Part shown: piece after piece, positions 1 to 38,527 of the stretch
Layout of the letters: each line of letters begins with the position of its first letter
Numbering within the stretch: the first letter of the stretch is position 1
DNA from: a virus
Taxonomy: Duplodnaviria > Heunggongvirae > Uroviricota > Caudoviricetes
Length of the DNA stretch: 38,527 bases
Reading direction: 5' to 3' (one strand)
IMG/VR virus record: IMGVR_UViG_2563366883_000008
Notes under the pieces: model-generated
The model's input: only the letters and a program-made list of their open reading frames with translations
Databases searched by the model: none
What the model was told of the DNA's origin: nothing
Translations under genes and position numbers: made by a program

Positions 1-738
1 TCATTCACTCTCTTTCAAACCAGTTTTAACTGTTTGTGGTTTTGGGTAAGGCTGGACTTTGAATAGCTTTGTGTTGAGGCGTTTTCTGGCCCTCTTGTTC
101 AGAAACCGGATGTAACGAAACTGTCGGAACTTATGCACACTGGCTCTGTCGATATTAGCCCTCAGATGTTCACCTCGTTGTCCGCCTCGTTTAATGGCAT
201 TCCTGCAAATCTCGTGATACCACTCGCCATCAAGTTCATAGAATATTGTTTCATGGCTGCCTACATAATCAAAATTGCTTGCCTGATACACGACACCAAG
301 ACAGCCACAACGCTCATCTGCAAACGACTGAACCCACTGTACCTGCGGATAAAGCTGCCTGATTAGCTTGAGCGCGTAACTGATTGCCCTTGATTCGGAG
401 TTTCTCGGCATACAGTCATGCAGCCATAGCCGGTTAAGCTCCATATATTCTCGGTTCTGCGTACCCGTTACGACGCGTGCACCACTGTTTGGGTTAAGGG
501 CGTAACCCCATTGCATTACGCCAACAAGTTCCCGTTCTGAAAATATGCCCAGATGAAGGTAGGAGTTATTTACGAAACGGTGGCTGTAATGTTTATTGAC
601 GATGACCAGTCTGGCCAGCCAGCAACTTATTGTCTCAACCCGCAACTCACGGGAGCCATAACCAACGATATTGTCGTTATAGCGAATAAGTTCAGGCGTG
701 CTGATGATACGGGATGTGACTTGCTTTCTGTTCCCCAC
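1..738 (-). CDS. mom: Mom-like DNA modification protein (245 aa); stop codon at 1-3 so the gene is complete
   Basis: Last gene after gin, start overlapped by an upstream Com-like zinc-finger ORF, as in the Mu com-mom operon. Call is positional plus approximate size; not verified by alignment. Confidence 0.55.
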
Positions 739-892
739 GACAGGATTTCCTTGTGTATGTGGGGTGCTCTGTGGCGCTCGGAGATGTGATTTGATTGAGG
801 GTTTTACAGCGCGGACATTTTACTTCCAGATAACTGAAACTGGCCCGTGCCAGTAGCTTATTGCAGTGTCGGCACCGTATGTTTCGATACAT
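692..892 (-). CDS. com: Com-like zinc-finger translational activator of mom (about 66 aa from the internal ATG)
   Basis: [10 protein letters not shown]...[10 protein letters not shown] CxxC...CxxC motif resembling Mu Com; AGGAGG upstream of ATG at 890-892; 3' end overlaps mom start. The ORF-track start at 937 is a TTG. Confidence 0.6.
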
Positions 893-934
893 GGCCGCAT
901 AACCTCCTGCTTTGTTGTTGATGCCTTTCTCATG

Positions 935-1080
935 CAATCGATCGACAAAAACGATCGATTCGATTTGTTTAATTGATACAACAAATAGATTGAAAAGTCA
1001 TCAACAATGATTCAGGGCGGTGATTATTTACTTAAAGAAAACGAAGAGTTAGGTGGTGAAAACGATCATAAAATGATCAT
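935..1080 (-). promoter_or_regulatory. Putative com-mom control region with clustered GATC (Dam) sites
   Basis: GATC at 940-943, 953-956, 1064-1067 and 1075-1078; palindrome GATCATAAAATGATC at 1064-1078; AT-rich; upstream of com. Mu Pmom is controlled by Dam methylation of upstream GATC sites. Confidence 0.3.
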
Positions 1081-1149
1081 TTTATTGCCTTTTTATCCAG
1101 TGAAGGTAGGATCGCGCGTATATGTAGTATGTTTCAAATCAACAGGATA

Positions 1150-1191
1150 CTACATAAAAGGGAAACCCAGCATAGCTGGAACTATGCTGGG
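1150..1191 (-). terminator. Rho-independent terminator (minus-strand sense)
   Basis: 10-bp perfect stem cccagcatag/ctatgctggg (1166-1191), loop ctggaa, followed on the minus strand by a U-rich tract. Confidence 0.5.
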
Positions 1192-1378
1192 CCGATTTAG
1201 ACAAGTTTGCATCAATGCTTTACTTCGGGACTACATAAATGGCGACTCAGATAGCGCGAACTATTCTGGGTCAATCTGTAAAAAACTGCATCAATGCTTC
1301 ACTCTGAGCTCGTGGTGTATCCTATGATATTCCCCGGCCTCCTGTAAAGCAGAGATGCATCTGTTCAGGCAGGAGAAA

Positions 1379-1585
1379 ATGGATAAACTGACCACCGACC
1401 AAAAGTTACAGGCTGCGCGAATTGCAGCTGATATCACAATTGCAGCAATGACATCCACCAGTTGTGTCTTTACCTCTTTTCATACAGCTGGTGATTCATC
1501 AGCTATGCAATTATGGAACGCGTGCTTTTCTGATGTAATTCGGGCAATCAGCGAGTCAACTGACCCTCACGAACCGCAAAAATAG
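1379..1585 (+). CDS. Hypothetical small protein (68 aa from ATG at 1379)
   Basis: Strong AGGAGAAA RBS immediately upstream of ATG; AT-rich cargo region; convergent with and overlapping 1548-1748 by 38 bp. Coding status uncertain. Confidence 0.35.
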   Translation: MDKLTTDQKLQAARIAADITIAAMTSTSCVFTSFHTAGDSSAMQLWNACFSDVIRAISESTDPHEPQK

Positions 1586-1748
1586 CGCATCTTGGGGTAC
1601 ACAGGATCTGCATCGCTATCCACATTGCAGTGGTGAAGTTTCGATCCTGTAATGTATTTTCATCAAGTCCTGAACGTAGCGCATTGATAATTTCTGCGCT
1701 TAATATTTCCAGACCTTTGGTATCGGGCTGCTTTTTGTTCTTGTCCAT
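1548..1748 (-). CDS. Hypothetical small protein (66 aa)
   Basis: ATG at 1746-1748 preceded by GAGGAAA RBS; no recognisable family. Confidence 0.4.
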   Translation of the reverse strand: MDKNKKQPDTKGLEILSAEIINALRSGLDENTLQDRNFTTAMWIAMQILCTPRCAIFAVREGQLTR

Positions 1749-1789
1749 GATTATTTCCTCTGACTGGTATATACATCGCCCATGAAAAT

Positions 1790-1817
1790 CAAACCGACAG
1801 GAGAAGCTGTCGGTTTG
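1790..1817 (-). terminator. Rho-independent terminator after the 81-aa ORF
   Basis: 11-bp perfect stem caaaccgacag/ctgtcggtttg with loop gagaag, 5 nt after the stop at 1823; U-rich tail on the minus strand. Confidence 0.55.
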
Positions 1818-1822
1818 TATTG

Positions 1823-2068
1823 TTACATCATGGCACTGTCAGTTCCGGGCTGAACCGGCTCTGGTTGCTCTACGGGCTGAGGCTCATTCTCCGTGCTGTT
1901 TTCAGCCGGAGGATGGCCAACCATTCGGGCCAGCACTTCATCAACATATGCGTCGATTTGTGCCTCAAAATCCTTGCGAACCTGCGCCTTCAGCACGCGG
2001 TTCACTTCTTCAGAATAAAGTGCCTGTTTGACAAGCTCTTCAGTAACCGTGCCTTTAATCTCTGGCAT
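1823..2068 (-). CDS. Hypothetical protein (81 aa), acidic with Pro/Glu-rich C-terminus
   Basis: Strong RBS AGGAAAGGAGA before ATG; followed by an intrinsic terminator. Confidence 0.45.
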   Translation of the reverse strand: MPEIKGTVTEELVKQALYSEEVNRVLKAQVRKDFEAQIDAYVDEVLARMVGHPPAENSTENEPQPVEQPEPVQPGTDSAMM

Positions 2069-2103
2069 GAATATTCTCCTTTCCTTTTCTGGTTCACAAA
2101 AAA

Positions 2104-2289
2104 TTAAATCTGACCGGAGTCTTTCGGCTGCGGCATTACAGCACCGCTTTTTATCTTTTCCTCTGCGGCTGCATCAATTTTATTTCGAAAATAATTTCGG
2201 ATAATTTTGTAACCTCCGCTGAGGAGATAAAGCAGACACACACACGTGCAAAAATAAAGCATAAATGTATGTAGTATTGGCATAATCAC
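2104..2289 (-). CDS. Hypothetical small membrane protein (61 aa)
   Basis: N-terminal hydrophobic helix (ILHTFMLYFCTCVCLLYLL); GGTGAG RBS; directly downstream of the esterase gene. Confidence 0.4.
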   Translation of the reverse strand: MIMPILHTFMLYFCTCVCLLYLLSGGYKIIRNYFRNKIDAAAEEKIKSGAVMPQPKDSGQI

Positions 2290-2318
2290 TCACCATTTTA
2301 AATAAAATGAATTACCCG

Positions 2319-4400
2319 TCATTTATTCACATTAGACGAAGAGACCGCATCGTTAACCTGCACTTTAATTGTGTCAAACAACATCGGGTAAGTGGCTGCA
2401 TTGCCGGTAATATCGGTCAGTGTCAGTTGATCCACCGTGAACCCGGCATTCACCCACTTCACAAGTTCAAATGGTTCACCATCTTTCCCGTCCAGAACTG
2501 GGGTAACACTCATGCTATTACCACCTGCAAACCGTAACGAGAGCGTATGCCATTCATGATCAAAGACACCATACGATCCTATCTGTTGACTTCCGCTCCC
2601 TTTGTGATACATCACATTCAGGTTAGCTGAATCCGTTTGCAGGAAACATGATGCGATGAGGTTATTTTTTCCGTCACCGTCAGGCCAGTTACTTACAGCC
2701 CAGTAAATACCAACACCATACCGGTTTTCCGCAATGCCCGCATCCGATGGAATTTTGAAACGGAGGGAAATATCACCACCTCTGGCGAACAAATCCCTGG
2801 CATTATCAGCTGTGATCGGATGATACATTTTCCATGAGGCCATGCTGTTAGGCGCTTTATTCACCCTTAACGCTTTGTTACCACCTGTTGCAGCAGCATC
2901 CGTGACAAAGGTTGCTTTTCCGGAAGCCGCATTCCACCCCTGATCTTTCATTGGTTCTGTCGGGGCGTTTGCAGTATACGAAACGATGATCTTCATCTGA
3001 TCGCTCACGTCCTTCACATCCCCGGTGGGTTCAGGCTCACTCTTACCGGTATCAGAATGTTCTGTTGCCGTTACACCGCGGAAGAAAGCAGATTTTTGTC
3101 CTGACAATGTCAGAATCGCTGTTGCCAGACGGTCTGAAATAATTCCACGGCGCGCCCATGAACTGAAATGGCTTGCCCTGTCGTTTGATGTCCAGTTAGT
3201 CGAATCGCGACTTATGGCACCATAATAGCCAATACCTGGAATATCCGGGTCTTCATCTGGATTATTTGTCGGTACATTTTTTCCATTTTCATCCACAACA
3301 AATGGAACAAAGTGAATGTTCTTTGCTTCATTAGCATATTTGCCATAAACAGCTTTGTATTGTTCTGGATATGTATTTTTCCAGTAATACGTCGTATCAC
3401 CACAGATCCACGGTACAGAAGCCATATCTCCGGCTGGAGATTGCGCAGAAAAAGCCGAAAGTTCACGCCTGAATGTTTCGACCATCGTCACAAACAGACC
3501 GGAATGTTCAGCATGTTTTCCTGTTTTCAGATCATTCTCGCCCTGCATCCAGACAACGGACAGGAGAATATTTCTGGGGTTACTGCTGAGAGCCGCTTTT
3601 GTTCGGTTAACAAGATCGCTGAACAAAGGTTTATTGACTCCCCAGCGCGATGATGCAGATGTTGCTCCGGAAGCTTCAGTAAATTCACCATCAGCACCAT
3701 CGGTAAATGCAGAGCCTCCTCTGGCACAGGGAACCAGAAGGATACCAGCCTCTTCCGGGATAAAGGGCAGGAGTTTTTTTGCAATATGCAAACCCTGGCC
3801 GACACAACCATACTGACCTTTTGAAAGATCTGCTTTTGGATGATTATGGTTACTCATATCCAGCACATCATGAAGACAGTGATCTGCCGGAATTATATCG
3901 TTGTAGGCGCATTCAACCCCGCCAGGTGTAACCGTGTTACGGCGAGCCAGCTGTTTAATACGTGGATCAGGTCGATCATAGGTATCAGGCAAAGGAAGAC
4001 CTTCACCAAATGACGATGCATTCGACTGACCAGCAATAACAACCACGTAATACCAGGACGGAGTTTGACCTGCAACTTTATCTCCTGCTGAAGAAGTGTA
4101 TGTTTCCGCATTGTTCCAGTCTGACGGTTCAGTAGTACCGGCAACATCAGCACTTAACGGAATGACAGCACCAATACCCGCTCCGGTAATTTCCACGTTC
4201 GGATCACCGGATACTGGCCTTACCCACAGGCAATCCCGTGTATTAAAACTGATGAGACAGTCAGCAAATGTCATACCTCCTTTCGTTTCAGCCGGAGGAA
4301 AGGGAGCCTCAAGAAATGCCGCTGTACCACCGGAAACTTTAACGGTAAAGTTTCCGGGCATTGATGATAGTTGAACCCATTTGGACGTCATAATATTCAT
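2319..4400 (-). CDS. SGNH/SASA-type carbohydrate esterase domain protein (sialate O-acetylesterase-like), 693 aa, with extra N- and C-terminal domains
   Basis: VVIAGQSNA block (GQSN nucleophile motif) in the central region; long C-terminal domain of unknown function; lies between gin and com where Mu has no gene. Family call from motif only. Confidence 0.6.
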   Translation of the reverse strand: MNIMTSKWVQLSSMPGNFTVKVSGGTAAFLEAPFPPAETKGGMTFADCLISFNTRDCLWVRPVSGDPNVEITGAGIGAVIPLSADVAGTTEPSDWNNAETYTSSAGDKVAGQTPSWYYVVVIAGQSNASSFGEGLPLPDTYDRPDPRIKQLARRNTVTPGGVECAYNDIIPADHCLHDVLDMSNHNHPKADLSKGQYGCVGQGLHIAKKLLPFIPEEAGILLVPCARGGSAFTDGADGEFTEASGATSASSRWGVNKPLFSDLVNRTKAALSSNPRNILLSVVWMQGENDLKTGKHAEHSGLFVTMVETFRRELSAFSAQSPAGDMASVPWICGDTTYYWKNTYPEQYKAVYGKYANEAKNIHFVPFVVDENGKNVPTNNPDEDPDIPGIGYYGAISRDSTNWTSNDRASHFSSWARRGIISDRLATAILTLSGQKSAFFRGVTATEHSDTGKSEPEPTGDVKDVSDQMKIIVSYTANAPTEPMKDQGWNAASGKATFVTDAAATGGNKALRVNKAPNSMASWKMYHPITADNARDLFARGGDISLRFKIPSDAGIAENRYGVGIYWAVSNWPDGDGKNNLIASCFLQTDSANLNVMYHKGSGSQQIGSYGVFDHEWHTLSLRFAGGNSMSVTPVLDGKDGEPFELVKWVNAGFTVDQLTLTDITGNAATYPMLFDTIKVQVNDAVSSSNVNK

Positions 4401-4490
4401 CCTGTTCCTGAATAAACAGAATTATCATATCCACAGACCGATAAACGCCATTTTGCGTTAATTCAGTAAAGGCCCAACAAAGGGAGCGTC

Positions 4491-5051
4491 TTATTTTTCC
4501 GAAACGCTCGCAGGAAAATAACGATAAAGGGTTGAAAGGCCGATATCAAAAATAAGTGCCACCTGTCTTCGGCTGACACCCCCGGCCAGTAAACGCCCGA
4601 CCTGCTCGTATTGTTCCTGCGTGAGACGACGGGGTCTGCCGCCGGTTCGTCCCCTTTCACGGGCAGCTGCAAGACCAGCCCGTGTCCGTTCGACAATCAA
4701 TTCACGCTCCATTTCTGCCAGCGCACCCATTATGTGAAAAAAGAAGCGCCCCATGGGGGTTGACGTATCAATGCTGTCAGTAAGACTACGAAAATTTATC
4801 CCCTGTTGCTGTAATTCATCTGTCAGCGCAACAAGGTGGCGCATACTGCGCCCCAGCCTGTCCAGTTTCCAGACCATCAGCGTGTCACCGGGTTTTAGTT
4901 TCTTCAGTGCCCGCTTCAGTCCCGGCCGCTGTGTTGTTTTTCCGCTCATTTTATCTTCAAAAATCTGCTCACATCCTGCACATTCCAGCGCATTTCTTTG
5001 TAAACCTGTGTTCTGGTCATTTGTTGATACGCGTATATAGCCAATCAGCAT
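4491..5051 (-). CDS. gin: Gin/Hin/Cin-family serine DNA invertase (186 aa)
   Basis: N-terminal IGYIRVSTNDQN catalytic-serine motif, C-terminal HTH; adjacent to an inverted-repeat-bounded tail-fibre segment. Confidence 0.9.
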   Translation of the reverse strand: MLIGYIRVSTNDQNTGLQRNALECAGCEQIFEDKMSGKTTQRPGLKRALKKLKPGDTLMVWKLDRLGRSMRHLVALTDELQQQGINFRSLTDSIDTSTPMGRFFFHIMGALAEMERELIVERTRAGLAAARERGRTGGRPRRLTQEQYEQVGRLLAGGVSRRQVALIFDIGLSTLYRYFPASVSEK

Positions 5052-5105
5052 GTATTTACCTTCCTTAAAAAGAGGTGGAAAGGCCTTTTAAAGCAGATAT
5101 ACGGC

Positions 5106-5131
5106 ATCCCTGAAACCTCGGTTTACGGGAA
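5106..5131. other. gix-like recombination site (left)
   Basis: Reverse complement reads TTCCCGTAAACC-GA-GGTTTCAGGGAT, close to Mu gixL TTCCTGTAAACC-GA-GGTTTTGGATAA as I remember it; central dinucleotide sits at the outer edge of the inverted repeat. Confidence 0.6.
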
Positions 5132-5266
5132 ACGGTAAATAAGGCGGCGAATGCCCTGCCATCGGACGGCACCGCTGCGGCAGCGAATAAACTCGCCACC
5201 CCAAGAAATATTAATGGTGTTCCTTTCGACGGGACGCAGGATATCAGCATTACTTCAGGGATGACG
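5119..5266. repeat. Inverted repeat, left copy (148 bp, identical to reverse complement of 6396-6543)
   Basis: Compared base by base in the sequence; identity ends exactly at the gix centre on the outside and after ATGACG on the inside. Confidence 0.9.
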
Positions 5267-5500
5267 CAGTCAACCGCAGATGACCGGTATGTACAGAACG
5301 TTCAGCTTGGAGCACAGAGCTATCATTCACCCGGAGGCAATGAAATGTCATGGAATTACAGTGCGCCTTCCGGTTGTATGCTTTCCGGTATTAACGTGCA
5401 GGAAACAGGAAAAAACTCTGCCGATAACATTGGCGGGGTTTATTTCCGTCCTGTGCAGATATATATCAGTAATGCATGGCGTACAGTTTCATCTGTCTGA
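5261..5500 (+). CDS. Alternative tail-fibre C-terminal segment (S'v-like), not joined to the fibre gene in this orientation
   Basis: MTQSTADDRYVQNVQLGAQ parallels MTESTANQRYVTGVRLGAQ of the fibre C-terminus; in frame with the inverted repeat so inversion would fuse it to the constant part. Confidence 0.6.
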   Translation: MTQSTADDRYVQNVQLGAQSYHSPGGNEMSWNYSAPSGCMLSGINVQETGKNSADNIGGVYFRPVQIYISNAWRTVSSV

Positions 5501-5505
5501 TGAAA

Positions 5506-5532
5506 GAAAAAGGGTGCGATAAGCACCCTTTA
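5506..5532. terminator. Bidirectional hairpin between convergent S'v and tail-fibre assembly genes
   Basis: aaagggtgc / gcacccttt stem with loop gataa, flanked by A-run and T-run. Confidence 0.5.
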
Positions 5533-5534
5533 AG

Positions 5535-6077
5535 TTATTCAGGCTGTTCGGGCCATTTAATGGCATCAAATTCAGCTTCAGTTTTAATGGCGGATGGTTC
5601 CATTTTTTTCACCTGACTGATGTATGCCATCCATCGGGTAAGTGCGGCTCTGTCTTCATCACTGATGGTGCCCAGCTGTAATTCTGTTCTCCAGTCATTA
5701 ATTTTTTCATATGCCTGATTAAGATATAACTGGCGCATTGCTTCCAGTTTTCTTGCGTAGTTAACCGGAATACGGGAGATCACGCCATTATCAAACTTCC
5801 AGTTACCCGAAATATCAGCACCTTCAGGGAGTTCGTCGACTTCAACCACAGAGAACCCCGCAGGATACAGCGCCGAAGCGTCCTGTGATATTGAGCAGAT
5901 AATGCCGCTGTCAGGTGTTATACAAAGTTTATATTTTTTGGTGAATAATGGCAGGGACTCGTAGAAATCCTTACCATCTTCACTCTGAAAATACTGTACA
6001 TCATTACCATAGAGGGTGTTTTCCGGGTAATATCGTTTAACATTAATCAGTTGCATAAACATCACCATGTGAATCAA
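5535..6077 (-). CDS. Tail-fibre assembly protein (Mu U-like), 180 aa
   Basis: Immediately downstream of the tail-fibre gene inside the invertible segment; size and position as for Mu U/Tfa. Positional call. Confidence 0.55.
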   Translation of the reverse strand: MIHMVMFMQLINVKRYYPENTLYGNDVQYFQSEDGKDFYESLPLFTKKYKLCITPDSGIICSISQDASALYPAGFSVVEVDELPEGADISGNWKFDNGVISRIPVNYARKLEAMRQLYLNQAYEKINDWRTELQLGTISDEDRAALTRWMAYISQVKKMEPSAIKTEAEFDAIKWPEQPE

Positions 6078-6176
6078 TGATAAAAACAGGAATAATACTA
6101 TCGCTATATACGGACAGGGATTGTCTGAGATAACACATATATCAGGCGCTGCCTGCCGTACGCCATGAGCCGTTAA

Positions 6177-7073
6177 TTAAATACTTGCAGCGGATACCCA
6201 ATTCCCATTAATACAATATTGTATCTGTCTGTAATAAACACGGTCATCACCACTACGCATTTCCCAGTCTCCATCAGTCTTAAAACCGGTAATCACATTT
6301 CCTGATGACAGGGAGTAATTATATTCCAGTCCGCCGCTTAATGCCTGCGCTCCCAGTCTTACCCCTGTAACATAACGCTGATTGGCTGTTGATTCCGTCA
6401 TCCCTGAAGTAATGCTGATATCCTGCGTCCCGTCGAAAGGAACACCATTAATATTTCTTGGGGTGGCGAGTTTATTCGCTGCCGCAGCGGTGCCGTCCGA
6501 TGGCAGGGCATTCGCCGCCTTATTTACCGTTTCCCGTAAACCGACGTTATCGATAAAGGTTCCTTTGTCCGCGATATCCGCGCCATTCTGATCCTTGCGC
6601 AGATAACGGTTATCACCTTCGCTCTTGCTGTAAACATCCAGATTCTGGCGGGCCGTCGGTTTATCCGGTACATCGCCAAAATTCATGGATTTCTCCAGTG
6701 CTCCCACATCATTAGCAGCCAGGCTGTCTTTTCCTGATAATCCTCCAAGCCCAAGATGACGGCGGGCAGCAGCCTGTGCTTCTGCACCTGCATCCGCAAT
6801 CTCCTTAAGGTTGTTTTTCCGGCTGTATGCGTTTGCTGCAATGATTGCCTTAATGGCTATCACCAGCTGGTTCAGTTTTGCCTTATCCGGCTGAACCTGT
6901 CCTTCTGTCAGAATGGCAAGCAGCTCTGCCTGCACGATGTTCAGCCAGTCCTGACCTATATGGCTGATCCCTTTGCGTCCGTCACCTTCAGTAAACCATT
7001 TAACCTGCGTGCCCTGTGAGGGGGCCAGTGGTGGCATATCGGTCACACCTGAATTGTTGTCGACAAAATACAT
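6177..7073 (-). CDS. Tail-fibre protein (Mu S-like): constant part plus variable C-terminus inside the invertible segment
   Basis: Follows baseplate genes; its 3' part crosses the 148-bp inverted repeat (6396-6543) and the gix-like site. Confidence 0.8.
   Translation of the reverse strand: MYFVDNNSGVTDMPPLAPSQGTQVKWFTEGDGRKGISHIGQDWLNIVQAELLAILTEGQVQPDKAKLNQLVIAIKAIIAANAYSRKNNLKEIADAGAEAQAAARRHLGLGGLSGKDSLAANDVGALEKSMNFGDVPDKPTARQNLDVYSKSEGDNRYLRKDQNGADIADKGTFIDNVGLRETVNKAANALPSDGTAAAANKLATPRNINGVPFDGTQDISITSGMTESTANQRYVTGVRLGAQALSGGLEYNYSLSSGNVITGFKTDGDWEMRSGDDRVYYRQIQYCINGNWVSAASI
6396..6543. repeat. Inverted repeat, right copy (148 bp)
   Basis: Reverse complement identical to 5119-5266; lies inside the tail-fibre coding sequence. 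Confidence 0.9.
6531..6556. other. gix-like recombination site (right)
   Basis: TTCCCGTAAACC-GA-CGTTATCGATAA; inner half-site identical to the left site, outer half-site diverged. Confidence 0.6.
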
Positions 7074-7630
7074 TACTCCGTCTCCTCATGACTGTTTTCG
7101 TACAGATATAAAAACGTCTGCCAGGCTGGCTTATAACGGTTTAAAATGCACTCCAGCGCACTTGCATCATAAATTCGCAGTGGCGTAAGAATATCGTCCA
7201 GTACATTCATGTGACGGTATCCAACCGCTGTCTTCACTGTCACAATACTGATCCATTGTGATTCCGGTGATGGCTGGATATCTATTTCATAACCAAACTC
7301 TGCCGCAAACCGGATATAAAATTCACGGTTAAGAGAGGGTTTCATCCGGTATTTATTCCCGGCATAACGCTGACGCTCCTGAATGGTTGCGCCGGTCATA
7401 TCACATTCCGGTAACCCCAGATAACGCTCCCAGTCTTCCAGCAGCAGACGGGATGAATCAGGAAAACGTTCTGCCAGCATCTGGTTGCCGGTCCAGGAAA
7501 CACGCTCCGTGGAATGACTGAGGCCCAGGCACAAAGCCGCAAGAACGGATGACGGCCGCTTATCCCATACCAGCCCGTCAGGCAGCAACTGCAACAGGGC
7601 GCGCTGATGCGGGGTCAGGGTTACAGCCAT
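7073..7630 (-). CDS. Baseplate/tail protein (Mu gp48-like), 185 aa
   Basis: Position between baseplate J-like gene and tail fibre; 1-nt ATGA overlap with the fibre gene. Confidence 0.65.
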   Translation of the reverse strand: MAVTLTPHQRALLQLLPDGLVWDKRPSSVLAALCLGLSHSTERVSWTGNQMLAERFPDSSRLLLEDWERYLGLPECDMTGATIQERQRYAGNKYRMKPSLNREFYIRFAAEFGYEIDIQPSPESQWISIVTVKTAVGYRHMNVLDDILTPLRIYDASALECILNRYKPAWQTFLYLYENSHEETE

Positions 7631-8706
7631 GTGATTTCCCCCACGGTCAGCAACTCTGTATCTCCGGCCATCACGGACTTCAGCGGGCTGCGAACTTCAA
7701 AATCCTCCAGTCCTTTCACCCCTGCAACAGCCCGCCAGAATGATGAAGGCAATACAAGTCCACCCGGCCGCGATTCGTTATAAAGCAGGTCCGTTAATGC
7801 CTGTTTTACGGCAGCCTGATTTTCCGGCGTTTTGGGTACAATCCTTATCTCAAACACCACCGGCTTATTGGTCAGCTTAAACACGCTGATTGTCGGCCCA
7901 AGTGGCTGACCAACGGGCTGGCCCGTCGCCGGATCATCATGACTGCGGATATAATCCGCCACCCGCTTCACATCACCTTCCCCGGGGAAAATGTCAGGGT
8001 TATTATCCTGAACAAAAGTCACACCAACACTACCAGCCTCAGGCCATTCAGGCTTACACCATGCCCGCGTCACGCCAGGTACTTCCCGTGCCCAGCGTTC
8101 AAAATCATACTGTGTTCCCCCTGATGGCGGGTTCTGTACCCGGAATACCAGCCTGGACAGCAACTCCGGCACCGTTTCCACATCCGCACCACCGGTGAGT
8201 CCCGTGCCGGTGACCGTGGCTGTCTGGTTGATGCCCGCCTGTGGTGTGATAAAGGACAGGCGGGTTCCGGTCGGGGTATTTCCGGCGCGCCCCGCACTTT
8301 CCGCCTCCACATTAACATTCAGTGTTCCGGCTTTTCCGGTCGCAGAGCCAGTGATGCGGTACACAACACCATCGCTTCGCTGAAGGAGTACGCCTTCCGT
8401 GATCCCTGCATCCGTGGTCAGCATCAGTTGTACCGGTCCGTCAGCGCGGGAAGCCGGTTTACGGATGACACCCCAGAATGCGCAGTGTTTCAGGAGTTCG
8501 GCTTCATCAGCTTCTGTCGGAATTATCTGCCGGGAGATCCAGGCCAGATGTTCATGCTCCTGTGCTGACAGCCCCGCCTGTGCATACGCAATGGCATTCA
8601 GGGTGGTTTCATTCACGCCCGGCTGCGAACCGGGCAGGCGCTGGCTGATATCCTGTTGTGTCTGTGTGATCAGTTGCGCCAGTGGTAAGGGCTGATAAGG
8701 CATCAT
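7621..8706 (-). CDS. Baseplate J-like protein (Mu gp47-like), 361 aa
   Basis: Size and position in the baseplate module; translationally coupled to neighbours. Confidence 0.75.
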   Translation of the reverse strand: MMPYQPLPLAQLITQTQQDISQRLPGSQPGVNETTLNAIAYAQAGLSAQEHEHLAWISRQIIPTEADEAELLKHCAFWGVIRKPASRADGPVQLMLTTDAGITEGVLLQRSDGVVYRITGSATGKAGTLNVNVEAESAGRAGNTPTGTRLSFITPQAGINQTATVTGTGLTGGADVETVPELLSRLVFRVQNPPSGGTQYDFERWAREVPGVTRAWCKPEWPEAGSVGVTFVQDNNPDIFPGEGDVKRVADYIRSHDDPATGQPVGQPLGPTISVFKLTNKPVVFEIRIVPKTPENQAAVKQALTDLLYNESRPGGLVLPSSFWRAVAGVKGLEDFEVRSPLKSVMAGDTELLTVGEITWL

Positions 8707-9140
8707 TCCCCCTTCATATCAGCATAAAAAATCATCGGATGTCTGCTTCCGTCCGGCAGGGTGATTTTCACGGAAAGCGAAAGGCGATCATGCCCCACAC
8801 GCATGGCATGACATACCACGGATGTGGCAGCACCGCTTTTATGCAGCCACGCCAGCGCTTCATCAGCATAGGCCTGTGCACGGCTGACCACGGAGGACAG
8901 CGTCTTTTCACGGCTTAACAGCCAGAGACGGGAGCCAACGGGGCGCTCCCGGAAACTGTCTCCCCACCATCCCCGCCTGTCACGAGTGCCGTCAGGGATT
9001 TCATCAGAATCCAGCGCCCGCCTGTCCGTAAACAGCGAAATCAGAACGGCCGTCAGCAGACTGTCATCCGTCAGCAGGTCGGCACCGTTCAGTTGCAGCG
9101 AGCCGCACCCCTGATCCCATACAATTGCAATATCAGCCAT
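8703..9140 (-). CDS. Baseplate wedge protein, GPW/gp25-like (Mu gp46-like); start at internal ATG 9138-9140
   Basis: ATG overlaps the stop of the upstream gene (ATGGCTGA); the longer ORF in the track would overlap it by 150 bp. Confidence 0.7.
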   Translation of the reverse strand: MADIAIVWDQGCGSLQLNGADLLTDDSLLTAVLISLFTDRRALDSDEIPDGTRDRRGWWGDSFRERPVGSRLWLLSREKTLSSVVSRAQAYADEALAWLHKSGAATSVVCHAMRVGHDRLSLSVKITLPDGSRHPMIFYADMKGE

Positions 9141-9747
9141 TCTCCGGTGCTCCTGTCTTACTGCCTTTGCCGTTATCCTGATGCACATGACCGGAATACC
9201 GTATCCCTGCAATAACGGCATCCGACATTGTGAACAGTCCCTGAGATTTCCCCGTACCATCAAGCGCGAAATTCCCCTTAACATGCAGGTTTTTATCCAC
9301 CGTCACATTGCCCGTAAAGGTGGCTTCCGGCGTATCCACCCGCATCCCCTCGTCGGCGTAAATCTCCAGCATTTTGCATGTCACAATAATGCGACCATCC
9401 TTTGTTAACCGTATCCGGTGCCCCTCATGGTGATACACCCCCGTATCTCCGGCTTTGAGTCCGGTCGGACGGCTGCGCCGGTCTTCCACCACAAGCACCA
9501 CAGTCTGATCCCGCTGTCCGCCCAGACAGGCAAAAAAGGTTTCTGCACCCGGCAGGGGAACGCTGATCTGCCCGTACTGCTGGGGGCGCTCCACATCATC
9601 AAAGGTTTCGCCGTCCATGCCGGTGAGCTGCACATTCTGCATTTTCAGTTCGTCATGTGTGCCGGTCAGAACGCCCCGGCCAAACAGCAGGCGAATACCG
9701 CGCGTTACCGGGGCAATCAGGCGGCTGAACACTTCATCATTCATCAA
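9133..9747 (-). CDS. Baseplate assembly protein V-like spike (Mu gp45-like), 204 aa
   Basis: Position and size in the baseplate module. Confidence 0.7.
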   Translation of the reverse strand: MMNDEVFSRLIAPVTRGIRLLFGRGVLTGTHDELKMQNVQLTGMDGETFDDVERPQQYGQISVPLPGAETFFACLGGQRDQTVVLVVEDRRSRPTGLKAGDTGVYHHEGHRIRLTKDGRIIVTCKMLEIYADEGMRVDTPEATFTGNVTVDKNLHVKGNFALDGTGKSQGLFTMSDAVIAGIRYSGHVHQDNGKGSKTGAPENG

Positions 9748-10861
9748 AGCTGATCCCCTGTTTTTTCATCTGCTGGCGAATAAAGGCATCAACATCGTCA
9801 CCGGAACCACCCCGGCCCTTACTGTCCGGCTCTGCCGGAACGATAAAGCCGTCACGCGGTGCCAGTACCAGCCGGGTGACTTCCCCGTTCTGTTCATCCA
9901 GTAAAAACTCCACCTGACAGACCAGCAGTTCAGTCTGTTCTATACCGAAACGCTGGGCCGAAACACCGGTCAGCAGATTGACATCCCATAACCGGCCATC
10001 ATCCCGGAACCAGCCACGCACGGTGGCAGAAAACCGTTCTGAACGGGCAATCGCACGGCGCATTTCACGCAGGGCACGCTGCCGTGCACCGGTGGTGTCT
10101 GTCTGTTGATCGGCGAGGATGATTTTCGGCCGGTAGCGGCCGATCTGCTCATCACTGATGACGCCCACAGGTGCTGCCAGCCGGGCGGCGGACTCGCTGT
10201 CTCCCCGTTTGCCACCACCGCGCCCGTGTCCCCGGACACGGTATTCACTGTATCGTCCTCGCCAGTCCGTGTTGTAATCGGCATCAAGCAGGTTATCTCC
10301 CAGCACCAGTCTGTCCGTCTGCTGGCTTCCTGCCTGGGTGAACACCAGATCGCCGTCAGCATTACTGGTCACCAGCACCCCGCGATGCCGAGCAGAACGG
10401 GTCAGCGCATCCGCCACGGTTTCTGAGTTTTCCAGCGTAAAAGAGCTGAAAGGGCGTGCAGCCGTGTCGTCGTTAACCTGCCAGCGCACAGCTATCCCGA
10501 AGGGCGCACATAAATCTGCGGCAATCTGTGCCAGCGTCCGGTTGCGCCACTGACTGCCGGGGTGGATGGCGGCACAGTCCACCAGATCGCCGGTTTTATC
10601 CCGGCCGCTGATGCTGATCTGATGACGGGTTGCACTGATCCGCTGACTGACCTGATCCAGCCAGCCACTGATGACCGTCTGCCCGTTAATTCTGAGCGTC
10701 AGGGACTGACCGGTCCGCAGGGCTGAGGGGATGCGCTCACCGGGCAGCATCAGCCCCAGTTCAAACGACCCGGCCAGATGCTCCAGCGAGCGACGGACGC
10801 TGACCGTCAGCCAGCCGGAAAAAATACTGCCGCCGATATACAGTTCAATCCTGCTGCTCAC
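9737..10861 (-). CDS. Tail protein P (Mu gp44-like, late control D-like), 374 aa
   Basis: Position after the DNA circularisation gene; size. Confidence 0.7.
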   Translation of the reverse strand: MSSRIELYIGGSIFSGWLTVSVRRSLEHLAGSFELGLMLPGERIPSALRTGQSLTLRINGQTVISGWLDQVSQRISATRHQISISGRDKTGDLVDCAAIHPGSQWRNRTLAQIAADLCAPFGIAVRWQVNDDTAARPFSSFTLENSETVADALTRSARHRGVLVTSNADGDLVFTQAGSQQTDRLVLGDNLLDADYNTDWRGRYSEYRVRGHGRGGGKRGDSESAARLAAPVGVISDEQIGRYRPKIILADQQTDTTGARQRALREMRRAIARSERFSATVRGWFRDDGRLWDVNLLTGVSAQRFGIEQTELLVCQVEFLLDEQNGEVTRLVLAPRDGFIVPAEPDSKGRGGSGDDVDAFIRQQMKKQGISFDE

Positions 10862-12203
10862 TGATCACCTCCACGCTGCGGCCACCCGGAACAAAAACCG
10901 GATCGGGGATGTTGTTTCTGCGGACAAAATACTGCCAGCGGCGGCTGTTGCCGGTGGCACGGTACAGCGTGACCAGTGCCGGTTCGGTGGTTCGCACCAT
11001 GACCTGAAAAGCACCGGGAAGATGAACACTCCGCGTGGTTAAATCTTCTGTCAGCGCAAGCCCTGCATCACGTAATGCAAGGGCGGTGCCGGTATGGCCC
11101 TGTGCGGACAGATCCAGTACCTGTTGTTCCATGGCATCACTCAAATCCCGGTTGATACGCTGCACATCGGCAGAACTTTCCAGCCAGGCCAGTCCACCCG
11201 CACGGTCAGTATCCTGAACGTGCCTTGTATTCTGCCGGATGACCTGATCCAGCAGTTTCCCGACCGTCTGCGCCTGCGACACCAGGGTTGCACTCTGCAT
11301 GACGCTCCGCAGCAGACGGATATTTTTCTGTGCCGCAGGCGTCAGACCAATCAGGCGCTGCGGATCATCCTGTTCGCTGAGGGTGTAACGCAGGGAAGAA
11401 AGTGTGCGGTACAGCTGCGGCATTGCCTGCTCTGTCATGCTGTCACGGTTTGTGGTCAGGCTGCCGGACGGCCTTCCTGCCTTCCCGGTCAGTGACAGGG
11501 AAGGATTGCCGGGCAGCCCGGTCAGCACGGCAAATATTCCGGCCAGCGATTCAGCCATGCGACGGGGCGCATTAATCAGGGCGGCGGCATTGCCTTTAAT
11601 GGCGGTAAAACTGGCCGTAAAGGCACTGACATCCTGCACAATCCCCATCCCTGAAACGGCATTCTCCAGCGCATCAATCTTATCGCTGATGGTGTCGGTC
11701 ATGGCCTGAACATCATGCAGACCGTCTGAAATCACCGTCCAGCCGTCTGAAAGCGTGTTAAACAGCTGATTCATTGCTGAACCGCTTTTCTGCTCCAGCG
11801 CAGCTGCCGTATCTTCTGCCACCGAAGGGGCGGTATCGTCACTGGCGGGGATCACGTTGATCGTGAACTCAACCGTTCCCTGCTCGCTGGCGTTATAACG
11901 GCTTTCAAAGCTGTTTATCAGCACGTTTAACGTGCCGTAATCCGGGTGCATCAGTTCACCGGCACCGGGTGCACGCAGCGCATCACGCAGGCGGCTTCGC
12001 TGTGTCTGAAGATCGTCTCCGGTCACCAGAACCGTGAATGTGAACTCCGGGAGTTTTGGCCCCAGATCATCCGCACCGCCGCTTTCACGCAGTGGGTATT
12101 CACGGCGCACAATGTTACGTCCGCCCCGTTCCCGCTGCTCCTGATAAACCAGGAACGGTACGCCACGAAAGGAGCCACGCCCCGGCGTGTCAGTAGAGGC
12201 CAT
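10845..12203 (-). CDS. DNA circularisation protein N (Mu gp43-like), 452 aa
   Basis: Position directly after the tape-measure gene; size. Confidence 0.7.
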   Translation of the reverse strand: MASTDTPGRGSFRGVPFLVYQEQRERGGRNIVRREYPLRESGGADDLGPKLPEFTFTVLVTGDDLQTQRSRLRDALRAPGAGELMHPDYGTLNVLINSFESRYNASEQGTVEFTINVIPASDDTAPSVAEDTAAALEQKSGSAMNQLFNTLSDGWTVISDGLHDVQAMTDTISDKIDALENAVSGMGIVQDVSAFTASFTAIKGNAAALINAPRRMAESLAGIFAVLTGLPGNPSLSLTGKAGRPSGSLTTNRDSMTEQAMPQLYRTLSSLRYTLSEQDDPQRLIGLTPAAQKNIRLLRSVMQSATLVSQAQTVGKLLDQVIRQNTRHVQDTDRAGGLAWLESSADVQRINRDLSDAMEQQVLDLSAQGHTGTALALRDAGLALTEDLTTRSVHLPGAFQVMVRTTEPALVTLYRATGNSRRWQYFVRRNNIPDPVFVPGGRSVEVISEQQD

Positions 12204-14247
12204 AGTTCCCTCCGTTCCAGACGTTCACATCCAGGCCATGCTGTGCGGTATCATCCACATCAATACTGCGCGCCCGCCAGCCTTCAGGGGCCACAAGCTC
12301 TACCCGTGCGGCGGTTTTCGCGGTGGCCTGTCCGCCGTTTTCGTCACTGCTGCCACGCAGTTTCTGCCAGGCCTGCGTCAGCCAGCCCCCCAGATAATCA
12401 CCGAGATAGCTGCCCACTGTGGAACCAATGGCAACCCCGACCGGACCGGCAGCCGCCCCCAGCGCGCCACCGGCGATACTTCCGGCAAGGGAACCCACGG
12501 CACCGGCTTTATCGGCTGCACTGGCGCTGCTGTCCAGCAGTACAGGAGCCGCCATGGCACCGGCCCACAGGGCACCCCCACCCAGCCGACCGGCACCACG
12601 GAACAGCCCGGCAAAACGCCCCAGCCCCATGCGGTTTCCGGCCGCCGAAAGCAGACCACCGGCACGGCTCATCATACGACCGAAGAAGCCCTGTTTACCG
12701 GCGCTCTCCGCCAGCTGCTCACCGGCGGTCACGACGGTCGTGACACCCCGCCCGCGTCCGGGGCCGCGTTTTTTACGGTCGCGCACGGTTTTGCCGTCAC
12801 CGCTGACCACCACATCCCCGCTGCCTGAGGCCAGGCCACCCGCAGGCCAGTTGGTGACCAGCACGGGCTGAACGGCAGCAGGATTTACCCCGGTAAGGAA
12901 ATTCAGGAAGCGGCCAGCGCGTCCGGGCTGCGTTCCCGGCACAGTGGTCTGCGGTTTGCGGAAGGGCGACGTCAGCACGGAGGTCATCGCCATACCATAG
13001 CGTAAGGGGGTTGCGCCGAGACGTAATGCTCCCGCCCCCGCAAACCTGAGCACCTTCAGCGCGCGGGAGGCGAGATACATATACATCAGGTATTTTGCGG
13101 CGGTCTGCGCCCCCTGACCAATACGATCCAGTGCATCGCCATAACCGGCGTCGCGCAGTGCCTGAAGCGTTTCCCTGACTTTCTGAATGGCACGGTAAAA
13201 GCCGGTTGCAGCGTCTCTGGCATACTCGAATCCCTGATTCAGGGCCGAGGCCGTCTGTGTGGCCAGCTTATCCTGTAAGCCGCTTTTCTGTGCCGCATCA
13301 GCATAATCCAGGAAGCCTTTCAGGCTCTTTTTCAGACTGTCAAACGGTCCCTTTGCCATCACTTCACGGGCAAACTGATCCCAGACGTCGCCCATCATGG
13401 ACGTCATTCCCGTCCAGGAATTCATGGCGTTTTTCTGGGCACCTTTTGCCTGTTCGGCCATCACCTGAAATAACAGGCGAATGCTGTCCGGCCCCAGTTT
13501 TCCTTTTTCGCCTTTCTCACGGATGAGCTTCTGGTTTACGCCCAGCTTATCGGCCAGTAACTGGTAAACGTTAATCCCGTATCCGGTCAGAATATTGGCG
13601 TCCGCTGCCTGGATACTCTGGCGGGCAAACATCTGTTTGAGTTGCAGGGACGCACCCTGTGCATCTGACAGTGACCAGCCGTGATAGCCGCCCTGATCCT
13701 GAAGCATGGTAATAAAGCGACGGGCTTCCCTGTCACTCATGCCAAACCCGCGACTGGAGGCGTATTCCTGCATAACCCCCGCCAGCCCCCAGGTGGTGTC
13801 TTTGGCGTTCTGTACTGCCCAGGCTTTCACTGCTTCCGTTTTTGCCTTATCGCCATGATTAATGGCGTTGAGACGCAGAATATAGTTCTCCATCTCTGCG
13901 GCCGGGCGGATAAAGGCTTTATTAAAACCGTAGACCGCAGCCCCTCCCGCCAGCATCCCGTAAAGGTTGCTTATCCGCCCGATGGTGCCGGTAATGCTGC
14001 CCTGCAGGCGGTCAAAATCTGACGTTACCGTGCGGATGCTGCCACGAACACCGGCAAGCGTTCGCTGCATACGGGAGCCGACAAGTTCTGTTTCCTGACC
14101 GGCCCGGCGGGCTGCATTTCCAAGACCACCCAGGCCTGTCCTGCCGGAACGGGAGAACGCCCCCAGCTCCTGTGACCACTGGCGGGATTTGGCGGAAATA
14201 TTGCCGAGTAAATCGACAATCAGGGAGGCTTTCAGGTTTTTTGCCAT
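12190..14247 (-). CDS. Tail tape-measure protein, 685 aa
   Basis: Long Gly/Ala-rich protein with hydrophobic glycine-zipper segments near the C-terminus, downstream of the tube and chaperone genes. Confidence 0.85.
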   Translation of the reverse strand: MAKNLKASLIVDLLGNISAKSRQWSQELGAFSRSGRTGLGGLGNAARRAGQETELVGSRMQRTLAGVRGSIRTVTSDFDRLQGSITGTIGRISNLYGMLAGGAAVYGFNKAFIRPAAEMENYILRLNAINHGDKAKTEAVKAWAVQNAKDTTWGLAGVMQEYASSRGFGMSDREARRFITMLQDQGGYHGWSLSDAQGASLQLKQMFARQSIQAADANILTGYGINVYQLLADKLGVNQKLIREKGEKGKLGPDSIRLLFQVMAEQAKGAQKNAMNSWTGMTSMMGDVWDQFAREVMAKGPFDSLKKSLKGFLDYADAAQKSGLQDKLATQTASALNQGFEYARDAATGFYRAIQKVRETLQALRDAGYGDALDRIGQGAQTAAKYLMYMYLASRALKVLRFAGAGALRLGATPLRYGMAMTSVLTSPFRKPQTTVPGTQPGRAGRFLNFLTGVNPAAVQPVLVTNWPAGGLASGSGDVVVSGDGKTVRDRKKRGPGRGRGVTTVVTAGEQLAESAGKQGFFGRMMSRAGGLLSAAGNRMGLGRFAGLFRGAGRLGGGALWAGAMAAPVLLDSSASAADKAGAVGSLAGSIAGGALGAAAGPVGVAIGSTVGSYLGDYLGGWLTQAWQKLRGSSDENGGQATAKTAARVELVAPEGWRARSIDVDDTAQHGLDVNVWNGGNYGLY

Positions 14248-14374
14248 GGGTTACTGCTTCGTTCTGAGAATTTTTTCGGTCTGTCGGCAGTGCCGGTAAA
14301 GCTGCGATAAGGGGAGGTTAAGCGCCCACTCCGGGCCGCTTTTTGTCACCATCCCCAGCACAATTGCGGCTTCT

Positions 14375-14851
14375 TCAATCTGATCCCGGCACTGCATCTG
14401 GTCGCCCCCGTTCAGCGACCAGCTTTCCTGCCATCGCGGAATCAAGCAGGCTTACCGCCGCCATCAGACGGGAGAGATCGCGCTCGCTGAGCTGTCCGAT
14501 CTGACGCGGAGATAATGGCCCCTCAATCTGGCCGACAGCGGCAATCTGACGGCGCAGCAGCGCAATGCCGCGCAGTGCCGGAGAGGCCACCAGAACCGGA
14601 CCGTTTCGGGTTTCCATAAGACGCTCGGCCTCACTCTCCGCATCAATGCTGTCTTTCGCCGTCAGTTCGCGGAAGGTGACGCGGTATTCACGGGATTCAC
14701 CGAACGGCAGGCCGTCGAGCAGATCCACATAGCCGTTCACCAGCTGTTCAGCCAGCCCGGCGGTGCGGGGATCGCCGTCTTCAAGTGCATCCCGGATAGC
14801 CTCCATCACGGCCTCGTCAGAAACCGCCGTTTTTTTCTTACGTGTGCTCAT
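14375..14851 (-). CDS. Tail assembly chaperone (Mu gp41-like), 158 aa
   Basis: Between tail tube and tape measure; 3' end overlapped by a second ORF (14251-14445) in another frame. Confidence 0.6.
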   Translation of the reverse strand: MSTRKKKTAVSDEAVMEAIRDALEDGDPRTAGLAEQLVNGYVDLLDGLPFGESREYRVTFRELTAKDSIDAESEAERLMETRNGPVLVASPALRGIALLRRQIAAVGQIEGPLSPRQIGQLSERDLSRLMAAVSLLDSAMAGKLVAERGRPDAVPGSD

Positions 14852-14865
14852 TACATTTTTCCTGA

Positions 14866-15231
14866 TTACTGGACACGGGTACTGGTGGCGCTGGCGAACT
14901 TCGCGGAGATATCACCGCCACCGTCAAGCGAGGCCGGTTCACTGCTCCAGGCCTTCGTCATCATGTGGACTTCACCGGTATCGGCCACAAACTCAATCGT
15001 GACCGCAGTCCAGGTGTTGATTTCATCGGCAGCCGGTGAACCTTCTCCGCCAGCCGGAAATTTACAGTCCAGCGTCGCCTCACGGGGTTTCTCGCGATAG
15101 CCATAGACTTTCGCGCCTTTCACCACTTCACGCTCATAGCCGGACGGGGAGAACGTGGCCCCCTCAAGGGTGTCGTACTCCTGTCCGTTCACACGGATGG
15201 TGGCCGTGCCCTGATACTGTTTTCCGCTCAT
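14866..15231 (-). CDS. Tail tube protein (Mu M-like), 121 aa
   Basis: Position directly after the sheath gene; size. Confidence 0.75.
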   Translation of the reverse strand: MSGKQYQGTATIRVNGQEYDTLEGATFSPSGYEREVVKGAKVYGYREKPREATLDCKFPAGGEGSPAADEINTWTAVTIEFVADTGEVHMMTKAWSSEPASLDGGGDISAKFASATSTRVQ

Positions 15232-15239
15232 GCCTTACC

Positions 15240-16742
15240 TCACAAAATGAAACGGATCTGTGCTGCCAGGAAGCGGAACTGGTTAACCAGATCCGGCGTG
15301 CATAACACGTCAAGGCGGTTTCGATCTGACGTATTACGCTCCACAAGCAGATTCTTTTTAAACGTGTCCAGATTTTCGACCAGCCCGAGTTCCACCCACT
15401 CTTCACCCAGCGAAATTAACTGAAGCTTCATGATCTCCGGCGTCACGATATTCTGACCGGCACGAACGGGCGTCCCGTCATCAGCCAGTTTATGGCGCGG
15501 AAAACGTTGAGTGATGAAAGTGCGCAGGGAATAACGCAGATATGACAGGGTGTAGATGGTTTCCACATCCAGATAGCTGGGATCACTTTCGCCGTACACG
15601 TTCTGGCGATACATCGTCACCTGACGCTCAATCTGAACCATATCCCCGGCCGCCACACTGACCGTGGCAATCCCTCCCCACAGCAGACTGTTACGCTCTT
15701 CACGCGTCAGACGATCGGCCGGGGCCGGGGCCATGCGTGACGGAAGCGCCAGCGTCTGAAGCGGACGCGCAGGATCTGCTCCCAGAGAGGGTGCACAGGT
15801 GGCACAGACCGCCGCTGCCCAGAGGTAATCCGGTTCAGGGGCTTTGGGAATGGATGTGCAGGTCGCCAGAAAATCATTGCGTTTTGCCCCGAATGCCTGC
15901 ACCTCACCAAACGTGCCGGTATGTGCCAGCCACAGCACGCCGTCAGACATTTTGGCCGGTCCCCAGCGTTTCAGAAGTTCATCACTGATGATTTTCAGGT
16001 TTGCATCGTCCTTGTAGGGCATGACAACATAGTTGTACTGGCGATCCCCCATTCCGGCCACACTTCGGGTGATATCGGGATTGCGGGCTCTTGAGGAGGG
16101 AAAGCCTGTCTGGGGCGTCAGCCCTGACGGCAGGGTTTCACCGTCGTGATAATTCAGGCGCAGATCGTGCACAGAGCATTCACCAATGAAGCGGGCGCTC
16201 ACTCCCATACTTCCTTTCAGACCGCCTGCATTACTGCCATCAACAACCGCAGATACAGCTGTGAATGGCGCATCAGTATCCTTATTTATCAGGGCAACAA
16301 GCGCATCAATGATAGCTTTTCCTTTTTGTCCGGCTTTTACGGGCAGCGCATAGCGTCGTCCACCAATATAGATGCAGAGCAAACCATCGGTCGCAGCCGT
16401 ACCGGTAAGGTTAAAGGCGGCGGCATTTGCCCCGCCTGTTCCGGCCCCCTGCGCAATAGCATACAGTTCCGCATCAGGATTGATGGCAATAAATTCAGCC
16501 ACCATCAGAGCGATCATGGAGCCACGCCCCCAGAGCTCCACAGCCTGAGAGGCGCGAGTGATCCTGACCGGAACATCCAGCACACCGGTACCGTCCACAG
16601 CATTCTCTTTCATTCTCGCCTGACCAAACAGCAGCACACACTGACGCTGTGCCGGGGTGCCGGTGACCGCCATGGAGTTATTAAACTCAACCCCAATCAG
16701 CGGTATACGGCGGTCATTACCGATCCCGTCAAAATTAATCAT
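15240..16742 (-). CDS. Contractile tail sheath protein (Mu L-like), 500 aa
   Basis: Size and position; followed by tube, chaperone and tape measure. Confidence 0.85.
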   Translation of the reverse strand: MINFDGIGNDRRIPLIGVEFNNSMAVTGTPAQRQCVLLFGQARMKENAVDGTGVLDVPVRITRASQAVELWGRGSMIALMVAEFIAINPDAELYAIAQGAGTGGANAAAFNLTGTAATDGLLCIYIGGRRYALPVKAGQKGKAIIDALVALINKDTDAPFTAVSAVVDGSNAGGLKGSMGVSARFIGECSVHDLRLNYHDGETLPSGLTPQTGFPSSRARNPDITRSVAGMGDRQYNYVVMPYKDDANLKIISDELLKRWGPAKMSDGVLWLAHTGTFGEVQAFGAKRNDFLATCTSIPKAPEPDYLWAAAVCATCAPSLGADPARPLQTLALPSRMAPAPADRLTREERNSLLWGGIATVSVAAGDMVQIERQVTMYRQNVYGESDPSYLDVETIYTLSYLRYSLRTFITQRFPRHKLADDGTPVRAGQNIVTPEIMKLQLISLGEEWVELGLVENLDTFKKNLLVERNTSDRNRLDVLCTPDLVNQFRFLAAQIRFIL

Positions 16743-16984
16743 TGCGGTTTCTCCTTATCGGATGCCGGTTGGGCGACCGGTTTTTCTGTCGCAGTCGTTG
16801 CATCCGCAGATACAGCCGGAGCCTCTTCAGCGGCTTTTTCAGCCTGAATGACATCGCCGTCATCAAGACGCCGACACCAGAACGGCGTGAAGGTTTTTTC
16901 CTCCCCCTCCTGTGCCAGCGGGCGCATTGTGTCGGGATCACGAATCAGGCGTCCCGGCGCGGGTTTGATAAAGATGGTTTTCAT
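16739..16984 (-). CDS. Hypothetical virion protein (Mu gp38 position), 81 aa
   Basis: Conserved position upstream of the sheath gene; overlapping stop/start. Confidence 0.5.
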   Translation of the reverse strand: MKTIFIKPAPGRLIRDPDTMRPLAQEGEEKTFTPFWCRRLDDGDVIQAEKAAEEAPAVSADATTATEKPVAQPASDKEKPQ

Positions 16985-17545
16985 TTACAGTTCCTCCGGC
17001 GGTTCGACCGCCGTTGTCGTGTTCCCCGGCAAATCAATATGTGCCTCAAACGGCGGCGTACCGGGCGGCTCCACAAAGGTTTCGTAATGACGCAGGAAGT
17101 CGTCCAGCGAGCTGATATCCGTCAGTGGCGCGATCATTTCCTCGCAGGAGAAATAAAGCGCATACATCACGGCCCCACTGTTCGCCTGGGTTTCGGTGTA
17201 ACCGTTGACCGCCTTTTCAAAGTAAAGCGGTGAGGTTTTTTCTGTTCTGAAGCCGTTAAGCACGGCAATCAGCCGGGCCACAATCTGATACAGTCCGGGA
17301 CGGCTGGCCTCACGCCCGTTGAGCATGTCGCCGATGACGTAGAACACCCAGTGACTGACCAGGCGACCACGGGTACGGCCTTCACCGGCACCCAGCCAGG
17401 CAACGTAGATCGCCGGAGCGTTAATCAGCATGGTGCGCAGTACGCTGTCGCTCCAGTCGCCGGGATGCGTGTCAACAGACACAAGTTCATTCCCGAAATA
17501 CTCACGGATACGGGCGATGTATGCCTGTTCGGTTTCCGTAATCAT
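16985..17545 (-). CDS. Head-tail joining protein (Mu gp37-like), 186 aa
   Basis: Position between head and tail modules. Confidence 0.55.
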   Translation of the reverse strand: MITETEQAYIARIREYFGNELVSVDTHPGDWSDSVLRTMLINAPAIYVAWLGAGEGRTRGRLVSHWVFYVIGDMLNGREASRPGLYQIVARLIAVLNGFRTEKTSPLYFEKAVNGYTETQANSGAVMYALYFSCEEMIAPLTDISSLDDFLRHYETFVEPPGTPPFEAHIDLPGNTTTAVEPPEEL

Positions 17546-17961
17546 ATGAAGCCCTTCTGGTTGCGCCCGAATACCGCCGCATCAGACTGAACCTGTGGTA
17601 AATCCCCGGATTCAGGGGCCGCACCGTTCGTATCCACACCGACCGGCACATTGCCGTTCATGACATCTTTCAGCCAGGCCAGCGCTTCGCGGTAACGGTC
17701 ACGCGCCTGATCGGAGGCTCTCTGATCGCACAGGTAATAAAAGGCAATCGCGCAACAGTGCTGAACAAGAACTGCCGGAATAACCTCCAGCGGCAGCGTG
17801 TAACGGGCGGACAGATAGCTGTCGATAAGGGCTGACGCATCTGTCAGCGCCCGGTTCAGCTTGCGCGTGTCCGGCTCATCCGAACGGGGCACTGCCAGTA
17901 ACGGCCTGAGCAAATCCTCGCGGTAACGCGCCCGCATATCGGTTTCAGTGGCGTAATTCAT
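17542..17961 (-). CDS. Head completion/connector protein (Mu gp36-like), 139 aa
   Basis: Position after the major head gene region. Confidence 0.55.
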   Translation of the reverse strand: MNYATETDMRARYREDLLRPLLAVPRSDEPDTRKLNRALTDASALIDSYLSARYTLPLEVIPAVLVQHCCAIAFYYLCDQRASDQARDRYREALAWLKDVMNGNVPVGVDTNGAAPESGDLPQVQSDAAVFGRNQKGFI

Positions 17962-18395
17962 GCGTGGGCCTTTTTCGCCTGTTTCGCTTTGTTACCGGTC
18001 TTTTTCCGGGGAGCATCCTGTCCGGCTTCGGCTTCGGCTTCGGCTTCGGCTTCGGCTTCGGCTTCGGCTTCGGCTTCGGCTTCGGCTTCGGCTTCGGCTT
18101 CGGCTTCGGCTTCGGCTAAATCTGTACCGGCCACTGCATGAACCACACCCGCCACGCTCCCCGCATCATCAGCAGGCGTCTGTAGTATTCGCACAGTGAG
18201 GCATGGCTCCGCCTCCAGTCGGGCAAGCTGCTCCGGGGTGACCTCAACCTGCTGACGTCCACGCGTGAACAGGAACCCCGCACGACGAAACGCCGAACGA
18301 CTGCAACGCACTTCTGCCAGCACCGTGACAGAATTGTCACCACTGACCTGAAGACCTGAATCATCTGTTGCTGCCACAGTGTGATGTTCATTCAT
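17958..18395 (-). CDS. Hypothetical head-module protein with (Ala-Glu)n repeat and Lys-rich C-terminal tail, 145 aa
   Basis: Between major head gene and connector genes; contains the GGCTTC tandem repeat. Confidence 0.6.
   Translation of the reverse strand: MNEHHTVAATDDSGLQVSGDNSVTVLAEVRCSRSAFRRAGFLFTRGRQQVEVTPEQLARLEAEPCLTVRILQTPADDAGSVAGVVHAVAGTDLAEAEAEAEAEAEAEAEAEAEAEAEAEAEAEAGQDAPRKKTGNKAKQAKKAHA
18022..18117. repeat. Tandem hexanucleotide repeat (GGCTTC), about 15-16 copies, encoding (AE)n
   Basis: Read directly: cggcttc repeated without interruption across 18022-18117. Confidence 0.95.
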
Positions 18396-18438
18396 ATTTG
18401 CCCTCCGCAGGGGTCGGGCCGTAAACCCGGCTCACCGT

Positions 18439-19386
18439 TTACAGATAATCCGCGACAACCAGCTCCAGCTTGCCCTTCATCTCGTTAGAGACGGTTGCGT
18501 TTCCGTCTGCGAACAGTTCACGCTCCAGCAGCTGCACCGCCTGTTTTTCCAGCGAGGTGGGGACAACAATATGGGTGGGTTTGATGCCGAGTTTGCGGCC
18601 ACCGTCAGCGGTAAATTCGCGCATGGCTGACCAGCCGTGCCACAGTGCATCCAGCGTCAGCGGTGACTGCATCATGTAGGCCATCTGCCAGAAGCCGTAG
18701 CCCACATTGCGACGGGCGGAAGCACCGAACACAAATTCGTTATCGGTGAATGCGCGACCTTCATCGACTTTGGTCTGGGCAACCAGTTCAGCCTTACGGC
18801 GATCCTGATAAATCAGCGGTTTGATTGCGCGTGAACAGTCGAGCAGATACCAGGCAGGACCGCTGTAATCCGCCTGTGCACCGACAGAACCGGTTTTTGC
18901 CACAAACATATTGCTGACCATCTGCGCATCCCCGGAGCCATCAACTTTGGGGTAAACAGGATGTTCGGTATCAAAGAAGTTCTGGCCGTCATAGCAGGCC
19001 GCATTAATCCCGTCACGAAGAGCAGCAAAGACCAGTTCATCCGGTTGTGCCGCAGCAGCGCGCCCCATCTCCTGGAACAACGGGGAATAAATACCGAGGT
19101 TATCGTCTTCGAAGTCATCGCGGTTAATGGCGACGGTGCCTTCAAAGGTTTTGTTCACGATGGCATAGCCATAGGCCTTCATCTTCTCGATGACGCGGGA
19201 GCCGATCCACTCACGGAACTGCGGGAACTGCCCCAGCCAGCCGTAGGTGTTGGATTTCGAGGTGGAGGGCACGGTCATCGCAATTTTTTTGTACTGCGAC
19301 GGGGCCATGGACATCCCGGCCTGAAAATCAGAACGGTAGCCCGTCATCAGGGCGGTGATCATCGCCGGTGTAATCGGGGTAGGCAT
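18439..19386 (-). CDS. Major head (capsid) protein (Mu T-like), 315 aa
   Basis: Size and position after the protease/scaffold gene. Confidence 0.8.
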   Translation of the reverse strand: MPTPITPAMITALMTGYRSDFQAGMSMAPSQYKKIAMTVPSTSKSNTYGWLGQFPQFREWIGSRVIEKMKAYGYAIVNKTFEGTVAINRDDFEDDNLGIYSPLFQEMGRAAAAQPDELVFAALRDGINAACYDGQNFFDTEHPVYPKVDGSGDAQMVSNMFVAKTGSVGAQADYSGPAWYLLDCSRAIKPLIYQDRRKAELVAQTKVDEGRAFTDNEFVFGASARRNVGYGFWQMAYMMQSPLTLDALWHGWSAMREFTADGGRKLGIKPTHIVVPTSLEKQAVQLLERELFADGNATVSNEMKGKLELVVADYL

Positions 19387-20510
19387 TATTGCATTTCCTC
19401 TTTCATTTTCAGGAATTCGGCTTCGGTTTTACCCAGAAGATGGGCGGCGGCGATATCTTCAGCCGACAGCGAGGCGGTGGCGGTCTTTTTATCCGGCACG
19501 GTCACGGTGTCGGTCTGAAGGCCGGTCAGGGCTGCAACCGGCTGTCGGGCGTCAAGCTGTGCAGAAAGTGCAGTAACACCAATCTGCCCACCCAGCTGTT
19601 CCAGATAGCCGCGTTCGCTTTTGAAGATGCGCCCTTCGGACTCGGCCTTGTCCAGCACCTGCTCCAGCGTGGTGCTGCCGTGCTGTGCTGACAGCGCAAC
19701 GTATTCGGTACGCAGGGCGTTATACGTTTCAATGGGCACATATTTCGTCAGATCAATACTGCCGCCAGCCGGTGTACCTTTTGCGGTTTCCAGCTCTGCC
19801 GACAGACTGGCGACCTGTGTTTTCAGGTTGTCGTGTGCATCCGCACGGGTTTTGATCCCGGTGAGGGCAGACAGCGCCGCCGTGCCCAGCTCCGGCGTAA
19901 ATTCGTCACCGTCAGCCACGGTCAGACCGAGCGCCGTCAGCAACTGGCGTAATTGCTCATTCATGGAGGTATCCTTTAAAGGAGGGTTTAAGGCGTTATA
20001 AAGGTCATCCGCCGACAGCGCGGCGACAGGATTCATGCCGGTCAGACCGGGGTCACCGGTAATAGCCAGCATCCGAAGTTCGACAGGTTCGCCGGTGTTC
20101 TCGTCATAGCCAATCACCGGTGAAAACCAGGGGAATTCGTTATTACGCAGATGTTCAAGGGCCGGAGGGTTCCACTTCGGGCGCACCTCGAAGCCACGCT
20201 CTTCACTGAAGCGGAAGTTTTCCGGTGAAGCCGTCACAAAACCGGCAGCCGGTGCCTGATGCCCCTTAATCAGGGTCTGGTGGTTGTAGTCAATTTTGAC
20301 CGGCTGATTGAGCGCCACAACCCGGGATACCATGCGCTCAACGGTCGCACGGTTAATCAGCCAGCCTTCAGCCGGTTTTTCCGGGCGACCGTCACGGGCC
20401 TTTACCCGACCGGCTGGCATGATCTGACACCAGTCACCGTCCCCGTCTGCGGACAGGCTGATGGCATTCAGAATGGCATAAGCAAGTTTGGGCGTGTTTT
20501 TCGTCTTCAT
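19386..20510 (-). CDS. Head protease/scaffold protein (Mu I-like), 374 aa
   Basis: Position between G and the major head gene; Ala-rich C-terminal half consistent with a scaffold domain. Confidence 0.75.
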   Translation of the reverse strand: MKTKNTPKLAYAILNAISLSADGDGDWCQIMPAGRVKARDGRPEKPAEGWLINRATVERMVSRVVALNQPVKIDYNHQTLIKGHQAPAAGFVTASPENFRFSEERGFEVRPKWNPPALEHLRNNEFPWFSPVIGYDENTGEPVELRMLAITGDPGLTGMNPVAALSADDLYNALNPPLKDTSMNEQLRQLLTALGLTVADGDEFTPELGTAALSALTGIKTRADAHDNLKTQVASLSAELETAKGTPAGGSIDLTKYVPIETYNALRTEYVALSAQHGSTTLEQVLDKAESEGRIFKSERGYLEQLGGQIGVTALSAQLDARQPVAALTGLQTDTVTVPDKKTATASLSAEDIAAAHLLGKTEAEFLKMKEEMQ

Positions 20511-20686
20511 TCCGGCAGCATAAGCCGGGAATTTTCAGGGCGGGTTTTGCGGGATTTCAGGAAGTGCTTCCAGGGGAAAAATACAAAGGCGCTTCACGCA
20601 GATTTTAAAGCCCGTTAAATACAGGTTAGAAAATCACGACACGCGCCTGAAGGGGGTAAGGTAATGCATTTGCATACCTTAAACAA

Positions 20687-21160
20687 TTAAGGCGTTTCTG
20701 TGGCCTTTTTAAAGCGTTTTCTGATTTCGGCCATGATCTCCTGCTCTGCCACCTGATCAAAGCCCATATACGGACGTGCACCAATGGCCGCCGGTCCAGG
20801 CGGCATACCTGGCAGGCCACCCCACTGATGAATGGCCGCATAAGGCTCATTTGATCCAATCAGCGCCCAGGTATCGCCATAATCCGTGGTCAGGCGTCGG
20901 GCCAGATCGCCGTTCAGCGTCAGGATTTTGCCGGGCATGTATCCCTTACGGGTACGCCACTTGCGGTAAGGATCTGACCAGTCATGCCAGCGTTCGCCGT
21001 CCGGCTCTTTTTCCTGTTCAAACGCCATTTCTGAGGATGACAGAAGGCTGGACGCCACACTGCGGGCCAGGTCTTTTCCACCACCCACAAACTGAAGCCG
21101 GGCAAAGACCCGCTGGAGACGCGCAACGTCCACCACCACGGCTGCATCGATGGATGACAT
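20687..21160 (-). CDS. Virion morphogenesis protein (Mu G-like), 157 aa
   Basis: Size (Mu G is about 156 aa) and position after F. Confidence 0.7.
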   Translation of the reverse strand: MSSIDAAVVVDVARLQRVFARLQFVGGGKDLARSVASSLLSSSEMAFEQEKEPDGERWHDWSDPYRKWRTRKGYMPGKILTLNGDLARRLTTDYGDTWALIGSNEPYAAIHQWGGLPGMPPGPAAIGARPYMGFDQVAEQEIMAEIRKRFKKATETP

Positions 21161-21198
21161 GTTGCCTCCTTAAAACTATCTGATTAAAATAAATACAG

Positions 21199-21278
21199 GC
21201 CGGTGTACTCTTAACTGGTAAAGCGGCATAAACCCTCAGGGGTCATATGTTTATGCGGGTTCGACCCCCGTCACCGGC
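21199..21278. other. Structured GC-rich element in the F-G intergenic gap (nested stems, tRNA-like acceptor/T-arm geometry)
   Basis: gccggtg (21199-21205) pairs with caccggc (21272-21278); internal gcataaac/gtttatgc stem; gcggg-TTCGACC-cccgt hairpin; a U-rich tract follows on the minus strand before the G RBS. Confidence 0.3.
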
Positions 21279-22604
21279 TTACAATTTACCTTCCAGTAGT
21301 TCCAGCTTTCCGCCCTCTATTGCTTTTTCAATATCAAATTTATTTACCCGGTAAGCATTAATTACCACATCCAGCTTATCCGGCTGGCGCTTCACACCAT
21401 AAGGCGCATTGACGGCAATCTTTGCCGTTCCGTCACGGGTTTCAGTGATGTAAAGCAGGTTCTGGTGGACATTATCCCACAGCACGGCATCGGGGGCGGC
21501 CAGCATTGCCGGTAATCGCCCGAAATCCTCCGGCGTCAGGGCAATGCCGTCATTCTGATGTTTCACGCTGTCCGCATGGAGCACATTTTTACCGCTCATC
21601 GCCAGCAGGCGGGCCGGTGGCGTTCCCGTCCGGCTTTCCACCGCCTGCGCAATACTTTCGGTCATAAAGCCCAGCGTGCGGATATCGTTACCGCCTCGCC
21701 GGGTTTTCATGATGTTTTTTGCCCAGATGCGGAACGCCAGCTGCCGCTCCGGGCTGTTGTTCATCTCCTGAACCACCATTTCCCGTAACGCCGGGCTTTT
21801 CACCTCGATCAGTTTACGGATCAGCGCCTGGTCTGTGCCGAACGCCGCCGAACCGGGGTTATATGACCAGCCCACATCCGGTGTCATGGTTCTGGTGCCA
21901 TCTGAATATGTGGTCACCGGCATTTCTCTGACTTCCCCGGTCTGCTTATCCACGCCAGCCTCAACATTGCGGGTGGAGAGATGATCCTGACCGGATGAAA
22001 CAGAGAGTCCCATTGCATCCAGACGGGCCTGAGACAATGGCCGGACACGGCAGCGACAGTTCCAGCCATTGGGCGGGTAGTGTGTATTCCAGAACGGATC
22101 GTCATAGCGGAATACCAGCCCGTTAAGGGCGGAATGCGCCGGGCGGGTGCGGCTGTCCATCACCGCCACATACTGCCAGAACGGATGCGTGTCCGTGTTG
22201 TTCATCATCTGCGTGTAACGCCCGGCATTGTAAGCCACGCGGGTGTTCACGTTGTAAATCAGCGCCAGACGACGGGGACTGCCCAGTTGCACTTCTTCCG
22301 CGTTCCCTGCGCTGTCCACCACAATCTGCTTTCCCCACCATCCCAGCTTTTGCAGGCGGGGTGTCAGCGTGCGGATAAATGCTTTCTGTGAAATCCCCTC
22401 ATCAACAGCACGCTGCACTTCCGCCTGTAGTGTGGTCAGTACGTCCAGGCGTGCCACTTTTGCCGCCGTGAATGAACGGGCATGAACATCCGCGTCTGTT
22501 TCGAACCAGTTCCAGCTGATATGCACCCCTTTGGCGCGGAAGTATGCCACCGCCTCTTTTGAGGGAAGGGTGGCGGCATAACCTAAATCAATCCCCTGAG
22601 CCAT
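21279..22604 (-). CDS. Head morphogenesis protein (Mu F-like), 441 aa
   Basis: Size and position after the portal gene. Confidence 0.8.
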   Translation of the reverse strand: MAQGIDLGYAATLPSKEAVAYFRAKGVHISWNWFETDADVHARSFTAAKVARLDVLTTLQAEVQRAVDEGISQKAFIRTLTPRLQKLGWWGKQIVVDSAGNAEEVQLGSPRRLALIYNVNTRVAYNAGRYTQMMNNTDTHPFWQYVAVMDSRTRPAHSALNGLVFRYDDPFWNTHYPPNGWNCRCRVRPLSQARLDAMGLSVSSGQDHLSTRNVEAGVDKQTGEVREMPVTTYSDGTRTMTPDVGWSYNPGSAAFGTDQALIRKLIEVKSPALREMVVQEMNNSPERQLAFRIWAKNIMKTRRGGNDIRTLGFMTESIAQAVESRTGTPPARLLAMSGKNVLHADSVKHQNDGIALTPEDFGRLPAMLAAPDAVLWDNVHQNLLYITETRDGTAKIAVNAPYGVKRQPDKLDVVINAYRVNKFDIEKAIEGGKLELLEGKL

Positions 22605-24186
22605 CCAGCATCCCCTTCATTTCCGCAGCAAACATGGCATCACTGAGCAGCGTCATCAGGCGGGAATCATCCATTTCACGGTAAAGGGCGGGCAGGTCTG
22701 CCAGTGCCTCCGCCAGCCCCCGCGTTCTGATGGCATCAATGACCGGCTCCAGTACCGGGTCGATGGCCTCCTGTAACCGGCGGGCAGGCACCGCATCCCC
22801 CATGTCGTCCAGTTCATCACGGGGGCTGCTTTTCGCTTCCGGCAGTCTGGCAGCCAGCGCTGTCTGCTCTGTCTTCTCCTGTTTTTCCGGTGGCATCTCT
22901 TTGTCTGTCTGAGCAGGTTCATTGCCACTCTGACGGACACGGAAGATGGCTTCACCGGGCGTGGGCTGCGGAATACCGGTCTGCTCCCTTATCCAGGGAT
23001 CAGAAATATCCATCCCCGTACTGAGCTGCATCACCGCACTGGTGATTTTGGTGATATCCCCCGGCTCTTTTGTCTGGAAACAGATACGCGGCAGGCGACG
23101 GATATCAATGGCGTGGGCGGTGTTCAGGGCATACAGCGGATACACCAGATCGCGGTTCAGCGTGGCGGCCAGCTGGCGTAAATCAGAATCCCTGATTTCC
23201 CGGCGCACCTCGTTATGCACTTCACCCAGCGAGCGCGCGCCTTTGTCTCCGGCTTCCGTGGTCAGCGTGCCGCCGAGTATTGCTTTGGAGATGGAACGCT
23301 CCCCCCACGAAATCATGGTTTCAAACGGATCGGCCTGACCGTTCGCTGCCGCCTGAAACTCCAGCGACATCCCGGCCGGGATGATCCCGCCTGTACGTCG
23401 CCCGATATCCATCACCGCCCGCATCAGGGCACTTTTCTGCTCCGGTGTTGCCCCGGACGGGTATTTCCCGACCTTCATCGGCAGGCCGTACACCTCCAGA
23501 AATTCCGCCAGATCGCGCACGGAATAGTTTTTGAAAATGAACGGCCAGATAAGCGTTCTGACAAGCCCCGTCGCACCACCGTAGCCGGTGCGTGAACGCG
23601 ACTGATGCACTATCCAGCCAAAGGGCTGAAACGCCACCCCGGCATGGCTGCCGTCACGCAGTCGCAGTTCGCTCAAATCATCCGGGTTAAGGCAGAAATG
23701 CCCGCTGTCACGCCAGCGGATGGCGCGGATGATGTGCATTTTACCGAGCATCCCGTGCTCAATTTCCATGCAGGAATAGCCCTTCAGGATGGCATCCGTG
23801 GCGTCAAACAGCATGGCATCAAACCAGTCTGCGGAATGCAGATATTCGTCGAGCATTTCCGCGTCCTTTTTCTCATTCGCGCTGGCGTTCGGTGGCGGCT
23901 CAATGCTCCATGGCACCCCCTGAATGGCAAGACGTCGCTTGCCCAGCTCCGCAAAAAGGTGGGTGTCCTTTTCTTCAATGTCAGCCGCCAGATCGGACTG
24001 GGCAATCAGATCGCCACGTTCAGCCCCGCGAAGGCACTGCGCCGCCCGGTTCGGGGTGATACCCGAGGCGGGATGCTCAACATAACGGCTGGCAATCTGC
24101 GGAATATCCAGCGCGGTACTTTGCATCTCCGGGTCAAAGGAGAAAGGTTTTCCGTCAAGATCAATTATGCGTCCCACTACCAGCAC
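22588..24186 (-). CDS. Portal protein (Mu gp29/H-like), 532 aa
   Basis: Size and position directly after the large terminase gene. Confidence 0.8.
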   Translation of the reverse strand: MLVVGRIIDLDGKPFSFDPEMQSTALDIPQIASRYVEHPASGITPNRAAQCLRGAERGDLIAQSDLAADIEEKDTHLFAELGKRRLAIQGVPWSIEPPPNASANEKKDAEMLDEYLHSADWFDAMLFDATDAILKGYSCMEIEHGMLGKMHIIRAIRWRDSGHFCLNPDDLSELRLRDGSHAGVAFQPFGWIVHQSRSRTGYGGATGLVRTLIWPFIFKNYSVRDLAEFLEVYGLPMKVGKYPSGATPEQKSALMRAVMDIGRRTGGIIPAGMSLEFQAAANGQADPFETMISWGERSISKAILGGTLTTEAGDKGARSLGEVHNEVRREIRDSDLRQLAATLNRDLVYPLYALNTAHAIDIRRLPRICFQTKEPGDITKITSAVMQLSTGMDISDPWIREQTGIPQPTPGEAIFRVRQSGNEPAQTDKEMPPEKQEKTEQTALAARLPEAKSSPRDELDDMGDAVPARRLQEAIDPVLEPVIDAIRTRGLAEALADLPALYREMDDSRLMTLLSDAMFAAEMKGMLDGSGD

Positions 24187-25841
24187 CCCCGATCAAATTC
24201 ATGATATGCCTCATCGTCATCACGATAACCGCCCTCCATTGCCCGCGACCGCTCCGGCAGCGCCTGACAGGCTGATTCATCCAGGATGAAACCCTCCATG
24301 TATGACGCCCGGTTTGCCATACAGAGTGCCACGGCAAAATCACCATGGCGGCGGGCGTTCGCAGCCGTTGCGTTCTGGTCCTTCGTGCGCCCCTTGTCGA
24401 TTTGCGGGATACCATTCACCACCTTCACATGGCGCAAATCATCAAGCGTGGTCTGATGGCGGGCGACGAGGATATTCTGATCTTCAAACTCGGCTTTCAG
24501 TTTTGGCATCCACTCGCCGTACCACTTCGGCGACAACATCACGCAGTCGATGATGTCCGGGCCAAAGGCCAGCAGCGCGGCTTCTGCCAGATAGCCGCCG
24601 TTACCGGTGGCGTCAAACGCTGCACCAACCAGGGCCGGAACGCGGGTCAGGATGTACATCATCACCTGCTCCTGCTGGGCATACGGCAAGTTGCGCAGCT
24701 CCACGCGAAACACCTCACGTTTTGCCAGGGATTCGGTGATTTCCAGCAGCACAAAGCAGGAGAGGTCACCGGTGCGGGCAAAGTCTTCCCCGAAGCTGAA
24801 GCGGGAACGGGGATTTAACGCCTCTAAAAGCGGTTTTAAATGTTCTTCACACCAGGTTAAAACTTCCGATTCACGCAGCCATGCGGCACGGCTGATGAAG
24901 TCGTCCGGGGCTTCAAACGTCAGAATCGGGATGTCGCGGATCATCGCCATTTCAATAAGTGCGTGAGGAATATAGGCACCGCCGGATTTTTTCGGGATAC
25001 AGCCGTATTCCTCGTCGGCATCCTCACGGGTCGGGGCGTTTTTGTAGAGATCATCACGCCACTTCTGCTCGCTTTCCGGTGACCATTCGCGGCCGGTGAC
25101 ATAACAGATACGACGGTACAGCCCGTCCGCAATGGCATCATCCAGGGTTATGCGGTGGACGCTGTAATCCTTGCGTCCCTCGCGGGCTTCCTGAATGTAC
25201 TGATTAAACAGATTATCGACGCCGTTATGCGTGGAGATAATACGCACGCGCGCGCCCCACATGGTAAGCGCCATTGCCGCCTTGAGAAGCTCATCCAGTG
25301 ACTCGTGGAACGCGGCTTCATCAATCACCACATCTCCCTGAAGGCCGCGCAGGTTTGACGGACGGGAAGACAGTGCCTGAATTTTGAATCCACTGTTCGG
25401 AAAGCGGATCATGTAGGTCAGAATTTCTTCTTTTTTATCCCGATCCCAGAAGGTCTGCTCATACACATCAGCATCTGCCAGCTGGTTAAAGGCACGGGAG
25501 AACAGGGCGCAGGCAGAAATATATTCCAGCGCCATCTCCTGCTTTGACCCCACATAAAACACATTGCGGCCACCGCGCCGCTTCGGTTTTGCAGCGGTAA
25601 TGACGTTACGCCCGGCTTCCGCCCAGGTAAGCCCGGTACGGCGGGATTTTTCCGCGATGCAGACCTCGCTTTCATCCTCAAACCAGCGGGCCTGATAATC
25701 CAGAAATACCGGCATATCACCGGGCAAATCAAGGCTGTCCGGCACATCCACGCCCAGCAGGGCTTTTTCACCGGCCAGATCAATTTTGCGGGTAGAGACG
25801 GTATTCGTCAGTAAGGGGGAGAGTTCTTCGGCGTTATTCAT
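24177..25841 (-). CDS. Terminase large subunit (Mu gp28/E-like), 554 aa
   Basis: VVIDEAAF Walker-B-like ATPase motif; size; followed by portal. Confidence 0.85.
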   Translation of the reverse strand: MNNAEELSPLLTNTVSTRKIDLAGEKALLGVDVPDSLDLPGDMPVFLDYQARWFEDESEVCIAEKSRRTGLTWAEAGRNVITAAKPKRRGGRNVFYVGSKQEMALEYISACALFSRAFNQLADADVYEQTFWDRDKKEEILTYMIRFPNSGFKIQALSSRPSNLRGLQGDVVIDEAAFHESLDELLKAAMALTMWGARVRIISTHNGVDNLFNQYIQEAREGRKDYSVHRITLDDAIADGLYRRICYVTGREWSPESEQKWRDDLYKNAPTREDADEEYGCIPKKSGGAYIPHALIEMAMIRDIPILTFEAPDDFISRAAWLRESEVLTWCEEHLKPLLEALNPRSRFSFGEDFARTGDLSCFVLLEITESLAKREVFRVELRNLPYAQQEQVMMYILTRVPALVGAAFDATGNGGYLAEAALLAFGPDIIDCVMLSPKWYGEWMPKLKAEFEDQNILVARHQTTLDDLRHVKVVNGIPQIDKGRTKDQNATAANARRHGDFAVALCMANRASYMEGFILDESACQALPERSRAMEGGYRDDDEAYHEFDRGCW

Positions 25842-26422
25842 CAGACTTTACCCAACAGAATCCCCTTAATACGGGACTCAAGCTGTTCACTCATCCCGTC
25901 CACGCCGCGCAGTTCGTCGGTGAGCGCGTTCGCCATCTCTTCAGCAAATGCGGCCCGGATTTCTTTTTCACGCTTAATGCTGCGCTCGGCGGCACTTTCC
26001 GCACGCTGTGCCGACAGGAGGATGTCCTTGATGAGGCGCATATCCACGTCGCTGTCGCTGTTCAGGGATTCGGTGGCGGCACGCAGACGGCGGTACATCA
26101 GGGCACGGGACATCTCCAGAATCAGCGCCGTAGTTTCACCGGTCGGCTTATCCCCCAGTTCAGCCATCATGGCTTTTGTCTGCTCGCGCAAATCACGCAG
26201 ATTGCGGGCAATCAGCTCATTACGGGAGGCTTCCCGGCTGATGGCCGCCGGTGAAAGCTGCTGCTCTTCCGGCAGGCCTGCCTCGCGGATCAGACGGTTG
26301 ATTTCCTCGCGGATCTGGACCTGCGTCAGACGTTTTTCACGCAGCATTTCCAGCAGCGGCTTACGGATGCTGTCGGGGAGCAAATCCACCTTGCGCACGC
26401 GGCCACGCGTCGGCTTGTCCAT
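25841..26422 (-). CDS. Terminase small subunit-like protein (Mu gp27/D-like), 193 aa
   Basis: Charged, coiled-coil-rich protein immediately upstream of the large terminase. Confidence 0.55.
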   Translation of the reverse strand: MDKPTRGRVRKVDLLPDSIRKPLLEMLREKRLTQVQIREEINRLIREAGLPEEQQLSPAAISREASRNELIARNLRDLREQTKAMMAELGDKPTGETTALILEMSRALMYRRLRAATESLNSDSDVDMRLIKDILLSAQRAESAAERSIKREKEIRAAFAEEMANALTDELRGVDGMSEQLESRIKGILLGKV

Positions 26423-26424
26423 CG

Positions 26425-26715
26425 TTACCCCCTTGCGCGTGGTTTCTTCACACCCGGAACACTGGCGCGGCCTTCCGCCACATCCTGCCCCCGGCCGGTC
26501 AGCTCTGCGATGAAATAACCGTTAATCAGAACGCGTTTGCGCACCAGTCCCTGTTCGGCAAGCCAGGCAATGTGGGTGTGAACGGTGTCGCGGGACACGT
26601 GGTGACCGTAATCATCCAGACAGTCCTGGAGCACGGATTCACCCAGTTCACCGTTGTAATCTGCCAGCGACCGCAGAATGACCAGACGCTGATCTTCAGT
26701 AATGAAATCACTCAT
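26425..26715 (-). CDS. Putative winged-helix DNA-binding protein (Mu gp26 position), 96 aa
   Basis: Position between lysis and packaging genes. Confidence 0.45.
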   Translation of the reverse strand: MSDFITEDQRLVILRSLADYNGELGESVLQDCLDDYGHHVSRDTVHTHIAWLAEQGLVRKRVLINGYFIAELTGRGQDVAEGRASVPGVKKPRARG

Positions 26716-27020
26716 TGCGTTTTTTTCCTTACAGCCTGCTCCAGCAGCAGTTCGTTCTGATAGGAGACAGAGCGGAGCGTGGCGTTCGTGGTTTTCAGTT
26801 CACCCCGCAGGGTCACGATTTCCACATTCAGACGGTTGACCTCGGCTTCTGTCGGCAGTGACGACAGGCGGGTTTCCACCTTCTCAACGCGGTCGGAGAG
26901 TTTTTCAAAGGCCTCGCGGGGGACAAACGTTTTGCGCATCAGCGCCATGAATATCCCGCCAGCGGTTGCCGTCGCCGAAAGGATCGGCACAACATAATCT
27001 TTAACGATGCTGACCCACAT
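26712..27020 (-). CDS. Small membrane protein with coiled-coil (Mu gp25 position), 102 aa
   Basis: N-terminal hydrophobic helix (VVPILSATATAGGIFMALM) followed by a predicted coiled-coil. Confidence 0.45.
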   Translation of the reverse strand: MWVSIVKDYVVPILSATATAGGIFMALMRKTFVPREAFEKLSDRVEKVETRLSSLPTEAEVNRLNVEIVTLRGELKTTNATLRSVSYQNELLLEQAVRKKTQ

Positions 27021-27228
27021 GACGGGCCTCCATGATGTTCTGGCAGTTCACACAACGGATGGCATCCGGCACAGCAACAAGACGTGCGGCGGGGATCTCT
27101 CCGCCACAGTCTGCGCAGACACGTCTGCCCGGAGCATCCATTGCCCGGCACTTACGTGTCAGCCGGTTACAAAGGGCGCGTTCTGATCCCCGCTCCATCA
27201 CAGCCTGAGCACGATCTGAATCATCCAT
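27001..27228 (-). CDS. TraR/DksA-family C4 zinc-finger protein, 75 aa
   Basis: CADCGGEIP...RCVNCQ four-cysteine motif near the C-terminus. Confidence 0.7.
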   Translation of the reverse strand: MDDSDRAQAVMERGSERALCNRLTRKCRAMDAPGRRVCADCGGEIPAARLVAVPDAIRCVNCQNIMEARHVGQHR

Positions 27229-27237
27229 AGCTTTTCC

Positions 27238-27609
27238 TTACTTCGTCTTTCCTGCCGGAACAGCAGGCGTTCCGGCCATATCAGTAAATTCATGTTGTCG
27301 CCGCGCCTCCAGACGACGAATACTGGCCTTGTCCACGTTGCAGTTCTTGATCACCGCCAGCAGTTGCAGGTTGTAAGTGACCGATGCCCCAAACGTGAAC
27401 GGCTCCGGCGCAGGAGGCACCAGGCAGTCAGCCAGCCATTCAGCGGGGATCGGCACCGGCTTCACAGGCACGTATTTCACAGACGGCCCGGCGCACCCGA
27501 TCAGCCACATCATCAGGAACAGGGGCAGAGGCCGCAGGCACTGCTGCCAGCGACCGGCGGACAACGCTCTGCTGCCCCTCGCTGTGCTGAATGTTCTGTT
27601 GTTTTTCAT
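27238..27609 (-). CDS. Putative o-spanin (outer-membrane lipoprotein), start at internal ATG
   Basis: Lipobox-like LIGC after a hydrophobic stretch; Pro-rich mature region; embedded in another frame of the i-spanin gene and extending past it. Confidence 0.5.
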   Translation of the reverse strand: MKNNRTFSTARGSRALSAGRWQQCLRPLPLFLMMWLIGCAGPSVKYVPVKPVPIPAEWLADCLVPPAPEPFTFGASVTYNLQLLAVIKNCNVDKASIRRLEARRQHEFTDMAGTPAVPAGKTK

Positions 27610-27940
27610 TCGTGGCCGCCTCACTGATTTGTGAAATGAGTTGCAGGGTGCGTTGCTGGTTTGCCAGCACCAGACGGGCTTCGTCCCGTTCGCGCACAAG
27701 CACATGATTATTGTCCTCAAGGCGCTGCGTCTTCTGGTGCATTCCCCATACCACGGCAGCCAGCACGCTCATCACCCCCAGCGCCGCCATACAGCCTCCG
27801 GCAATCAGGGCCGGTAAGGGATTATTCACCGCAGCCACAGCACACCCCGCAGCAGCACAACGGCACACAGCAGCGCAATCATGAGCGGTCGCCAGAAGCG
27901 GTTCAGACTTTCGGCAAATCGTAGCGACATAACCATTCAT
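27440..27940 (-). CDS. Putative i-spanin (start at ATG 27938-27940; the ORF-track start is a TTG)
   Basis: Hydrophobic N-terminal segment then coiled-coil-like region; overlaps the endolysin 3' end. Confidence 0.5.
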   Translation of the reverse strand: MNGYVATICRKSEPLLATAHDCAAVCRCAAAGCAVAAVNNPLPALIAGGCMAALGVMSVLAAVVWGMHQKTQRLEDNNHVLVRERDEARLVLANQQRTLQLISQISEAATNEKQQNIQHSEGQQSVVRRSLAAVPAASAPVPDDVADRVRRAVCEIRACEAGADPR

Positions 27941-28403
27941 CCGCCGAACGGCGGGCCTCAAGACCGGGGAGTTTCACCCCCTTCGAATAAATCCAGCGGA
28001 TGTACTGCTTACAGGACGCGGGCATCTGCCCGGCATTGATCAGGCGCAGAAGCGTGGAGTTGCGGAAGTTCGTTTCACCAGCCCAGAAGATCCACGAAGC
28101 CAGCGCCACCGTCTGACCACGGGTAAGCGGCACCTGAACACGCCGATCAATGGCCGCAAAGGCCCATTTCATGTCCTTTTCCAGTAGTTCCAGGCATTCT
28201 TCATCCGTCAGGGTCATACCCGGTTTCACATCCGGGCCGGTATGGCCGTAACAGATGGTTGGTGTACCGGTGGGATCGATATACGTGGAGTTTTCTTTCC
28301 CTTCCCAGTAACCGGTGTAATGCGTGGTAATGGTGAACGTCCCGGCACCGGCCAGAACAAGGGCAATCAGCTTTTTACGCAGTGGTGCGGGGAGTTTTGG
28401 CAT
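27903..28403 (-). CDS. Endolysin, T4-lysozyme-like (GH24), probably SAR-type, 166 aa
   Basis: N-terminal weakly hydrophobic Gly/Ala-rich segment (LIALVLAGAGTFTITT); YWEGKENSTYIDPTGTPTICYGHT E-D-T catalytic block. Confidence 0.85.
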   Translation of the reverse strand: MPKLPAPLRKKLIALVLAGAGTFTITTHYTGYWEGKENSTYIDPTGTPTICYGHTGPDVKPGMTLTDEECLELLEKDMKWAFAAIDRRVQVPLTRGQTVALASWIFWAGETNFRNSTLLRLINAGQMPASCKQYIRWIYSKGVKLPGLEARRSADEWLCRYDLPKV

Positions 28404-28474
28404 TGTTACGCTGTCTCATGATGTTCTCTGAGTCAGCGTAACGGTGAAGGAAAGGCGGCAGGCTTTGCGGAATA

Positions 28475-28897
28475 TCAGAAAAGTGGCGGTTGCGTTCTTG
28501 CCAGATGCAGACGGCGCTGTTCGCGTATGACGGTATAAATCTGGGTTTCTGACATCCTGTAATGGCGGCGCAGGGTTTCAATTTTTTCGCCCTGGCTCCA
28601 GCGGGAAAAAATCTCATTATTGCGCAGTTCGGTGAAAAGGGATTCACCGACCGGGAGATAATAACCACGCCCGCCCATGTACCCGGCCTGTGCGGCCGCA
28701 ACTTTACGGGCAAGCATTCCTGCCTGAGCAGGTTCAATCCCCTGACGGTGCAGTTCAGCACTGATCACATCAACCAGGTCCCGCAGCGTGCCGGGCCAGT
28801 TCTTTTTCAGCTCATCATCAGGAATGTCATCCAGACGGTCAATCAGCGCGTGCAGCTGTTCGCTGTCACCAAACATGCTCATCTGTGTTTCAGCCAT
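28475..28897 (-). CDS. Mor/C-family transcriptional activator of middle/late genes, 140 aa
   Basis: C-terminal HTH region and QPPLF terminus resemble Mu Mor as I recall it; directly upstream of the lysis genes. Cannot say whether it is Mor or C. Confidence 0.75.
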   Translation of the reverse strand: MAETQMSMFGDSEQLHALIDRLDDIPDDELKKNWPGTLRDLVDVISAELHRQGIEPAQAGMLARKVAAAQAGYMGGRGYYLPVGESLFTELRNNEIFSRWSQGEKIETLRRHYRMSETQIYTVIREQRRLHLARTQPPLF

Positions 28898-28939
28898 ACC
28901 CGCCTCCGGTCATCATTACACAGGGCAAGTTTAAAATAA

Positions 28940-28963
28940 AAATCCCGCGCTGTGGCGGGATTT
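28940..28963. terminator. Terminator hairpin, copy 1
   Basis: 9-bp stem aaatcccgc/gcgggattt, loop gctgtg; A-run before and T-run after, strong in minus-strand sense. Confidence 0.6.
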
Positions 28964-29237
28964 AGAGGCGCTGTAAATCATAACCCGAAATGAGCTGTGT
29001 ATTTATTGATCATTTTCCGGTGTAACTATATGATAAAGATCGTTTTTATTTTTAAAAATACAAACCCTGAAGGAGTTTTTCTTATCAAAAAGCTTGTGCA
29101 TATTGCGGGTTATTGTTGTTTCATCAACATGAAAACCAATTATCCCAACTCTTAAAGCACACCAGGCTTGCTCCAGTGCAAAAACAAATAATTTCAGTCT
29201 GCCTGACAGCGTTCCACCGGAATAAAGGAAGATATCC

Positions 29238-29660
29238 ATGAAACAACCTCCATCTTTGCTTTTATCGTGCCCACCAGAACTGGCCCATGAACTCAATGAT
29301 CTGGCGAAAGAGTATAAACTTACAAATCATAATATAGAAGCAGCAACACTTAGTGCTGCCGGAAGCGATATTGTATTGATCGTTCTGGCCGCAGCTTCAT
29401 GCGATGGGTTCTGGCAGGCATTAGCCAGTATGTTTCAGACGTGGTTACATCGTAAACCAACAAAACAAACACCCCCGGAAAAGAAAGTTATTCGTAGCGT
29501 CATTGTTCGTAGCTGGGAACACTATCAGGAGACAACTAAACAAACTGAATTTTATAACTTTGATGCTGATGAGCTGGCTAAATTGATAGCGTTATATGAA
29601 AAACCAGATGAAACAATTGGTTGCATAATCCCGTCAGAAACGGAAATTCAGGAAAAATAA
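29238..29660 (+). CDS. Hypothetical protein (140 aa), opposite-strand moron gene
   Basis: AGGAAG RBS; hydrophobic segment DIVLIVLAAASCDGFWQALASMF; AT-rich; stop immediately followed by hairpin copy 2. Confidence 0.6.
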   Translation: MKQPPSLLLSCPPELAHELNDLAKEYKLTNHNIEAATLSAAGSDIVLIVLAAASCDGFWQALASMFQTWLHRKPTKQTPPEKKVIRSVIVRSWEHYQETTKQTEFYNFDADELAKLIALYEKPDETIGCIIPSETEIQEK

Positions 29661-29683
29661 AATCCCGCACTGTGGCGGGATTT
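29660..29683. terminator. Bidirectional terminator hairpin, copy 2
   Basis: aaatcccgc-actgtg-gcgggattt, one loop mismatch versus copy 1; sits between the convergent stops of gemA (29687) and the moron gene (29660). Confidence 0.65.
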
Positions 29684-29686
29684 GGG

Positions 29687-30196
29687 TTAACAGGGGAATG
29701 ATTTTTCATACAGCCTGCAAACGCGCTCATAACTCATCACTGCACGCTCCGACATATCCAGGGCTGCCAGCATTTTGCGGCGGTGCCAGCGTTTGAGACG
29801 CTCCAGCACATCAGAGGCCAGCTCGGGGTGTTGCTCCAGCCACTGCCAGTTAGCCACACCTTCGCCGCCGTTCTGCGCGGCCGTCTGCGATTGCACCCAG
29901 CGGTTAAGGGCCGTTTCCGCACCATCAGAAATAAAGCCCTGCCGGTGCATCACTTTCCAGATGGCGCGAATTTTGGCGGTCACCGTACCCGGCTTTAAGG
30001 CCCGGTTAACCGGTTTCTGACGCACTTTAAAACCGCGTTTTTTGAAAACATCCAGTACGCGGGATAACTCATCCGGTGACATATCCCGGCAACTGGCTTT
30101 ACCGGTGGCTGCCAGCAGTGCGGATGTATAGGTTTCATCATCCAGAGCAAGCTCGCGTTTTGCCACATGAATGGCAGATATCAGTTTTCCTCTCAT
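29687..30196 (-). CDS. gemA: GemA-like regulatory protein (Mu gp16 family), 169 aa
   Basis: ISAIHVAKRELALDDETYTSALLAATGKAS... resembles the Mu gp16/GemA family; last gene of the early operon. Confidence 0.75.
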   Translation of the reverse strand: MRGKLISAIHVAKRELALDDETYTSALLAATGKASCRDMSPDELSRVLDVFKKRGFKVRQKPVNRALKPGTVTAKIRAIWKVMHRQGFISDGAETALNRWVQSQTAAQNGGEGVANWQWLEQHPELASDVLERLKRWHRRKMLAALDMSERAVMSYERVCRLYEKSFPC

Positions 30197-30504
30197 ACCG
30201 TATTTACCTTTTTACGGACATGGAAAGCCTTTTCTGGCTCATTCCACCGGATATGATGCGTTGGCGGAATAATCATTATGTGCCAGCCATCTCTGGTTGT
30301 TATTCGGCAGAAAAACTCACCGCTGTATAACACAATGGCCTGCTGAATAAGCGCATCCGCAGCCAGTTCAAGCAGATATCTTTTATCAAAAAGGCTGATA
30401 ATTTTCCGGCATAACCACCGGGTGATAACAAATGCGCCGAAAAACGATGTGATATATAAACACCAGAACAGCAGAGAAATATTGTCCGTTATTTGCTCAT
30501 CCAT
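30193..30504 (-). CDS. Hypothetical membrane protein, 103 aa
   Basis: N-terminal hydrophobic helix; AT-rich accessory region. Confidence 0.45.
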   Translation of the reverse strand: MDEQITDNISLLFWCLYITSFFGAFVITRWLCRKIISLFDKRYLLELAADALIQQAIVLYSGEFFCRITTRDGWHIMIIPPTHHIRWNEPEKAFHVRKKVNTV

Positions 30505-30829
30505 TGTGTATCTCCCGTAATTCCGGTAAAGCCGAAATATGGCACCAGTGCGTCACCTGTCCATCCTCATCTTCAAGGCAGGCTCCGGTTTCTTCATCAA
30601 CAAAAAAACCTTCATACCCGATATGGCCGATGCGCAGCTCCTGTCGGTGACCGTACTGAACAATCAGTACAACAGCCTCCATATCAGGCGGGAAAGCATC
30701 ATTCAGTGAATGCCAGGGATAACCGCGCAAATCCCCGAAATAAACCCCGGTCAGGGTTCCGCCACAGACCGGCATCCCGGCGGCACATACCAGAGGTTCG
30801 TCTGATTCAACAAATAAGGTCGTTATCAT
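30497..30829 (-). CDS. Hypothetical protein, 110 aa
   Basis: ORF in tight overlapping array; no recognised motif. Confidence 0.5.
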   Translation of the reverse strand: MITTLFVESDEPLVCAAGMPVCGGTLTGVYFGDLRGYPWHSLNDAFPPDMEAVVLIVQYGHRQELRIGHIGYEGFFVDEETGACLEDEDGQVTHWCHISALPELREIHNG

Positions 30830-31377
30830 GGCGTTAACTCCCGTAATACAGCGTCCCCGGCAGTCCGGCGATGGTGATAAATAAAATTCACCGTACTCTC
30901 GGATAATTCAAATTTCTCGCCTATTTCCCGGAAGGTAAGACGTCGTGGTGATTCAGCATCCCGTAATTCACGAATAAGATGAACATCATCGTCAGGTATA
31001 CGGGTGAAGGGCAGCAATTCTCCGTATTTTTTCATGCTTACGCCAATATATCGCGCCCGATTGTGGACAGAATCCCGGTCTCGCCCCAGATATTCTCCTA
31101 TTTGCTTACCGGTCATCGTTCTGGCATTTTTTCGGATAAATTTATCTTCATCATGTTTAAATCTTGGACGTTTGCATTTGAGCAACTCCGGGTAAGTACC
31201 GCGTAATAAAACAATCCGGTTATGTACACCCCAGAAACTTCTTTTTACCCTGACAGCAATATTCTTAACCGGGGTGGATGGATAAAGCGCAATCAGCAGC
31301 GCATCTTCTTCAGGTGTCCACGCACGGACATGAGCAGGTGCCTGACCTTTTCGCCCCATGGGTTGTAAAATCATCAT
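30826..31377 (-). CDS. Hypothetical protein with two HTH-like segments (SANT/Myb-like WTPEEDALL motif), 183 aa
   Basis: WTPEEDALLIALYP and two later HTH-like stretches (TGKQIGEYLGRDRDSV; FREIGEKFELSESTV). Confidence 0.5.
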   Translation of the reverse strand: MMILQPMGRKGQAPAHVRAWTPEEDALLIALYPSTPVKNIAVRVKRSFWGVHNRIVLLRGTYPELLKCKRPRFKHDEDKFIRKNARTMTGKQIGEYLGRDRDSVHNRARYIGVSMKKYGELLPFTRIPDDDVHLIRELRDAESPRRLTFREIGEKFELSESTVNFIYHHRRTAGDAVLRELTP

Positions 31378-31380
31378 ACA

Positions 31381-31896
31381 TCACCCCCTGACTCGCTTTT
31401 CAGCAGCATAAAACTCATCAGACAGAATTTCGGTCATTTTCTGATTTGCGGGTTTTACGCCGCACTCAAGGTAAATCACATCGTCAACGCAGAACCACTT
31501 CACAGGGCCAAACATGATTGCCGAGAAATCAATACCCAGCCAGAACAACAGGGCATCGGTTCTGGCATACGTGACGGGCGAATATTCACGCCACAGAATG
31601 TTCAGTTCATCAGAGGCAACACGCAGGGTTTTAGGGATACGTGATGTGCGCGGCGTACAGCTCCAGCCATTCGACGCAGTTGGTTTTCGCCATAAGTCGC
31701 GATGAAAAGGATATTTGTCATCCATAAAGCGCAGCCCCTTAAAACAAAAGCCACTGATACTGAATTCAAATACCGACCGGCACGCAACATTCAGCACGGC
31801 CTCAAGGCGTTTCGCCTCATCTTTTACCGTCTGGCAGTCCTGCTGGTATTTTTGCCACGCAGCCAGCGCGGCAGGGTTTGATGTTTTAAAGAACAT
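31381..31896 (-). CDS. Hypothetical protein, 171 aa
   Basis: ORF in the early accessory array; no recognised motif. Confidence 0.5.
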   Translation of the reverse strand: MFFKTSNPAALAAWQKYQQDCQTVKDEAKRLEAVLNVACRSVFEFSISGFCFKGLRFMDDKYPFHRDLWRKPTASNGWSCTPRTSRIPKTLRVASDELNILWREYSPVTYARTDALLFWLGIDFSAIMFGPVKWFCVDDVIYLECGVKPANQKMTEILSDEFYAAEKRVRG

Positions 31897-32429
31897 TACT
31901 CTACCTCCGCAGAAATCGCGGCAGGCGCAGCCGTCCGGTCAACAATCAGGTAACGCAGAACATGTTCGGTGATATTCCAGCCGCTTAAACCGCAGATAAT
32001 GACGCCCAGGCGAATGTCGATATACGCCATCACAAACTGGGGCACGCCTTCTTTCATGGCCTGCTCATCAACTTCAGCCACCACATAAACGGTTTCACAG
32101 GTCAGAACGCCCTGAGCAAATTCCCACGCCATCGACGGAATATCATGCCCCTCAATCCACGGCAGGGATTTTCTGAAGCTGCACCACTGAACATCATCAG
32201 CCGCACCTTCCTGGCTGCATTTGCGACGAACCGGCTGCACCGGGCGGGGACGCGGAATATCATAAAAACCGTTACGGTCCGTCAGCACACCGGCATCGAC
32301 CGCATCACGCAGAAAATAAACCATGGAGGATAGCGGCATATTCATTTTTTCTGCCAGAGAACGACTGGTCAGACGGCCAGAAAAACGCAGCCAGCTTTTA
32401 ACCCCTTCAAGCACTTTTGCATCAATCAT
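31896..32429 (-). CDS. Hypothetical protein with N-terminal winged-helix-like region, 177 aa
   Basis: SLAEKMNMPLSSMVYFLRDAVDAGVL HTH-like segment; 1-nt overlap with the downstream gene. Confidence 0.5.
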   Translation of the reverse strand: MIDAKVLEGVKSWLRFSGRLTSRSLAEKMNMPLSSMVYFLRDAVDAGVLTDRNGFYDIPRPRPVQPVRRKCSQEGAADDVQWCSFRKSLPWIEGHDIPSMAWEFAQGVLTCETVYVVAEVDEQAMKEGVPQFVMAYIDIRLGVIICGLSGWNITEHVLRYLIVDRTAAPAAISAEVE

Positions 32430-32432
32430 GAA

Positions 32433-33023
32433 TTATTCCTCCGTTATTGCGATGAATTCGGAATGCTTGATTGCCATCAATGACGGATGCAGCTTTTCAG
32501 GTGAAAAGGCATTATCTGATTCACCGACAGGAATACGAACCACAACAGCCCCTTTGTCGCCATAGAACCCGGCAGAAGAGCACGCCATAACTGTGCGGCC
32601 GTTGCTGACACCAAAAACCTCAAAATAGCAGTCCAGTTTATTAACCATCCAGGTACTGAATGACGGAAGCTGTTTTAACTTCTCGTTTAAGATATTCAGT
32701 GCTTTGTTCAGTTTTTTTCCCTCTCGGAATCTGCGGTCGGGCTTAACTGAAAATAAAACGCGGCCATCTTCATCAAATTTATCAGACAGCACCCGCTTAT
32801 TTCTTCCGACATCAACATCCTCATGAACCAGTATTGATGTGACAAAAATATGCCCATAACACCAGAAGTAAAGGTATCCTTTAGCTCTATGATTACTGAG
32901 AAAATCATCAATCAATTTCTTGCGCTCCCTGCCAGCGCAATCAAGCCATTCCCTGTGATAATGACGGGAATCGCGCTCATTCATTTTAAAATAACGATAT
33001 TTTATACTCATGATATGCCTCAT
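32433..33023 (-). CDS. Hypothetical protein, 196 aa
   Basis: AT-rich ORF immediately after gam; no recognised motif. Confidence 0.5.
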   Translation of the reverse strand: MRHIMSIKYRYFKMNERDSRHYHREWLDCAGRERKKLIDDFLSNHRAKGYLYFWCYGHIFVTSILVHEDVDVGRNKRVLSDKFDEDGRVLFSVKPDRRFREGKKLNKALNILNEKLKQLPSFSTWMVNKLDCYFEVFGVSNGRTVMACSSAGFYGDKGAVVVRIPVGESDNAFSPEKLHPSLMAIKHSEFIAITEE

Positions 33024-33095
33024 TCAGGCGCGAGCAGTCCCCTGACGCAAGCGCCATAATTAAAACGATGTGATATTTAAAGATTTAATGCGGTG

Positions 33096-33626
33096 TTATT
33101 TATTCAGTCCGGCGTCCTGTTCAAAAGGCTCGACATGAAAACTTTCAGCGCCTTTATTCACCTTAATACCAGCAATCCCTTTCACCGCATCCGGCTCTGC
33201 CAGGACAGCTTGCTTATTCACTTCCTCTTTCGTGCGGATGAAGCGCTCAAGCCCCATACGACGCAGCATTTCAATCACACCTTCCACATCACGACTGACG
33301 CTGCATGATGGATTTCCCAGCCGCCATGACACCGTTCCGGTGGTCAGATTGGCAGTTTTGGTTTCGCCGCCGTTCGTCAGCTCATTGCGGTTGGTTTTAC
33401 ACCAGTCATGAATCCCCTTAAAAAGCACTTTGATTTCTTTTTTAAGGTTTTCAATCTGTGGCGTATAACGGGCGGTGATTTCTGCCACTTCATCATTCAT
33501 TGCCGTTTCCAGGCGCAGCGCCTCTCGCTGAATATCGCCCAGGGTGCGGATATCGCGGCTGACCTCTTCACGGGTCTGCGGTGCCGCCTCTGCTGCGGCC
33601 TTTAATTTTGTAACGCGTTTTGCCAT
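33096..33626 (-). CDS. gam: Gam-like host-nuclease inhibitor / DNA-end-binding protein, 176 aa
   Basis: Strong resemblance to Mu Gam as I recall it (LETAMNDEVAEIT...TANLTTGTVSWR...FIRTKEE). Confidence 0.85.
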   Translation of the reverse strand: MAKRVTKLKAAAEAAPQTREEVSRDIRTLGDIQREALRLETAMNDEVAEITARYTPQIENLKKEIKVLFKGIHDWCKTNRNELTNGGETKTANLTTGTVSWRLGNPSCSVSRDVEGVIEMLRRMGLERFIRTKEEVNKQAVLAEPDAVKGIAGIKVNKGAESFHVEPFEQDAGLNK

Positions 33627-33637
33627 TTTGTTTTTCC

Positions 33638-33931
33638 TTATTGCAATGTGCCTGATGCTTTATGCACGCGGTGGCGTTTAATGACGGCATCCGCCCCAAA
33701 AGCCTGTACAGAGGCCTGAAATTCCGCTGAGAGAAACTGAATAATTGCAGGACTGTGATACTGGAGAATACTTGCATAAACATCACAGAGTGACGTCGGG
33801 CTGTTATCCGTATCACGTTCTGTTTTCACATCCACTCCAATCTTTTCATGCACTTCAACACTGTCATTGCCTGCCGGTTTTTCGTCATGCGAAACATGCT
33901 CAAATTCAAAAATAACGCGTACTTTGCTCAT
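33638..33931 (-). CDS. Hypothetical small protein, paralogue 2 (start at MSKVRVIFEF)
   Basis: N-terminus parallels the adjacent upstream ORF; tandem duplication. Confidence 0.45.
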   Translation of the reverse strand: MSKVRVIFEFEHVSHDEKPAGNDSVEVHEKIGVDVKTERDTDNSPTSLCDVYASILQYHSPAIIQFLSAEFQASVQAFGADAVIKRHRVHKASGTLQ

Positions 33932-33935
33932 GGAA

Positions 33936-34208
33936 TTACCCCTGTTGATTAAATTCATTACTGTCAATAACCCCGGTAGTCATGCCCCTGTCTTTCATGA
34001 ATGCACTGGCTTTCATTGCCACAAGCTCTGCGAAGTTTCTGCTTTCTGCCAGCATAACCACCCCAAAAATCATGGCAGGTCCATCACCTTTCTGCTTTAT
34101 CCCGGTTGAACGTATGTCCAGACTTACCCCCATGCGCACTGTTCCATCCGCGTTTTTATGGATAACGTGCTCCTTGTATTCGAAAATAATGCGTACGACT
34201 TTACTCAT
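33936..34208 (-). CDS. Hypothetical small protein, paralogue 1 (start at MSKVVRIIFEY)
   Basis: N-terminus parallels the adjacent downstream ORF. Confidence 0.45.
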   Translation of the reverse strand: MSKVVRIIFEYKEHVIHKNADGTVRMGVSLDIRSTGIKQKGDGPAMIFGVVMLAESRNFAELVAMKASAFMKDRGMTTGVIDSNEFNQQG

Positions 34209-34282
34209 CCTCTGGTCCTCGTTTTGTTCGGATAACTGACCCGGCGTCTGACCTGATGACAGAGCCGAACCATGAAGCAACT

Positions 34283-34513
34283 TCATACTTCCCAGTAAAC
34301 CGTGCAGCCGCTGATGCGGGTGGCTTTTACACGGCGGCGCAGGCCGTTGGTCTTAACGGTGATTTCAATTTCCTCTCCAGTCCCCTGAACCTTGCTTAGC
34401 GGCGGCGTGGTTTTCAGTGCAAAGCGTTGCGGGTAGCGTTTGCTGCGCTCCAGTACCGCACCGGCAAGTTCGGTCAGTCGACGGGCGTTATTCAGTGAAT
34501 CAAACAAATTCAT
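34283..34513 (-). CDS. Hypothetical protein, 76 aa
   Basis: ORF in the early array; overlapping start/stop with neighbours. Confidence 0.4.
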   Translation of the reverse strand: MNLFDSLNNARRLTELAGAVLERSKRYPQRFALKTTPPLSKVQGTGEEIEITVKTNGLRRRVKATRISGCTVYWEV

Positions 34514-34919
34514 AGGTGAACTCCGGTTGTATCAGTAATGGATTCATGCGCAATGCAGCCAGCTCTGACAGGAAGCCTCGATTAACTTTACCCATCCCCG
34601 GAATTTTTCGAGTTTCGCCACGCATGATTGCACGAAGAATGGAGTAACCGTGTCGCCACCCCTGGCGATAATCATCCATAATCAGAAAACCAAAGCGCAG
34701 GCTTTCCCATACATCCACATCAAAGCATTCATGATTAAAACGGCGTCTGATGGAATCAAGTTGCATGTCTGCATACCACTGATACAGGTCTATATACAGA
34801 AAACACACACCATCACCGTCCATCAATTCATAGATATAATCACAAACCTCCCCGTCATCGACGTTAAACTCTCGAAAGCTGTGGAGAACATTGATTTCCT
34901 GCTGTATCTGCATTTTCAT
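34500..34919 (-). CDS. Hypothetical protein, 139 aa
   Basis: AT-rich early-region ORF; no recognised motif. Confidence 0.5.
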   Translation of the reverse strand: MKMQIQQEINVLHSFREFNVDDGEVCDYIYELMDGDGVCFLYIDLYQWYADMQLDSIRRRFNHECFDVDVWESLRFGFLIMDDYRQGWRHGYSILRAIMRGETRKIPGMGKVNRGFLSELAALRMNPLLIQPEFTYEFV

Positions 34920-34931
34920 ATAACCTCTCGT

Positions 34932-35159
34932 TTAACTAACCCGTCTTGCACCGATAAAGCGACAAATATTGCTGTAAGCTTCTTTCGCACCTTCACGATC
35001 AAGTCCTGCCGATATTGCCATTCGGGTGCGATCATTAAATTCAAAGAGTAAATCGCCACATTCTTCACTGTCAGACATGGAGACTGCTTTGACGTTATCG
35101 AAATTCACCAGGTAAAAGCGTCCGTAAATATCAGGAATATTAAATACAGCCATAATCAC
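34932..35159 (-). CDS. Hypothetical small protein at the Mu kil position, 75 aa
   Basis: First gene after B, overlapping the B stop; position and size match Mu kil. Not sequence-verified. Confidence 0.4.
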   Translation of the reverse strand: MIMAVFNIPDIYGRFYLVNFDNVKAVSMSDSEECGDLLFEFNDRTRMAISAGLDREGAKEAYSNICRFIGARRVS

Positions 35160-36088
35160 ACCTGCGAGAGTAATTCAGGGTTGGTGTAAACCTCTTTAAA
35201 GGCCGCATTAATATGTTTTTCTGTCAGCGCCGCGCCTTCACCGCTGGCTGTGAGCCACGCCTGGTTAAGCGTATGTGTCAGAACACGTAATGCTCCCGGT
35301 TTTTCAGCAATAGCCTGCATGACAGCCAGCTCGGCCTCACCACTGATACCCCATGCCCTGGCAATAGCCAGCACATCCGCCTTTTTAGCCCTGCGAAGTT
35401 GTTTTGTACGGGCAAGACGGCTGAACAGGCGCGATAAATCATCAAAGGCGCGGCGTCCACCTTTAAACAGTCCGCGCGGGTTACCAATAAGCACCATCCC
35501 GATCCCCGTGGCGTCCTGAATTGCCCGGAGTTGCTCCAGACCGTCAATACCAAGATGATCCGCCTCATCCACAATCACCAGTCCGCGCGTTCCCATCAGG
35601 CGACGGCGGATGGCGCGGGATAATGCCCCTTTGTTCGCGCGGGTGTAATCAATCCCCAGCGCATCGGCCAGCTCCAGCAGACACTCCGTGACGCTGGAAT
35701 GCGCGGGAGACAGGGTGATCATCCAGGTGTTTGGTTGCTCCTGGCAGTAATTACGGGCGGTGGCCGTTTTACCCACACCCGGTACGCCCACAATAACGTT
35801 AATACAGCCCATCAGACGAACCGCCTGAAACAGTGCGCGCAGCTCCTGGACTGTCTGCGTTTCCACAAACTGCGGCGGTTCCGGCAGTGCGCTTTGTTTA
35901 TTCCAGTTCTCATACCAGGAGCGCAGGGAAGCAGCCACAGCAGCGTTATCGCCTTTATATTTTCCCTTACGGAAAGCCGATAATGTGCCGTCGGAAATTC
36001 CCGCCTCTCTGGCGATGGCATACTGCGTCAGTACGCCGCCATCAATAAGTTCATCAATGGTCTTGATTACATCGTTAATATCAGTCAT
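35156..36088 (-). CDS. B: Transposition ATPase B (MuB-like, AAA+), 310 aa
   Basis: N-terminal HTH, Walker A GVPGVGKT, Walker B VIVDEADHL; follows the transposase. Confidence 0.85.
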   Translation of the reverse strand: MTDINDVIKTIDELIDGGVLTQYAIAREAGISDGTLSAFRKGKYKGDNAAVAASLRSWYENWNKQSALPEPPQFVETQTVQELRALFQAVRLMGCINVIVGVPGVGKTATARNYCQEQPNTWMITLSPAHSSVTECLLELADALGIDYTRANKGALSRAIRRRLMGTRGLVIVDEADHLGIDGLEQLRAIQDATGIGMVLIGNPRGLFKGGRRAFDDLSRLFSRLARTKQLRRAKKADVLAIARAWGISGEAELAVMQAIAEKPGALRVLTHTLNQAWLTASGEGAALTEKHINAAFKEVYTNPELLSQV

Positions 36089-36126
36089 ATTATTAACCTC
36101 TCATTTGATACCTTGTTTAATCAAAT

Positions 36127-36159
36127 AACCTGAGTCGCCGCTCGGGTTATTTTTTTATT
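36127..36159. terminator. Hairpin plus T-run in the A-B intergenic region
   Basis: aacctgag/ctcgggtt stem (one G-U) with loop tcgccg, followed on the plus strand by atttttttatt; on the minus strand it lies between the A stop and the B RBS. Confidence 0.35.
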
Positions 36160-38250
36160 TCAGGCCAGCGGGTCATTTTCTTTTAATTTCGCTTCGAGCA
36201 ACTGCAATCCCCGCTGGAAATTACGCTCGTATTCTTCATCAGGCTCATCATCAACGGCAGGTTGCTGAACGGCCACCGTATTACCTACCGGGCGATAGAT
36301 GTTTTCCAGCCAGGGCTCTTGCGGCTTGTGCTCCAGCACGTTGACCACCTCATCCTCGGCATCACGGATTTTTTCCTCTGCACGTTTACGCATGCCTTTA
36401 AGGCGTTGCTGCTGTTTGTAGTATTCCGCGCTGACCGGGAAGGCTTCGCGTTTATTGCCGTCCCATACCGCCTCGCAAATCACGCTGCCATCCAGGCGAC
36501 GCACGGTAATTCGTTCGGCATCATGAATGTCATAGCTGATAAGCACCTTGCGGCCATGCTCGTCACGCAGCTCGGGCGCGTAGTAAATATTATTCAGCCA
36601 GCGTATTTCACAGCGTCTTACAGGGCGTTCCACCATCGGCCGGAACATATCCCGCAGCTCAACATCGGACAGCCATTCAATTTCAGTGTCCTCTTCCGCC
36701 AGGCGTTTTTTTCTGAACTCCGCCGGGCTGTAATGTTTCCCGTTCGGCTTCATGGGTAATTCATCGTGCGGCCGGTTGTTGTACCACTCAACACCGTCAC
36801 GAATGGCATCAATCAGTTCAGACCAGGACGGTAAATCACGCATCGCTGACTGCTGCCGGGCGTTCAGCCGTTTGCCCTGTTGCAGGGCAGTAAATGCCGA
36901 GCGTAAATCGCGGTTGGTTTTGCGTAACGTCTCGCGATCTGCACCTTTCCCGAAATAGGTGCGGTATTTACGGGCTATGCGCATCGGTAATGTGCGGTTA
37001 AGCCGTTCGATAATGCCTCGTCCCTGCGGATTACCGGCAATCCCGGTCGGGTGATTAATCCCCAGTCGCGGCAGTATCCCCACAACCTCCTTATCCAGGA
37101 TGTCGGCGGTTTCCCCGGAGCCGTTATCCGAGTAATACAGAAACGGTTTGCCGTGATGGCGAATGCCGTGCTGTATGGCTCCGGCTACGGCGAAAACATT
37201 TTCAGCCAGGTCAAGGCTCCAGCCCACCACAAAGCGCGTGCCACCGTCGATAACAAAGGTCACTTCCGGTGCAAATGGCCGACCGTGAACCGGGTGTGCG
37301 CATTTCAGCTTCATGCCGTGACCGTCACCAATCCAGACATAATTCACCGGCATTTTTGACCAGTCGCGGCGCGTGAATCCCTCAAGCTGGCGGTATTCAC
37401 TGCCGGTCACCCGGCCTTTTTGTTTCACCACTTCCGGCAGTTTCTTCATTGCGCGGCGAATGGTGTCATAAGACGGCATGATATCGAGCATATAAGGCTC
37501 ATCAGCGTGCCGGTGCTGCCATTCAGCGACAAAATCCTCGTAAGCCTCGGTCATTGGTCGACCGTTTGACTGGCGATACTGCGCCAGAAACTCGGGCAGC
37601 CAGTTAATATCTTCGGCTTTTATTTCCTGGCGCTTACCCGGTGCCAGCAAAAGCAGGCGTTCAGCGGCGTTCTGCGCCTTGTTAAAGGCTGCAATCCAGC
37701 GTTTCAGCGTGATTTCACTCAACGCGCGGCTGTTTCCCTTTTTGGCGTTCGCCGTCTCAACCATTGCCACAATGCGCTCGTCCAGTTGCGAACGTGCCAG
37801 GTTGTCAACGATAAACCGGATAGCCTTCGCGCAGCTGAAACCGGGTTGTTGCGCGACTTTCATCACTTCGCTGACGATCGCGATTCGTGCATCAGCCACC
37901 TGGCGCTGGTTTTCAGTCAGGGCATTAAGGCGTTCAACCATCAGTTGTGGTGATCCGCGATATGCCTCCACCGCATCAACCACGGCAGGCGAGCGTCTGG
38001 CCTTTGTCACCACCGGAGCCGGTGATTCATCGGCTTTTTGCGTCATCAGTTGAAGGGCATAACGTTCACGCAATACTTGTTGCGCGCCAGAAGGCAAACA
38101 ATCGATATTAAATTCGATTGCTTTTGTCCCCTTACGTTTGCGTAACATGGCTGCATTTCCCGCAGCTGCTTTTGTGAGTCGATGGCGAATGTTATGTTCC
38201 ATCATTGGTAAATCAGGAAGACCAACACATTCTTTTGCTGTTACCCACAT
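36160..38250 (-). CDS. A: DDE transposase A (MuA-like), 696 aa
   Basis: Size, position between ner and B, central DDE-type core (VWIGDGHGMKL region). Confidence 0.9.
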   Translation of the reverse strand: MWVTAKECVGLPDLPMMEHNIRHRLTKAAAGNAAMLRKRKGTKAIEFNIDCLPSGAQQVLRERYALQLMTQKADESPAPVVTKARRSPAVVDAVEAYRGSPQLMVERLNALTENQRQVADARIAIVSEVMKVAQQPGFSCAKAIRFIVDNLARSQLDERIVAMVETANAKKGNSRALSEITLKRWIAAFNKAQNAAERLLLLAPGKRQEIKAEDINWLPEFLAQYRQSNGRPMTEAYEDFVAEWQHRHADEPYMLDIMPSYDTIRRAMKKLPEVVKQKGRVTGSEYRQLEGFTRRDWSKMPVNYVWIGDGHGMKLKCAHPVHGRPFAPEVTFVIDGGTRFVVGWSLDLAENVFAVAGAIQHGIRHHGKPFLYYSDNGSGETADILDKEVVGILPRLGINHPTGIAGNPQGRGIIERLNRTLPMRIARKYRTYFGKGADRETLRKTNRDLRSAFTALQQGKRLNARQQSAMRDLPSWSELIDAIRDGVEWYNNRPHDELPMKPNGKHYSPAEFRKKRLAEEDTEIEWLSDVELRDMFRPMVERPVRRCEIRWLNNIYYAPELRDEHGRKVLISYDIHDAERITVRRLDGSVICEAVWDGNKREAFPVSAEYYKQQQRLKGMRKRAEEKIRDAEDEVVNVLEHKPQEPWLENIYRPVGNTVAVQQPAVDDEPDEEYERNFQRGLQLLEAKLKENDPLA

Positions 38251-38260
38251 ACATCCCCCA

Positions 38261-38527
38261 TCAAGCCACTTCTCTGGCGTCCACCTGGTATCTGCTGGGC
38301 CAGATTACAGCAGGTTCAACCCCTATTTTTTCGGCGATGGCGGCTTCGTATTTACGGCACTGGCGGTAAAACACATTGCGCATTGATCCGCTTTTTAATC
38401 CTAACTCCCTTTCCAGTTCAGGGAGGTCTGTGCCTTTGTTTTCAAGGGCTGCATATACCGCTTTAGCAGACCAGTCACACCCCTCTCGAACAAACAAATT
38501 ATTCGATGCTTGTCTGGATACCCTCAT
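38261..38527 (-). CDS. ner: Ner-like DNA-binding regulator, 88 aa; start codon at the window edge
   Basis: PAVIWPSRYQ C-terminal motif typical of the Ner/Nlp family; immediately upstream of the transposase. Confidence 0.8.
   Translation of the reverse strand: MRVSRQASNNLFVREGCDWSAKAVYAALENKGTDLPELERELGLKSGSMRNVFYRQCRKYEAAIAEKIGVEPAVIWPSRYQVDAREVA

Follow-up and report, generated by a model that had tools for sequence, protein, structure and literature searches.

A convergent pair of small overlapping genes and its flanking terminator-like hairpins in the gin-com cargo of an E. coli Mu-like prophage

The cargo between gin and com

The window (the whole stretch of DNA analysed, 38,527 nt) was an entire Mu-like prophage of E. 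coli in the reverse orientation, and Pfam identified its mom, com and invertase genes. The mom gene lay at 1-738 (minus strand; Pfam Mom, E = 1.4e-77) and com at 692-892 (minus strand; Pfam Zn_ribbon_Com, E = 3.3e-12). A GATC-rich region upstream of com-mom, within 1-1113, was recognised from the sequence and by comparison with Mu (GATC at 940, 953, 1064, 1075 and 1110). The gin-com spacing was 95 bp in Mu versus ~3.5 kb of lower-GC cargo in the window prophage, and positions 1150-2068 formed the com-proximal end of this cargo block. The block directly precedes the GATC-rich region before com-mom, in agreement with the original prediction that it lies upstream of the mom control region. The accompanying description of the block as AT-rich holds in a relative sense only (46.5% GC for 1150-2068 versus 53.3% for the window).

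The cargo gene nearest to the small-gene pair described below encodes an 81-aa DUF826 protein (1823-2068, minus strand; Pfam PF05696, phrog_311 and PGAP annotation). The Pfam match (E = 1.2e-15) scored 57.8 bits against a gathering cutoff of 25, and the match to phrog_311 had E = 7.5e-30. The product had been predicted to be acidic, and its calculated pI was 4.36 with a net charge of -9.4. pN/pS was 0.27 in frame versus at least 1.3 in four other frames, and 0.40 in the third-position-aligned antisense frame. DUF826 is the last gene of a minus-strand esterase-DUF1378-DUF826 cargo block, the other members of which, outside 1150-2068, were a DUF1378 gene (2104-2289, minus strand) and a 693-aa SASA + DUF6645 sialate-O-acetylesterase-like gene (2319-4400, minus strand), each assigned by Pfam, PHROGs and PGAP. 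In Stx phages the same gene families are found between nanS-p and the holin gene (PMC10462455). As in those lambdoid phages, DUF826 and DUF1378 here adjoin an esterase gene, with the same three protein families involved (PMC10462455); unlike in Stx phages, the block is carried by a Mu-like prophage between gin and com, and the small-gene module stands in place of the holin gene. A recent import of DUF826 and DUF1378 from lambdoid phages was considered and rejected, as DNA-level similarity to the lambdoid copies was absent.

Every copy of the module was located at the same right end of the prophage, with differing chromosomal flanks, and the com-to-DUF826 interval fell into four length classes among relatives. 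Of 5426 complete E. coli genomes, 17 carried the module and more than 200 the flanks. In the manner of an accessory cassette, it was present or absent among collinear relatives and deviated in composition (44% GC for the module versus 53% for the phage).

Two small convergent genes, A and B

Gene A (66 aa; 1548-1748, minus strand) runs in the same orientation as the surrounding genes, and gene B (68 aa; 1379-1585, plus strand, inside a longer ORF at 1355-1585) is the sole counter-oriented gene of the block. The two are convergent and overlap by 38 nt (1548-1585), as had been predicted. ORFs of at least 30 aa numbered 46 in 4.5 kb, and such lengths are common by chance; A and B rise above chance ORFs through conservation evidence, not through their mere existence. 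Substitution patterns, together with distant homologues in the same convergent overlapping arrangement, identify both as protein-coding genes and bear out the claim that the small ORFs are real.

Gene A has a Shine-Dalgarno-like GAGGA at 1760-1756, 7 nt ahead of its ATG, and was intact in 29 of 29 contigs. Its variable sites (11 alleles) comprised 15 silent and 8 replacement sites (P = 1e-5). pN/pS was 0.10 versus at least 0.43 in four other frames; the third-position-aligned antisense frame gave 0.17 but is interrupted by a stop. The predicted product is soluble and helical, with the motif NF..AMW[IL]AMQ.LC.P and a maximum 19-residue Kyte-Doolittle mean of 1.53. Distant homologues (P0040, P0041, L039, L049-L052 and L061) were found in other Mu-like phages at a different genomic position. 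Among these, the A protein of L039 (E = 8.1e-7) and P0040 (E = 0.019) matched phrog_21398; the window A did not match this profile, its best PHROG being phrog_28455 (E = 0.11). An AF2 model of A reached a pLDDT of 60 from the single sequence and 72.8 from a 5-sequence alignment, and a Foldseek search of PDB and BFVD with it returned nothing at E <= 0.001. A possible resemblance of the C-terminus of A to an AlpA/excisionase-type helix-turn-helix was dropped, as profile and fold searches lent it no support. The consensus scan of the window found no recognisable sigma-70 promoter for A.

The B product is predicted to be soluble and acidic and lacks a membrane segment (maximum 19-residue Kyte-Doolittle mean 1.23; 0.14-0.66 in distant relatives). 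Variable sites in B (6 alleles) were 13 silent and 13 replacement (P = 0.002). The N-terminus of B was homologous to those of the convergent partners in L023, L039, L049 and L051 by BLASTP (E = 4e-7) and by hhalign (94%, E = 1.7e-7), the homology being significant only over the N-terminal ~19 residues. All B members that were run against PHROGs matched phrog_25148 (window B, E = 1.3e-4; L039 B, E = 6.3e-5; L023 B, E = 0.051), with matches spanning only the N-terminal ~20 residues of the 61-position profile. A promoter-like site lies ~27 nt upstream of B at a homologous position in L023 and L039. For B of the window, no recognisable sigma-70 promoter passed the plus-strand scan; the best plus-strand candidate nearby, TTCACT-19-TATGAT within 1290-1360, was picked out by visual inspection, and its 19-nt spacer is unfavourable.

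Searches for wider relatives were run with both proteins. When A, B and their distant versions were searched by tblastn against 50,697 phage records, nothing was found beyond this Mu-like element; a word-indexed protein search with A and B gave solely near-identical E. coli matches, and a first scan of species-representative genomes found nothing. Comparison of A, B and the distant relatives with Pfam, NCBIfam and PADLOC yielded no family, toxin, antitoxin or defence profile. PDB profiles gave noise for A and B, the best being a designed helical repeat protein with no stretch that passed alone.

Distant Mu-like phages have the two genes at another genomic position, again convergent and overlapping: at four loci from three lineages (L023, L039, L049 and L051), A is followed by a B gene facing it, with overlaps of 26, 26, 26 and 29 nt. 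A also occurred without B (L050, L052 and L061); B without A was not found by word-indexed protein or tblastn searches. The B-less L050 and L052 were collinear through the A stop codon and diverged 6 nt beyond it. From the L051/L050 breakpoint, 6 nt past the A stop, it follows that the last ~9 codons of B are antisense of A, and the conserved C-terminal residues of B are partly forced by being antisense of the A 3' end. In L024, the slot counter-oriented to A holds a PD-T7-4/RAZR-like gene (PMC13017515). These observations, together with the want of a recognisable domain in A or B, would be expected if the two were unrelated accessory neighbours and the overlap were a by-product of a B gene without its own stop, free of any coupling. 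We consider this possible but doubt it: B was never found without A, the A-B junction and its relative reading phase were kept where A proteins are only 30-35% identical, and in E. coli the two genes have moved jointly to a completely different genomic site.

The state of B itself raises a second alternative, in which only A is functional here and B is a decaying remnant of a longer gene whose open frame is residual. B is 68 aa long in the window versus 80-88 aa in the distant phages, and its significant alignment is confined to the N-terminus. B was disabled in 6 of 29 contigs versus 0 of 29 for A (Fisher P = 0.023), the lesions being a nonsense codon in the closest relative, loss of the start codon in L038 and 5' deletions in four contigs. 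The ribosome-binding site had been called strong; AGGAG (1371-1375) is just 3 nt from the ATG at 1379, where 5-9 nt is usual, and a sister lineage has lost a base there (AGGA-AAAATG), so that the description was overstated and the spacing is both poor and eroded. Within the overlap (1548-1585), all four substitutions between two lineages were silent for A and replacements for B. Against decay, 7 of the 13 differences between two lineages outside the overlap were silent in B (expected ~23%), the in-frame pN/pS was 0.26, and 23 of 29 contigs, from lineages differing by ~7%, kept the frame open. Decay of B is, on this evidence, an unlikely account.

Terminator-like hairpins and the stretch before com-mom

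Two terminators had been predicted, at 1166-1191 and 1790-1817, and conserved terminator-like structures were found within a few bases of both by consensus scan and folding. The first, on the minus strand at 1164-1193, combines a 13-bp stem with a loop of 4 nt and is trailed by UUUCCCUUUUAU. The GATC cluster that precedes com-mom lies ~50 nt downstream of this hairpin, which folds at -21 kcal/mol (z = -5.3; 0 of 200 shuffles fold as well). The second, at 1790-1817, is bidirectional with an 11-bp stem and folds at -17.1 kcal/mol on the minus strand and -18.6 kcal/mol on the plus strand (z = -4.65 and -4.97; 0 of 200 shuffles each). It is situated 6 nt past the DUF826 stop on the minus strand and ~200 nt past the B stop on the plus strand. 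The consensus scan returned 10 terminator-like sites in 4.5 kb versus 3.9 +/- 1.9 in shuffles. The T tracts pass a rule of at least 5 T in 8 but are interrupted (UUUCCCUUUUAU, GAUUUUCAU and, on the plus strand, UAUUGUUACA), the U-tract of the 1164-1193 hairpin being broken by CCC.

In relatives, the 1790-1817 hairpin had 95% of cells paired versus 17-50% in slid controls, and two pairs were changed on both sides (compensatory); the compensation score is drawn from only 4 distinct sequences and was reached by 35 of 500 shuffles. Folding and pairing show the hairpin to be real and conserved, and it would be expected to terminate transcription. At the 1164-1193 site, the 919-bp class carries a different perfect hairpin (z = -4.9) and L022 a third variant (z = -4.0); the variants were compared by separate folds, MAFFT having left them out of register. 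The T-rich tail is retained on the minus strand only. The deletion derivatives L018 and L019, with a cytosine methyltransferase in place of mom, lack this hairpin and were found at two different chromosomal sites (rhsD and yfcU flanks), and so have evidently kept transposing.

Between the A stop (1548) and the hairpin (1193) lie 355 nt, close to the ~360 nt claimed. The short direct repeat reported here, the 13-mer tgcatcaatgctt, is real (1208-1220 and 1287-1299) and marks the best-preserved part of an imperfect tandem duplication of ~80 bp found by repeat search (~1149-1228 and 1230-1307). The paired segments are 1149-1161/1230-1242 and 1172-1224/1251-1303, the latter at 75% identity, with a spacing of 79-81, and the second unit holds a weak, degenerate copy of the hairpin (1244-1272, z = -1.4). 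A 79-bp segment (1187-1265) is missing from the 1169-, 923- and 919-bp classes. Alignment identified a block at ~1290-1360 that is conserved in all four structural classes with its flanks swapped. It contains a minus-strand promoter-like site matching the consensus (TTTACA-18-TAGGAT, 1348->1319).

The proposal that the stretch encodes its own small RNA or a short minus-strand ORF antisense to B found no support, and we regard it as very unlikely. In its favour, the 1348->1319 site is part of the block that all classes retain and precedes the terminator by ~130-150 nt, and the 166-nt interval folds with z = -3.6. Much of that fold energy stems from the terminator and from pairing between the duplicated copies, a pairing unique to this lineage; the whole 355-nt stretch is not unusually structured (z = -1.7). 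A search of both strands of 850-2400 with Rfam 15 covariance models gave nothing at E <= 1. The one minus-strand ORF of appreciable length in the stretch (1291-1458, 55 aa) has lost its frame in a sister lineage through a deletion of 1 nt. Promoter-like sites numbered 5 versus 8.5 expected in shuffles, and what speaks for a short transcript from 1348->1319 to the terminator is a consensus match. As read from the sequence, the stretch is accounted for by B antisense (1379-1547), the ~1290-1360 block and a duplication of 79 bp in the terminator region that only this lineage has.

PGAP calls a frameshifted pseudogene on the plus strand at 1007-1385, containing the hairpin, which the original prediction had overlooked. 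A plus-strand ORF at 1007-1327 was rejected as a conserved gene: its 'family' of 135, 153 and 154 aa switches frame between members, its hairpin-encoded residues are replaced wherever the hairpin is replaced, a frameshift interrupts it in L003, and L018/L019 have lost it by deletion. The PGAP pseudogene and the 135-154-aa ORFs in relatives cross the terminator hairpin and the mom control region and change frame from one member to another; they are probably artefacts.

A purely chance origin of the small open frames and of the inverted repeats can be dismissed: ORFs of 60-70 codons occur often in this sequence, but silent substitutions are in frame-specific excess, distant protein homologues share the arrangement, and the hairpins have z-scores below -4.6 with compensatory or replacement variants.

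Comparison with known systems and interpretation

Phage 'morons' are autonomous accessory cassettes with their own terminator, located between backbone genes of temperate phages. The A/B module resembles them in its lower GC, its presence/absence and swap polymorphism among otherwise near-identical prophages and its flanking terminator-like hairpins; one of its genes opposes the surrounding transcription, with a promoter-like site in distant relatives. It differs in consisting of two convergent genes with overlapping 3' ends and in having no clear promoter in the window.

Like toxin-antitoxin and effector-immunity pairs, A and B are two small proteins that are kept together, and the asymmetry of loss fits a toxin/antidote logic, as B is always lost first and A persists alone. 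Unlike type II toxin-antitoxin systems, they lie convergently on opposite strands and not in one co-transcribed operon, and no toxin or antitoxin domain was found in A, B or their distant relatives, nor a sequence or fold match in PDB. Unlike type I toxins, B lacks a hydrophobic segment, and neither A nor B resembles a small hydrophobic membrane toxin; an antisense mRNA overlap of the type I kind would follow from the A/B geometry. Another difference from toxin-antitoxin systems is that A is frequent in phages where B is never seen.

The Pseudomonas Mu-like transposable phage Fc02 offers a precedent for function, as its opposite-strand overlapping olg1 and gene 10 both confer superinfection exclusion (PMC9936078); one of the two is described there as transcribed in the lysogen and the other with the lytic operon (PMC9936078). 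A and B share with that pair their small size, opposite strands, overlap and Mu-like transposable host, as judged for A and B from sequence alone. They differ from the Fc02 pair, which is placed next to the repressor, in their position at the gin-com gap or the DUF1804-terminase junction, and they have no sequence similarity by tblastn to anything among the 50,697 phage records.

Expression of mom at the wrong time is toxic, and the gene is under heavy guard (PMC3378877); in Mu, the silencing layers comprise Dam/OxyR, the C activator, Com, Fis and the divergent momP2 promoter (PMC3378877). The com-mom operon of the window prophage is the same, again preceded by a GATC-rich region, and the 1164-1193 hairpin would add one layer against untimely mom expression. 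Mu has no hairpin between gin and the Dam sites, because there gin abuts the control region.

On balance we favour, if only just, an antisense-coupled accessory A/B module within the gin-com cargo together with a terminator that would shield com-mom from read-through. Positions ~1361-1790 would constitute a swappable two-gene module, A running with and B against the neighbouring genes. Because terminator-like hairpins are found only beyond the two genes, transcription of either gene should continue antisense through its partner, and the B mRNA would be expected to end at 1790-1817 and the A mRNA at 1164-1193. With the transcript ends outside the pair, expression of the two genes would be mutually antagonistic. 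The supposed 360-nt gap would represent the 3' untranslated part of the A mRNA, which crosses B, and the 79-bp duplication would have extended it in this lineage. The 1164-1193 hairpin would end all cargo transcription just ahead of the mom control region and thereby shield the toxic com-mom operon from read-through. More loosely, B may be a prophage accessory factor that is transcribed on its own and may carry a cost, for example an exclusion or defence effector; A, whose transcription goes with the surrounding operon, may regulate or neutralise it. Several observations count against parts of this model. Since A is found widely on its own, serving B need not be its role; the overlap may be without significance, the B frame running into A until a stop; and for the shielding role, Mu and L018/L019 lack this hairpin, and its U-tract is broken. 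Against the model also count the want of a recognisable sigma-70 promoter for A or for B in the window, the short and eroded Shine-Dalgarno spacing of B, the confinement of significant B homology to ~19 residues, the partly forced C-terminus of B, and the lack of any toxin, antitoxin or defence profile match for either protein.

We put forward more tentatively, and consider rather improbable, a further reading, an undescribed antisense-coupled two-protein module of Mu-like (transposable) phages in which B would be a prophage-expressed effector of the exclusion or abortive-infection type and late-made A would neutralise or silence it. B would be transcribed against the late operon, and A made with the surrounding late transcription; the A protein would neutralise B, the A transcript would silence B by transcriptional interference or an RNA duplex, and the phage's own lytic cycle would thereby be spared its own weapon. 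From the RAZR/PD-T7-4-like gene in L024, the slot behind A would be a general docking site for counter-oriented defence genes.

With these results, two unannotated or 'hypothetical' small ORFs become a defined, testable module. By sequence comparison, the families of A and B are uncharacterised, and three distant lineages of Mu-like phages share the pair in its convergent overlapping form, with one partner (B) lost repeatedly and the other (A) never. For annotation, the lesson lies in the 'frameshifted pseudogene' call at 1007-1385 and the 135-154-aa ORFs of relatives, which are probably artefactual. The position of the hairpin, ahead of the mom control region, suggests a way in which a toxic gene stays silent in a phage that has taken up cargo upstream of it. 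If B is an effector and A its regulator or antidote, the pair would be a compact new system of ~430 bp, and the slot behind A a docking site for defence genes in transposable phages.

Coding evidence for genes A and B

Gene A (66 aa, window 1548-1748, minus strand) and gene B (68 aa, window 1379-1585, plus strand) converge with a 38-nt overlap, as the original prediction described. pN/pS was calculated between two E. coli lineages of the A/B module, ~7% apart. Gene A gave 0.10 in frame versus at least 0.43 in four other frames; the third-position-aligned antisense frame gave 0.17 but contains a stop. Among its 11 alleles, variable sites were silent in 15 cases and replacements in 8, 14 of them falling at third codon positions (silent excess, P = 1e-5; expected silent fraction 0.22). 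Gene B gave 0.26 outside the overlap, and among its 6 alleles silent and replacement sites numbered 13 each (P = 0.002). Within the overlap, between-lineage differences (4/4) were silent for A and replacements for B. By these substitution patterns, A and B were shown to be coding genes. Gene A was intact in 29 of 29 distinct contigs and B was disabled in six (Fisher P = 0.023), by a premature stop (G1516A) in the closest relative, a start change from ATG to ATA in contig L038, and, in four contigs, loss of ~472 bp between copies of a GGTGATT microhomology (window 1019-1025 and 1491-1497), the 1164-1193 hairpin included. Comparison of these contigs showed B to be optional and often lost, and A not. 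The ribosome-binding site of B, taken previously to be strong, is poor: AGGAG is present at 1371-1375, but only 3 nt before the ATG and with a base lost in the sister lineage. A promoter scan found no clear promoter for A, or for B within the window.

Neither A nor B matched Pfam, NCBIfam, PADLOC or PDB sequences, and both lack a membrane segment. For A, structure prediction gave three long helices and one short helix packed in a small bundle (pLDDT 72.8, five sequences); Foldseek matched it to nothing in PDB or BFVD. Searching exhaustively with HMMER, A had only two distant relatives (43% and 36% identity); pattern scans extended the set with loci L039, L049 (on a Klebsiella chromosome), L050-L052 and L061. 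The motif NF..AMW[IL]AMQ.LC.P is common to all of them, and distant members matched phrog_21398 (no assigned function). The distant copies also reside in Mu-like phages, though at another site, between a DUF1804 (Mu gp27-like) gene and the large terminase gene, which adjoin directly in the window (24177-25841 and 25841-26422).

In relatives L023, L039, L049 and L051, the next gene lies on the opposite strand and converges on A with 3' overlaps of 26, 26, 26 and 29 nt. The encoded protein starts K(P)LT[TI]DQRI[QE][VI]AR[IM], compared with MDKLTTDQKLQAARIAADI in window B. Homology of B to these partners was supported by BLASTP (E = 4e-7) and hhalign (94%, E = 1.7e-7, 19 columns), with statistical support limited to the N-terminus. 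Window, L023 and L039 B proteins matched phrog_25148 through the same N-terminal segment; a second motif outside the overlap, W.F.D, is common to the distant members and was found in the window by eye. As judged from these alignments, A and B were shown to be a conserved convergent pair. The sole minus-strand promoter-like site in L023 and L039 lies ~27 nt upstream of B, at a homologous position.

L050, L052 and L061 carry A but lack B. L050 matches L051 almost exactly as far as the stop codon of A, and the two diverge 6 nt beyond it. It follows that the last ~9 codons of B are just the antisense of the 3' end of A and that B is an optional unit joined exactly behind A. Behind A in L024 is instead a counter-oriented gene for a zinc-ribbon and DUF4145 protein matching PD-T7-4 (E = 6.2e-6), which later work identified as RAZR, an RNase of abortive infection (PMC13017515). 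This gene (L024 6259-7116, GCA_006647045.1, minus strand) is inside a Mu-like prophage, with the A-family gene on one side and the genes for the large terminase and portal on the other. Phage portal rings reportedly trigger RAZR, which makes a location beside packaging genes of the prophage itself notable.

Prophage cargo and the mosaic com-to-DUF826 interval

The window is a complete E. coli Mu-like prophage in reverse orientation. mom (1-738, minus strand; Pfam Mom, E = 1.4e-77) and com (692-892, minus strand; Pfam Zn_ribbon_Com, E = 3.3e-12) are accompanied by a Gin-type invertase gene (4491-5051; an ORF call, PGAP 'recombinase family protein'), past which lie tail, head and transposition ORFs, ending with a transposase-sized 696-aa ORF at 36160-38250. 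In Mu, 95 bp separate the gin stop from the com start, compared with ~3.5 kb here. All genes in this gap but one are on the minus strand, among them an esterase-like gene (SASA and DUF6645, 693 aa; 2319-4400), a DUF1378 gene (2104-2289) and a DUF826 gene (1823-2068). GC content was 37-50% in the cargo versus 53.3% in the entire window. The 81-aa ORF, the DUF826 gene, encodes an acidic protein, as predicted (pI 4.36, net charge -9.4).

In Stx phages, the stretch from nanS-p to the holin gene is known to contain DUF826 and DUF1378 genes (PMC10462455). In blastn searches the DUF826/DUF1378 cargo matched other copies of this Mu-like element and nothing else; kinship to the Stx-phage genes, as these searches indicate, is at the level of protein families only, not DNA. 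All recovered copies lie in the same prophage right end, with differing chromosomal neighbours, as expected of a transposing phage. The DUF826 gene, the cargo block and the terminators are ordinary. The 693-aa protein belongs to the NanS-p-like sialate O-acetylesterase family (phrog_143, E = 1.2e-260), carried here by a Mu-like prophage and not a lambdoid Stx phage; truncated, frameshifted and IS-disrupted versions were present in relatives (L003, L022). Beside the invertase, an 87-bp inverted repeat (98.9% identical; 5114-5200 and about 6463-6549, the latter by homology to L001 11564-11650) brackets a tail-fibre/tail-fibre-assembly segment, consistent with a G-segment-like invertible region.

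The com-to-DUF826 interval occurs in four length classes among relatives (1239, 1169, 923 and 919 bp). Of 5426 complete E. coli genomes, only 17 carry the A/B module; more than 200 match parts of a query that takes in the module flanks. A ~70-bp block (about 1290-1360) is kept in every class, and a 79-bp segment (1187-1265) is confined to the window's own. The 13-mer direct repeat noted originally is present; around it lies an imperfect tandem duplication of ~80 bp (1149-1228 and 1230-1307), of which it is the core and whose second unit carries a degenerate copy of the com-proximal hairpin described below (1244-1272, z = -1.4). In contig L027 (IMGVR_UViG_2703718800_000013), NN stands precisely at the expected junction of the 79-bp duplication, which suggests that the repeat collapses in some short-read assemblies, so that the frequency of the duplicated class is possibly underestimated. 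The 923- and 919-bp classes carry ~190 bp of unrelated sequence in place of window ~1361-1790, the part with both convergent ORFs. This replacement encodes a plus-strand Cys4 zinc-ribbon-like ORF of ~56 aa (MDKEPVCPACKTPL...ICPACSPRRE; L012 about 6235-6405, L003 about 5465-5585) with its own AAGGAG ribosome-binding site. The 919-bp class keeps this ORF intact, L003 has it frameshifted, and it matched PHROGs only weakly (E = 0.006).

Terminator-like hairpins and the mom control region

Both predicted terminator hairpins are present. The com-proximal hairpin (1164-1193, minus strand) folded at -21 kcal/mol (z = -5.3) and the hairpin after DUF826 (1790-1817) at -17.1/-18.6 kcal/mol (z = -4.65/-4.97); in each case 0 of 200 shuffles were as stable. 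Between classes, the latter changes from A-U to C-G at one position and from A-U through G-U to G-C at another, with pairing kept; 95% of cells were paired versus 17-50% in slid controls, although only four distinct sequences were available and the shuffle control (35/500) was not decisive. The com-proximal site holds a wholly different perfect 12-bp hairpin in the 919-bp class (z = -4.9) and a third variant in L022 (z = -4.0). Its T-rich tail, CC[C]TTT[T]ATG, is kept on the minus strand only, which sets the orientation as that of a minus-strand terminator facing transcription from the cargo. From this comparative pattern, both hairpins appear to be selected as structures. Terminator-like hairpins lie on both sides of the A/B pair, with none between A and B.

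The distance from the com-proximal hairpin to the nearest minus-strand stop, predicted at about 360 nt, is ~355 nt. That the gap hides a small RNA of its own or a short minus-strand ORF is improbable: a promoter-like site (1348 to 1319) could yield a short RNA stopping at the terminator, but such matches were not enriched (5 versus 8.5 expected), Rfam gave no match, folding of the 398-nt minus-strand stretch was unremarkable (z = -1.7), a frameshift in the sister lineage breaks the sole sizeable minus-strand ORF, and a duplication restricted to one lineage makes up part of the interval. The original observation was confirmed and its interpretation partly supported, for the genes and terminators but not for a hidden RNA or ORF.

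The com-proximal hairpin sits within a plus-strand ORF (1007-1327), which PGAP annotates (1007-1385) as a frameshifted, incomplete hypothetical pseudogene. This ORF was rejected as a conserved gene: among its 'intact' 135-154-aa relatives the reading frame differs between members and the hairpin-encoded residues differ wherever the hairpin differs, so it is probably an annotation artefact crossing the mom control region and the terminator. Gene callers merge the Cys4-ORF region, in another frame, into these 135-154-aa ORFs, whose start corresponds to window 1007. The first ~52 codons of the window ORF are well conserved, possibly owing to underlying regulatory DNA.

Five GATC sites lie upstream of com (940, 953, 1064, 1075 and 1110), of which the 953/940 pair resembles Mu's Dam/OxyR sites in spacing and flanks; the sites take in an 11-bp tandem (AAAACGATCAT x2, 1059-1080) and a near-palindrome (around 1054-1099). 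Expression of mom at the wrong time is toxic, and several layers of control guard against it, among them the divergent promoter momP2 (PMC3378877). In L018 (1168-2374, NZ_AP043606.1) and L019 (1168-2374, NZ_CP011018.1), a DNA cytosine methyltransferase gene replaces mom, still behind a Com-family gene. Both are natural deletion derivatives in which the ~472-bp deletion takes out the 1164-1193 hairpin along with most of the control region upstream; their chromosomal sites differ, so the deleted phage evidently went on transposing.

Proposed antagonism of A and B

A transcript of B would cross A in antisense, to the bidirectional hairpin at 1790-1817, and a transcript of A would cross B in antisense, to the hairpin at 1164-1193, which would account for the long distance seen originally. 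With such reciprocal antisense transcripts, expression of A and B should be mutually antagonistic. A runs in the direction of the flanking operon everywhere (late packaging genes in distant phages; cargo and com-mom in the window), and B is always a lone counter-oriented gene, a position typical of prophage-expressed accessory genes. On the best reading, B would be an independently expressed, possibly costly accessory factor and A a regulator or neutraliser of B produced during transcription of the surrounding operon, all of which the 1164-1193 hairpin would halt right before the GATC-rich mom control region. Counting against this reading are the poor ribosome-binding site of B, the absence of a clear promoter hit for A or for window B, homology of B confined statistically to the N-terminus, and the derivatives L018/L019, from which the com-proximal hairpin is gone. 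The coupling may instead be incidental, as A is common without B.

Opposite-strand overlapping small genes have a functional precedent in the Mu-like transposable Pseudomonas phage Fc02, where both are described as conferring superinfection exclusion (PMC9936078); they have no sequence similarity to A/B. The A/B pair is new: two uncharacterised protein families, convergent and overlapping across distant Mu-like phages, with asymmetric loss and, in one relative, a known defence gene behind A.

Follow-up and report, generated by a model that had tools for sequence, protein, structure and literature searches.

A predicted sialate O-acetylesterase of the NanS-p family in a Mu-like prophage, with an unrelated N-terminal domain in place of DUF1737

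Sequence and structural comparisons securely assign the 693-aa protein encoded between gin and com-mom of a Mu-like prophage to the NanS-p family, as a predicted sialate O-acetylesterase in which the DUF1737 domain is replaced by an unrelated all-beta domain of ~80 residues and a disordered linker. The family is known and the N-terminal architecture is a new variant of it; neither the enzyme nor the system is of a new kind. The gene lies in the window, by which we mean the whole stretch of viral DNA analyzed here (38,527 nucleotides; IMG/VR record IMGVR_UViG_2563366883_000008). The features of the right end of the prophage, all on the complement (-) strand, are as follows:

4491..5051 (-): gin-type DNA invertase (Pfam Resolvase, E = 2.7e-51, and HTH_7; phrog_125, 'DNA invertase'), the upstream boundary of the block
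4401..4490 (-): gin-esterase intergenic region, with the ribosome-binding site AGGAACAGG and the conserved stretch TTTACTGAATTAACGCAAAA...TATGATAAT
2319..4400 (-): coding sequence of the NanS-p-family esterase, 693 aa (open reading frame; PGAP CDS WP_001536758.1; phrog_143, E = 1.2e-260)
4158..4400 (-): N-terminal domain, residues 1-81, a small all-beta cupin-like barrel of no known family, in the place of DUF1737
4065..4157 (-): disordered linker 1, residues 82-112 (pLDDT <50 at residues 81-111)
3102..4064 (-): SGNH type II / SASA catalytic domain, residues 113-433 (Pfam SASA; PDB 3PT5; Foldseek)
4023-4028 (-): codons of Gln125 and Ser126, with the His411 codon at 3168-3170
2997..3101 (-): disordered linker 2, residues 434-468 (pLDDT <50 at residues 435-467)
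2346..2996 (-): C-terminal lectin-like jelly-roll (DUF6645), residues 469-685 (Pfam; PDB 6YP6; Foldseek)
2104..2283 (-): small single-pass membrane protein of the DUF1378 family, 59 aa (Pfam DUF1378, E = 2.2e-23; phrog_494; PGAP; hydropathy)
1823..2068 (-): DUF826 protein, 81 aa (Pfam DUF826, E = 1.2e-15; phrog_311; strong Shine-Dalgarno sequence)
1790..1817 (-): terminator-like hairpin (11-bp stem with 6 G-C pairs, 5 nt past the DUF826 stop; pattern scan and sequence)
1548..1748 (-): conserved 66-aa open reading frame between the module and com (GAGGAAA ribosome-binding site; PGAP CDS)
692..892 (-): com (Pfam Zn_ribbon_Com, E = 3.3e-12; PGAP coordinates), the downstream boundary of the block
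1..738 (-): mom (Pfam Mom, E = 1.4e-77)

The Resolvase/HTH_7, Com, and Mom profiles confirmed a Mu-like right end with gin, its invertible tail-fibre segment (1077 nt between 179-nt inverted repeats), and com and mom in terminal position. As at the right end of phage Mu, the order and orientation of gin, com, and mom are kept, and a GATC-rich control region lies just upstream of com, here a palindrome at 936-960 that we compared with the Pmom region of Mu. Unlike in Mu, where gin and com are separated by only 95 bp (gin end 35673, com start 35768), a block of ~3.55 kb lies between the gin stop at 4491 and the com start at 892 (PGAP) or 937 (longest open reading frame). This block holds the esterase module, the 66-aa open reading frame, and a frameshifted pseudogene, and it does contain the 693-aa and small membrane-protein reading frames of the original prediction, which had described the region as cargo inserted relative to Mu. 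The material is indeed extra but not a one-off acquisition, and among 5426 complete E. coli genomes at least 205 (at least 3.8%), O157:H7 strains included, carry the Mu-like lineage with the block.

PGAP calls the 693-aa coding sequence alike in a 99.8%-identical E. coli chromosome, and translation from an alternative ATG at 4391 would yield the MTSKW... N-terminus of related alleles. The gene stands after gin, outside the head and tail operons. The gin-esterase intergenic stretch is kept across diverged Mu-like prophages, even where no gin gene is called. Since a promoter scan found sites no more frequently than in shuffled sequence, with none significant at 4401-4490, no promoter was assigned; a Pmom-like GATC cluster was absent upstream of the esterase, the sole cluster being that upstream of com. 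The hairpin past DUF826 probably marks the 3' end of the module transcript, a terminator role that we infer, given its weak T-tract (ATTTTCA). The 66-aa open reading frame is 95-100% identical in related Mu-like prophages, and Pfam, PHROGs, NCBIfam, and PADLOC assign it to no family. All six block proteins likewise drew no match when scanned with NCBIfam and PADLOC, leaving a defence-system reading of the block unsupported.

Residues 113-431 of the 693-aa protein match E. coli NanS (PDB 3PT5, E = 7.7e-114), and the AF2 model gave a Foldseek TM of 0.84 against the same structure at 54% identity. A central GQSN esterase of SASA/SGNH type, as predicted originally, is supported by a Pfam SASA match at residues 119-316 (E = 3.9e-12; score of 46.7 bits, cut-off of 24.8 bits) and by the GQSN motif at residues 124-127. 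The RASH motif, described as block IV of NanS-p (PMC10462455), was located at residues 408-411. Residue mapping equates Gln125, Ser126, and His411 with Gln18, Ser19, and His301 of the NanS reference active site, and all three are invariant in a 21-sequence alignment of homologs. The catalytic Ser and His are thus present, and a catalytic Asp is naturally absent from the family (PMC9063846). In 334 phage records, nearly all of them Stx/lambdoid, NanS-p is ~56% identical to the protein over residues 114-683 (tblastn); the exact protein (P0004) is labelled 'sialate O-acetylesterase' at NCBI and falls in a cluster of 129 sequences. Experiments on members of the family demonstrated the removal of O-acetyl groups from Neu5,9Ac2 and from mucin glycans (review: PMC8065619).

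With chromosomal NanS (YjhS, 3PT5), the window protein shares the SGNH type II fold, the Ser/His dyad, and the oxyanion-hole Gln; unlike NanS, which was crystallized as a single domain of a 337-residue chain, it has three domains, resides in a prophage, and carries no signal-peptide-like segment. NanS is encoded by a chromosomal sialic-acid catabolism gene and possesses a signal peptide. The signal-peptide prediction suggested earlier was carried out through hydropathy only, which revealed no hydrophobic segment of this type at the N-terminus of the 693-aa protein.

The domains flanking the esterase had been described as unrecognised, which holds for the N-terminal ~112 residues but not for the C-terminal domain, whose residues 472-683 align with the lectin-like domain of NanS-p (PDB 6YP6, E = 2.6e-51; Foldseek TM 0.89 with the AF2 model) and which Pfam identifies as DUF6645 (E = 1.5e-32). 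After 3PT5 and 6YP6, the best Foldseek match was the sialic-acid-binding lectin domain of the V. cholerae sialidase (2W68, E = 7.5e-9). The aromatic residues proposed to bind sugar, Y510/Y515/Y540/F611, are retained as Y561/Y566/F586/F654. Linker 1 is 26-60% identical among cupin-type alleles and less so against DUF1737-type alleles, and linker 2 is 4-20% identical to that of other alleles.

The NanS-p proteins of Stx/lambdoid prophages include L0105/z1466 of 933W and vb_24B_21 (gp84) of phi24B, and 6YP6 represents their C-terminal domain. The window protein resembles them in its homologous NanS-like SASA and DUF6645 lectin domains, the latter with its aromatics, in its Gln-Ser...His site with GQSN and RASH, in its disordered inter-domain linkers and lack of a signal peptide, and in its prophage location next to DUF1378 and DUF826. 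It differs from them in the absence of the N-terminal DUF1737, in the Mu-like transposable, myovirus-type rather than lambdoid backbone, and in gene position, which is between gin and com-mom instead of the late location between stx/Q and holin. The 41-aa open reading frame between nanS-p and DUF1378 of Stx phages is also missing from the window.

The membrane protein anticipated after the esterase belongs to DUF1378 and contains, at its N-terminus, a single segment of strong hydrophobicity (Kyte-Doolittle mean of 2.07 over 19 residues, from residue 5 in the 61-aa reading); it starts at the ATG at 2283 (59 aa, 'DUF1378 family protein' in PGAP) or at a GTG at 2289 (61 aa). DUF1378 was found in 309 phage records, ~150 bp downstream of nanS-p and with nearly the same taxon breakdown. 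The esterase-DUF1378-DUF826 order is that of Stx phage TL-2011c, with DUF826 in the same position, and the same three genes stand in this order upstream of the lysis genes in Stx/lambdoid phages. A putative role of DUF1378, required for release or assembly of the esterase, is one possibility. In either backbone DUF1378 is found together with the esterase, and it varies in step with the catalytic and lectin cassette.

One Mu-like lineage of E. coli and Shigella has long harboured the module, with the tail-fibre/gin region on one side of it and com-mom on the other. The same three domains, in the same place after gin, make up the commoner Mu-type alleles (P0015 and P0005; 669-679 aa), and a Mu-like element with an allele of the commoner type is also inserted in two Stx phages (LC727881 and LC727895). 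Of the 5426 genomes, 205 have the N-domain type but only 4 have a near-identical copy of the 4.1-kb block of the window; strains with the window's allele include JNEC-KY203, STEC2018-607, and CP55_Sichuan. Compared with the commoner alleles, the window is alike in the N-domain (99%), gin (99%), and DUF826 (95%) but unlike in the catalytic domain (69%), the lectin domain (43-47%), and DUF1378 (57%), and these latter values make its cassette distinct. The catalytic domain, lectin domain, and DUF1378 of the window therefore form a divergent cassette behind a near-constant N-domain. Against any other allele, identity reaches 66-72% in the catalytic domain and 35-54% in the lectin domain, so the substrate could differ. 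A recent transfer from an Stx phage was rejected, as blastn revealed no similarity between Stx phages and positions 938-2320, where the block continues beyond the esterase; it is further disfavoured by the catalytic domain being equally distant from Mu-type and Stx-type alleles. Our literature search returned nothing joining Mu-like phages with nanS-p and, for acetylesterase, only an unrelated Acinetobacter genome paper.

Pfam yielded no match to residues 1-118 even at E <= 10, and DUF1737-type proteins could be aligned only from about residue 114, with identities of 11-19% over residues 1-81. With the N-domain as sole query, a word-indexed search retrieved E. coli fragments only, and when 1.84 billion representatives were searched exhaustively with HMMER, 5 were hit, none securely outside this esterase type. 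No paralogue of the domain was found among all window open reading frames, and no copy in a one-genome-per-species scan. A tail-fibre-like repeat protein (P0128) showed a weak motif match to the N-domain (E = 1.5e-4), which was not relied on. In all 38 loci where the N-domain was identified (4 through diverged alleles and 34 from IMG/VR), it is fused to the esterase, and the loci with enough flanking DNA have Mu-like baseplate genes upstream and com-mom, or com and a methylase, downstream.

In phi24B, NanS-p (gp84) is a capsid-decorating protein whose DUF1737 domain forms the capsid-decorating hexamer and docks NanS-p (bioRxiv 10.64898/2026.04.10.717836). This precedent renders the proposal of a virion-associated enzyme credible for the NanS-p family. 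The docking domain of phi24B is exactly the part replaced in the window protein. Here, the N-domain would most likely serve as a backbone-specific adaptor that docks the enzyme to the Mu-like particle, the alternative being a part in oligomerization. Its fuller form, in which the domain is a virion-docking module that displays esterase and lectin on Mu-like contractile-tailed particles, is put forward only tentatively. Between two haplogroups that share 93% identity in their baseplate proteins, the N-domain retains only ~60%, a divergence that is not simply expected of a domain binding a conserved structural protein.

Taken as a whole, we consider it fairly probable that the protein is a NanS-p esterase acting on sialates, held by its lectin, delivered by lysis or on particles, and fitted with the N-domain as an adaptor. 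The central SGNH type II domain would hydrolyze the O-acetyl ester of 9-O-acetylated sialic acids, with Ser126 as the predicted nucleophile, His411 as the base, Gln125 in the oxyanion hole, and, as in NanS, no catalytic Asp. The lectin-like jelly-roll probably keeps the enzyme on sialoglycans such as those of gut mucin. Since the N-terminus has no signal-peptide-like segment, an extracellular substrate would be reachable only upon prophage induction, which may deliver the esterase outside either by release at lysis or by carriage on particles.

The same enzyme could instead be a lysogen-fitness 'moron' rather than a virion component, expressed by lysogenic cells or by a fraction of them undergoing lysis and converting mucus-derived Neu5,9Ac2 to usable Neu5Ac as a shared good, with the N-domain serving oligomerization or stability. 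NanS-p was generally regarded in this way until 2026, and growth on Neu5,9Ac2 requires nanS-p alleles (PMC8065619); the gene also adjoins gin and mom, outside the structural operons, and its location on the same strand, 90 bp downstream of gin, would permit read-through from the gin promoter. However, lysis would still be required for an enzyme without a signal peptide to meet mucin, phi24B gp84, the sole family member examined in purified virions, is structural, and a merely oligomerizing N-domain has no obvious reason to be swapped with the phage backbone, which leaves this alternative unlikely though not negligible. That the gene is a decaying or inactive passive remnant of recombination with a lambdoid prophage was already disfavoured and is highly improbable: a frameshifted pseudogene does lie in the neighbouring region and truncated or internally duplicated family members exist (P0070 and P0071), but the 693-aa frame is intact, its catalytic and block residues are all invariant, the gene keeps its position even in prophages with alleles that diverge by 30-55% in protein sequence, and the lack of DNA similarity of 938-2320 to Stx-phage copies argues against a recent transfer.

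The original prediction also envisaged remodelling of O-antigen or capsule as well as of host glycans. An enzyme that modifies a receptor on bacterial polysaccharide (O-acetylated O-antigen, the O-acetylated polysialic acid of the K1 capsule, or another exopolysaccharide) might help the Mu-like phage to adsorb or to be released, or might prevent superinfection, an idea already put forward as a conjecture for NanS-p (PMC8065619). It would fit a gene located immediately after the tail-fibre genes and the host-range segment that inverts, a lectin that varies more than any other structured part of the protein, and the shuffling of catalytic domain, lectin, and DUF1378 behind a constant N-domain in the manner of receptor-binding modules. 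On the other hand, 9-O-acetyl sialic acid, either free or bound to mucin, is the substrate of every characterized relative (PMC8065619), the catalytic domain is nearest to that of chromosomal NanS, a sialic-acid catabolism enzyme, the nearest structural match of the lectin outside the family is a sialic-acid-binding module, and the carrier E. coli are mostly STEC of varied serotypes. Bacterial polysaccharide is thus an improbable target, O-antigen or capsule remodelling having gained no specific support, whereas host sialoglycans are best supported by homology.

NanS-p esterases allow pathogenic E. coli to use the O-acetylated sialic acids of gut mucus and have been studied almost exclusively in Stx/lambdoid prophages, and surveys of nanS-p gene dosage limited to lambdoid prophages would miss the Mu-like copies. 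The link of the esterase with DUF1378 and DUF826 in two unrelated backbones offers a first functional lead for both DUF families. As the sole differing domain is the capsid anchor of phi24B, the comparison leads to a testable prediction on the carriage of the enzyme by Mu-like particles. If the N-domain does dock the enzyme, a phi24B-type podovirus through DUF1737 and a Mu-like lineage through the new domain would put the same mucus-active enzyme on their virions, only the anchor would have been swapped between two unrelated phage architectures, and the catalytic, lectin, and DUF1378 cassette would be exchanged between prophages much as receptor-binding modules are.

Between gin and the com-mom genes, the original prediction had described one large and one small ORF occupying ~3.5 kb more than the corresponding interval of phage Mu. 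ORF calling, the PGAP annotation of the 99.8% identical E. coli chromosome JNEC-KY203 and the Pfam matches to gin, Com and Mom all agree with this description, with ~3.55 kb separating the gin stop from the com start in the window versus 95 bp in Mu.

Gene layout from mom to gin in the window
1-738, mom (PGAP in JNEC-KY203 and Pfam Mom)
692-892, com (PGAP in JNEC-KY203 and Pfam Com)
1007-1385, plus strand, frameshifted, incomplete pseudogene (PGAP in JNEC-KY203)
1548-1748, minus strand, hypothetical protein, 66 aa (PGAP in JNEC-KY203)
1823-2068, DUF826 protein, 81 aa (PGAP in JNEC-KY203)
2104-2283, minus strand, DUF1378 family protein, 59 aa (PGAP in JNEC-KY203)
2104-2289, minus strand, small ORF directly after the esterase on the same strand (ORF call)
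2319-4400, minus strand, 693-aa esterase ORF (ORF call)
4491-5051, gin, upstream of the esterase (Pfam Resolvase and HTH_7)

PGAP names the same 693-aa CDS in JNEC-KY203 a 'DUF6645 domain-containing protein'. The 66-aa ORF (1548-1748, minus) drew no family match from the libraries searched, shows 95-100% conservation among related Mu-like prophages and convergently overlaps, at its 3′ end, a 76-aa ORF (1355-1585, plus); related prophages carry a 68-aa ORF at the equivalent position. The pseudogene region contains a 106-aa ORF (1007-1327, plus) matching phrog_26524 (E = 2.4e-33), a family of unassigned function, and a hairpin with a 13-bp stem (1164-1193). The window begins exactly at the mom stop codon (1-3) and hence excludes the right prophage end (attR).

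The large product had been predicted to be an SGNH/SASA-type esterase, and profile searches bear this out. Pfam SASA matched residues 119-316 above its curated cut-off (E = 3.9e-12), DUF6645 matched residues 540-647 (E = 1.5e-32), residues 113-431 matched the E. coli 9-O-acetyl-N-acetylneuraminic acid esterase NanS/YjhS (solved structure 3PT5, E = 7.7e-114), and residues 472-683 matched NanS-p of the Stx phage phi24B over its C-terminal domain (6YP6, E = 2.6e-51). An AlphaFold2 model built from a 21-sequence alignment comprises three folded parts (residues 8-81, 113-433 and 469-685) with two linkers of low confidence between them (82-111 and 435-467), and superposes on 3PT5 and 6YP6 with TM scores of 0.84 and 0.89; the next-best structural match was the lectin domain with which Vibrio cholerae sialidase binds sialic acid (2W68, E = 7.5e-9). 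By tblastn, the protein was found in 347 of 50,697 phage records, nearly all of them lambdoid phages of E. coli and Shigella, Stx-converting or otherwise, with ~56% identity limited to residues ~114-683; several of the matching genes bear the annotation yjhS, nanS or 'SASA family carbohydrate esterase'. NCBI already lists the identical protein as 'sialate O-acetylesterase', within a cluster of 129 sequences. In the DUF1737-type NanS-p database entries P0070 and P0071, parts of the esterase domain are duplicated internally in tandem; these duplications may be assembly artefacts or recombination products.

NanS has Ser19 and His301 as its catalytic residues, places Gln18 in the oxyanion hole and lacks the usual catalytic Asp (PMC9063846). 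The HMMER alignment equates these residues with Ser126, His411 and Gln125 of the window protein, within the motifs GQSN (124-127) and RASH (408-411), the latter being one of the two forms in which block IV is reported from NanS-p (PMC10462455), and all three are invariant across the aligned family members (n = 21). With the SASA domain detected and the catalytic residues aligned and invariant, the predicted esterase stands; the Asp that had been expected beside Ser and His is absent, as is normal for the family. In the lectin domain, Y561, Y566, F586 and F654 align with the aromatics Y510, Y515, Y540 and F611 proposed to bind sugar in phi24B NanS-p (PMC10462455). Assignment to the NanS-p family with an intact active site is secure, and homology together with the lectin-domain matches makes sialate 9-O-acetyl groups on mucin the likely substrate.

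The esterase, DUF1378 and DUF826 genes follow the order and orientation of Stx phage TL-2011c, which reads stxAB, SASA esterase, 41-aa ORF, DUF1378, DUF826, holin and lysozyme; in the window, a hairpin with an 11-bp stem (1790-1817) lies five nucleotides past the DUF826 stop. DUF1378 was detected by tblastn in 309 phage records, with a taxon breakdown almost equal to that of nanS-p (Stx2a-converting, 124 versus 124; Stx2c-converting, 17 versus 17), and lies ~150 bp downstream of nanS-p in all records with comparable coordinates. The shared breakdown and spacing show that the two genes travel together in two unrelated phage backbones. A literature search found no published function for DUF1378 or DUF826.

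Recent import from an Stx phage was ruled out, because the block distal to the esterase (938-2320) resembled no Stx phage at the DNA level. The window protein shares 99% identity with the commoner Mu-type alleles P0005 and P0015 over residues 1-81, 69% over the catalytic domain and 47% over the lectin domain; in the latter two domains it is equally far from all other alleles, Mu-type or Stx-type alike (66-72% and 35-54% identity). DUF1378 patterns with these domains (57-64% identical to other copies), whereas for each of DUF826, the 66-aa ORF, com and gin at least one related prophage carries a copy with 92-100% identity. Behind a 97-99% identical N-domain, IMG/VR contains at least three cassette types.

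Cassette types in IMG/VR
Type 1, the window type
Type 2, lectin domain 33-34% and DUF1378 81% identical to those of the window
Type 3, lectin domain mostly 43-45% and DUF1378 57% identical to those of the window

Recombination has thus swapped the esterase-lectin-DUF1378 segment inside a constant frame. DNA of the window N-domain type (at least 90% identity) occurs in 205 of 5426 complete E. coli genomes, O157:H7 strains among them, with only four containing the window's 4.1-kb block in near-identical form (99.5-99.8%). The window backbone is ~90% identical to a 'Mu-like phage' that sits inside two Japanese Stx phages (LC727881 and LC727895) and shares hardly any DNA similarity with Mu, D108 or SfMu.

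Next to gin, inverted repeats of 179 nt (5114-5292 and 6370-6548, 95% complementary) flank a 1077-nt segment that contains the tail-fibre C-terminus and assembly genes and is an invertible host-range switch; these repeats are much longer than the 34-bp repeats of the Mu G segment. The 90-bp gap between gin and the esterase holds a good ribosome-binding site, together with a segment that is conserved between diverged prophages, and a promoter scan returned no more sites than in shuffled sequence. A Pmom-type GATC-rich region adjoins com, with none next to the esterase. The GATC-rich palindrome AATCGATCGacaaaaaCGATCGATT (936-960) just upstream of com resembles, at a shorter spacing to com, the GATC-site cluster upstream of Mu com, presumably the Dam/OxyR control region of Pmom.

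Since hydropathy analysis revealed no hydrophobic N-terminal segment, the window protein, like other NanS-p, would meet an extracellular substrate only through lysis or when attached to a particle. In phi24B, NanS-p (gp84) ranks among the virion proteins of highest abundance; fresh particles contain it at full length, storage leads to its processing, and a hexamer of its DUF1737 plugs into the central hexon on every capsid face (2026 preprint, bioRxiv 10.64898/2026.04.10.717836); the domain swapped out in the window is therefore the enzyme-to-particle anchor of phi24B. Virion docking by the replacement N-domain is plausible but tentative, given the DUF1737 analogy and the strict link to Mu-like backbones; the points against it are weak fold matches and how fast the domain has diverged.

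Three diverged alleles, with N-domains 57%, 70% and 81% identical to that of the window, all reside in Mu-like prophages, where the esterase follows Mu-type baseplate, tail-fibre and tail-fibre-assembly genes and is itself followed by DUF1378, DUF826 and the 66-aa ORF and, where the contig reaches, by com and either mom or a C5 methylase. Among these loci, gin was called in those carrying the diverged allele P0042; no gin gene was called in L007 or L008 (upstream of 7001), where tblastn recovered gin-like sequence from L007 (80% identity, 98% of the query covered) but not from L008. Both retain the esterase, with its conserved upstream region, directly after the tail-fibre genes. The P0042-allele prophages carry a 350-aa C5 DNA methyltransferase (PF00145) after com instead of mom (L004 10792-11844; L005 7761-8813; L006 4521-5573, com itself being called only in L006), so that the DNA-modification gene at the element end appears to have been swapped.

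Across IMG/VR, the N-domain is fused to the esterase in 34 of 34 loci, with DUF1378 and DUF826 downstream in 31 (the match lies near a contig end in the other three), Mu-type baseplate genes upstream in 21-22 and com in 26. This N-domain was found in no other backbone among the loci examined, and a one-genome-per-species scan returned no copy of it. No paper describing NanS-p in Mu-like prophages or this N-domain was found in the searchable literature. The 693-aa protein is a new architectural variant of the known NanS-p family, and the link between its N-domain and Mu-like backbones, seen wherever enough flanking DNA was available, supports a backbone-specific role for this domain.

Follow-up and report, generated by a model that had tools for sequence, protein, structure and literature searches.

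A Gin-type invertible tail-fibre switch with a single assembly gene in a Mu-like Escherichia coli prophage

In the textbook view, invertible tail-fibre switches are mirror-symmetric pairs of tip plus chaperone. The locus described here holds two alternative tips and one tail-fibre assembly (tfa) gene, and so raises the question of whether such a segment inverts at all and, if it does, how both tips could be provided with a chaperone. The stretch of DNA that was analysed (the window; 38,527 nucleotides, IMG/VR record IMGVR_UViG_2563366883_000008, Caudoviricetes) is a Mu-like E. coli prophage with a working Gin-type switch of the fibre tip. A sequence-only reading had proposed a Gin-invertible segment bounded by perfect inverted repeats, and had argued that the flipped orientation would yield a fibre with no cognate chaperone. 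The relevant features are collected in table 1.

Table 1. Features of the invertible segment and its flanks in the window
Feature	Position	Strand	Remarks
gin-like serine DNA invertase, 186 aa	4491..5051	(-)	Pfam Resolvase, HTH_7; Mu Gin identity
Candidate recombinational enhancer inside gin	4913..4981	(-)	Fis-like 15-mers at gin nt 71, 94, 125
gin-proximal gix-like site, 26 bp	5106..5131	(.)	core at 5118-5119
Left repeat arm	5118..5266	(.)	encodes fibre residues common to both variants
S'v, alternative tip (unique part)	5267..5500	(+)	silent in the window's orientation
G+C-rich hairpin between convergent S'v and tfa	5509..5531	(.)	terminator scan, folding energy
Tail-fibre assembly (Tfa) gene, sole copy, 173 aa	5535..6056	(-)	Caudo_TAP
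tfa leader, 120 bp, Sv stop to tfa start	6057..6176	(-)	inferred orientation-independent tfa promoter site
Sv, tip now expressed (unique part)	6177..6395	(-)	Mu-S-like
Right repeat arm	6396..6544	(.)	149-bp perfect inverted repeat
Sc-proximal gix-like site, 26 bp	6531..6556	(.)	core at 6543-6544
Sc, constant fibre N-terminal part	6545..7073	(-)	outside the invertible segment

The gene next to the segment, 66 bp from the left gix core, encodes a small serine recombinase with the domain order of the Din family, an N-terminal catalytic domain whose motif IRVSTNDQ holds Ser9 (Resolvase PF00239, 2.7e-51) and a C-terminal HTH (HTH_7 PF02796, 2.9e-15). It shares 75.7% identity with Mu Gin over 181 aa, and the placing of gin beside the segment by the sequence-only reading is thus borne out. 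The Fis-like 15-mers within the gene may mark a candidate enhancer; Mu gin has Fis-like motifs at the same three positions, the motif being a degenerate one, and nt 61-120 of gin are 80% identical to Mu.

Two inverted 26-bp crossover sites related to gix and hix, each with a 2-bp core, are present. The gin-proximal site reads, as its reverse complement, TTCCCGTAAACC-GA-GGTTTCAGGGAT, and the Sc-proximal one TTCCCGTAAACC-GA-CGTTATCGATAA. Compared with Mu gix, the inner half-site is identical at 11/12 positions and the outer halves at 7/12 and 9/12, the latter figure belonging to the Sc-proximal site. The 14-mer TTCCCGTAAACCGA has just two matches in the window, in inverted orientation (5118-5131 on the minus strand and 6531-6544 on the plus strand), against a chance expectation of about 0.19. 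As had been claimed, 5119-5266 is the exact reverse complement of 6396-6543 and the crossover dinucleotide sits at the outer edge of each repeat; the identity in fact reaches one base further out, so that the perfect repeat measures 149 bp, with an inward extension at lower identity (179 nt at 95%, 5114-5292 and 6370-6548).

Upstream of Sc, which is 46% identical to residues 1-187 of Mu S, lie homologues of Mu gp48 and gp47 (7073-8706). In the window's orientation the fibre ORF (6177-7073, minus strand, 298 aa) closes at its 3' end with the 74-aa Sv tip (MTESTANQ...), which matches the C-terminus of Mu S at 60% identity and can be aligned with residues 436-503 of PDB 5YVQ chain A. The alternative S'v tip (MTQSTADD..., 79 aa, 5261-5500, plus strand) shares 60% identity with the SfMu S' tip and 52-59% with the tips of P2-like H proteins, and the two tips are themselves homologous (37.5% identity). 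The two alternative C-termini of about 80 aa foreseen from the letters of the window are present. Inversion in silico joins S'v to Sc in frame, giving a 303-aa fibre, and in natural flipped loci the fibre gene is annotated at 912 nt. The organization is that of the Mu G and P1 C segments, with a constant N-terminus outside, alternative C-termini inside and in-frame fusion in either state (298 aa or 303 aa). With a dN/dS of 0.06-0.08, at dS 0.8-2.1, S'v evolves under strong purifying selection, as a functional gene does.

Each orientation is found in natural prophages that have gin. The flipped state is that of JNEC-KY203 and STEC1587 (98.7-99.4% identity), CP55_Sichuan has the same state as the window, and between the O157:H7 strains F7508 and Z869 the inversion is the sole difference. 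The repeat arms of the O157 lineage are only 75% alike, and the crossover can therefore be located to a 13-bp stretch, TCGGTTTACGGGA, which includes the gix core; a breakpoint so confined indicates site-specific and not homologous recombination. A perfect inverted identity of 149 bp, as in the window, would suffice for RecA-dependent homologous recombination to drive the inversion in place of the invertase. We regard this as highly improbable, given that the O157-type relatives with their diverged arms are still found in both orientations, with the breakpoint at the gix core, and that the window holds an intact Gin homologue and two gix sites. Taken together, the comparisons show that a predicted Gin-family invertase recombines two gix-like sites and flips the intervening 1.4-kb segment, so that the constant Sc part is fused in frame to Sv or S'v in two predicted products, both states being natural. 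The proposed switch thus stands in its essentials, from sites and invertase to the two orientations and the alternative product in frame. The perfect repeat had been taken to imply ongoing recombination or gene conversion. What the repeat records is a recent homogenisation of the shared coding stretch; the identity is specific to the window's lineage, and since O157-type relatives invert with arms only 75% alike it is no requirement of the switch and stands outside its mechanism.

How, then, are the two tips served? The segment contains a single Caudo_TAP gene (Pfam, 3.6e-19; also phrog_136 and PDB 5YVQ chain B, which is Mu U), as had been noted from the window, compared with two in Mu and Mu-type loci, SfMu, Fels-2 and vB_YpM_3. 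Its product is homologous to U and U' of Mu and SfMu (29-34% identity), and its nearest phage relative is tail2 of Rac-SA53 (47%), which sits behind a tip 64% identical to S'v. The mirror symmetry of Sv-U and U'-S'v, with a tfa for each tip, is absent. Between the S'v and tfa stops there is no room for a remnant of a second tfa, the 34 bp of space being filled by the hairpin. This hairpin (-23.5 kcal/mol, z = -6.3) scans as a good intrinsic terminator on the minus strand, in the direction of tfa, with a weaker U-tract on the plus strand. Only in the in-line orientation does tfa directly follow the fibre gene, with the 120-bp gap; in flipped and locked forms (see below) the two are convergent. 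The proximal ~65 bp of the tfa leader are nearly identical between the window and the O157 type, compared with 58-75% identity for tfa itself. Over positions 4400-7200 a sigma-70 scan returned promoter-like sites no more often than shuffled sequence, with none in the tfa leader, and in the leaders of six lineages a search for hexamers gave weak sigma-70-like candidates only (e.g., GCGATA-16-TATCAT). No late-activator (C) box was identified that the leader of tfa would have in common with the regions presumed to be Plys, PI, PP and Pmom; the TTAT-N6-ATAA site seen in Mu Pmom is absent upstream of the window phage's mom.

The same one-tfa layout recurs in three E. coli lineages and in a Citrobacter braakii prophage, where it is the S'v-like tip that tfa follows; a scan of species-representative genomes gave 5 loci. 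In an IMG/VR survey of 38 short-fibre loci, 10 stop inside the gix/repeat region, at which assemblies break, and 28 run past tfa; a second tfa was found in none of these 28. Where tfa is single, 51-120 nt separate it from the fibre gene, versus 1-19 nt where there are two. Three Sv tips with mutual identities of 29-47% are found together with a single Tfa type (83-91% aa identity), and the O157 type combines the same tips with a Tfa just 64% identical. The distribution argues that the one-tfa layout is a conserved design across several lineages, and not decay. No published description of a one-tfa invertible segment was found in the literature searched.

Among complete E. coli genomes with at least 80% query coverage, the tfa-antisense state outnumbers the in-line state by 185 to 22, and IMG/VR loci are split 14 to 6 in the same direction; tfa-antisense is the commoner orientation in the genomes counted. 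In addition, one shared deletion, removing Sv, the repeat, gix, the whole gin-gix spacer and most of gin, defines a locked lineage with the fixed order fibre, hairpin and convergent tfa (8 IMG/VR loci, and 7 complete E. coli genomes among the matches listed). We considered whether this gin-less layout might be ancestral and rejected it: the last ~65 bp of gin remain, and the locked loci are thus deletion derivatives. They retain the whole tfa leader (120-133 bp), which is the sole upstream sequence common to invertible and locked forms, and an intact tfa under purifying selection (dN/dS 0.11-0.23), although recombination with gin-positive relatives may have contributed to the divergence of these alleles and would weaken the argument from selection. 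The locked lineage has persisted and its tips have diversified; as genomic prophages may be defective, such persistence is no proof of infectivity.

On balance we favour, if by no great measure of confidence, a pared-down rather than broken G segment, that is, a Mu-like host-range switch in which an autonomous tfa chaperones both tips. The invertase would flip the segment at the cores 5118/5119 and 6543/6544, and Sc would end in the Mu-S-like Sv in one state and in the SfMu-S'/P2-H-like S'v in the other. The tfa gene, its leader and the terminator hairpin would form a self-contained transcription unit moving with the segment; being self-contained, tfa would be made in either orientation, and we infer that its product may act on both tips. 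That the locked lineage keeps the leader and a constrained tfa suggests that the gene can work without co-transcription with the fibre, while the association of one Tfa type with three diverged Sv tips, and of the nearest phage Tfa with an S'v-like tip, points to a promiscuous chaperone. Against a shared chaperone counts the geometry of the flipped state, in which late transcription crossing the hairpin on its weak side would enter tfa antisense. More tentatively, the segment could be read as a cassette in which a promiscuous tfa with its own promoter and terminator serves both tips and inversion might also alter dosage. With tfa in line the late operon would read it too, and in the other orientation tfa would face convergent late transcription, so that chaperone dosage could change together with tip identity. 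The sequence-only statement that the flipped fibre has no cognate chaperone is accurate as gene order. As a matter of function it probably does not hold and a single chaperone probably serves both tips, considering the purifying selection on S'v, the predominance of the antisense orientation, the constrained tfa of the gin-deleted, antisense-fixed lineage and the S'v-like tip that precedes the most similar phage Tfa.

Other explanations have to be weighed against a shared, autonomous tfa. The S'v fibre might do without the resident Tfa, either folding unaided or borrowing a Tfa from another prophage in the cell. The antisense position of the flipped tfa relative to the late operon and the lack of a demonstrable promoter fit such a scenario, and E. 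coli hosts do carry many other tfa genes, with up to nine places in a single genome matching this region. We nonetheless consider it unlikely, because in SfMu, P2-like phages and Rac-SA53 the S'v-like tip comes with its own Tfa behind it, the Citrobacter arrangement means that no tip type is consistently chaperone-free, and the tfa of the locked lineage is intact and constrained yet never co-transcribable with the fibre. Mu Tfa reportedly remains bound to the fibre tip, and its presence or absence could therefore matter: were S'v to spurn the resident Tfa, inversion would also toggle the presence of Tfa at the tip.

Two further scenarios appear improbable. The flipped orientation could be OFF and non-productive, or the segment could be decaying after loss of a second chaperone, with defective S'v fibres; there is indeed no tfa 3' of S'v, in contrast to all the characterised Gin and Cin switches examined. 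A tip under the selection measured for S'v is difficult to reconcile with this, as are the conservation of the layout across diverged lineages and another genus, the greater frequency of the supposedly defective orientation and the persistence of an antisense-fixed lineage that diversified its tips. Hardly more credible, and if anything a shade less so, is that tfa in the flipped state is read from a promoter in the fixed gin-gix spacer, through the silent Sv remnant, with no promoter in the leader. The flipped order on one strand (gix, repeat, Sv remnant, leader, tfa) would allow it, but 5052-5117 contains no promoter-like site on that strand, and the locked lineage, devoid of the spacer, still has tfa and leader intact and tfa constrained.

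A one-tfa switch family is thus widespread in E. coli, STEC and O157:H7 included, and in it one chaperone gene would appear to be enough, which implies broad Tfa specificity within the tip superfamily and a chaperone expressed independently of the fibre operon. No new class of mechanism is opened thereby. The arrangement is relevant to host-range engineering of phages, where tips are exchanged and the chaperone is kept, and to annotation pipelines, in which the silent tip now appears as a pseudogene or hypothetical protein. Elsewhere in the window, ARAGORN does not call the tRNA-like stretch near 21160-21279 as a tRNA.

Among known systems, the P1/P7 C segment (Cin) and Fels-2 are likewise Din-family switches of fibre C-termini with homologous tips and Tfa, but have two tfa genes in mirror symmetry versus one here. 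In P1, as in the window, the inverted repeats are long and the crossover sites lie at their outer ends. In carotovoricin Er, a tailocin and not a prophage, a small segment adjoining an invertase is reported to swap only the C-terminal end of the fibre gene. The Mu-like prophage of O157:H7 and other STEC, presumably of Sp18 type, is built alike, at about 84% nucleotide identity, and occurs, as in the window's lineage, in both orientations among strains; it differs in its imperfect repeat arms and its tfa allele. In Stx-phage records it is annotated just as 'inserted Bacteriophage Mu-like phage', and no paper describing its switch was found in the literature searched. The closest parallel is the G segment of Mu (also D108, SfMu and Yersinia Mu-like phages), which occupies the same place in the order gp47, gp48, fibre, invertible segment, gin, com/mom. 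Gin is 76% identical and the gix sites closely similar, the constant N-terminus lies outside and the alternative C-termini inside the segment, Sv and the Mu S tip share 60% identity and Tfa is homologous to Mu U. The differences are largely of scale and content: one tfa here versus U plus U' in Mu, a segment of 1.4 kb versus 3 kb, variable parts of about 75-80 aa versus about 335 aa, a fibre of about 300 aa versus 504 aa, a tfa leader of 120 bp versus an S-U gap of 2 bp, and a repeat of 149 bp, in the window's lineage, versus 34 bp. Between gin and com the window, unlike Mu, also carries a 693-aa SASA/DUF6645 gene and further small ORFs, which in relatives are DUF1378 and DUF826 proteins.

The switch inverts in nature, as the sequence-only reading had proposed for a Gin-type element. 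Inversion in silico between the two cores joins the constant N-terminal fibre part (Sc) to the silent alternative tip (S'v) in frame, where an out-of-frame S'v was to count against the switch, and gives a 303-aa fibre. Both orientations were sought with gin present: the flipped state is found in E. coli JNEC-KY203 (99.4% identical to the in-silico product) and STEC1587 (98.7%), both annotated with a 912-nt fibre gene and the chaperone gene tfa on the opposite strand, while the window's in-line orientation occurs in E. coli CP55_Sichuan. Additionally, in the O157 type, a related Mu-like prophage (~84% identity) present in O157:H7 and other STEC, the prophages of strains F7508 and Z869 differ solely by the inversion. 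Because the repeat arms of this type are only 75% alike, the breakpoint can be mapped, and is confined to the 13 bp TCGGTTTACGGGA, whose first bases are the core dinucleotide. Such a breakpoint points to Gin-type site-specific exchange and speaks against recombination of the arms by homology, leaving RecA-driven inversion hardly credible. Ten IMG/VR contigs of the short-fibre family stop inside the gix/repeat region; these ends could reflect the assembly of a culture with both orientations, and repeats alone could also cause them.

An exact comparison within the window gives a perfect inverted repeat of 149 bp (5118-5266 / 6396-6544), so that the exact complementarity earlier read between 5119-5266 and 6396-6543 holds and goes one base further outward; inward, identity drops (179 nt at 95%). 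The 14-mer TTCCCGTAAACCGA has two copies only in the 38.5-kb window, at 5118-5131 (-) and 6531-6544 (+), with ~0.19 expected by chance. Against Mu gix (TTCCTGTAAACC-GA-GGTTTTGGATAA, taken from the Mu record), 11 of 12 positions agree in the inner half-sites, and 7 and 9 of 12 in the outer ones. The perfect repeat had been taken to imply ongoing recombination or conversion. Since the O157-type arms are only 75% alike yet both orientations occur, the switch does not require such identity, which in the window is a lineage-specific homogenisation; the proposal is supported in part.

Features of the fibre switch and its surroundings (window coordinates unless a locus label is given)
Feature	Position	Strand	Remarks
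Com and Mom homologues	1-937	-	left end of window; phrog_6417/phrog_13819 and phrog_1384
SASA/DUF6645 gene	2319-4400	-	693 aa; directly downstream of gin
Resolvase-family invertase (gin)	4491-5051	-	76% identity to Mu Gin
gix-like site	5106-5131		26 bp; reverse complement TTCCCGTAAACC-GA-GGTTTCAGGGAT
Silent tip S'v	5261-5500	+	
Strong hairpin	5509-5531		-23.5 kcal/mol, z = -6.3; good terminator in tfa direction (terminator scan)
Caudo_TAP chaperone gene (tfa)	5535-6056	-	173 aa
Gap (leader)	between fibre gene and tfa		120 bp
Fibre gene	6177-7073	-	298 aa
gix-like site	6531-6556		26 bp; TTCCCGTAAACC-GA-CGTTATCGATAA
Mu gp48 homologue	7073-7630	-	
Mu gp47 homologue	7621-8706	-	
Locked (gin-deleted) loci	L027, L029, L031, L036, L038, L039, L050, L051, L098		e.g. 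L098 2413-3272

The gene order and the homologues of Mu gp47, gp48, Com and Mom evidently make the window a Mu-like prophage in reverse orientation. Clustered GATC sites lie upstream of com, as in Mu Pmom; the Mu C-protein site TTAT-N6-ATAA is absent from this region in the window. Where the SASA/DUF6645 gene lies, Mu has nothing, and the annotated relatives fetched, locked ones included, carry it. Its product has a SASA domain (a carbohydrate esterase domain of the sialate-O-acetylesterase type) and DUF6645, matches phrog_143 (function not assigned there), and could be a deacetylase of O-antigen or capsule, either virion-borne or of the conversion type. RefSeq relatives label the silent tip (L001 3861-4085) a partial pseudogene or hypothetical protein and call a 61-aa ORF antisense to the repeat (window 5065-5250 (-); L001 3665-3850); both are annotation artefacts of the switch.

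It had also been proposed that the flipped orientation expresses a fibre without a cognate chaperone downstream. The gene order agrees, tfa being antisense to the fibre gene, but the functional consequence probably does not follow. S'v is under strong purifying selection, with dN/dS of 0.06-0.08 at dS 0.8-2.1 between lineages. Loci with tfa antisense outnumber those with it in line, by 14 to 6 in IMG/VR (L018-L061) and by 185 to 22 in complete E. coli genomes; the latter ratio may be inflated by clonal inheritance, the genome set being mostly related STEC. As the recombinant gix sites are identical in both states, no sequence bias in orientation is expected; the excess may thus reflect clonal inheritance in STEC or selection, which these counts do not separate.

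A locked sub-lineage (8 IMG/VR loci and 7 complete E. coli genomes among those listed, e.g., S1-CAM-01-A and the mouse strains M1, M3 and M18) has lost Sv, the tip expressed in the window, along with gix, the repeat and most of gin (about 500 bp), so that the order fibre -> hairpin <- tfa is permanent. The junction is the same in all of its members, which keep the last ~65 bp of gin as a scar; this argues for a single old deletion and rules out this layout as the ancestral state. They have at least two different fibre tips, retain the complete 120-133-bp leader, and keep tfa intact (dN/dS 0.11-0.23 between members, allele divergence that could have been imported by recombination with gin-positive relatives). 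In this arrangement a joint transcript of tfa and the fibre gene is never possible; as tfa is nonetheless intact and constrained, we infer that it is expressed on its own. Prophage persistence in genomes is no proof of infectivity. In another relative, in E. coli SCU-171 (L010 4261-5142), the fibre gene is split into several short annotated ORFs, apparently a decayed copy.

Together with the leader and the breadth of Tfa partners, these observations suggest that the flipped fibre is not left chaperone-less. We somewhat favour a single Tfa, transcribed independently of the fibre gene, that would chaperone both Sv and S'v fibres. The two tips are homologous (37.5% identity), and each can be aligned to the tip of Mu S in its crystal structure with Tfa (PDB 5YVQ). 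Three Sv tips that share only 29-47% identity occur with the window's Tfa type (83-91% aa identity), and the O157 type combines the same two tips with a Tfa only 64% identical, so this chaperone type looks promiscuous. The window's Tfa has its nearest phage homologue in Rac-SA53 tail2 (47% identity, against only 32% to Mu U), encoded 2 nt behind a fibre gene with a tip 64% identical to S'v; that S'v folds independently of a chaperone or is served in trans is possible but unlikely. The leader is the sole upstream sequence common to invertible and locked forms, and transcription of tfa from a promoter outside the segment seems very improbable. AT-rich leaders of 51, 69, 79 or 120 nt precede tfa in single-tfa loci, against gaps of 1-19 nt in two-tfa loci, and the ~65 bp adjoining the tfa start hardly differ between the window and the O157 type, against 58-75% identity for the coding sequences. 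A consensus promoter scan of the leader found no promoter; its best hexamer pair is weak (GCGATA-16-TATCAT), as would be expected of an activator-dependent late promoter. A flipped orientation that is merely an OFF state, or a decaying segment, is also improbable, given the constraint on S'v.

Only one tail-fibre assembly gene had been read in the segment, and the 28 short-fibre IMG/VR loci (fibre 293-322 aa) that extend past tfa, from a set of 38 of which 10 end within the gix/repeat region, agree: none has a second. The plan occurs in three E. coli lineages and in a Citrobacter braakii Mu-like prophage (L012), ordered fibre -> hairpin <- tfa <- alternative tip, then gin, with longer, different tips and a Tfa of 229 aa. 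The latter locus (gix region at 6819-6852, 8780-8856 and 9190-9223) has a third gix-like site between the segment and gin, so that more than two arrangements may be possible, and, beyond gin, a collagen-repeat fibre-like gene (9934-10896) and a further tfa (11061-11477). No description of a one-tfa invertible layout was found in the literature searched. Mu, SfMu, Fels-2 and Yersinia phage vB_YpM_3, by contrast with the short-fibre loci, carry two tfa genes in mirror symmetry; the Mu-type IMG/VR loci reaching far enough also have two. The asymmetry is thus a real, conserved variant of the G/C-segment plan, and the one-tfa switch a new form of the well-known invertible fibre switch.

Follow-up and report, generated by a model that had tools for sequence, protein, structure and literature searches.

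An in-frame six-base tandem repeat of variable copy number in the gp35-family gene of an Sp18-like, Mu-like prophage of Escherichia coli

The window analysed here, which is the whole stretch of 38,527 nucleotides, contains almost an entire Mu-like prophage on the minus strand, with prophage Sp18 of Escherichia coli O157:H7 Sakai as the closest annotated relative. The Mu-type transposase A is encoded at 36160-38250 (minus strand) and a Mom-family DNA-modification protein at the window edge (1-738, minus strand; Pfam Mom, E 1.4e-77). Starting from the tail sheath gene (15240-16742, minus strand), the genes for a DUF2635 protein, gp37, gp36, the repeat-bearing protein considered here and gpT follow in this order; the gpI protease gene is found at 19386-20510 (minus strand), and baseplate and tape-measure genes are also present. 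A gene for a Gin-like serine invertase (4491-5051, minus strand; Resolvase and HTH_7 domains) lies beside a segment of approximately 1.08 kb that is flanked by inverted repeats of 179 nt each (5114-5292 and 6370-6548; 95% complementary). The tail-fibre assembly gene (5535-6077) is located inside this segment and the tail-fibre gene (6177-7073) contains the distal inverted repeat, an arrangement that looks like an invertible host-range switch of the Mu G-segment type. The gene at 2319-4400 (minus strand), between those for the invertase and Mom, is apparently of the cargo type and lies at the late end of the prophage. Its 693-aa product combines DUF6645 with a SASA carbohydrate (sialate O-acetyl) esterase domain and presumably resembles NanS-p, the esterases that EHEC prophages carry. 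Annotated insertions of the same Mu-like phage in Stx1a- and Stx2c-converting phages (LC727895.1 and LC727881.1; L013), along with the presence of up to four copies of the prophage per genome, suggest active transposition in STEC.

The repeat-bearing open reading frame (17958..18395, minus strand; ECs_4975 in Sakai) starts with ATG, is preceded at a distance of 5 nt by a Shine-Dalgarno sequence, GGAGGG, read from the sequence (18401..18406, minus strand), and encodes a protein of 145 aa. Upstream is the gene for the 315-aa major head protein gpT (18439..19386, minus strand; Pfam Mu-like_gpT, E 3.4e-119) and downstream the gene for the 139-aa head-tail adaptor gp36 (17542..17961, minus strand; Pfam Phage_Mu_Gp36, E 3.5e-35), so that the location between the major head gene and the connector genes proposed in an earlier note on this DNA holds. 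By the coordinates of the two reading frames, the stop codon of the repeat-bearing gene and the start codon of gp36 overlap in an ATGA (17958..17961, minus strand), an overlap that is also annotated in phage Mu and that probably couples the translation of the two genes.

The protein belongs to the family that includes Mu gp35 and Haemophilus influenzae HI1506, as indicated by a match to FluMu_N (PF17891) over residues 36-72 with 37.1 bits (the Pfam gathering cutoff is 25.8) and by the gene order gpT-gp35-gp36, which is common to Mu, Sakai Sp18 and Edwardsiella. It falls into phrog_3622 of PHROGs (E 2.6e-80; category unknown function), is named "HI1506-related protein" in RefSeq, matches the NMR structure of HI1506 (FluMu gp35; PDB 2OUT) at the sequence level (phmmer, E 5.7e-5) and shares 51% identity with Mu gp35 over residues 23-63 (tblastn). 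A collection of 15 billion proteins contains no entry identical to the 145-aa product of the window. In the cryo-EM study of Mu, gp36 is described as a dodecameric adaptor and gp35 is left unresolved (PMC11915804). The GenBank record of Mu labels gp35 a "head-to-tail connector complex protein", which we read as an inference rather than a demonstrated role, and the literature searched under the names HI1506 and gp35 describes no role for these proteins. A head decoration or cement protein was considered and is unlikely, given that the fold matches no solved virion protein and that the Mu capsid has no cement proteins (PMC11915804).

The structural model generated with AlphaFold2 divides the protein into two unequal parts. 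A folded N-terminal FluMu_N domain (approximately residues 22-73, 18177..18332, minus strand), consisting of a beta-hairpin, a helix and a strand, is supported by AlphaFold2, Foldseek and Pfam, with pLDDT values of 88-95 for residues 21-70; Foldseek retrieves 2OUT with a probability of 1.00 and nothing else below E 0.6. For residues 79-145 pLDDT drops below 50, and the repeat tract is accordingly predicted to fall in a disordered part of the protein. The product ends in ...AGTDL(AE)15A followed by the basic tail GQDAPRKKTGNKAKQAKKAHA (residues 125-145, 17961..18023, minus strand), which is predicted to be disordered as well. Both of the features that the earlier note had singled out in this part of the protein are present: the Lys-rich tail, with 6 Lys and 1 Arg among the last 21 residues, and the (AE)n tract. 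The description of the tract as a linker is apt only in that it connects the folded N-domain with the basic tail of 21 aa, rather than with a second domain.

At the DNA level, the tract is a tandem array of perfect six-base units that occupies positions 18023..18117 (minus strand), reads (GCCGAA)15 and part of a further unit on the coding strand (GGCTTC on the plus strand) and encodes (AE)15A, residues 94-124. Tandem Repeats Finder reports a period-6 run of 95 nt and 15.8 copies, with 100% matches, no indels and a score of 190; a regular-expression search counts 15 full GGCTTC units (18024-18113); and the codon listing of the minus strand gives TTA (GCC GAA)x15 GCC GGA, i.e., L(AE)15AG. These three approaches confirm the GGCTTC repeat encoding (Ala-Glu)n that a model had noticed from the sequence alone at 18022-18117, where the start is immaterially off by one base. 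No other perfect tandem repeat with a period above 2 and at least 4 copies was detected elsewhere in the 38.5-kb window; hence the claim that such perfection is unusual in a structural-gene cluster stands within the window, but six-base perfect VNTRs are common in E. coli O157 genomes. Plus-strand reading frames that run across the array and would encode (RL)n, (GF)n and (AS)n arise mechanically from the repeat and have no support as genes.

All 30 of the 30 codons in the array are GCC or GAA. With ordinary E. coli codon usage, the probability that chance alone would yield this uniformity is about 1e-11, and a chance origin of the array is excluded. The purity of the codons points to a process acting on the DNA rather than to selection for Ala and Glu composition. 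Conceivably, the repeat could serve a function of the nucleic acid itself, with the peptide incidental: it might form an mRNA structure, pause translation and thereby set the ratio of gp35 to gp36, or be a DNA site to which a protein binds. The array is located 62 nt upstream of the ATGA-coupled start of gp36, so a ribosome crosses it before gp36 initiation. However, this mRNA segment folds no better than its shuffles (z +1.13) and matches no Rfam family; no promoter-like site was found around the gene, and neither of the two terminator-like matches lies in the array. Furthermore, GAA and GCC are common codons in E. coli, and any function of this kind would need to tolerate from 1 to 20 copies (see below). 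A role at the nucleic acid level thus appears highly improbable.

The gene was identified in 229 E. coli records, corresponding to 228 of 5,426 complete genomes (approximately 4%), with up to 4 copies per genome. A separate scan of genome contigs yielded a single, unrelated Elusimicrobia locus, the species-representative E. coli genome in that set being devoid of the prophage. With a fixed 596-nt query, the matched span in the E. coli records varied between 509 and 617 nt by increments of 6, in two series offset by 3 nt. The offset reflects two types of tail, ...KAKQAKKA(H/R)A and the 9-nt-shorter ...KAEQARA; apart from the tail type, every length difference among the fetched alleles is a whole number of GCCGAA units. 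In a sample of 57 full-length records, evenly spaced among the complete genome records, there are 17 length alleles with 1-20 units (median 9; Nei D 0.93), and 8 of the 57 carry a single unit. These copy numbers are taken from assemblies, and short-read assemblies often break in the array. Eleven alleles were fetched, and all of them translate in frame. Ten contain the array, with 1, 1, 2, 9, 10, 11, 16, 16, 16 and 20 units compared to 15 in the window, and are codon-pure GCC/GAA except in L006, where the first unit is GCCGGA; the eleventh (L011) lacks an array and shows a degenerate tract with interruptions (AEAETV). Among IMG/VR contigs, which form two sublineages with about 88% identity, copy numbers range from 1 to 16, and the alleles with interrupted units (AEAETV, AEAETETV) remain short, as expected if slippage requires pure units. 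The tail is polymorphic as well (alleles L001-L011 and L016-L040), with many K/R/E/N substitutions and a net charge that is always positive.

The most telling comparison involves the alleles of PA20 (10 units), strain 143 (16), F1 E4 (20) and Sakai Sp18 (8), whose flanks, compared over 40 nt on the left and 330 nt on the right, show 0 mismatches. Because different lengths occur on identical flanks, array length appears to change far faster than point substitutions accumulate. The perfect head-to-tail units and the whole-unit differences between otherwise identical sequences qualify the locus as a VNTR. The rate of change looks moderate and typical of a VNTR rather than extreme, given that copy number usually agrees between sister isolates (8 units in each of FRIK2455, FRIK2533 and FRIK2069; 10 units in 96_1414B as well as in 96_1414P). 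Single-unit steps are seen among near-identical cattle genomes, with 14 units in strains 133 and 139 and 13 units in strains 130 and 138. The earlier note had proposed that copy number be compared among related prophages and had held that a six-base unit would let length vary in frame; the comparison revealed differing copy numbers, from 1 to 20 units, the opposite of the uniformity that would have argued against active variation, and the in-frame variation is borne out by the 17 alleles in 57 records, by the 8, 10, 16 and 20 units on identical flanks and by the 1-16 units in IMG/VR.

Dozens of database entries are "partial" gp35 sequences that end inside (AE)n (e.g., P0038, P0059, P0049 and P0069), and two IMG/VR contigs (L022 and L023) terminate within the array, which is evidently a recurrent contig-break point in short-read assemblies. 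These breaks, and the partial proteins and contigs that end in AEAE, lend some substance to the suspicion that array length was miscalled in the window or in the compared genomes. Nevertheless, lengths differ by exact multiples of 6, the units are perfect, and the data come from more than 200 finished genomes produced by many laboratories; the array (12-125 nt) is shorter than typical reads, and independent assemblies of the same or sister strains agree. An assembly or sequencing artefact is almost certainly not the explanation.

Alleles of different length could also be reshuffled by recombination or exchange between different Mu-like prophages, whether resident together or arriving by infection, whose arrays are old and stable. 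The phage is mobile, has been found inserted within Stx phages and reaches 4 copies in a genome, and strain OkiPb01696 harbours copies with 8 and 10 units on different flanks. Since multi-copy genomes exist, recombination between prophages may contribute to some of the allele differences. As the main source of alleles, however, it is improbable: the short-tail (O157/Sp18-type) series alone includes fifteen different lengths, and the four fetched alleles of this series have the identical flanks described above; the arrays are homogeneous, whereas old stable arrays would have gained synonymous interruptions; and near-identical genomes differ by single units.

The relatives of the protein help to place the array in an evolutionary context. 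An exhaustive HMMER search over 1.84 billion representative proteins recovered only 21 relatives, which typically consist of a variable N-terminus, FluMu_N, a low-complexity, acidic, Pro- or Gly-rich segment and a C-terminal domain of about 45 aa with the consensus DLNxRIRxA..L.KDNPxHFT..GKPKV.AVS..LG..V...QI.AAL. Mu gp35 also has this layout of N-domain, acidic segment and C-domain. HI1506 reportedly comprises two small domains with basic patches, with about 30 unstructured residues as the linker between them, and is said to have been proposed to bind nucleic acids; of this, the PDB title of 2OUT confirms "two domain" only. The orthologue from Edwardsiella (P0085) has 62% identity across the N-domain, retains the C-domain and is encoded in an identical neighbourhood (I, 374 aa; T, 315 aa; gp35, 155 aa; gp36, 139 aa; gp37; DUF2635; sheath). 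The E. coli protein departs from this two-domain architecture: in alignments the C-domain is missing or collapsed, AlphaFold2 predicts no fold past residue 78, and after ...VAGVVHAVAGTDL there is only (AE)n and the 21-aa basic tail. Within the gp35/HI1506 family, it is best regarded as a variant with the N-domain alone. In the DNA alignment with the Edwardsiella gene, the strongly conserved N-domain is followed by three gaps in the E. coli gene, with one island of similarity, GGTAACAAAGCGAAACAG aligned with GGTGACAAAGTGACCCAA, which suggests, with modest support, that the basic tail is what decay has left of the family's C-terminal helical domain. None of the other homologues examined contains a tandem array at the DNA level.

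The FluMu_N domain is also found in other settings (P0091, P0093, P0098, P0101 and P0105). Tandem pairs occur at the C-terminus of proteins of 180-316 aa, where in P0105 the pair is accompanied by an N-terminal helix-hairpin-helix-like motif, and proteins of 789 and 1,815 aa show matches in 6-7 separate stretches. FluMu_N thus seems to be a reusable module that is not restricted to gp35. A chimeric protein of 154 aa from a Logan assembly (P0087), in which gp35 residues 1-41 are fused to a sequence of the Gp48 family, would imply a variant of the prophage in which a deletion has brought gp35 and the baseplate region together.

Based on the above observations, the repeat is an in-frame six-base VNTR of the gp35 gene of Sp18-like prophages that is probably driven by slippage, probably lies in a weakly constrained, disordered region and probably varies in a mostly near-neutral fashion. 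In the simplest account, the microsatellite would have been born from a 1.5-copy seed, GCC GAA GCC; the one-unit alleles, which read GCC GAA GCC GGA, are such a proto-repeat (GCCGAAGCC), still carried by relatives. From this seed, whole GCCGAA units would have been gained and lost stepwise through slipped-strand mispairing, either during replication of the host chromosome or during replicative transposition of the Mu type. Because the unit comprises 6 nt, or two codons, the reading frame and the ATGA-coupled start of gp36 would be kept in every allele, and the effect would be confined to the product, in which the polyanionic (Ala-Glu)n stretch between the FluMu_N domain and the basic tail becomes longer or shorter. 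A phase-variable contingency locus was ruled out for the same reason: the 6-nt unit lies inside the reading frame and all alleles translate at full length. The C-terminal helical domain appears to have been lost in this lineage, and in a disordered region lacking that domain the length of the tract would be weakly constrained and its variation mostly near-neutral. Near-neutrality is also what the broad distribution without a mode, the frequency of one-unit alleles (8/57) and the decayed, disordered character of the region argue for.

Copy number does alter the protein. The calculated net charge changes from +0.9 (pI 7.9) at 1 unit to -13 (pI 4.7) at 15 units and -18 at 20 units, and this shift may have a functional effect. 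It is therefore worth asking whether the locus is a selected one of the contingency type, with the phage gaining from a hypermutable (AE)n segment of varying length and negative charge, either through the reach or strength of the basic tail on DNA or on a virion part, or through escape from a host defence that recognizes gp35. The very high allelic diversity (D 0.93), the occurrence of expansions in two sublineages, the magnitude of the electrostatic change and the persistence of a basic tail despite its fast sequence turnover all fit this possibility, as does the retention of the gene, in frame, in all alleles seen; the in-frame state, however, is automatic with a 6-nt unit. No copy number is favoured, one-unit alleles being common beside those with 2-20 units, and the tract occupies the region of a decayed ancestral domain, which implies relaxed rather than intensified selection. 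There is, moreover, no known phenotype, defence system or partner, and gp35 is not seen in the Mu virion structure (PMC11915804). Selection for a variable segment is accordingly considered unlikely. A more specific version, in which (AE)n next to a nucleic-acid-binding basic tail or C-domain acts as a hypermutable dial of charge that supplies the phage with a standing spectrum of gp35 variants, is more doubtful still. If true, it would mean that the variants are unequal in how they engage DNA at the portal or neck, or in how readily a host immune sensor detects gp35, and that an in-frame contingency locus resides inside a phage morphogenesis gene. The statement that repeat variation "tunes linker length" is hence valid in the literal sense, given that length varies in frame, but selection on length or a functional consequence is unsupported.

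Under the slippage-driven, near-neutral reading, this coding VNTR is a familiar phenomenon that involves no new mechanism, carried as it is by a prophage of E. coli, in which loci of this kind are well known. Its practical value is that of a highly discriminating length marker, with at least 17 alleles, for Sp18-like prophages and their STEC hosts, and it explains the recurrent contig breaks and "partial" gene calls in short-read assemblies. The alleles also form a natural series of deletions and insertions in gp35, which is among the last proteins of the Mu morphogenesis operon without a known role. The N-domain is conserved and the C-terminal part tolerates both the loss of a domain and the presence of 1-20 Ala-Glu units, which narrows down where the function resides and makes ready-made gp35 alleles available for experiments.

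Several known systems resemble the locus in part. With HI1506 and Mu gp35 it shares the FluMu_N domain, the position between gpT and gp36 with the ATGA overlap and a flexible, low-complexity segment after the N-domain; unlike these proteins, the one encoded in the window lacks the C-terminal helical domain of about 45 aa and has (AE)n and the 21-aa basic tail instead. Like the genes of phage decoration and cement proteins, it is a small gene directly downstream of the major capsid gene. The phase-variable loci of Haemophilus and Neisseria are similar in that they contain a perfect short tandem repeat in a coding region and mutate by slippage, as the gp35 locus would also do, but, in contrast to those contingency loci, the unit here is a multiple of 3 nt, there is no on/off switch, and it is length and charge that vary. 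A further parallel is with the MLVA loci of E. coli O157:H7 (TR1-TR7 / Vhec / O157-n), which likewise have a 6-bp unit, perfect head-to-tail arrays and whole-unit alleles. No prior description of the gp35 VNTR was found in the literature searched. The comparison with named loci covered the motifs of TR1-TR4 (AAATAG, TGGCTC, TATCTT and TGCAAA, respectively), from which the gp35 motif, GGCTTC/GAAGCC, differs, and eight PulseNet primer pairs, none of which could be placed in the window even when up to 5 errors were tolerated. In a further difference from the MLVA loci, the gp35 VNTR resides on a mobile prophage that only about 4% of the complete genomes of E. coli carry and would therefore yield null alleles in a typing scheme. 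The variation of O157 VNTRs is attributed to polymerase slippage, and the diversity of the gp35 locus (D 0.93) is on a par with that of TR2 (0.92), the most variable O157 MLVA locus (PMC2246123).

What the first reader, a model, noticed from the sequence alone, without database searches (positions are those of the whole stretch)
21199..21278. Highly structured GC-rich element filling the F-G intergenic gap, with tRNA-like acceptor/T-arm geometry
The 80 nt immediately after the F stop can form a 7-bp closing stem (gccggtg/caccggc), an internal 8-bp stem (gcataaac/gtttatgc) and a gcggg-TTCGACC-cccgt hairpin resembling a tRNA T-arm. On the minus-strand late transcript the structure is followed by a U-rich run and then the G ribosome-binding site. 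It could be an attenuator between F and G, an RNase processing site, or a tRNA remnant. Mu F and G are close neighbours, so a structured 118-bp gap here is unexpected.
Basis: seen in the sequence. Interest (0 to 1): 0.45.

Follow-up and report, generated by a model that had tools for sequence, protein, structure and literature searches.

The report
Anticodon-less tRNA-like gene in Mu-like prophage
The gap between head genes F and G of this Mu-like E. coli prophage holds a small, conserved gene on the opposite strand. It encodes a tRNA-shaped RNA with no anticodon, which probably mimics tRNA rather than decoding, and its target is unknown.

Summary
They belong to the + strand, antisense to the late genes. 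Window 21199-21279 (+) matches the Rfam tRNA model above its curated threshold (31.4 bits against 29). NCBI's pipeline labels the identical sequence 'tRNA-OTHER' in many E. coli O157 genomes.

It is neither a normal tRNA nor a decayed one. The anticodon loop is replaced by a hairpin capped with a tetraloop. No CCA is encoded, and the acceptor helix extends to 9 bp.

I collected 22 distinct relatives from Mu-like prophages, from 2-3-copy arrays in an 8.4-kb satellite-like island, and from two short metagenome contigs. The acceptor, D, T and basal anticodon stems keep pairing through compensatory changes. The distal anticodon arm differs completely between relatives.

A sigma-70-like promoter lies just upstream, and its -10 hexamer TAAAAT is conserved. 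Phage Mu and one relative have no F-G gap, so this is an inserted ~105-bp transcription unit.

No terminator or attenuator signature was found on the late-gene strand.

I infer that the RNA acts in trans as a non-decoding tRNA mimic. This is not shown, and the partner is unknown. I found no published description.

The parts
21197..21280 (+). The tRNA-like RNA gene, positions -2 to 74 in tRNA numbering. It is a cloverleaf with a 9-bp acceptor-like helix and no anticodon loop, and no CCA is encoded.
   Evidence: Rfam RF00005 gives 31.4 bits, E = 5e-5, + strand. The family model R1 gives 87.6 bits and this is its only hit in the window. PGAP annotates 'tRNA-OTHER' at the identical sequence.
21197..21205 (+). 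5' strand of the acceptor-like helix: A(-2), G(-1), then G1-G7. It pairs with 21272-21280.
   Evidence: Pairs 1-7 are 94.8% paired across 22 sequences, and four of them show changes on both sides. Pairs -1:73 and -2:74 are each formed in 18 of 22, with types GC/UA/GU/AU and AU/CG/UG.
21209..21224 (+). D arm: stem UCUU/AAGC, whose first pair is a U.C mismatch, and loop AACUGGUA with G18 G19. It is preceded by U8 A9 and an extra C at 21206-21208.
   Evidence: Most of the D arm, including the loop's A A and G G U A, and the preceding G-U-A-C (G7, U8, A9, extra C) are invariant in the alignment. Pair 13:22 covaries, UA to CG.
21226..21250 (+). Elongated, anticodon-less arm. It reads GCAUA/UAUGU, a 1x2 internal loop, ACCC/GGGU, then tetraloop UCAG (21236-21239).
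   Evidence: cmscan places 15 nt where the 7-nt anticodon loop belongs. The basal 3 bp covary, GCA/UGU against GUG/CAU, and are 95.5% paired. The distal part is unrelated in sequence and length among relatives.
21255..21271 (+). T arm: GCGGG - UUCGACC - CCCGU.
   Evidence: The stem is 99.1% paired, and two of its pairs show changes on both sides. The T loop is invariant or nearly so in the 22 aligned sequences.
21272..21280 (+). 3' strand of the acceptor-like helix (CACCGGC, U73, U74). U73 and U74 are also the first two bases of the F stop codon on the other strand.
21162..21190 (+). Sigma-70-like promoter: TTGCCT (21162-21167), 17-bp spacer, TAAAAT (21185-21190). The predicted start is about 21197, the first paired base of the RNA.
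   Evidence: Consensus scan. TAAAAT is present 7-9 nt upstream of the helix in all the Mu-like variants I examined except L043. The -10 majority fraction is 0.98, against 0.73 for the spacer. The -35 overlaps G's Shine-Dalgarno, so its conservation is ambiguous. No transcript data exist.
21158..21169 (-). G start codon (21158-21160) and its Shine-Dalgarno GGAGGCAA (21162-21169). This is the left boundary of the inserted unit.
   Evidence: Pfam Phage_tail_S, 1.8e-32.
21279..21281 (-). F stop codon TAA, the right boundary of the inserted unit. It overlaps positions 73 and 74 of the RNA.
   Evidence: Pfam Phage_Mu_F plus MuF_C.

Best explanation
The F-G gap of this Sp18-type Mu-like prophage is filled by a self-contained inserted transcription unit (a 'moron') on the strand opposite the late genes. 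It consists of a sigma-70-like promoter and, directly after it, a gene for an ~84-nt tRNA-shaped RNA.

Shown:
- The RNA keeps the parts that build the tRNA L-shape. These are the acceptor helix, U8/A14, a D loop with GG, the T stem and a UUCGACC T loop.
- Its anticodon loop is replaced by an elongated hairpin capped by a tetraloop.
- No CCA is encoded. Positions 73 and 74 pair with -1 and -2, giving a 9-bp helix.
- The scaffold is under purifying selection, shown by compensatory changes. The distal arm is freely replaced.
- The same RNA family occurs in 2-3-copy arrays behind a Mor/C-like activator gene in a small integrative satellite-like island.

Inferred:
- The RNA starts at about -2, so its 5' end is base-paired.
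- It is trimmed at the 3' end back to the helix.
- It is neither aminoacylated nor used in decoding.
- It acts in trans as a tRNA mimic. It would engage a factor that recognises the tRNA elbow and acceptor, such as a tRNA-processing or modifying enzyme or a tRNA-targeting immune nuclease or toxin. It could act as a decoy, an inhibitor or a cofactor.

My confidence in the identity (an independent, selected, non-decoding tRNA-like gene) is about 0.85. For the trans-acting-mimic mechanism it is about 0.4. The specific partner is unknown.
For: - tRNA model hit on the + strand only, above the curated cut-off. The identical sequence is annotated tRNA-OTHER on that strand in RefSeq.
- Covariation in all four stems, against both shuffled and slid-partner controls.
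- The anticodon loop is replaced by hairpins with UCAG, UCCG, UUCG, UCAA, UAAC, GUAC or GUAA tetraloops, or by 8-11-bp rods with 10-18-nt loops.
- The scaffold is 97% and the arm 91% identical in L038, where the flanking G and F coding DNA is 67% and 73% identical.
- The -10 hexamer is conserved. The predicted start coincides with the first paired base, -2 in type I and -3/-4 in type II, where the helix is longer.
- The unit is absent from Mu, where F and G overlap by 4 bp, and from L042, where no gap exists. The family model finds nothing in those loci.
- Arrays of 2-3 copies occur in an 8.4-kb island inserted in mdtP. A hairpin-plus-U-run that I read as an intrinsic terminator follows the array (read by eye; not scanned). 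This shows the RNA alone is the mobile functional unit.
Against: - There is no transcript evidence of any kind. The promoter, the RNA ends and expression itself are all predicted.
- No partner protein is identified. Mor/C was the only one of the seven island proteins I tested that has a homologue in the window (45% identity).
- The -35 hexamer overlaps G's Shine-Dalgarno, so its conservation is uninformative.
- No terminator follows the gene in the phage.
- Some class II copies carry a T-loop change, UUCGCCC (A58C), that should damage the tRNA elbow. The RNA is therefore dispensable for maintaining the prophage.
- A decoy would need high abundance, which is untested.
- Because the gene is antisense to the late operon, a cis or trans antisense action on the F-G junction of late mRNA would also fit its position.
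Confidence: 0.6

Rival explanations
1. The RNA is an antisense regulator of the late mRNA. Made from the + strand, it pairs with the perfectly complementary F-G junction of the late transcript. The satellite copies would pair with a helper phage's late transcript. Pairing would trigger cleavage or change G translation. The tRNA shape would only provide stability and processing.
For: The gene is exactly antisense to the F-G junction. The satellite arrays carry scaffold types I and II, the two types found in the phages. This would let one satellite target several helper types. Satellite copy 1 is 90.5% identical to the window's element.
Against: Stability alone does not need invariant T-loop and D-loop tertiary nucleotides. 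The RNA is tightly folded, with little single-stranded sequence to nucleate pairing. It does not overlap G's Shine-Dalgarno or start codon. I found no complementarity between the arms and other parts of the held genomes above shuffled controls.
Confidence: 0.15
2. The structure acts in cis on the minus-strand late transcript as an attenuator, a terminator or an RNase processing site between F and G.
For: The complementary strand also folds, at -31.1 kcal/mol with z = -2.0. A U-rich run follows it before G's ribosome-binding site. Mirror images of tRNAs can be nuclease substrates; this is general knowledge and was not tested here.
Against: No terminator-like site lies in the gap. Both the tRNA model and the family model hit only the + strand. 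The U-run is the complement of the conserved + strand -10 region, and it is not U-rich in L043. The same element occurs in arrays in a satellite-like island with no late genes opposite it. Mu and L042 manage without any F-G spacer.
Confidence: 0.08
3. It is a decaying tRNA pseudogene: a captured tRNA gene that lost its anticodon loop and now has no function.
For: ARAGORN does not call it. PGAP cannot assign an isotype. Some copies have T-loop mutations and are not annotated.
Against: Compensatory changes maintain every stem. The scaffold is far more conserved than the flanking coding DNA. Stable UNCG/GNRA-type caps recur on unrelated arms. The promoter -10 is conserved. Multiple copies are retained in arrays on a second kind of mobile element.
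Confidence: 0.05
4. It is a chargeable, non-ribosomal tRNA. After RNase P cleavage and CCA addition, the RNA would be aminoacylated by a synthetase that ignores the anticodon. HisRS, acting through G-1:C73, is one candidate. The RNA would then donate or sequester an amino acid.
For: G-1:C73 is the commonest -1:73 combination, in 10 of 22 distinct sequences. From my own knowledge, this pair is the main identity element for E. coli HisRS. One distant metagenomic relative (L076) encodes A73-CCA.
Against: The -1:73 pair varies: G.U in the window and U:A in the arrays. No CCA is encoded in any E. coli member. Positions 73 and 74 are paired, and the predicted start leaves no leader for RNase P.
Confidence: 0.07

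Closest known systems
Canonical bacterial and phage tRNA genes (Rfam RF00005)
   Same: The cloverleaf has a 7-bp acceptor core, U8, A14, G18G19, a 5-bp T stem and a UUCGANN T loop. It scores above the Rfam gathering threshold. Like some T4 tRNA genes (my own knowledge), it does not encode CCA.
   Different: It has no 7-nt anticodon loop, no U33 and no anticodon. There is an extra base after A9. Positions -1:73 and -2:74 are paired. ARAGORN rejects it and PGAP cannot name an isotype.
Non-decoding 'pseudo-tRNAs' or 'tRNA-Other' (for example the Bacillus cereus tRNA-Other) and the unexplained small stable RNAs of the T4 tRNA cluster. This comparison rests on my own knowledge.
   Same: These are tRNA-shaped transcripts that are maintained but not used as ordinary decoders. 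Some are carried by phages.
   Different: As far as I know, those retain an anticodon-type loop or have no defined family architecture. This family has a capped, interchangeable arm and a closed 9-11-bp acceptor helix, and it is shared between transposable phages and a satellite-like island.
Bacterial Y-RNA-like YrlA (a tRNA-mimicking domain bound to Rsr/Ro60; PMC4201824)
   Same: A non-coding RNA that reproduces the tRNA elbow (D and T loops) without decoding. YrlA-like RNAs also occur in phages.
   Different: In YrlA the RNA ends lie at the Ro-binding helix and the acceptor side is closed. Here the ends lie at the acceptor helix. I found no Rfam YrlA hit and no rsr gene nearby.
P1/P7 C4 and P4 CI immunity RNAs. 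This comparison rests on my own knowledge: they are RNase P-processed phage or satellite RNAs whose variable loops pair with targets.
   Same: These are small stable RNAs of temperate phages and satellites. They have a tRNA-like acceptor helix and variable loops that set specificity.
   Different: No Rfam C4 hit. I found no complementary target sites above chance. The window's arm ends in a 4-nt loop with nothing to pair. The D and T elbows are fully tRNA-like, unlike C4 and CI.
Phage morons (accessory transcription units inserted between late genes)
   Same: The unit is inserted precisely between F's stop codon and G's Shine-Dalgarno. It has its own promoter, and Mu and some relatives lack it.
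   Different: The cargo is an RNA rather than a protein. It is antisense to the operon, and I found no terminator of its own.

Membership tests
tRNA (RF00005) | Score at or above the curated Rfam gathering threshold (29 bits) | tested here: met
   31.4 bits, E = 5e-5, at 21199-21279 on the + strand in the sensitive local scan. The hit was lost to the speed filters in the whole-window gathering scan.
tRNA (RF00005) | Acceptor, D and T stems supported by covariation, plus conserved tertiary nucleotides (U8, A14, G18G19, T-loop UUCRA) | tested here: met
   Stems; invariant columns.
tRNA (RF00005) | A 5-bp anticodon stem closing a 7-nt loop with U33 and an anticodon | tested here: not met
   15 nt replace the loop and fold into a further helix with a tetraloop. 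Relatives have unrelated hairpins of 9-26 nt.
tRNA (RF00005) | A single-stranded discriminator plus CCA 3' end, either encoded or added | tested here: inconclusive
   CCA is not encoded, and positions 73/74 pair with -1/-2 in 18 of 22 sequences. Post-transcriptional addition cannot be tested here.
tRNA (RF00005) | Called by a dedicated tRNA finder with an isotype | tested here: not met
   ARAGORN finds no genes in the window or in eight relatives. PGAP labels it tRNA-OTHER.
Intrinsic terminator or attenuator on the late (-) strand | A simple GC-rich hairpin immediately followed by a U tract | tested here: not met
   The scan of 20600-21900 finds no such site in the gap. The only hit lies inside G, at 21112-21099. 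In vivo termination was not testable.
tmRNA tRNA-like domain | A G3:U70 alanine identity pair, no D stem, and an adjoining tag reading frame and pseudoknots | tested here: not met
   Position 3:70 is C-G or U-A. A D stem is present. The RNA is only about 84 nt. ARAGORN finds no tmRNA.
YrlA / bacterial Y RNA | A Ro-binding helix bearing the RNA ends, and an Rfam family match | tested here: not met
   No such match at E up to 10 in the local scan. The ends lie at the acceptor helix.
C4 / CI antisense immunity RNAs | An Rfam C4 match, and loops complementary to target sites in the same element | tested here: not met
   No Rfam match. The longest complementarities are 8-11 nt, which is not above shuffled arms. 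Very short (6-8 nt) targets could not be assessed.
Phage moron | An insertion between conserved neighbours, absent from relatives, with its own promoter | tested here: met
   Mu F and G overlap. L042 has no gap. Promoter activity itself was not testable.

The most novel reading that the evidence does not exclude
These RNAs may form an undescribed class of anticodon-less tRNA mimics carried by mobile elements. They would have a conserved L-shaped scaffold and a swappable arm. Transposable phages and their putative satellites would deploy them in the conflict over tRNAs. One possibility is a decoy or inhibitor for immune nucleases or toxins that recognise tRNA shape. Another is an RNA cofactor that the satellite shares with or steals from its helper.
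Probability: 0.25. Interest if true: 0.8.

Novelty: new variant of a known kind. Interest (0 to 1): 0.55.

Why it matters
Many recently described antiphage systems kill by cutting or modifying tRNAs. Examples are PARIS, P2 OLD, Septu/PtuAB, certain retrons, PrrC and CapRel. Phages are known to answer with replacement tRNAs (for example PMC12445682). An RNA that keeps everything that makes a tRNA recognisable except the decoding loop would be a different kind of player in that conflict.

This one is conserved in about 4% of complete E. coli genomes (229 of 5,426), including the O157:H7 Sakai prophage Sp18. It is duplicated in arrays on a satellite-like island.

It also matters for annotation. 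These loci are currently labelled 'tRNA-OTHER' or left unannotated.

Finally, the arm tolerates any insert, so it is a ready-made natural 'tRNA scaffold'. That makes tagging and pull-down experiments straightforward.

Tried and rejected
- Ordinary tRNA. ARAGORN found nothing in the window or in eight relatives, and there is no anticodon loop.
- Other Rfam families. Nothing reached the gathering threshold in the whole window. Only tRNA appeared in the sensitive local scan up to E = 10.
- Terminator on either strand. None lies in the gap.
- Attachment-site role for the tRNA-like copies in the island. The island is bounded by a CATCCCGGG repeat in mdtP, and the array lies about 230 bp inside it. 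Rejected.
- Arm as an antisense guide. The longest complementarity of seven arms to the window, the island or their own loci was 8-11 nt, no better than shuffled arms. An earlier cruder k-mer search was uninformative.
- Resemblance of AUAAACC to the type I-E crRNA handle, and of one arm to a type I-F repeat hairpin. I considered both by eye. The first is explained by complementarity to the conserved GUUUAU, and neither is general across arms. Dropped.
- P2-OLD 'CNG' motif at positions 28-30 and 40-42 (PMC12445682). It is absent from the conserved basal stem. CAG/CUG pairs in some distal arms are expected by chance. Not pursued.
- Histidine identity through G-1:C73. The pair is not conserved across the family.
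- Looking for a Mor/C box upstream of the arrays. I could not obtain the binding-site sequence from the paper, so this is unresolved.
- Scan of one genome per species. It gave only an unrelated Planctomycetota tRNA.
- Literature searches. None of them turned up a description of this RNA.

Full report
**Context.** The window is a Mu-like prophage with its late genes on the minus strand. Pfam identifies portal (22588-24186), F (21279-22604; Phage_Mu_F plus MuF_C), G (20687-21160; Phage_tail_S), protease I (19386-20510) and major head protein T (18439-19386). The region is 100% identical to many E. coli O157:H7 chromosomes, including prophage Sp18 of strain Sakai. F and G are separated by 118 bp (21161-21278).

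**The observation.** Single-sequence folding is unremarkable, with z = -1.8 on the + strand and -2.0 on the - strand. The tRNA resemblance, however, is strand-specific and formal.
- In a sensitive local scan the Rfam tRNA model matches 21199-21279 on the + strand at 31.4 bits. The curated threshold is 29 and E = 5e-5. All 71 model positions align, and 15 nt sit where the 7-nt anticodon loop belongs.
- The whole-window gathering scan misses the element, and ARAGORN rejects it.
- RefSeq's PGAP pipeline annotates the identical sequence as 'tRNA-OTHER' on this strand in most matching genomes. The Sakai record does not annotate it.

**Anatomy in the window.**
- Acceptor: G1-G7 (21199-21205) pairs with 21272-21278. 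G(-1).U73 and A(-2)-U74 add two pairs, giving a 9-bp helix.
- Connector: U8, A9 and an extra C.
- D arm: 21209-21224, with loop AACUGGUA.
- Anticodon arm: stem GCAUA/UAUGU, a 1x2 internal loop, ACCC/GGGU, then tetraloop UCAG (21226-21250).
- Variable region: UUAU.
- T arm: GCGGG-UUCGACC-CCCGU (21255-21271).
- No CCA is encoded.
- U73 and U74 are the first two bases of F's stop codon on the other strand.

The cloverleaf lies 2 kcal/mol above the MFE structure, at -27.5 against -29.5 kcal/mol.

**Transcription signals.** A sigma-70-like promoter, TTGCCT-17-TAAAAT (21162-21190), lies on the + strand. A start 7 nt after the -10 would fall at 21197, the first paired base. The -35 overlaps G's Shine-Dalgarno (GGAGGCAA on the minus strand), so its conservation is ambiguous. 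The -10 is more telling. TAAAAT is present 7-9 nt upstream of the helix in all the Mu-like variants I examined except L043. Its majority fraction is 0.98, against 0.73 for the spacer. In type II relatives the helix extends to -3/-4, and the predicted start moves with it. No terminator follows the gene on the + strand within about 600 nt, and no terminator-like site lies in the gap on either strand.

**Relatives.** Pattern scans and a search with the G protein recovered the element at the F-G junction of many Mu-like prophages. These came from IMG/VR and metagenome contigs, and their G proteins are 62-99% identical to the window's. In complete E. coli genomes the locus occurs in 229 of 5,426.
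- Mu itself has no gap: F and G overlap by 4 bp.
- Relative L042 (G 64% identical) runs from the F stop directly into G's Shine-Dalgarno.
- A family covariance model finds one copy in the window (87.6 bits). It finds none in Mu, L042, L044 or L045.

The promoter plus RNA is therefore a ~105-bp insertion between F's stop and G's ribosome-binding site. That is the signature of a moron.

**Selection.** I aligned 22 distinct family members. The cloverleaf is 88.7% paired, against 78.0% in column shuffles. The covariation score is 0.408 against 0.211, and no shuffle of 500 reached it. Slid-partner controls gave 0.05-0.11.
- Acceptor pairs change on both sides. Examples are GCCGGUG/CACCGGC, GUCAGUG/CACUGAC, GUUGAUG/CAUUAAC, GCCGAUG/CAUCGGC and GCUGGUG/CACCAGC.
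- The T stem, the D stem and the basal three pairs of the anticodon stem (GCA/UGU against GUG/CAU) do the same.
- Pairs -1:73 and -2:74 are each formed in 18 of 22 sequences, with several pair types.
- In L038 the flanking G and F coding DNA is only 67% and 73% identical to the window. Its scaffold is 97% and its arm 91% identical.
- In phages whose G is 91-95% identical, the element and F belong to another lineage (F 61%). This points to a recombination junction at G's start.

The distal arm behaves quite differently. It is unrelated in sequence and length between otherwise near-identical scaffolds, but it always folds. Short forms end in UCAG, UCCG, UUCG, UCAA, UAAC, GUAC or GUAA tetraloops. 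Long forms are 8-11-bp rods with 10-18-nt loops. Two scaffold types exist, I and II. Some type II copies carry T-loop changes: UUCAACC, and UUCGCCC with A58C. The latter should damage the elbow, and PGAP does not annotate those copies.

**A second context.** In E. coli STEC17-183, three tandem family members follow a Mor-family gene. They are types I-short, I-long and II. They lie at the end of an 8.4-kb island inserted in mdtP, which encodes an integrase, an HTH regulator, Ash, Icd-like proteins, a RepA helicase, SSB, PerC and Mor.
- About 170 nt after the array there is a hairpin followed by a U-run. I read this by eye as an intrinsic terminator and did not scan it.
- Arrays of two or three copies occur in the same kind of island in metagenome contigs.
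- The island's Mor is 45% identical to the window's C-like late activator at 28505-28897. It was the only one of the seven island proteins I tested that has a homologue in the window.
- The island therefore looks like a satellite of Mu-like phages. That is an inference.

This context shows that the RNA alone, without F or G, is the mobile unit. Two short metagenome contigs (L064 and L076) carry more distant members, and L076 encodes A73-CCA.

**Interpretation.** Three points are shown. It is a selected gene for a non-decoding tRNA-shaped RNA. It lies antisense to the late operon. It sits in an inserted unit. Three further points are inferred. It is transcribed from its own promoter with a paired 5' end. 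It is not charged. It acts in trans through the tRNA elbow and acceptor surface on some tRNA-binding factor.

The rivals are as follows.
- Antisense action on the F-G junction of late mRNA, from the phage's own copy or a satellite's. This is possible, but it does not explain the invariant tertiary nucleotides.
I found no signature for it, and the element's presence in satellites argues against it.
- Pseudogene. Refuted by covariation and by the conservation of the scaffold relative to its flanks.
- A chargeable non-ribosomal tRNA. There is no CCA, and -1:73 is variable.

**Negative results.** I found no complementary targets for the arms. The copies play no attachment-site role. The Rfam scans of the window and the gap returned no significant match to any family other than tRNA. 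None of my literature searches turned up a description of this RNA.

**Verdict.** It is a functional gene, not a remnant or an attenuator. It is a new variant of a known kind, the tRNA-like non-coding RNAs of mobile elements. It has an unusual architecture and a suggestive phage-satellite distribution, but no demonstrated function.

Noticed in passing
L083 23440-31870 (E. coli STEC17-183, NZ_CP075652.1 about 2238440-2246870): An 8.4-kb integrative island lies inside mdtP. It encodes an integrase, an HTH regulator, Ash, two Icd-like proteins, DUF4222, a RepA helicase, SSB, PerC and a Mor/C-like activator, but no structural genes. Its Mor is 45% identical to the window's C-like activator at 28505-28897. 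It looks like a satellite of Mu-like phages, and my searches turned up no description of one.
   Followed up: partly
window 21161 (G start) as a recombination junction: In many relatives G's first ~160 bases are 91-95% identical to the window. The promoter, RNA and F 3' end are only 53%, 76-83% and 61% identical. This is a sharp mosaic boundary at the G start codon.
   Followed up: partly
L016, L017, L019, L021, L029, L031, L033, L035 (F-G gap): These type II copies carry single T-loop substitutions. Two have UUCAACC. Six have UUCGCCC (A58C), which should break the T54-A58 pair. Similar E. coli copies (H23-H31, not inspected) are not annotated as tRNA-OTHER. They may be decaying alleles.
   Followed up: partly
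L064 753-834 and 119-198 (- strand); L076 639-719 (- strand): These short metagenome contigs carry distant family members. L064 has two copies about 555 nt apart. L076 has an A1.C72 mismatch and an encoded A73-CCA 3' end, unlike all E. coli members. The host organisms are unknown.
   Followed up: no
window 20511-20686: A 176-bp non-coding gap lies between G and I. It is at the position where phage Mu has its strong gyrase site (annotated at Mu 17879-17880) and, from my own knowledge, the late promoter P_I. I did not analyse it.
   Followed up: no
window 21199-21279: The default whole-window Rfam gathering scan returns nothing. The same element scores above the tRNA gathering threshold when a 251-base stretch is scanned. 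Speed filters can hide this kind of non-canonical tRNA.
   Followed up: yes
L003 4850-4930: A run of GTGAAA-type direct repeats (gtgaaagaaggtgaaagaaggtga...gtgaaattaagcgaaatcacgtgaaatcaggtgaaata) lies between the island's Mor gene and the tRNA-like array. These could be iterons or activator-binding sites.
   Followed up: no

Follow-up and report, generated by a model that had tools for sequence, protein, structure and literature searches.

We find that the late promoter of the lysis operon in this Mu-like E. coli prophage probably carries its -10 hexamer within one arm of an RNA hairpin whose other arm lies over the ribosome-binding site (RBS) of the endolysin gene, so that only transcripts begun at the late promoter would be well translated. 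The mechanism is a known one, described in phage T4, and is placed here in a new phage family. Transcripts arriving from upstream, whether as activator mRNA or as early read-through, would contain both arms, since the 71-bp spacer between activator and endolysin holds no terminator, and the folded read-through RNA would hide the endolysin RBS. Transcripts from the late promoter would lack the 5' arm, leaving the endolysin to be translated, and endolysin synthesis would begin only after the activator has turned on that promoter. The hairpin would be restricted to read-through transcripts because the predicted start falls in its loop, with the 5' arm upstream of it. We infer both that such read-through exists and that it affects translation in this way.

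The window, meaning the whole stretch of 38,527 nucleotides analyzed here (IMG/VR record IMGVR_UViG_2563366883_000008), carries all genes of the region on the minus strand. The features that bear on the argument are as follows.

29687-30196, minus strand: gemA, the last conserved gene of the early operon (Pfam GemA, 1e-29).
29003-29683: lineage-specific moron, with open reading frames (ORFs) at 29238-29660 (plus strand) and 29003-29239 (minus strand).
28940-28963, minus strand: hairpin resembling an intrinsic terminator, AAATCCCGC-CACAGC-GCGGGATTT plus a T-run (terminator scan).
28475-28897, minus strand: the only late transcriptional activator of the Mor/C family, C-like and 140 aa long (Pfam, PHROG, and PDB matches).
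28457-28478, minus strand: putative box for the activator in the lys late promoter, CTGATATT-CCGCAAAGCCTGCC, spanning roughly -50 to -29 and overlapping the activator stop codon.
28435-28440, minus strand: putative -10 hexamer of the lys late promoter, TACGCT, inside the 5' arm of the hairpin (from spacing and relatives).
28429-28442, minus strand: 5' arm of the hairpin, GUUACGCUGACUCA, containing the -10 and lying upstream of the predicted late start.
28428-28429, minus strand: predicted late start, A28429 or G28428, on the loop side of the hairpin (homology to Mu Plys).
28405-28418, minus strand: 3' arm of the hairpin, UGAGACAGCGUAAC, covering the Shine-Dalgarno (SD)-like UGAGA (28418-28414) and all but the last nucleotide of the spacer before the AUG.
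27903-28403, minus strand: endolysin, a lysozyme whose N terminus carries a SAR-like segment; it opens the lysis/late operon (Pfam Phage_lysozyme, 6e-37).
20517-20552, minus strand: putative second late promoter (box CCGCAAAACCCGCC, N16, TATGCT) before the head protease gene, whose ATG is at 20510.

The original prediction assigned the gene at 28475-28897 to the Mor/C family, and profile searches agree. The protein matches Pfam Mor (PF08765) over profile positions 2 to 107 of 107 (E value 1e-30; 106.3 bits, cutoff 24.9) and PHROG 532, “late transcriptional activator” (7e-45). It is nearer to Mu C than to Mor, both by phmmer against PDB sequences (7e-29 and 103 bits for C versus 4e-11 and 46 bits for Mor) and by alignment (42% identity to Mu C, 29% to Mu Mor). 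It shares with C the family, the length (140 aa), the linker, and the helix-turn-helix (HTH). The glycine-rich beta-strand linker of Mor/C proteins, situated between the N-terminal dimerization domain and the C-terminal HTH, has a described role (PMC2582627), and its GG..Y.P.G signature is retained here, with G75, G76, Y80, P82, and G84 invariant or nearly so relative to Mu C and Mu Mor. Mor/C proteins also carry clamp-binding motifs, Qx[D/E][L/M]F at the N terminus and QPDLF at the C terminus (PMC12867686), and at these positions the activator sequence reads QMSMF (S for D/E) and QPPLF (P for D). Because it is nearer to Mu C than to Mor and is placed between the early terminator and the lys promoter, we assign the activator to the C type; judged in this way, it is the probable functional counterpart of Mu C, and would activate the late promoters.

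No second Mor/C paralogue accompanies it. Searching all six-frame ORFs of the window with the activator (phmmer) returned only the activator itself, Pfam found no second Mor among ten early-region ORFs, and the matching prophage of E. coli JNEC-KY203, annotated in RefSeq between the repressor side and com/mom, has a single Mor-family protein. Of the prophage, the window itself is missing no more than the c repressor and a part of ner. The earlier observation of a single Mor/C gene therefore extends to the whole prophage, and a second copy elsewhere in it is ruled out. The accompanying suggestion that the regulatory cascade is shortened or rewired relative to Mu is correct insofar as there is one C-like activator with neither Mor nor a middle operon (Mu has genes 18 to 20), but this is a trivial difference, as a single activator is the usual state among Mu-like phages. 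Two places for Mor/C genes occur, within the phage collection, only in Mu, D108, SfMu, and their close kin. Like the window, BcepMu, phiE255, Vibrio martha 12B12, Pseudoalteromonas HS6, Shewanella MuM16-1, and Pasteurella Pmp9 have one Mor/C-family gene per genome, located after gemA. In MuM16-1 and HS6, as for Mu mor, no terminator stands between the activator gene and the early gene before it, which it overlaps or abuts; in the family of the window, as for Mu C, a terminator-like hairpin keeps the activator gene apart.

That hairpin (28940-28963) lies just upstream of the activator gene, is kept in E. coli, Salmonella, and Citrobacter relatives, and from its terminator-like sequence appears to mark the end of the early operon. 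Its position is that of the Mu terminator overlapping Pm, which it resembles as a GC-rich dyad with a T-run at the early-operon end, directly upstream of a C-type activator gene; the sequence that follows it in the window and in the M3 lineage, CCTGTGTAATGATGACC, also resembles Mu Pm, CCTGTGATGAATAACC. The Mu dyad, however, is the binding site of Mor, with mor upstream of it, whereas the window has no Mor and its terminator follows gemA. The activator may regulate itself through this palindrome, but the Mor-like geometry is found in only part of the E. coli lineage and is inconsistent elsewhere. The moron does separate gemA from the activator, as had been noted, and is lineage specific: in O157 and O111 relatives it is missing, and gemA is followed by 69 bp and then the activator. 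Within the moron, at 29653-29683, is a second copy of the terminator hairpin, as one of two direct 31-nt repeats that lie 720 bp from each other and are 90% identical, and the moron ORFs have no match in Pfam, PHROG, or PADLOC. The early region additionally contains at least one uncharacterized HTH regulator (30826-31377).

The intergenic stretch between activator and endolysin (28404-28474) measures 71 bp, the distance originally given. By homology with Mu Plys, it is a compact late promoter with a -10 and no -35, presumably dependent on the activator. The window contains two exact copies of a 14-mer, CCGCAAAnCCnGCC, and no more; both are on the minus strand, one before lys and the other before the head protease gene (about 0.005 exact matches expected in the window by our arithmetic). 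Both copies are followed by N16 and then TAyGCT, the second -10 being TATGCT at 20517-20522, and this second promoter is, on sequence and position, the likely counterpart of Mu PI. The lys box can be written as CTGAnnTn-CCGCAAAnCCnGCC, at about -50 to -29, and recurs at the same 30-nt register to the -10 in Citrobacter L035, Salmonella L036 to L038, L039, L040, L042 to L047, and L108/L109 (L numbers denote the loci of relatives). The -10 position in relatives reads TACTCT, TATTCT, TACCTT, or TACACT, and in Mu TAGACT. Mu Plys aligns as CCATAATCCCGCAC-N16-TAGACT followed by GCCATCAGAGAA, against GACTCAGAGAA in the window. The -10/+1 region thus resembles TAnnCTG...TCAGAGAA, and the start-site region is TACGCTGACTCAGAGAA in the window and TAGACTGCCATCAGAGAA in Mu. 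An oligonucleotide used for Mu Plys covers 20 nt downstream of the mapped start, which sets the start at CAGAGAA (PMC4461284), and from this we predict a late start near 28429/28428. The C site is centered near -43.5 at promoters without a -35 (PMC2582627). The lys promoter shares with Plys a -10 without a -35, an upstream box from near -42 that resembles CC..AA..CC.GC, and a distance of approximately 30 to 31 nt from the -10 to the start codon. It differs in the box (CCGCAAAnCC versus CCATAAyCCC in Mu) and in the spacer between activator and lys (71 bp with no terminator before the promoter versus 94 bp with a terminator in Mu). A scan of 28404-28474 for the sigma-70 consensus finds no promoter, and the -35 position reads GCCTGC. 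A box search gave no convincing copies upstream of the P-like and com/mom genes, where late promoters had been candidates, leaving promoters for two of the four operons expected from Mu.

Gene order beyond the promoter is also that of Mu: activator, SAR-type lysozyme, Rz-like and Rz1-like spanins, a TraR/DksA zinc-finger protein, a member of DUF2730 (the family of Mu releasin gp25), and gp26/gp27 homologues. In Mu-type lysis, a SAR endolysin acts with a releasin, gp25 of the DUF2730 family, and there is no holin clock (PMC9239132).

The hairpin was first noted as a 9-bp inverted repeat, GTTACGCTG (28405-28413) and CAGCGTAAC (28434-28442), and the two match perfectly as reverse complements across a 20-nt spacer. 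It was said to end 2 nt before the endolysin ATG; it does adjoin the start codon, with one base (28404) before the A at 28403. A bare 9-bp perfect repeat is unremarkable, with about 4 to 5 expected per window by our arithmetic. The full repeat is larger, with 14-nt arms (28405-28418 and 28429-28442) complementary at 13 of 14 positions across a 10-nt gap, and it is the only one with 14-nt arms (at least 13 matches, gap of 3 to 30) in the 38.5-kb window, where first-order Markov simulations give 0.18 expected. The sense-strand RNA folds at -21.6 kcal/mol (z = -3.1), a value equaled in 0 of 200 shuffles. In folding predictions, the mean probability that the SD region is unpaired is 0.11 in the read-through RNA versus 0.47 in RNA begun at the late promoter. 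The AUG itself would stay largely free in the read-through RNA (predicted probability of 0.74 to 0.80), so that only the weak SD-like UGAGA and the spacer would be buried. Downstream of the stem the RNA reads AAUGCC where an intrinsic terminator would have a U-run, and scanning 28404-28474 for terminators gave no candidate, so an intrinsic terminator at the stem of the window was rejected. A known RNA family was likewise rejected for the hairpin, as Rfam 15 over 27800-29400 gave a sub-threshold chance match to snoRNA sR28 inside the activator ORF and nothing else.

Among pathogenic E. coli the prophage family is common, occurring in 231 of 5,426 complete genomes, O157:H7, O111, and O121 among them. 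Among 70 fetched loci of the E. coli lineage (24 haplotypes, anchored outside the hairpin), 2 of 38 hairpin positions vary, both outside the two main helices, one at the A.A mismatch and the other at the loop-closing pair, compared with 10 of 14 adjacent promoter-spacer positions and 28 of 79 third codon positions in the flanking genes. Part of this conservation is explained by the -10 and the RBS each being under selection of its own. Beyond E. coli, a protein-alignment search of genome contigs added one further locus (Citrobacter L035), a metagenome scan added one useful new lineage (L108/L109), and an IMG/VR DNA-pattern scan for box, -10, and lys start gave, beyond contigs already in the sample, chance matches only. 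The original prediction would have been refuted by lack of conservation of the repeat in relatives, which is not what is observed: loci of the E. coli lineage all keep the repeat unchanged, and other complementary pairs replace it in distant relatives. Where GUUACGCUG pairs with CAGCGUAAC in the window, GUUACUCU pairs with GGAGUAAC in L047, a double change from G-C to U-A at hexamer position 4. Changes to U.G are seen as GGAGUGAC in L042 and L035, as GUUAUUCU in L037, and in L109 as an A-to-G change. L108 and Pasteurella phage Pmp9 have a perfect stem of 13 to 14 bp that runs from inside the -10 to the SD.

An alignment-free permutation test on duplex energies, in which the -10 regions of eight lineages were paired with their own or with other lineages' RBS regions, shows that each -10 region pairs better with the RBS region of its own lineage than with those of the others: only 4 of 40,320 permutations are as good. 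Other choices of segment give 2 to 29 of 40,320, and four control pairs of segments give 1,417 to 13,168, which is not significant. A shift toward lower accessibility in the read-through RNA is predicted in the same direction in L036, L037, L048, L108, and Pmp9; in L035, L040, L042, L047, and Mu, full-length folding gives little or no difference between read-through and late RNA.

The complementarity could have no function of its own, an explanation that we consider unlikely but that these last five cases favor. A -10, a start site, and an RBS are packed into 38 nt, and a pyrimidine-rich -10 could match a purine-rich RBS by chance, each being separately constrained; CUCU/GGAG pairing is indeed common to most relatives whatever their lineage. 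The covariation count in a fixed register is weak as well (66% paired in a MAFFT alignment, with a +1 slide nearly as good), although it is weakly informative because the 3' arm differs in register by 1 nt from one lineage to another. Chance matching, however, would not readily account for the far better pairing within a lineage and its absence from the controls, nor for pairing that exceeds the hexamer and the SD (GUUAC with GU(A/G)AC, and the 14-nt arms of the window and L108). The window holds no other repeat of such quality, and the substitutions fall at unpaired positions or are compatible with G.U pairs.

Less probable again is a DNA operator, the protein-binding site that the original prediction offered beside an RNA structure, in which a dimeric protein (repressor, Ner-like, another early regulator, or a host factor) would bind -14 to +24 and block the lys late promoter. 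The palindrome covers the -10 and +1, a classic operator position, and is invariant in the E. coli lineage, and the HTH regulator of the early region is available as a candidate. Arms of 14 nt that are complementary from end to end, with centers 24 bp apart, nevertheless exceed what a dimeric HTH protein needs, and complementarity is kept in relatives despite differing sequences, registers, and loop lengths. In addition, three independent one-sided changes produce U.G on the sense strand, where a symmetric DNA site or the antisense strand would have A.C, and the U-run after the stem in L108 and Pmp9 is an RNA signal. The binding site is thus disfavored, while keeping some likelihood.

We regard as most doubtful the reading of the hairpin as a 3'-end structure that ends, pauses, or stabilizes the activator transcript instead of gating lys, since, even though the stem is followed in L108/L109 and Pmp9 by 6 to 7 U in the canonical pattern of an intrinsic terminator and a terminator follows the activator gene in Mu and several relatives, the stem of the window continues into AAUGCC, the terminator scan is negative, and a structure serving just the 3' end would have no need for its 3' arm to lie on the RBS, as it does in all lineages. 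The 3'-end role and the lys-gate role are compatible with each other. In most distant relatives, as in Mu, the activator gene is followed immediately by a hairpin or terminator, which would cut read-through and make the gate partly redundant there. Terminator and hairpin are not exclusive solutions of different lineages, as relatives with a terminator after the activator also show -10/RBS complementarity.

The RNA structure gating endolysin translation is accordingly the best-supported of the readings, in a narrower form than first proposed: the gate would be confined to read-through transcripts, with the -10 in the 5' arm and the predicted start where that arm ends. Translational control by a late promoter placed in an RBS hairpin has precedent in the T4 genes e, soc, 49, and I-TevI (PMC3014915). 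As with T4 gene e, the gene in question encodes a lysis enzyme downstream of earlier units, and in read-through transcripts a hairpin would sequester the initiation region. Late promoters of T4 (TATAAATA) depend on gp55/gp33/gp45, whereas the promoter in the window would be a sigma-70 -10 dependent on a Mor/C activator. The hairpin of the window is also predicted to leave the AUG free and to pair the SD and spacer, and its mechanism is a prediction where that of T4 was demonstrated experimentally. Compared with Mu, in which the -10/RBS complementarity is 6 bp (GCCAUC/GAUGGC), the 14-nt arms of the window are far stronger.

Two extensions are speculative and rather unlikely. One is that a promoter-embedded RBS gate is general to the first lysis gene of Mor/C transposable phages of enterobacteria and Pasteurellaceae, and weak in Mu; the other is that the lone C-like activator may activate itself through the palindrome AAATCCCGC-N6-GCGGGATTT, the same element that ends the early operon as a terminator, replacing the relay from Mor to C. 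If true, self-activation would be a self-reinforcing single step coupled to replication. The RBS gate may also double as a terminator formed by upstream transcripts only, as in L108 and Pmp9.

Because Mu-type phages have no holin clock (PMC9239132), the first translation of endolysin is a main determinant of lysis timing. If the hairpin gates this translation, it would explain how an activator gene can stand 71 bp upstream of lys with no terminator between them and without premature lysis. The box, the -10, and the hairpin would be three mutable elements with which to control or report the induction of a prophage common in pathogenic E. coli. The solution of T4 gene e would then have arisen independently with a sigma-70, activator-dependent promoter, and pairing with a downstream RBS could be among the constraints that mold the -10 sequences of promoters.

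Transcription of the region proceeds on the minus strand, with the following genes around the spacer between activator and endolysin.

29687-30196, minus strand: GemA
28475-28897, minus strand: Mor/C-family activator of 140 aa (Pfam PF08765, E 1e-30; PHROG 532, "late transcriptional activator")
27903-28403, minus strand: phage lysozyme (the endolysin gene, lys), whose hydrophobic N-terminal segment resembles that of Mu gp22

The lysozyme gene is followed on its 3' side by genes for Rz-like and Rz1-like spanins, a TraR/DksA zinc-finger protein, a DUF2730 protein (the family of Mu releasin gp25; PMC9239132), and gp26- and gp27-like proteins. As originally noted, the activator is the only Mor/C gene: neither the window nor the annotated prophage, which spans the repressor side through com/mom, has a second one. 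Its identity is 42% with Mu C and 29% with Mu Mor, and in a comparison with solved structures C gives 103 bits and Mor 46 bits. Within the phage collection, two Mor/C places are found only in Mu, D108, SfMu, and close kin, and one place in BcepMu, phiE255, Vibrio martha, HS6, MuM16-1, Pmp9, and others, so that a single activator is ordinary and the two-step relay of Mu the exception. The activator had also been described as abutting the lysis genes, which is true, but the gene order (C, then Plys, then lys) is that of Mu and the arrangement therefore normal, merely tighter for lack of the terminator found after C in Mu: the activator-lys distance is 71 bp here and 94 bp in Mu. Near its N-terminus (residues 5 to 9, QMSMF) and at its C-terminus (residues 136 to 140, QPPLF), the activator has sequences that closely resemble motifs through which MuC and the Mor/C family reportedly bind the beta clamp (PMC12867686).

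The spacer holds a predicted late promoter. A putative activator box followed by a -10 hexamer, CCGCAAAnCCnGCC-N16-TAyGCT, occurs in exactly two copies in the window, one before lys (28470-28435) and one before the head protease gene (20552-20517), both preceded by CTGAnnTn; the box was found at two late operons, not four. The same box stands before lys in relatives, 30 nt from a TAC(T/G)CT-like hexamer, namely in Citrobacter (67% activator identity), Salmonella (69% and 59%), assembly or metagenome sequences (56%, 53%, and 45%), and IMG/VR contigs. With the hexamers aligned, the sequence is CCATAATCCCGCAC-N16-TAGACT-GCCATCAGAGAA in Mu Plys and CCGCAAAGCCTGCC-N16-TACGCT-GACTCAGAGAA in the window. 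The region protected by Mu C is about -30 to -55, and the promoters on which C acts have a -10 but lack a -35 element (PMC2582627). A 92-mer Mu Plys fragment was made with 20 nt downstream of the mapped start (PMC4461284), a design that places the Mu +1 at the A/G of CAGAGAA, and by homology the late start in the window is predicted at A28429 or G28428. Both the activator and the promoter are of the ordinary Mu C/Plys kind. At the protease gene (Mu I-like), the -10 TATGCT (20522-20517, minus strand) lies just 6 nt before the annotated ATG (20510), from which an mRNA with almost no leader, or none, would be expected; in the Mu PI fragment, too, the start lies about 7 nt before the ATG (PMC4461284).

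The activator gene occupies the position of Mu C and is preceded by a conserved terminator-like hairpin (28963-28940). In O157/O111 relatives it follows gemA after 69 bp, and the moron between the two in the window (ORF 29238-29660, plus strand; ORF 29003-29239, minus strand) is a lineage-specific insertion. A 31-nt direct repeat flanks this cassette (28933-28963 and 29653-29683; 90% identical, 720 bp apart), both copies being the early-operon terminator hairpin, of which O157/O111 relatives, without the moron, have one. Strain M3 carries a different opposite-strand ORF at this spot. Insertion or recombination of morons seems to recur at the terminator. The stretch that follows the hairpin (CCTGTGTAATGATGACC) is similar to Mu Pm (CCTGTGATGAATAACC) in the window (28897-28965, minus strand) and in the M3 lineage. 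A TGTAAT hexamer lies 32 to 37 nt past the dyad centre there, and relative to it the dyad would sit at -43.5, which matches the Mor-site geometry of Mu Pm although no Mor is present in the prophage. O157/O111 relatives are without this Pm-like stretch, and other lineages have a TATATT-like hexamer directly after the T-run instead. The putative half-site 9-mer AAATCCCGC, which is the box before the protease gene, is present in seven copies in the window against 0.58 expected, a count reached in 0 of 100 shuffles.

28940-28963 and 29660-29683: four copies, forming the two palindromic terminators
20549-20557: one copy, the box of the protease promoter
14182-14190 and 25641-25649: two copies in coding sequence, without a -10

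The 9-mer may be an activator half-site. The activator might be switched on by autoregulation, by leaky termination, or from a weak constitutive promoter, with a product that acts solely on replicating DNA; MuC activity is clamp-dependent (PMC12867686). An early-region ORF of 183 aa (30826-31377, minus strand; PHROG 323 "transcriptional regulator", 2e-57) with weak HTH and sigma-70 region 4 Pfam matches encodes a candidate extra regulator in this phage without Mor.

The counterpart of the window in E. coli JNEC-KY203 is a Mu-like prophage (100% identity across the 801 bp compared, small indels elsewhere), and relatives of 87 to 94% identity are present in 231 of 5426 complete E. coli genomes, O157:H7, O111, and O121 among them. 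We infer that the O157 relatives are Sp18-like, Sp18 being the Mu-like prophage of O157 Sakai (PMC2669165). GATC-containing repeats (aatcgaatcgatcgtttttgtcgatcgattgc) cluster upstream of com at 893-1000 (minus strand; mom, 1-738), recalling the sites of Dam methylation through which Mu Pmom is controlled; the CCGCAAA box was not seen in this stretch. A tRNA-like element (21199-21279, plus strand; PGAP label "tRNA-OTHER") is situated between the genes for head morphogenesis and virion morphogenesis, antisense to the late operon. It scores 31.4 bits against Rfam tRNA (gathering score, 29) and has an acceptor stem of 7 bp, a T-arm, and an anticodon loop of 15 nt. ARAGORN found no tRNA in the window.

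A 9-bp inverted repeat had been noted in the 71-bp spacer over the endolysin start, and its coordinates hold: the two 9-mers are perfect complements, with one base between repeat and ATG. The repeat is in fact larger, with arms of 14 nt (28442-28429 and 28418-28405, minus strand), 13 of 14 positions complementary, and a 10-nt gap; no other repeat of such quality occurs in the window, and 0.18 would be expected from random sequence of the same first-order composition. The sense-strand RNA is predicted to fold into a 9-bp outer helix, an A.A mismatch, and an inner helix of 4 to 6 bp (-21.6 kcal/mol, z = -3.1). Its 3' arm covers an SD-like UGAGA and the spacer up to the AUG, itself predicted to be unpaired, and its 5' arm, which holds the -10 hexamer, is located entirely upstream of the predicted start, so that late mRNA should be unable to form the hairpin and only RNA from upstream could. 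In model RNAs, the mean unpaired probability of the SD region is 0.11 in the read-through RNA and 0.47 in the RNA from +1; the predicted change is small in some relatives and in Mu. A 14-codon ORF (28375-28419, minus strand; AUG 28419-28417; MRQRNNAKTPRTTA) begins in the hairpin loop with GAGAA before its AUG, overlaps the lys start in a different frame, and is absent from distant relatives.

Among 70 E. coli-lineage loci (24 haplotypes), variation in the hairpin is confined to 2 of its 38 positions, the A.A mismatch (28433) and the loop-closing pair (28421), compared with 10 of 14 positions in the adjoining promoter spacer and 28 of 79 third codon positions in the flanking genes. In distant relatives the sequences differ, yet the -10 region of each lineage can still pair with the RBS region of that lineage. 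GUUACUCU pairs with GGAGUAAC in locus L047 and, including U.G, with GGAGUGAC in L035 (Citrobacter) and L042-46; GUUAUUCU pairs with GGAGUGAC, again including U.G, in L037; and GCU(A)CUCU and CGGCA pair with UGCCGGAGAGC in L039. We compared the duplex energy of the -10 region (-18 to -1) with the RBS region (-18 to +4) for own and all reassigned partners in eight lineages, an alignment-free test in which just 4 of 40320 permutations were as good as the own assignment (4 of 5040 without the window lineage; 2 to 29 of 40320 with other segment definitions). Control segments (promoter spacer, activator box, and ORF segments) gave 1417 to 13168 of 40320. On a MAFFT alignment, counting pairs in a fixed register gave only a weakly positive result, as the 3' arm is displaced by one position from lineage to lineage. 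That the complementarity is an accidental by-product of overlapping signals appears unlikely.

Hexamer position 4 and its pairing partner are G-C in the window and U-A in the Salmonella-type lineage, a joint change, and the three one-sided changes all yield U.G on the sense strand; we consider it quite improbable that the repeat is instead a DNA operator. In L036 (a Salmonella enterica contig, about 3480-3517), CTCATGATGTTCTGAG stands in place of the window's CTCAGAGAACATCATGAG (28432-28415) and is the reverse complement of the hairpin top minus 2 nt, as if the loop had been flipped via recombination between the arms. In L108, L109, and Pasteurella phage Pmp9, which have an amidase as endolysin, a perfect stem of 13 to 14 bp runs from within the -10 to the SD, followed by 6 to 7 U directly before the ATG. 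This stem should be an intrinsic terminator for upstream transcripts only, since late transcripts start within its 5' arm, and the arrangement amounts to a promoter embedded in a terminator. That the window hairpin is instead a 3'-end structure for the upstream mRNA is also quite improbable.

Thus extended, the repeat, whose 5' arm carries the -10 of the predicted late promoter, is most likely a gate of the T4 gene e type made from the -10 of an activator-dependent sigma-70 promoter. RNA arriving from upstream of the spacer would fold and pair the lys SD region, and RNA started at the late promoter, without the 5' arm, would leave it more accessible. Where a terminator follows the activator gene, as in Mu and some relatives, read-through would already be limited. 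In T4 genes e, soc, 49, and I-TevI, the initiation region is hidden in early read-through transcripts by a structure whose 5' strand contains the late promoter (PMC3014915), the same arrangement as proposed here. No description of such a gate in Mu-like phages was found in the literature searched. The kind of control is already known; its occurrence in a Mu-like phage would be new, and is directly testable.

Follow-up and report, generated by a model that had tools for sequence, protein, structure and literature searches.

The window analysed here, a stretch of 38,527 nucleotides, is nearly a whole Mu-like prophage of E. coli, with every phage gene on the minus strand. The Mor-family activator gene mor (28475-28897, minus strand; Pfam PF08765, 1e-30; PGAP 'Mor transcription activator family protein') and gemA (29687-30196, minus strand; gp16 family, Pfam PF06252, 1.3e-29, and PGAP annotation) form the left and right backbone flanks of a slot that holds an AT-rich insert of 696 nt, itself flanked by hairpins. 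An initial annotation of this DNA had described AT-rich DNA between two near-identical 24-nt hairpins in direct orientation, and within it a 140-aa plus-strand ORF with a good RBS. All of these features were recovered: the GC content is 0.32-0.44 inside the cassette versus 0.53-0.61 in the flanks, the two hairpins are present with no other copy in the window, and the ORF is identical to a PGAP coding sequence.

The larger gene, P140 (29238-29660, plus strand), runs opposite to all phage genes and encodes an acidic ORFan protein of 140 aa from an ATG start (PGAP hypothetical protein WP_001536796.1). Its Shine-Dalgarno sequence AAGGAAG (29225-29231, plus strand) ends six nt upstream of the ATG, and the AGGA core of this element is kept in five of five cassettes. 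Compared with the variants in L035 and L042, P140 shows eight synonymous and seven non-synonymous changes, and the protein encoded by L035, P0001, has 95% amino-acid identity to P140. Two further variant copies of P140 were seen, P0002 (an ENA contig of 667 nt) and L046 (about 1352-2032). In one variant copy, a deletion between two repeats that encode TKQT removes residues 79-103; in one copy from a metagenome, a C5 run has gained a further C, either a frameshift or a sequencing error.

The smaller gene, P78 (29003-29239, minus strand), lies on the phage strand and encodes a basic protein of 78 aa (PGAP CDS WP_024192020.1, hypothetical protein), with a GGAGG 7 nt upstream of its start (29247-29251). 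The ATG codons of P78 and P140 overlap start-to-start in a CATG at 29237-29240. Since the two start codons overlap back to back, the upstream region of each gene lies inside the other. The P78 frame is intact in all variants, and three of its four unique substitutions between the window and L035 and L042 are synonymous, the other being a V-to-F change. Some gene callers skip P78 (in L035 and L037), and no P78 homologue outside the cassette emerged when 5.8 billion proteins were searched by indexed words. The cassette is nevertheless a predicted pair of genes, P140 and P78, and the earlier view of a single-gene insert was given up: P78 adjoins P140 start-to-start, and its counterpart in the sister cassette described below has a pN/pS of 0.12, the best of six frames.

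Across the whole window the hairpin pattern has exactly two matches, the left hairpin aaatcccgc-gctgtg-gcgggattt at 28940-28963 and the right hairpin aaatcccgc-actgtg-gcgggattt at 29660-29683, versus 0 expected from 100 shuffles. The repeated unit is a 31-nt sequence that includes the A-tract before the stem (28933-28963 and 29653-29683, minus strand); the two copies are direct, 90% identical and 720 nt apart. Each hairpin folds with -13 to -15 kcal/mol (z -2.2 to -4.3). On the minus strand the left copy reads as a 9-bp stem and then TTATTTTAAA, and T-runs follow both hairpins on this phage coding strand, whereas the plus strand offers UUU only. A GC-rich stem-loop with a U-run, the signature of an intrinsic terminator, is found in both copies on the minus strand and is strong there only, and the hairpins are predicted to be primarily phage-strand terminators.

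On the way from P78 to mor, 40 nt separate the P78 stop codon from the left hairpin, and a further 42 nt separate this hairpin from the start of mor. P140 ends in a stop codon that extends into the right hairpin's stem, and in all cassette types the stop of the plus-strand gene lies within or adjoins the A-tract and stem of this hairpin. Because of this position, the right hairpin would serve the convergent gemA as a strong terminator on the minus strand and P140 as a weak one on the plus strand. The proposal that two copies of one terminator bracket the insert survives in part: both hairpins are predicted terminators, but mainly of the phage strand, and the left one serves P140 not at all. 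An Rfam search gave sub-threshold matches only. The stem with any loop is present in many unrelated genomes as a common terminator; the slot is therefore defined by its context, and the stem alone is no specific marker.

Several features of the surrounding prophage are recorded here in their own right. At 27903-28897 a lysozyme gene comes directly after mor, with no separate C-type late activator in between, and this phage group may use a single Mor/C-family activator behind a terminator. Species-representative genomes were also searched for relatives of Mor, and none turned up. Within a 145-aa minus-strand ORF (17958-18395), the hexanucleotide CGGCTT is repeated perfectly in tandem, in ~16 copies (18023-18117); this is possibly a length-variable region of a structural protein. 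In the early region, a 20-nt direct repeat, AAAACGATGTGATAT(A/T)TAAA, occurs in two copies that are 95% identical (30441-30460 and 33062-33081) and may be a shared regulatory site.

To analyze the distribution of the cassette, we surveyed 5,426 complete E. coli genomes, 231 of which carry this gemA-mor region. The cassette is present in 4 of the 231, with an interior that is 100% identical, and a different insert of similar size is found in two others, the clonal mouse strains M1 and M3. About 225 of the 231 have one hairpin and no insert, with gemA and mor ~70 nt apart; this count takes in all other listed records, including 58 of 60 rows spread evenly down the ranking. At the empty site, the left flank of the single hairpin matches that of hairpin 1 and its right flank matches that of hairpin 2, and its sequence is identical to the left hairpin of the window. 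In a large assembly collection, 1,046 blocks with the exact P140 protein are listed, and the gene order Mor, (P78), P140, GemA was found at every P140 locus read. The cassette is present in at least three phage backbones, and its hosts are STEC and other E. coli isolates. These comparisons of the junction across relatives agree with the earlier description of an acquired cassette: the insert is variably present, gemA and mor are otherwise split by one hairpin, and the composition is foreign.

Two loci place the breakpoints. Between L042 and the window, the interior is 99.4% identical but identity falls to 78.5% over 400 nt on the mor side, and this mor flank of L042 is 99.8% identical to that of L005, an empty O157-type phage. 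Between M3 and the window, by contrast, the flanks are 98-99.8% identical and the interior 53.5%. The opposite identity patterns of L042 and M3 put both breakpoints at the hairpins. In addition, the loop variant of each hairpin copy tracks the adjoining backbone flank. The 31-nt repeats are thus well supported by these alignments as the probable crossover points for gain, loss or replacement of the cassette. The suggestion that the terminator had served as the insertion or recombination point is supported by the drop from 99.4% to 78.5% identity between the L042 interior and its mor flank.

The insert of M3 likewise lies between two hairpin copies. It belongs to a sister cassette, which was found in M3, L285, L286 and L288 (E. 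coli and Salmonella phages), and relatives of the M3 protein, P0007 and P0008, with 54-61% identity, occur in Salmonella serovar Give and other assemblies. A tblastn search of a phage collection with P0008 gave no match. Between Mor and GemA, the sister cassettes have a minus-strand ORF of 63-64 aa and a plus-strand ORF of 111-113 aa whose starts abut (CAT|ATG). Between L285 and L286, the pN/pS is 0.12 for the small ORF and 0.21 for the large ORF, each the lowest of six frames, and the small ORF is conserved as a protein across 54-57% identity. The lowest pN/pS in the coding frames indicates that both sister genes are real, with P78 as the positional counterpart of the small one.

At the protein level the two cassette types are only weakly similar. 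In global alignments, 5 of 2000 shuffles reached the observed score for P140 versus P113, and 63 of 2000 did so for P78 versus P64, while cross-control alignments were not significant. Comparison of the window and sister protein families by hhalign gave P values of 0.028 and 0.05. A common origin of the window and sister cassettes is likely, judging from this weak colinear similarity together with the shared position, layout and promoter block. In L285, L286 (2704-2727) and L288, the left copy of the hairpin breaks off after GGCG (AAATCCCGCGCTGTGGCG|ACAGAC), so that these cassettes are predicted to have no terminator between the small gene and mor.

Other cargos occupy the same junction. The distant Mu-like phages L094/L125 and L126/L162 carry an unrelated cassette at gemA|mor (L094 8262-8839; L125 2122-2699; L162 5360-5936; L126 1340-1915), between two hairpins of their own variant that are ~554 nt apart. 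Its cargo is a 140-aa signal-peptide protein (phrog_15648, unknown function), whose gene shares the strand of the phage genes and is frameshifted in L162. In L012 (1592-2929; IMG/VR contig 646311913_000007), an IS4-family transposase gene of 445 aa lies inside the gemA|mor hairpin; this locus keeps just ...CCACAGCGCGGGATTTTT beside mor, which indicates that the hairpin is also an IS target. One junction further, upstream of gemA, L286 has an opposite-strand ORF (3945-4355, plus strand; 136 aa, phrog_585, with a weak DUF2513 match), which suggests a second insertion slot in this phage.

A single block is conserved at the DNA level across five otherwise diverged cassettes. This non-coding block, TATTGATC-N11-TAA.T..ATGATAA..ATC.TTT (29003-29045, plus strand), contains a sigma-70-like promoter, TTGATC-17-TATGAT (29006-29034), whose 17-nt spacing is kept in all five; the -10 hexamer of L285 is CATGAT. 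The block occurs once in the window, and in viral and metagenome scans it was found only in the window and sister cassette types. From its consensus match and conservation, we infer that TTGATC-17-TATGAT is a putative promoter of P140's own. The idea that the cassette is transcribed independently is in keeping, at the level of sequence signals, with this conserved promoter-like site and the good RBS of P140. GATC (Dam) sites lie at 29008, inside the -35 hexamer, and at 29038, just past the -10 hexamer, and the L285-type cassette has three GATC within ~60 nt (about 2790-2850). Methylation-dependent control of the cassette promoter is possible.

The other strand was scanned as well. A promoter scan of the window gave no minus-strand promoter-like site between gemA and mor, either for P78 or for mor. 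The 5' part of P140 was searched for a promoter that could serve P78, but no site recurred consistently across cassettes, and the candidates in the sister type are not conserved. In other backbones, the spacer of 40-60 nt between hairpin and mor, judged by eye, has no conserved promoter.

We then propose an expression model for the cassette. P140 would be transcribed from its own sigma-70-like promoter at 29006-29034, with a start near 29041, and the right hairpin would end both this transcript and that of the convergent gemA. Because the promoter lies inside the 3' end of P78, the P140 leader of ~200 nt would be antisense to nearly all of P78. As there is no promoter-like site for P78 or mor in the window, P78 is most likely made only by read-through: early lytic transcription would pass the right hairpin toward mor, and mor, together with P78, seems to be reached in this way. 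With P78 dependent on read-through, the two genes would be mutually exclusive, P140 being made in the lysogen and P78 after induction, and transcription of P140 would run head-on against the read-through into mor. Two predicted intrinsic terminators lie on the proposed path to P78 and mor, and we count them against the model. On balance, the expression model as a whole has about an even chance of being correct.

For the proteins, Pfam, PHROGs, PADLOC and NCBIfam searches with P140, P78 and the sister proteins returned sub-threshold noise only, and the anti-phage defence models of PADLOC matched none of these proteins. The word-indexed search of 5.8 billion proteins found near-identical copies only. 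An exhaustive phmmer search of 1.84 billion representative proteins found self-fragments and one match to a eukaryotic SEA-repeat mucin, which was rejected as spurious because its score was summed over 7 repeats. No match was found by tblastn of P140 against phage and plasmid collections or by profile searches against PDB sequences, and fold searches with single-sequence AlphaFold models (pLDDT 51 and 50) gave no usable match. Since both proteins are ORFans, any function is inferred only.

Some physical properties are shared between the cassette types. The large proteins are acidic, with a net charge of -2 to -6, and the small ones are basic, at +2 to +8, and contain one moderately hydrophobic segment (Kyte-Doolittle 1.5-1.9). 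The low-confidence model of P78 consists of strand-helix-strand elements. P140 has a hydrophobic segment with a Kyte-Doolittle value of 1.85 over 19 residues, and its low-confidence model has a strand and a helix there. A charged N-terminus of 43 residues comes before this stretch and a basic cluster after it. The hydrophobic character noted earlier for P140 stands, but the claim that the segment probably spans the membrane is weak: a membrane-spanning segment is doubtful, given this charge arrangement, two aspartates in or near the segment (D44 and D56), and the aligned region of the sister family, which is not hydrophobic (1.09-1.39). A lipoprotein reading of the P140 N-terminus (LLLSC) was also considered and rejected, as the hydrophobic region is too short and has two prolines, and the cysteine is missing from the sister family.

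How should the insert be understood? If P140 were alone, the insert would be a single-gene moron and the 78-aa ORF a chance frame in the P140 leader. The missing homologues and the gene callers that omit P78 point that way, and the coincidence of the N-terminal codons of P78 with the Shine-Dalgarno sequence of P140 could explain local conservation. Such a chance frame would hardly, however, stay intact in all variants with mostly synonymous substitutions and a GGAGG at the proper place, nor would its sister counterpart be conserved as a protein at 54-57% identity with the lowest pN/pS of six frames, and we find this reading very improbable. Another explanation accepts both genes as an addiction module, in which P78 is a basic, partly hydrophobic toxin that is checked by the antisense P140 leader in a type I-like manner, by the acidic P140, or by both; the role of the module would be to keep the cassette or prophage stable, or to trigger abortive infection. 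The complementary charges, the hydrophobic core segment of the small proteins, the obligatory antisense overlap that the promoter position predicts and the constant co-inheritance of the two genes would suit such a module. A type II toxin-antitoxin system is a co-directional two-gene operon with recognisable domains, whereas the genes here are divergent with overlapping starts and have no Pfam or NCBIfam domains. In type I systems the toxin is small and hydrophobic, and an antisense RNA overlaps its transcript. An antisense overlap is predicted in the cassette, and P78 and P63 have one moderately hydrophobic segment, but at 63-78 aa, with a predicted strand-helix-strand arrangement (low confidence), the small proteins are longer than and unlike typical type I toxins. 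As no toxin-antitoxin or defence model matched either, we regard an addiction module as rather unlikely.

The insert could also act mainly in cis, with the proteins secondary. Head-on transcription and a second terminator on the sole route to mor would make mor expression less leaky and so stabilise lysogeny or delay the late cascade. That no part of the cassette is better conserved than the promoter block, that GATC sites lie in and beside the promoter and that no promoter-like site was seen before mor, in the window by scan and in other backbones by eye, are all in line with this. Both ORFs are, however, under purifying selection, as seen from the sister pN/pS, so the proteins matter, and the L285-type cassettes are without the second terminator yet retain both genes; a mainly regulatory insert is decidedly unlikely. 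Finally, folded repeats that flank a cassette, varied cargos between the same repeats and an IS element that also targets the hairpin bring to mind a mobile element that moves site-specifically, in the manner of an integron cassette or a transposon, with hairpins read by a dedicated recombinase. Integron attC sites are imperfect palindromes of 57-141 nt with an integrase nearby. The repeats of the slot are instead direct copies of the phage's own terminator, a 24-nt hairpin with a perfect 9-bp stem that recurs with other loops as a common terminator in many unrelated genomes, and there is no recombinase or integrase in or beside the cassette among the annotated neighbours. The loop variants moreover track the backbone flank, as homologous exchange predicts. 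A dedicated recombinase is hardly credible on these grounds.

Together, our results suggest that the insert is a horizontally exchanged two-gene cassette of the moron type in a gemA|mor plug-in slot of enterobacterial Mu-like prophages. This full explanation is somewhat more probable than its negation, and its architectural and evolutionary claims, taken together, are very likely to be right. The function is a more tentative matter that rests on context, and the guess offered here has a chance well below even. It is tempting to speculate that P140 is a protective factor of the exclusion or defence type, expressed in the lysogen for the benefit of host or prophage, and that P78 is its lytic-phase partner or antidote. 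If so, the benefit from P140 would most plausibly lie in competition with other phages.

The cassette resembles morons in several respects. Morons were defined by Hendrix, Juhala and colleagues, in the summary given in PMC4378225, and HK97 gp15 is an example cited in PMC9936078. Like these, the cassette lies between genes that are adjacent in related phages, is variably present, differs in composition from the backbone (GC 0.32-0.44 vs 0.53-0.61), and has a predicted promoter-like site and a terminator at the P140 end, although the U-tract on the plus strand is short. Morons usually have a single coding region, whereas the cassette has two back-to-back genes with overlapping starts. These stand start-to-start and would be coupled by a predicted antisense transcription. 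The flanking terminators also differ, being duplicates of the phage's own that act as exchange points. Expression from the repressed prophage, a further mark of morons, would be expected of P140 under the proposed expression model.

In its mode of exchange the cassette resembles the PeSL regulatory cassettes known from T4-type phages (Arbiol et al. 2010, PMC2839356; PMC4122927). In both systems, repeated stem-loop terminators flank ORFan genes and provide short homologies for insertion, deletion and replacement among close phages; the cassette accordingly has its breakpoints at the repeats, and other cargos are found in the same slot. PeSLs occur at many sites, in hyperplastic regions, whereas there is one slot here in a temperate transposable phage. 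The PeSL motif, in many copies, combines a strong early promoter and a stem-loop, while the repeat of the slot is the terminator alone, in two copies, and the promoter block is single, placed at one end only and 43 nt into the cassette. Mini-circle intermediates are a further feature of PeSLs. An extended reading would take the duplicated terminator as a portable docking site for ORFan cargo, a counterpart in transposable phages to mini-circle exchange in the T4 PeSL system. The cargo would be an undescribed module of two proteins coupled by antisense transcription, with P140 as an exclusion or defence effector in the lysogen and P78, made only on read-through toward mor, as its off-switch or neutraliser when the prophage is itself induced; we consider this reading unlikely.

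A pair of opposite-strand genes is also known from the B3-like transposable phage Fc02, in which olg1/sie1 and gene 10 overlap and both gave superinfection exclusion (PMC9936078). As in Fc02, the phage is Mu-like, and a lytic-operon gene is opposed by one encoded on the lysogenic strand. The Fc02 pair lies beside the repressor and ner, however, while the cassette lies between gemA and mor, and the two are not similar in sequence. The coding regions of the Fc02 pair overlap, whereas the overlap in the cassette involves the start codons and untranslated regions only.

In Pseudomonas Mu-like phages, accessory 'regions of genomic plasticity' have been described for which no common flanking sequence was found (PMC4378225). 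Like the slot, these place low-GC accessory ORFs at fixed core-gene junctions of transposable phages, but here a duplicated terminator marks the junctions. The gain and loss of morons in temperate phages has been called 'mysterious' (PMC4378225). At gemA|mor the junctions can be read directly, as a duplicated intrinsic terminator delimits the slot and the breakpoints map to the hairpins. Among the Mu-like phages of E. coli, Salmonella and relatives, the cargo of the slot is of at least three unrelated kinds. The ORFan pair, in its unusual start-to-start antisense layout, would be a reasonable candidate for a new prophage competition or regulatory module, and the hairpin slot gives transposable phages a simple way to exchange genes, one that is open to test.
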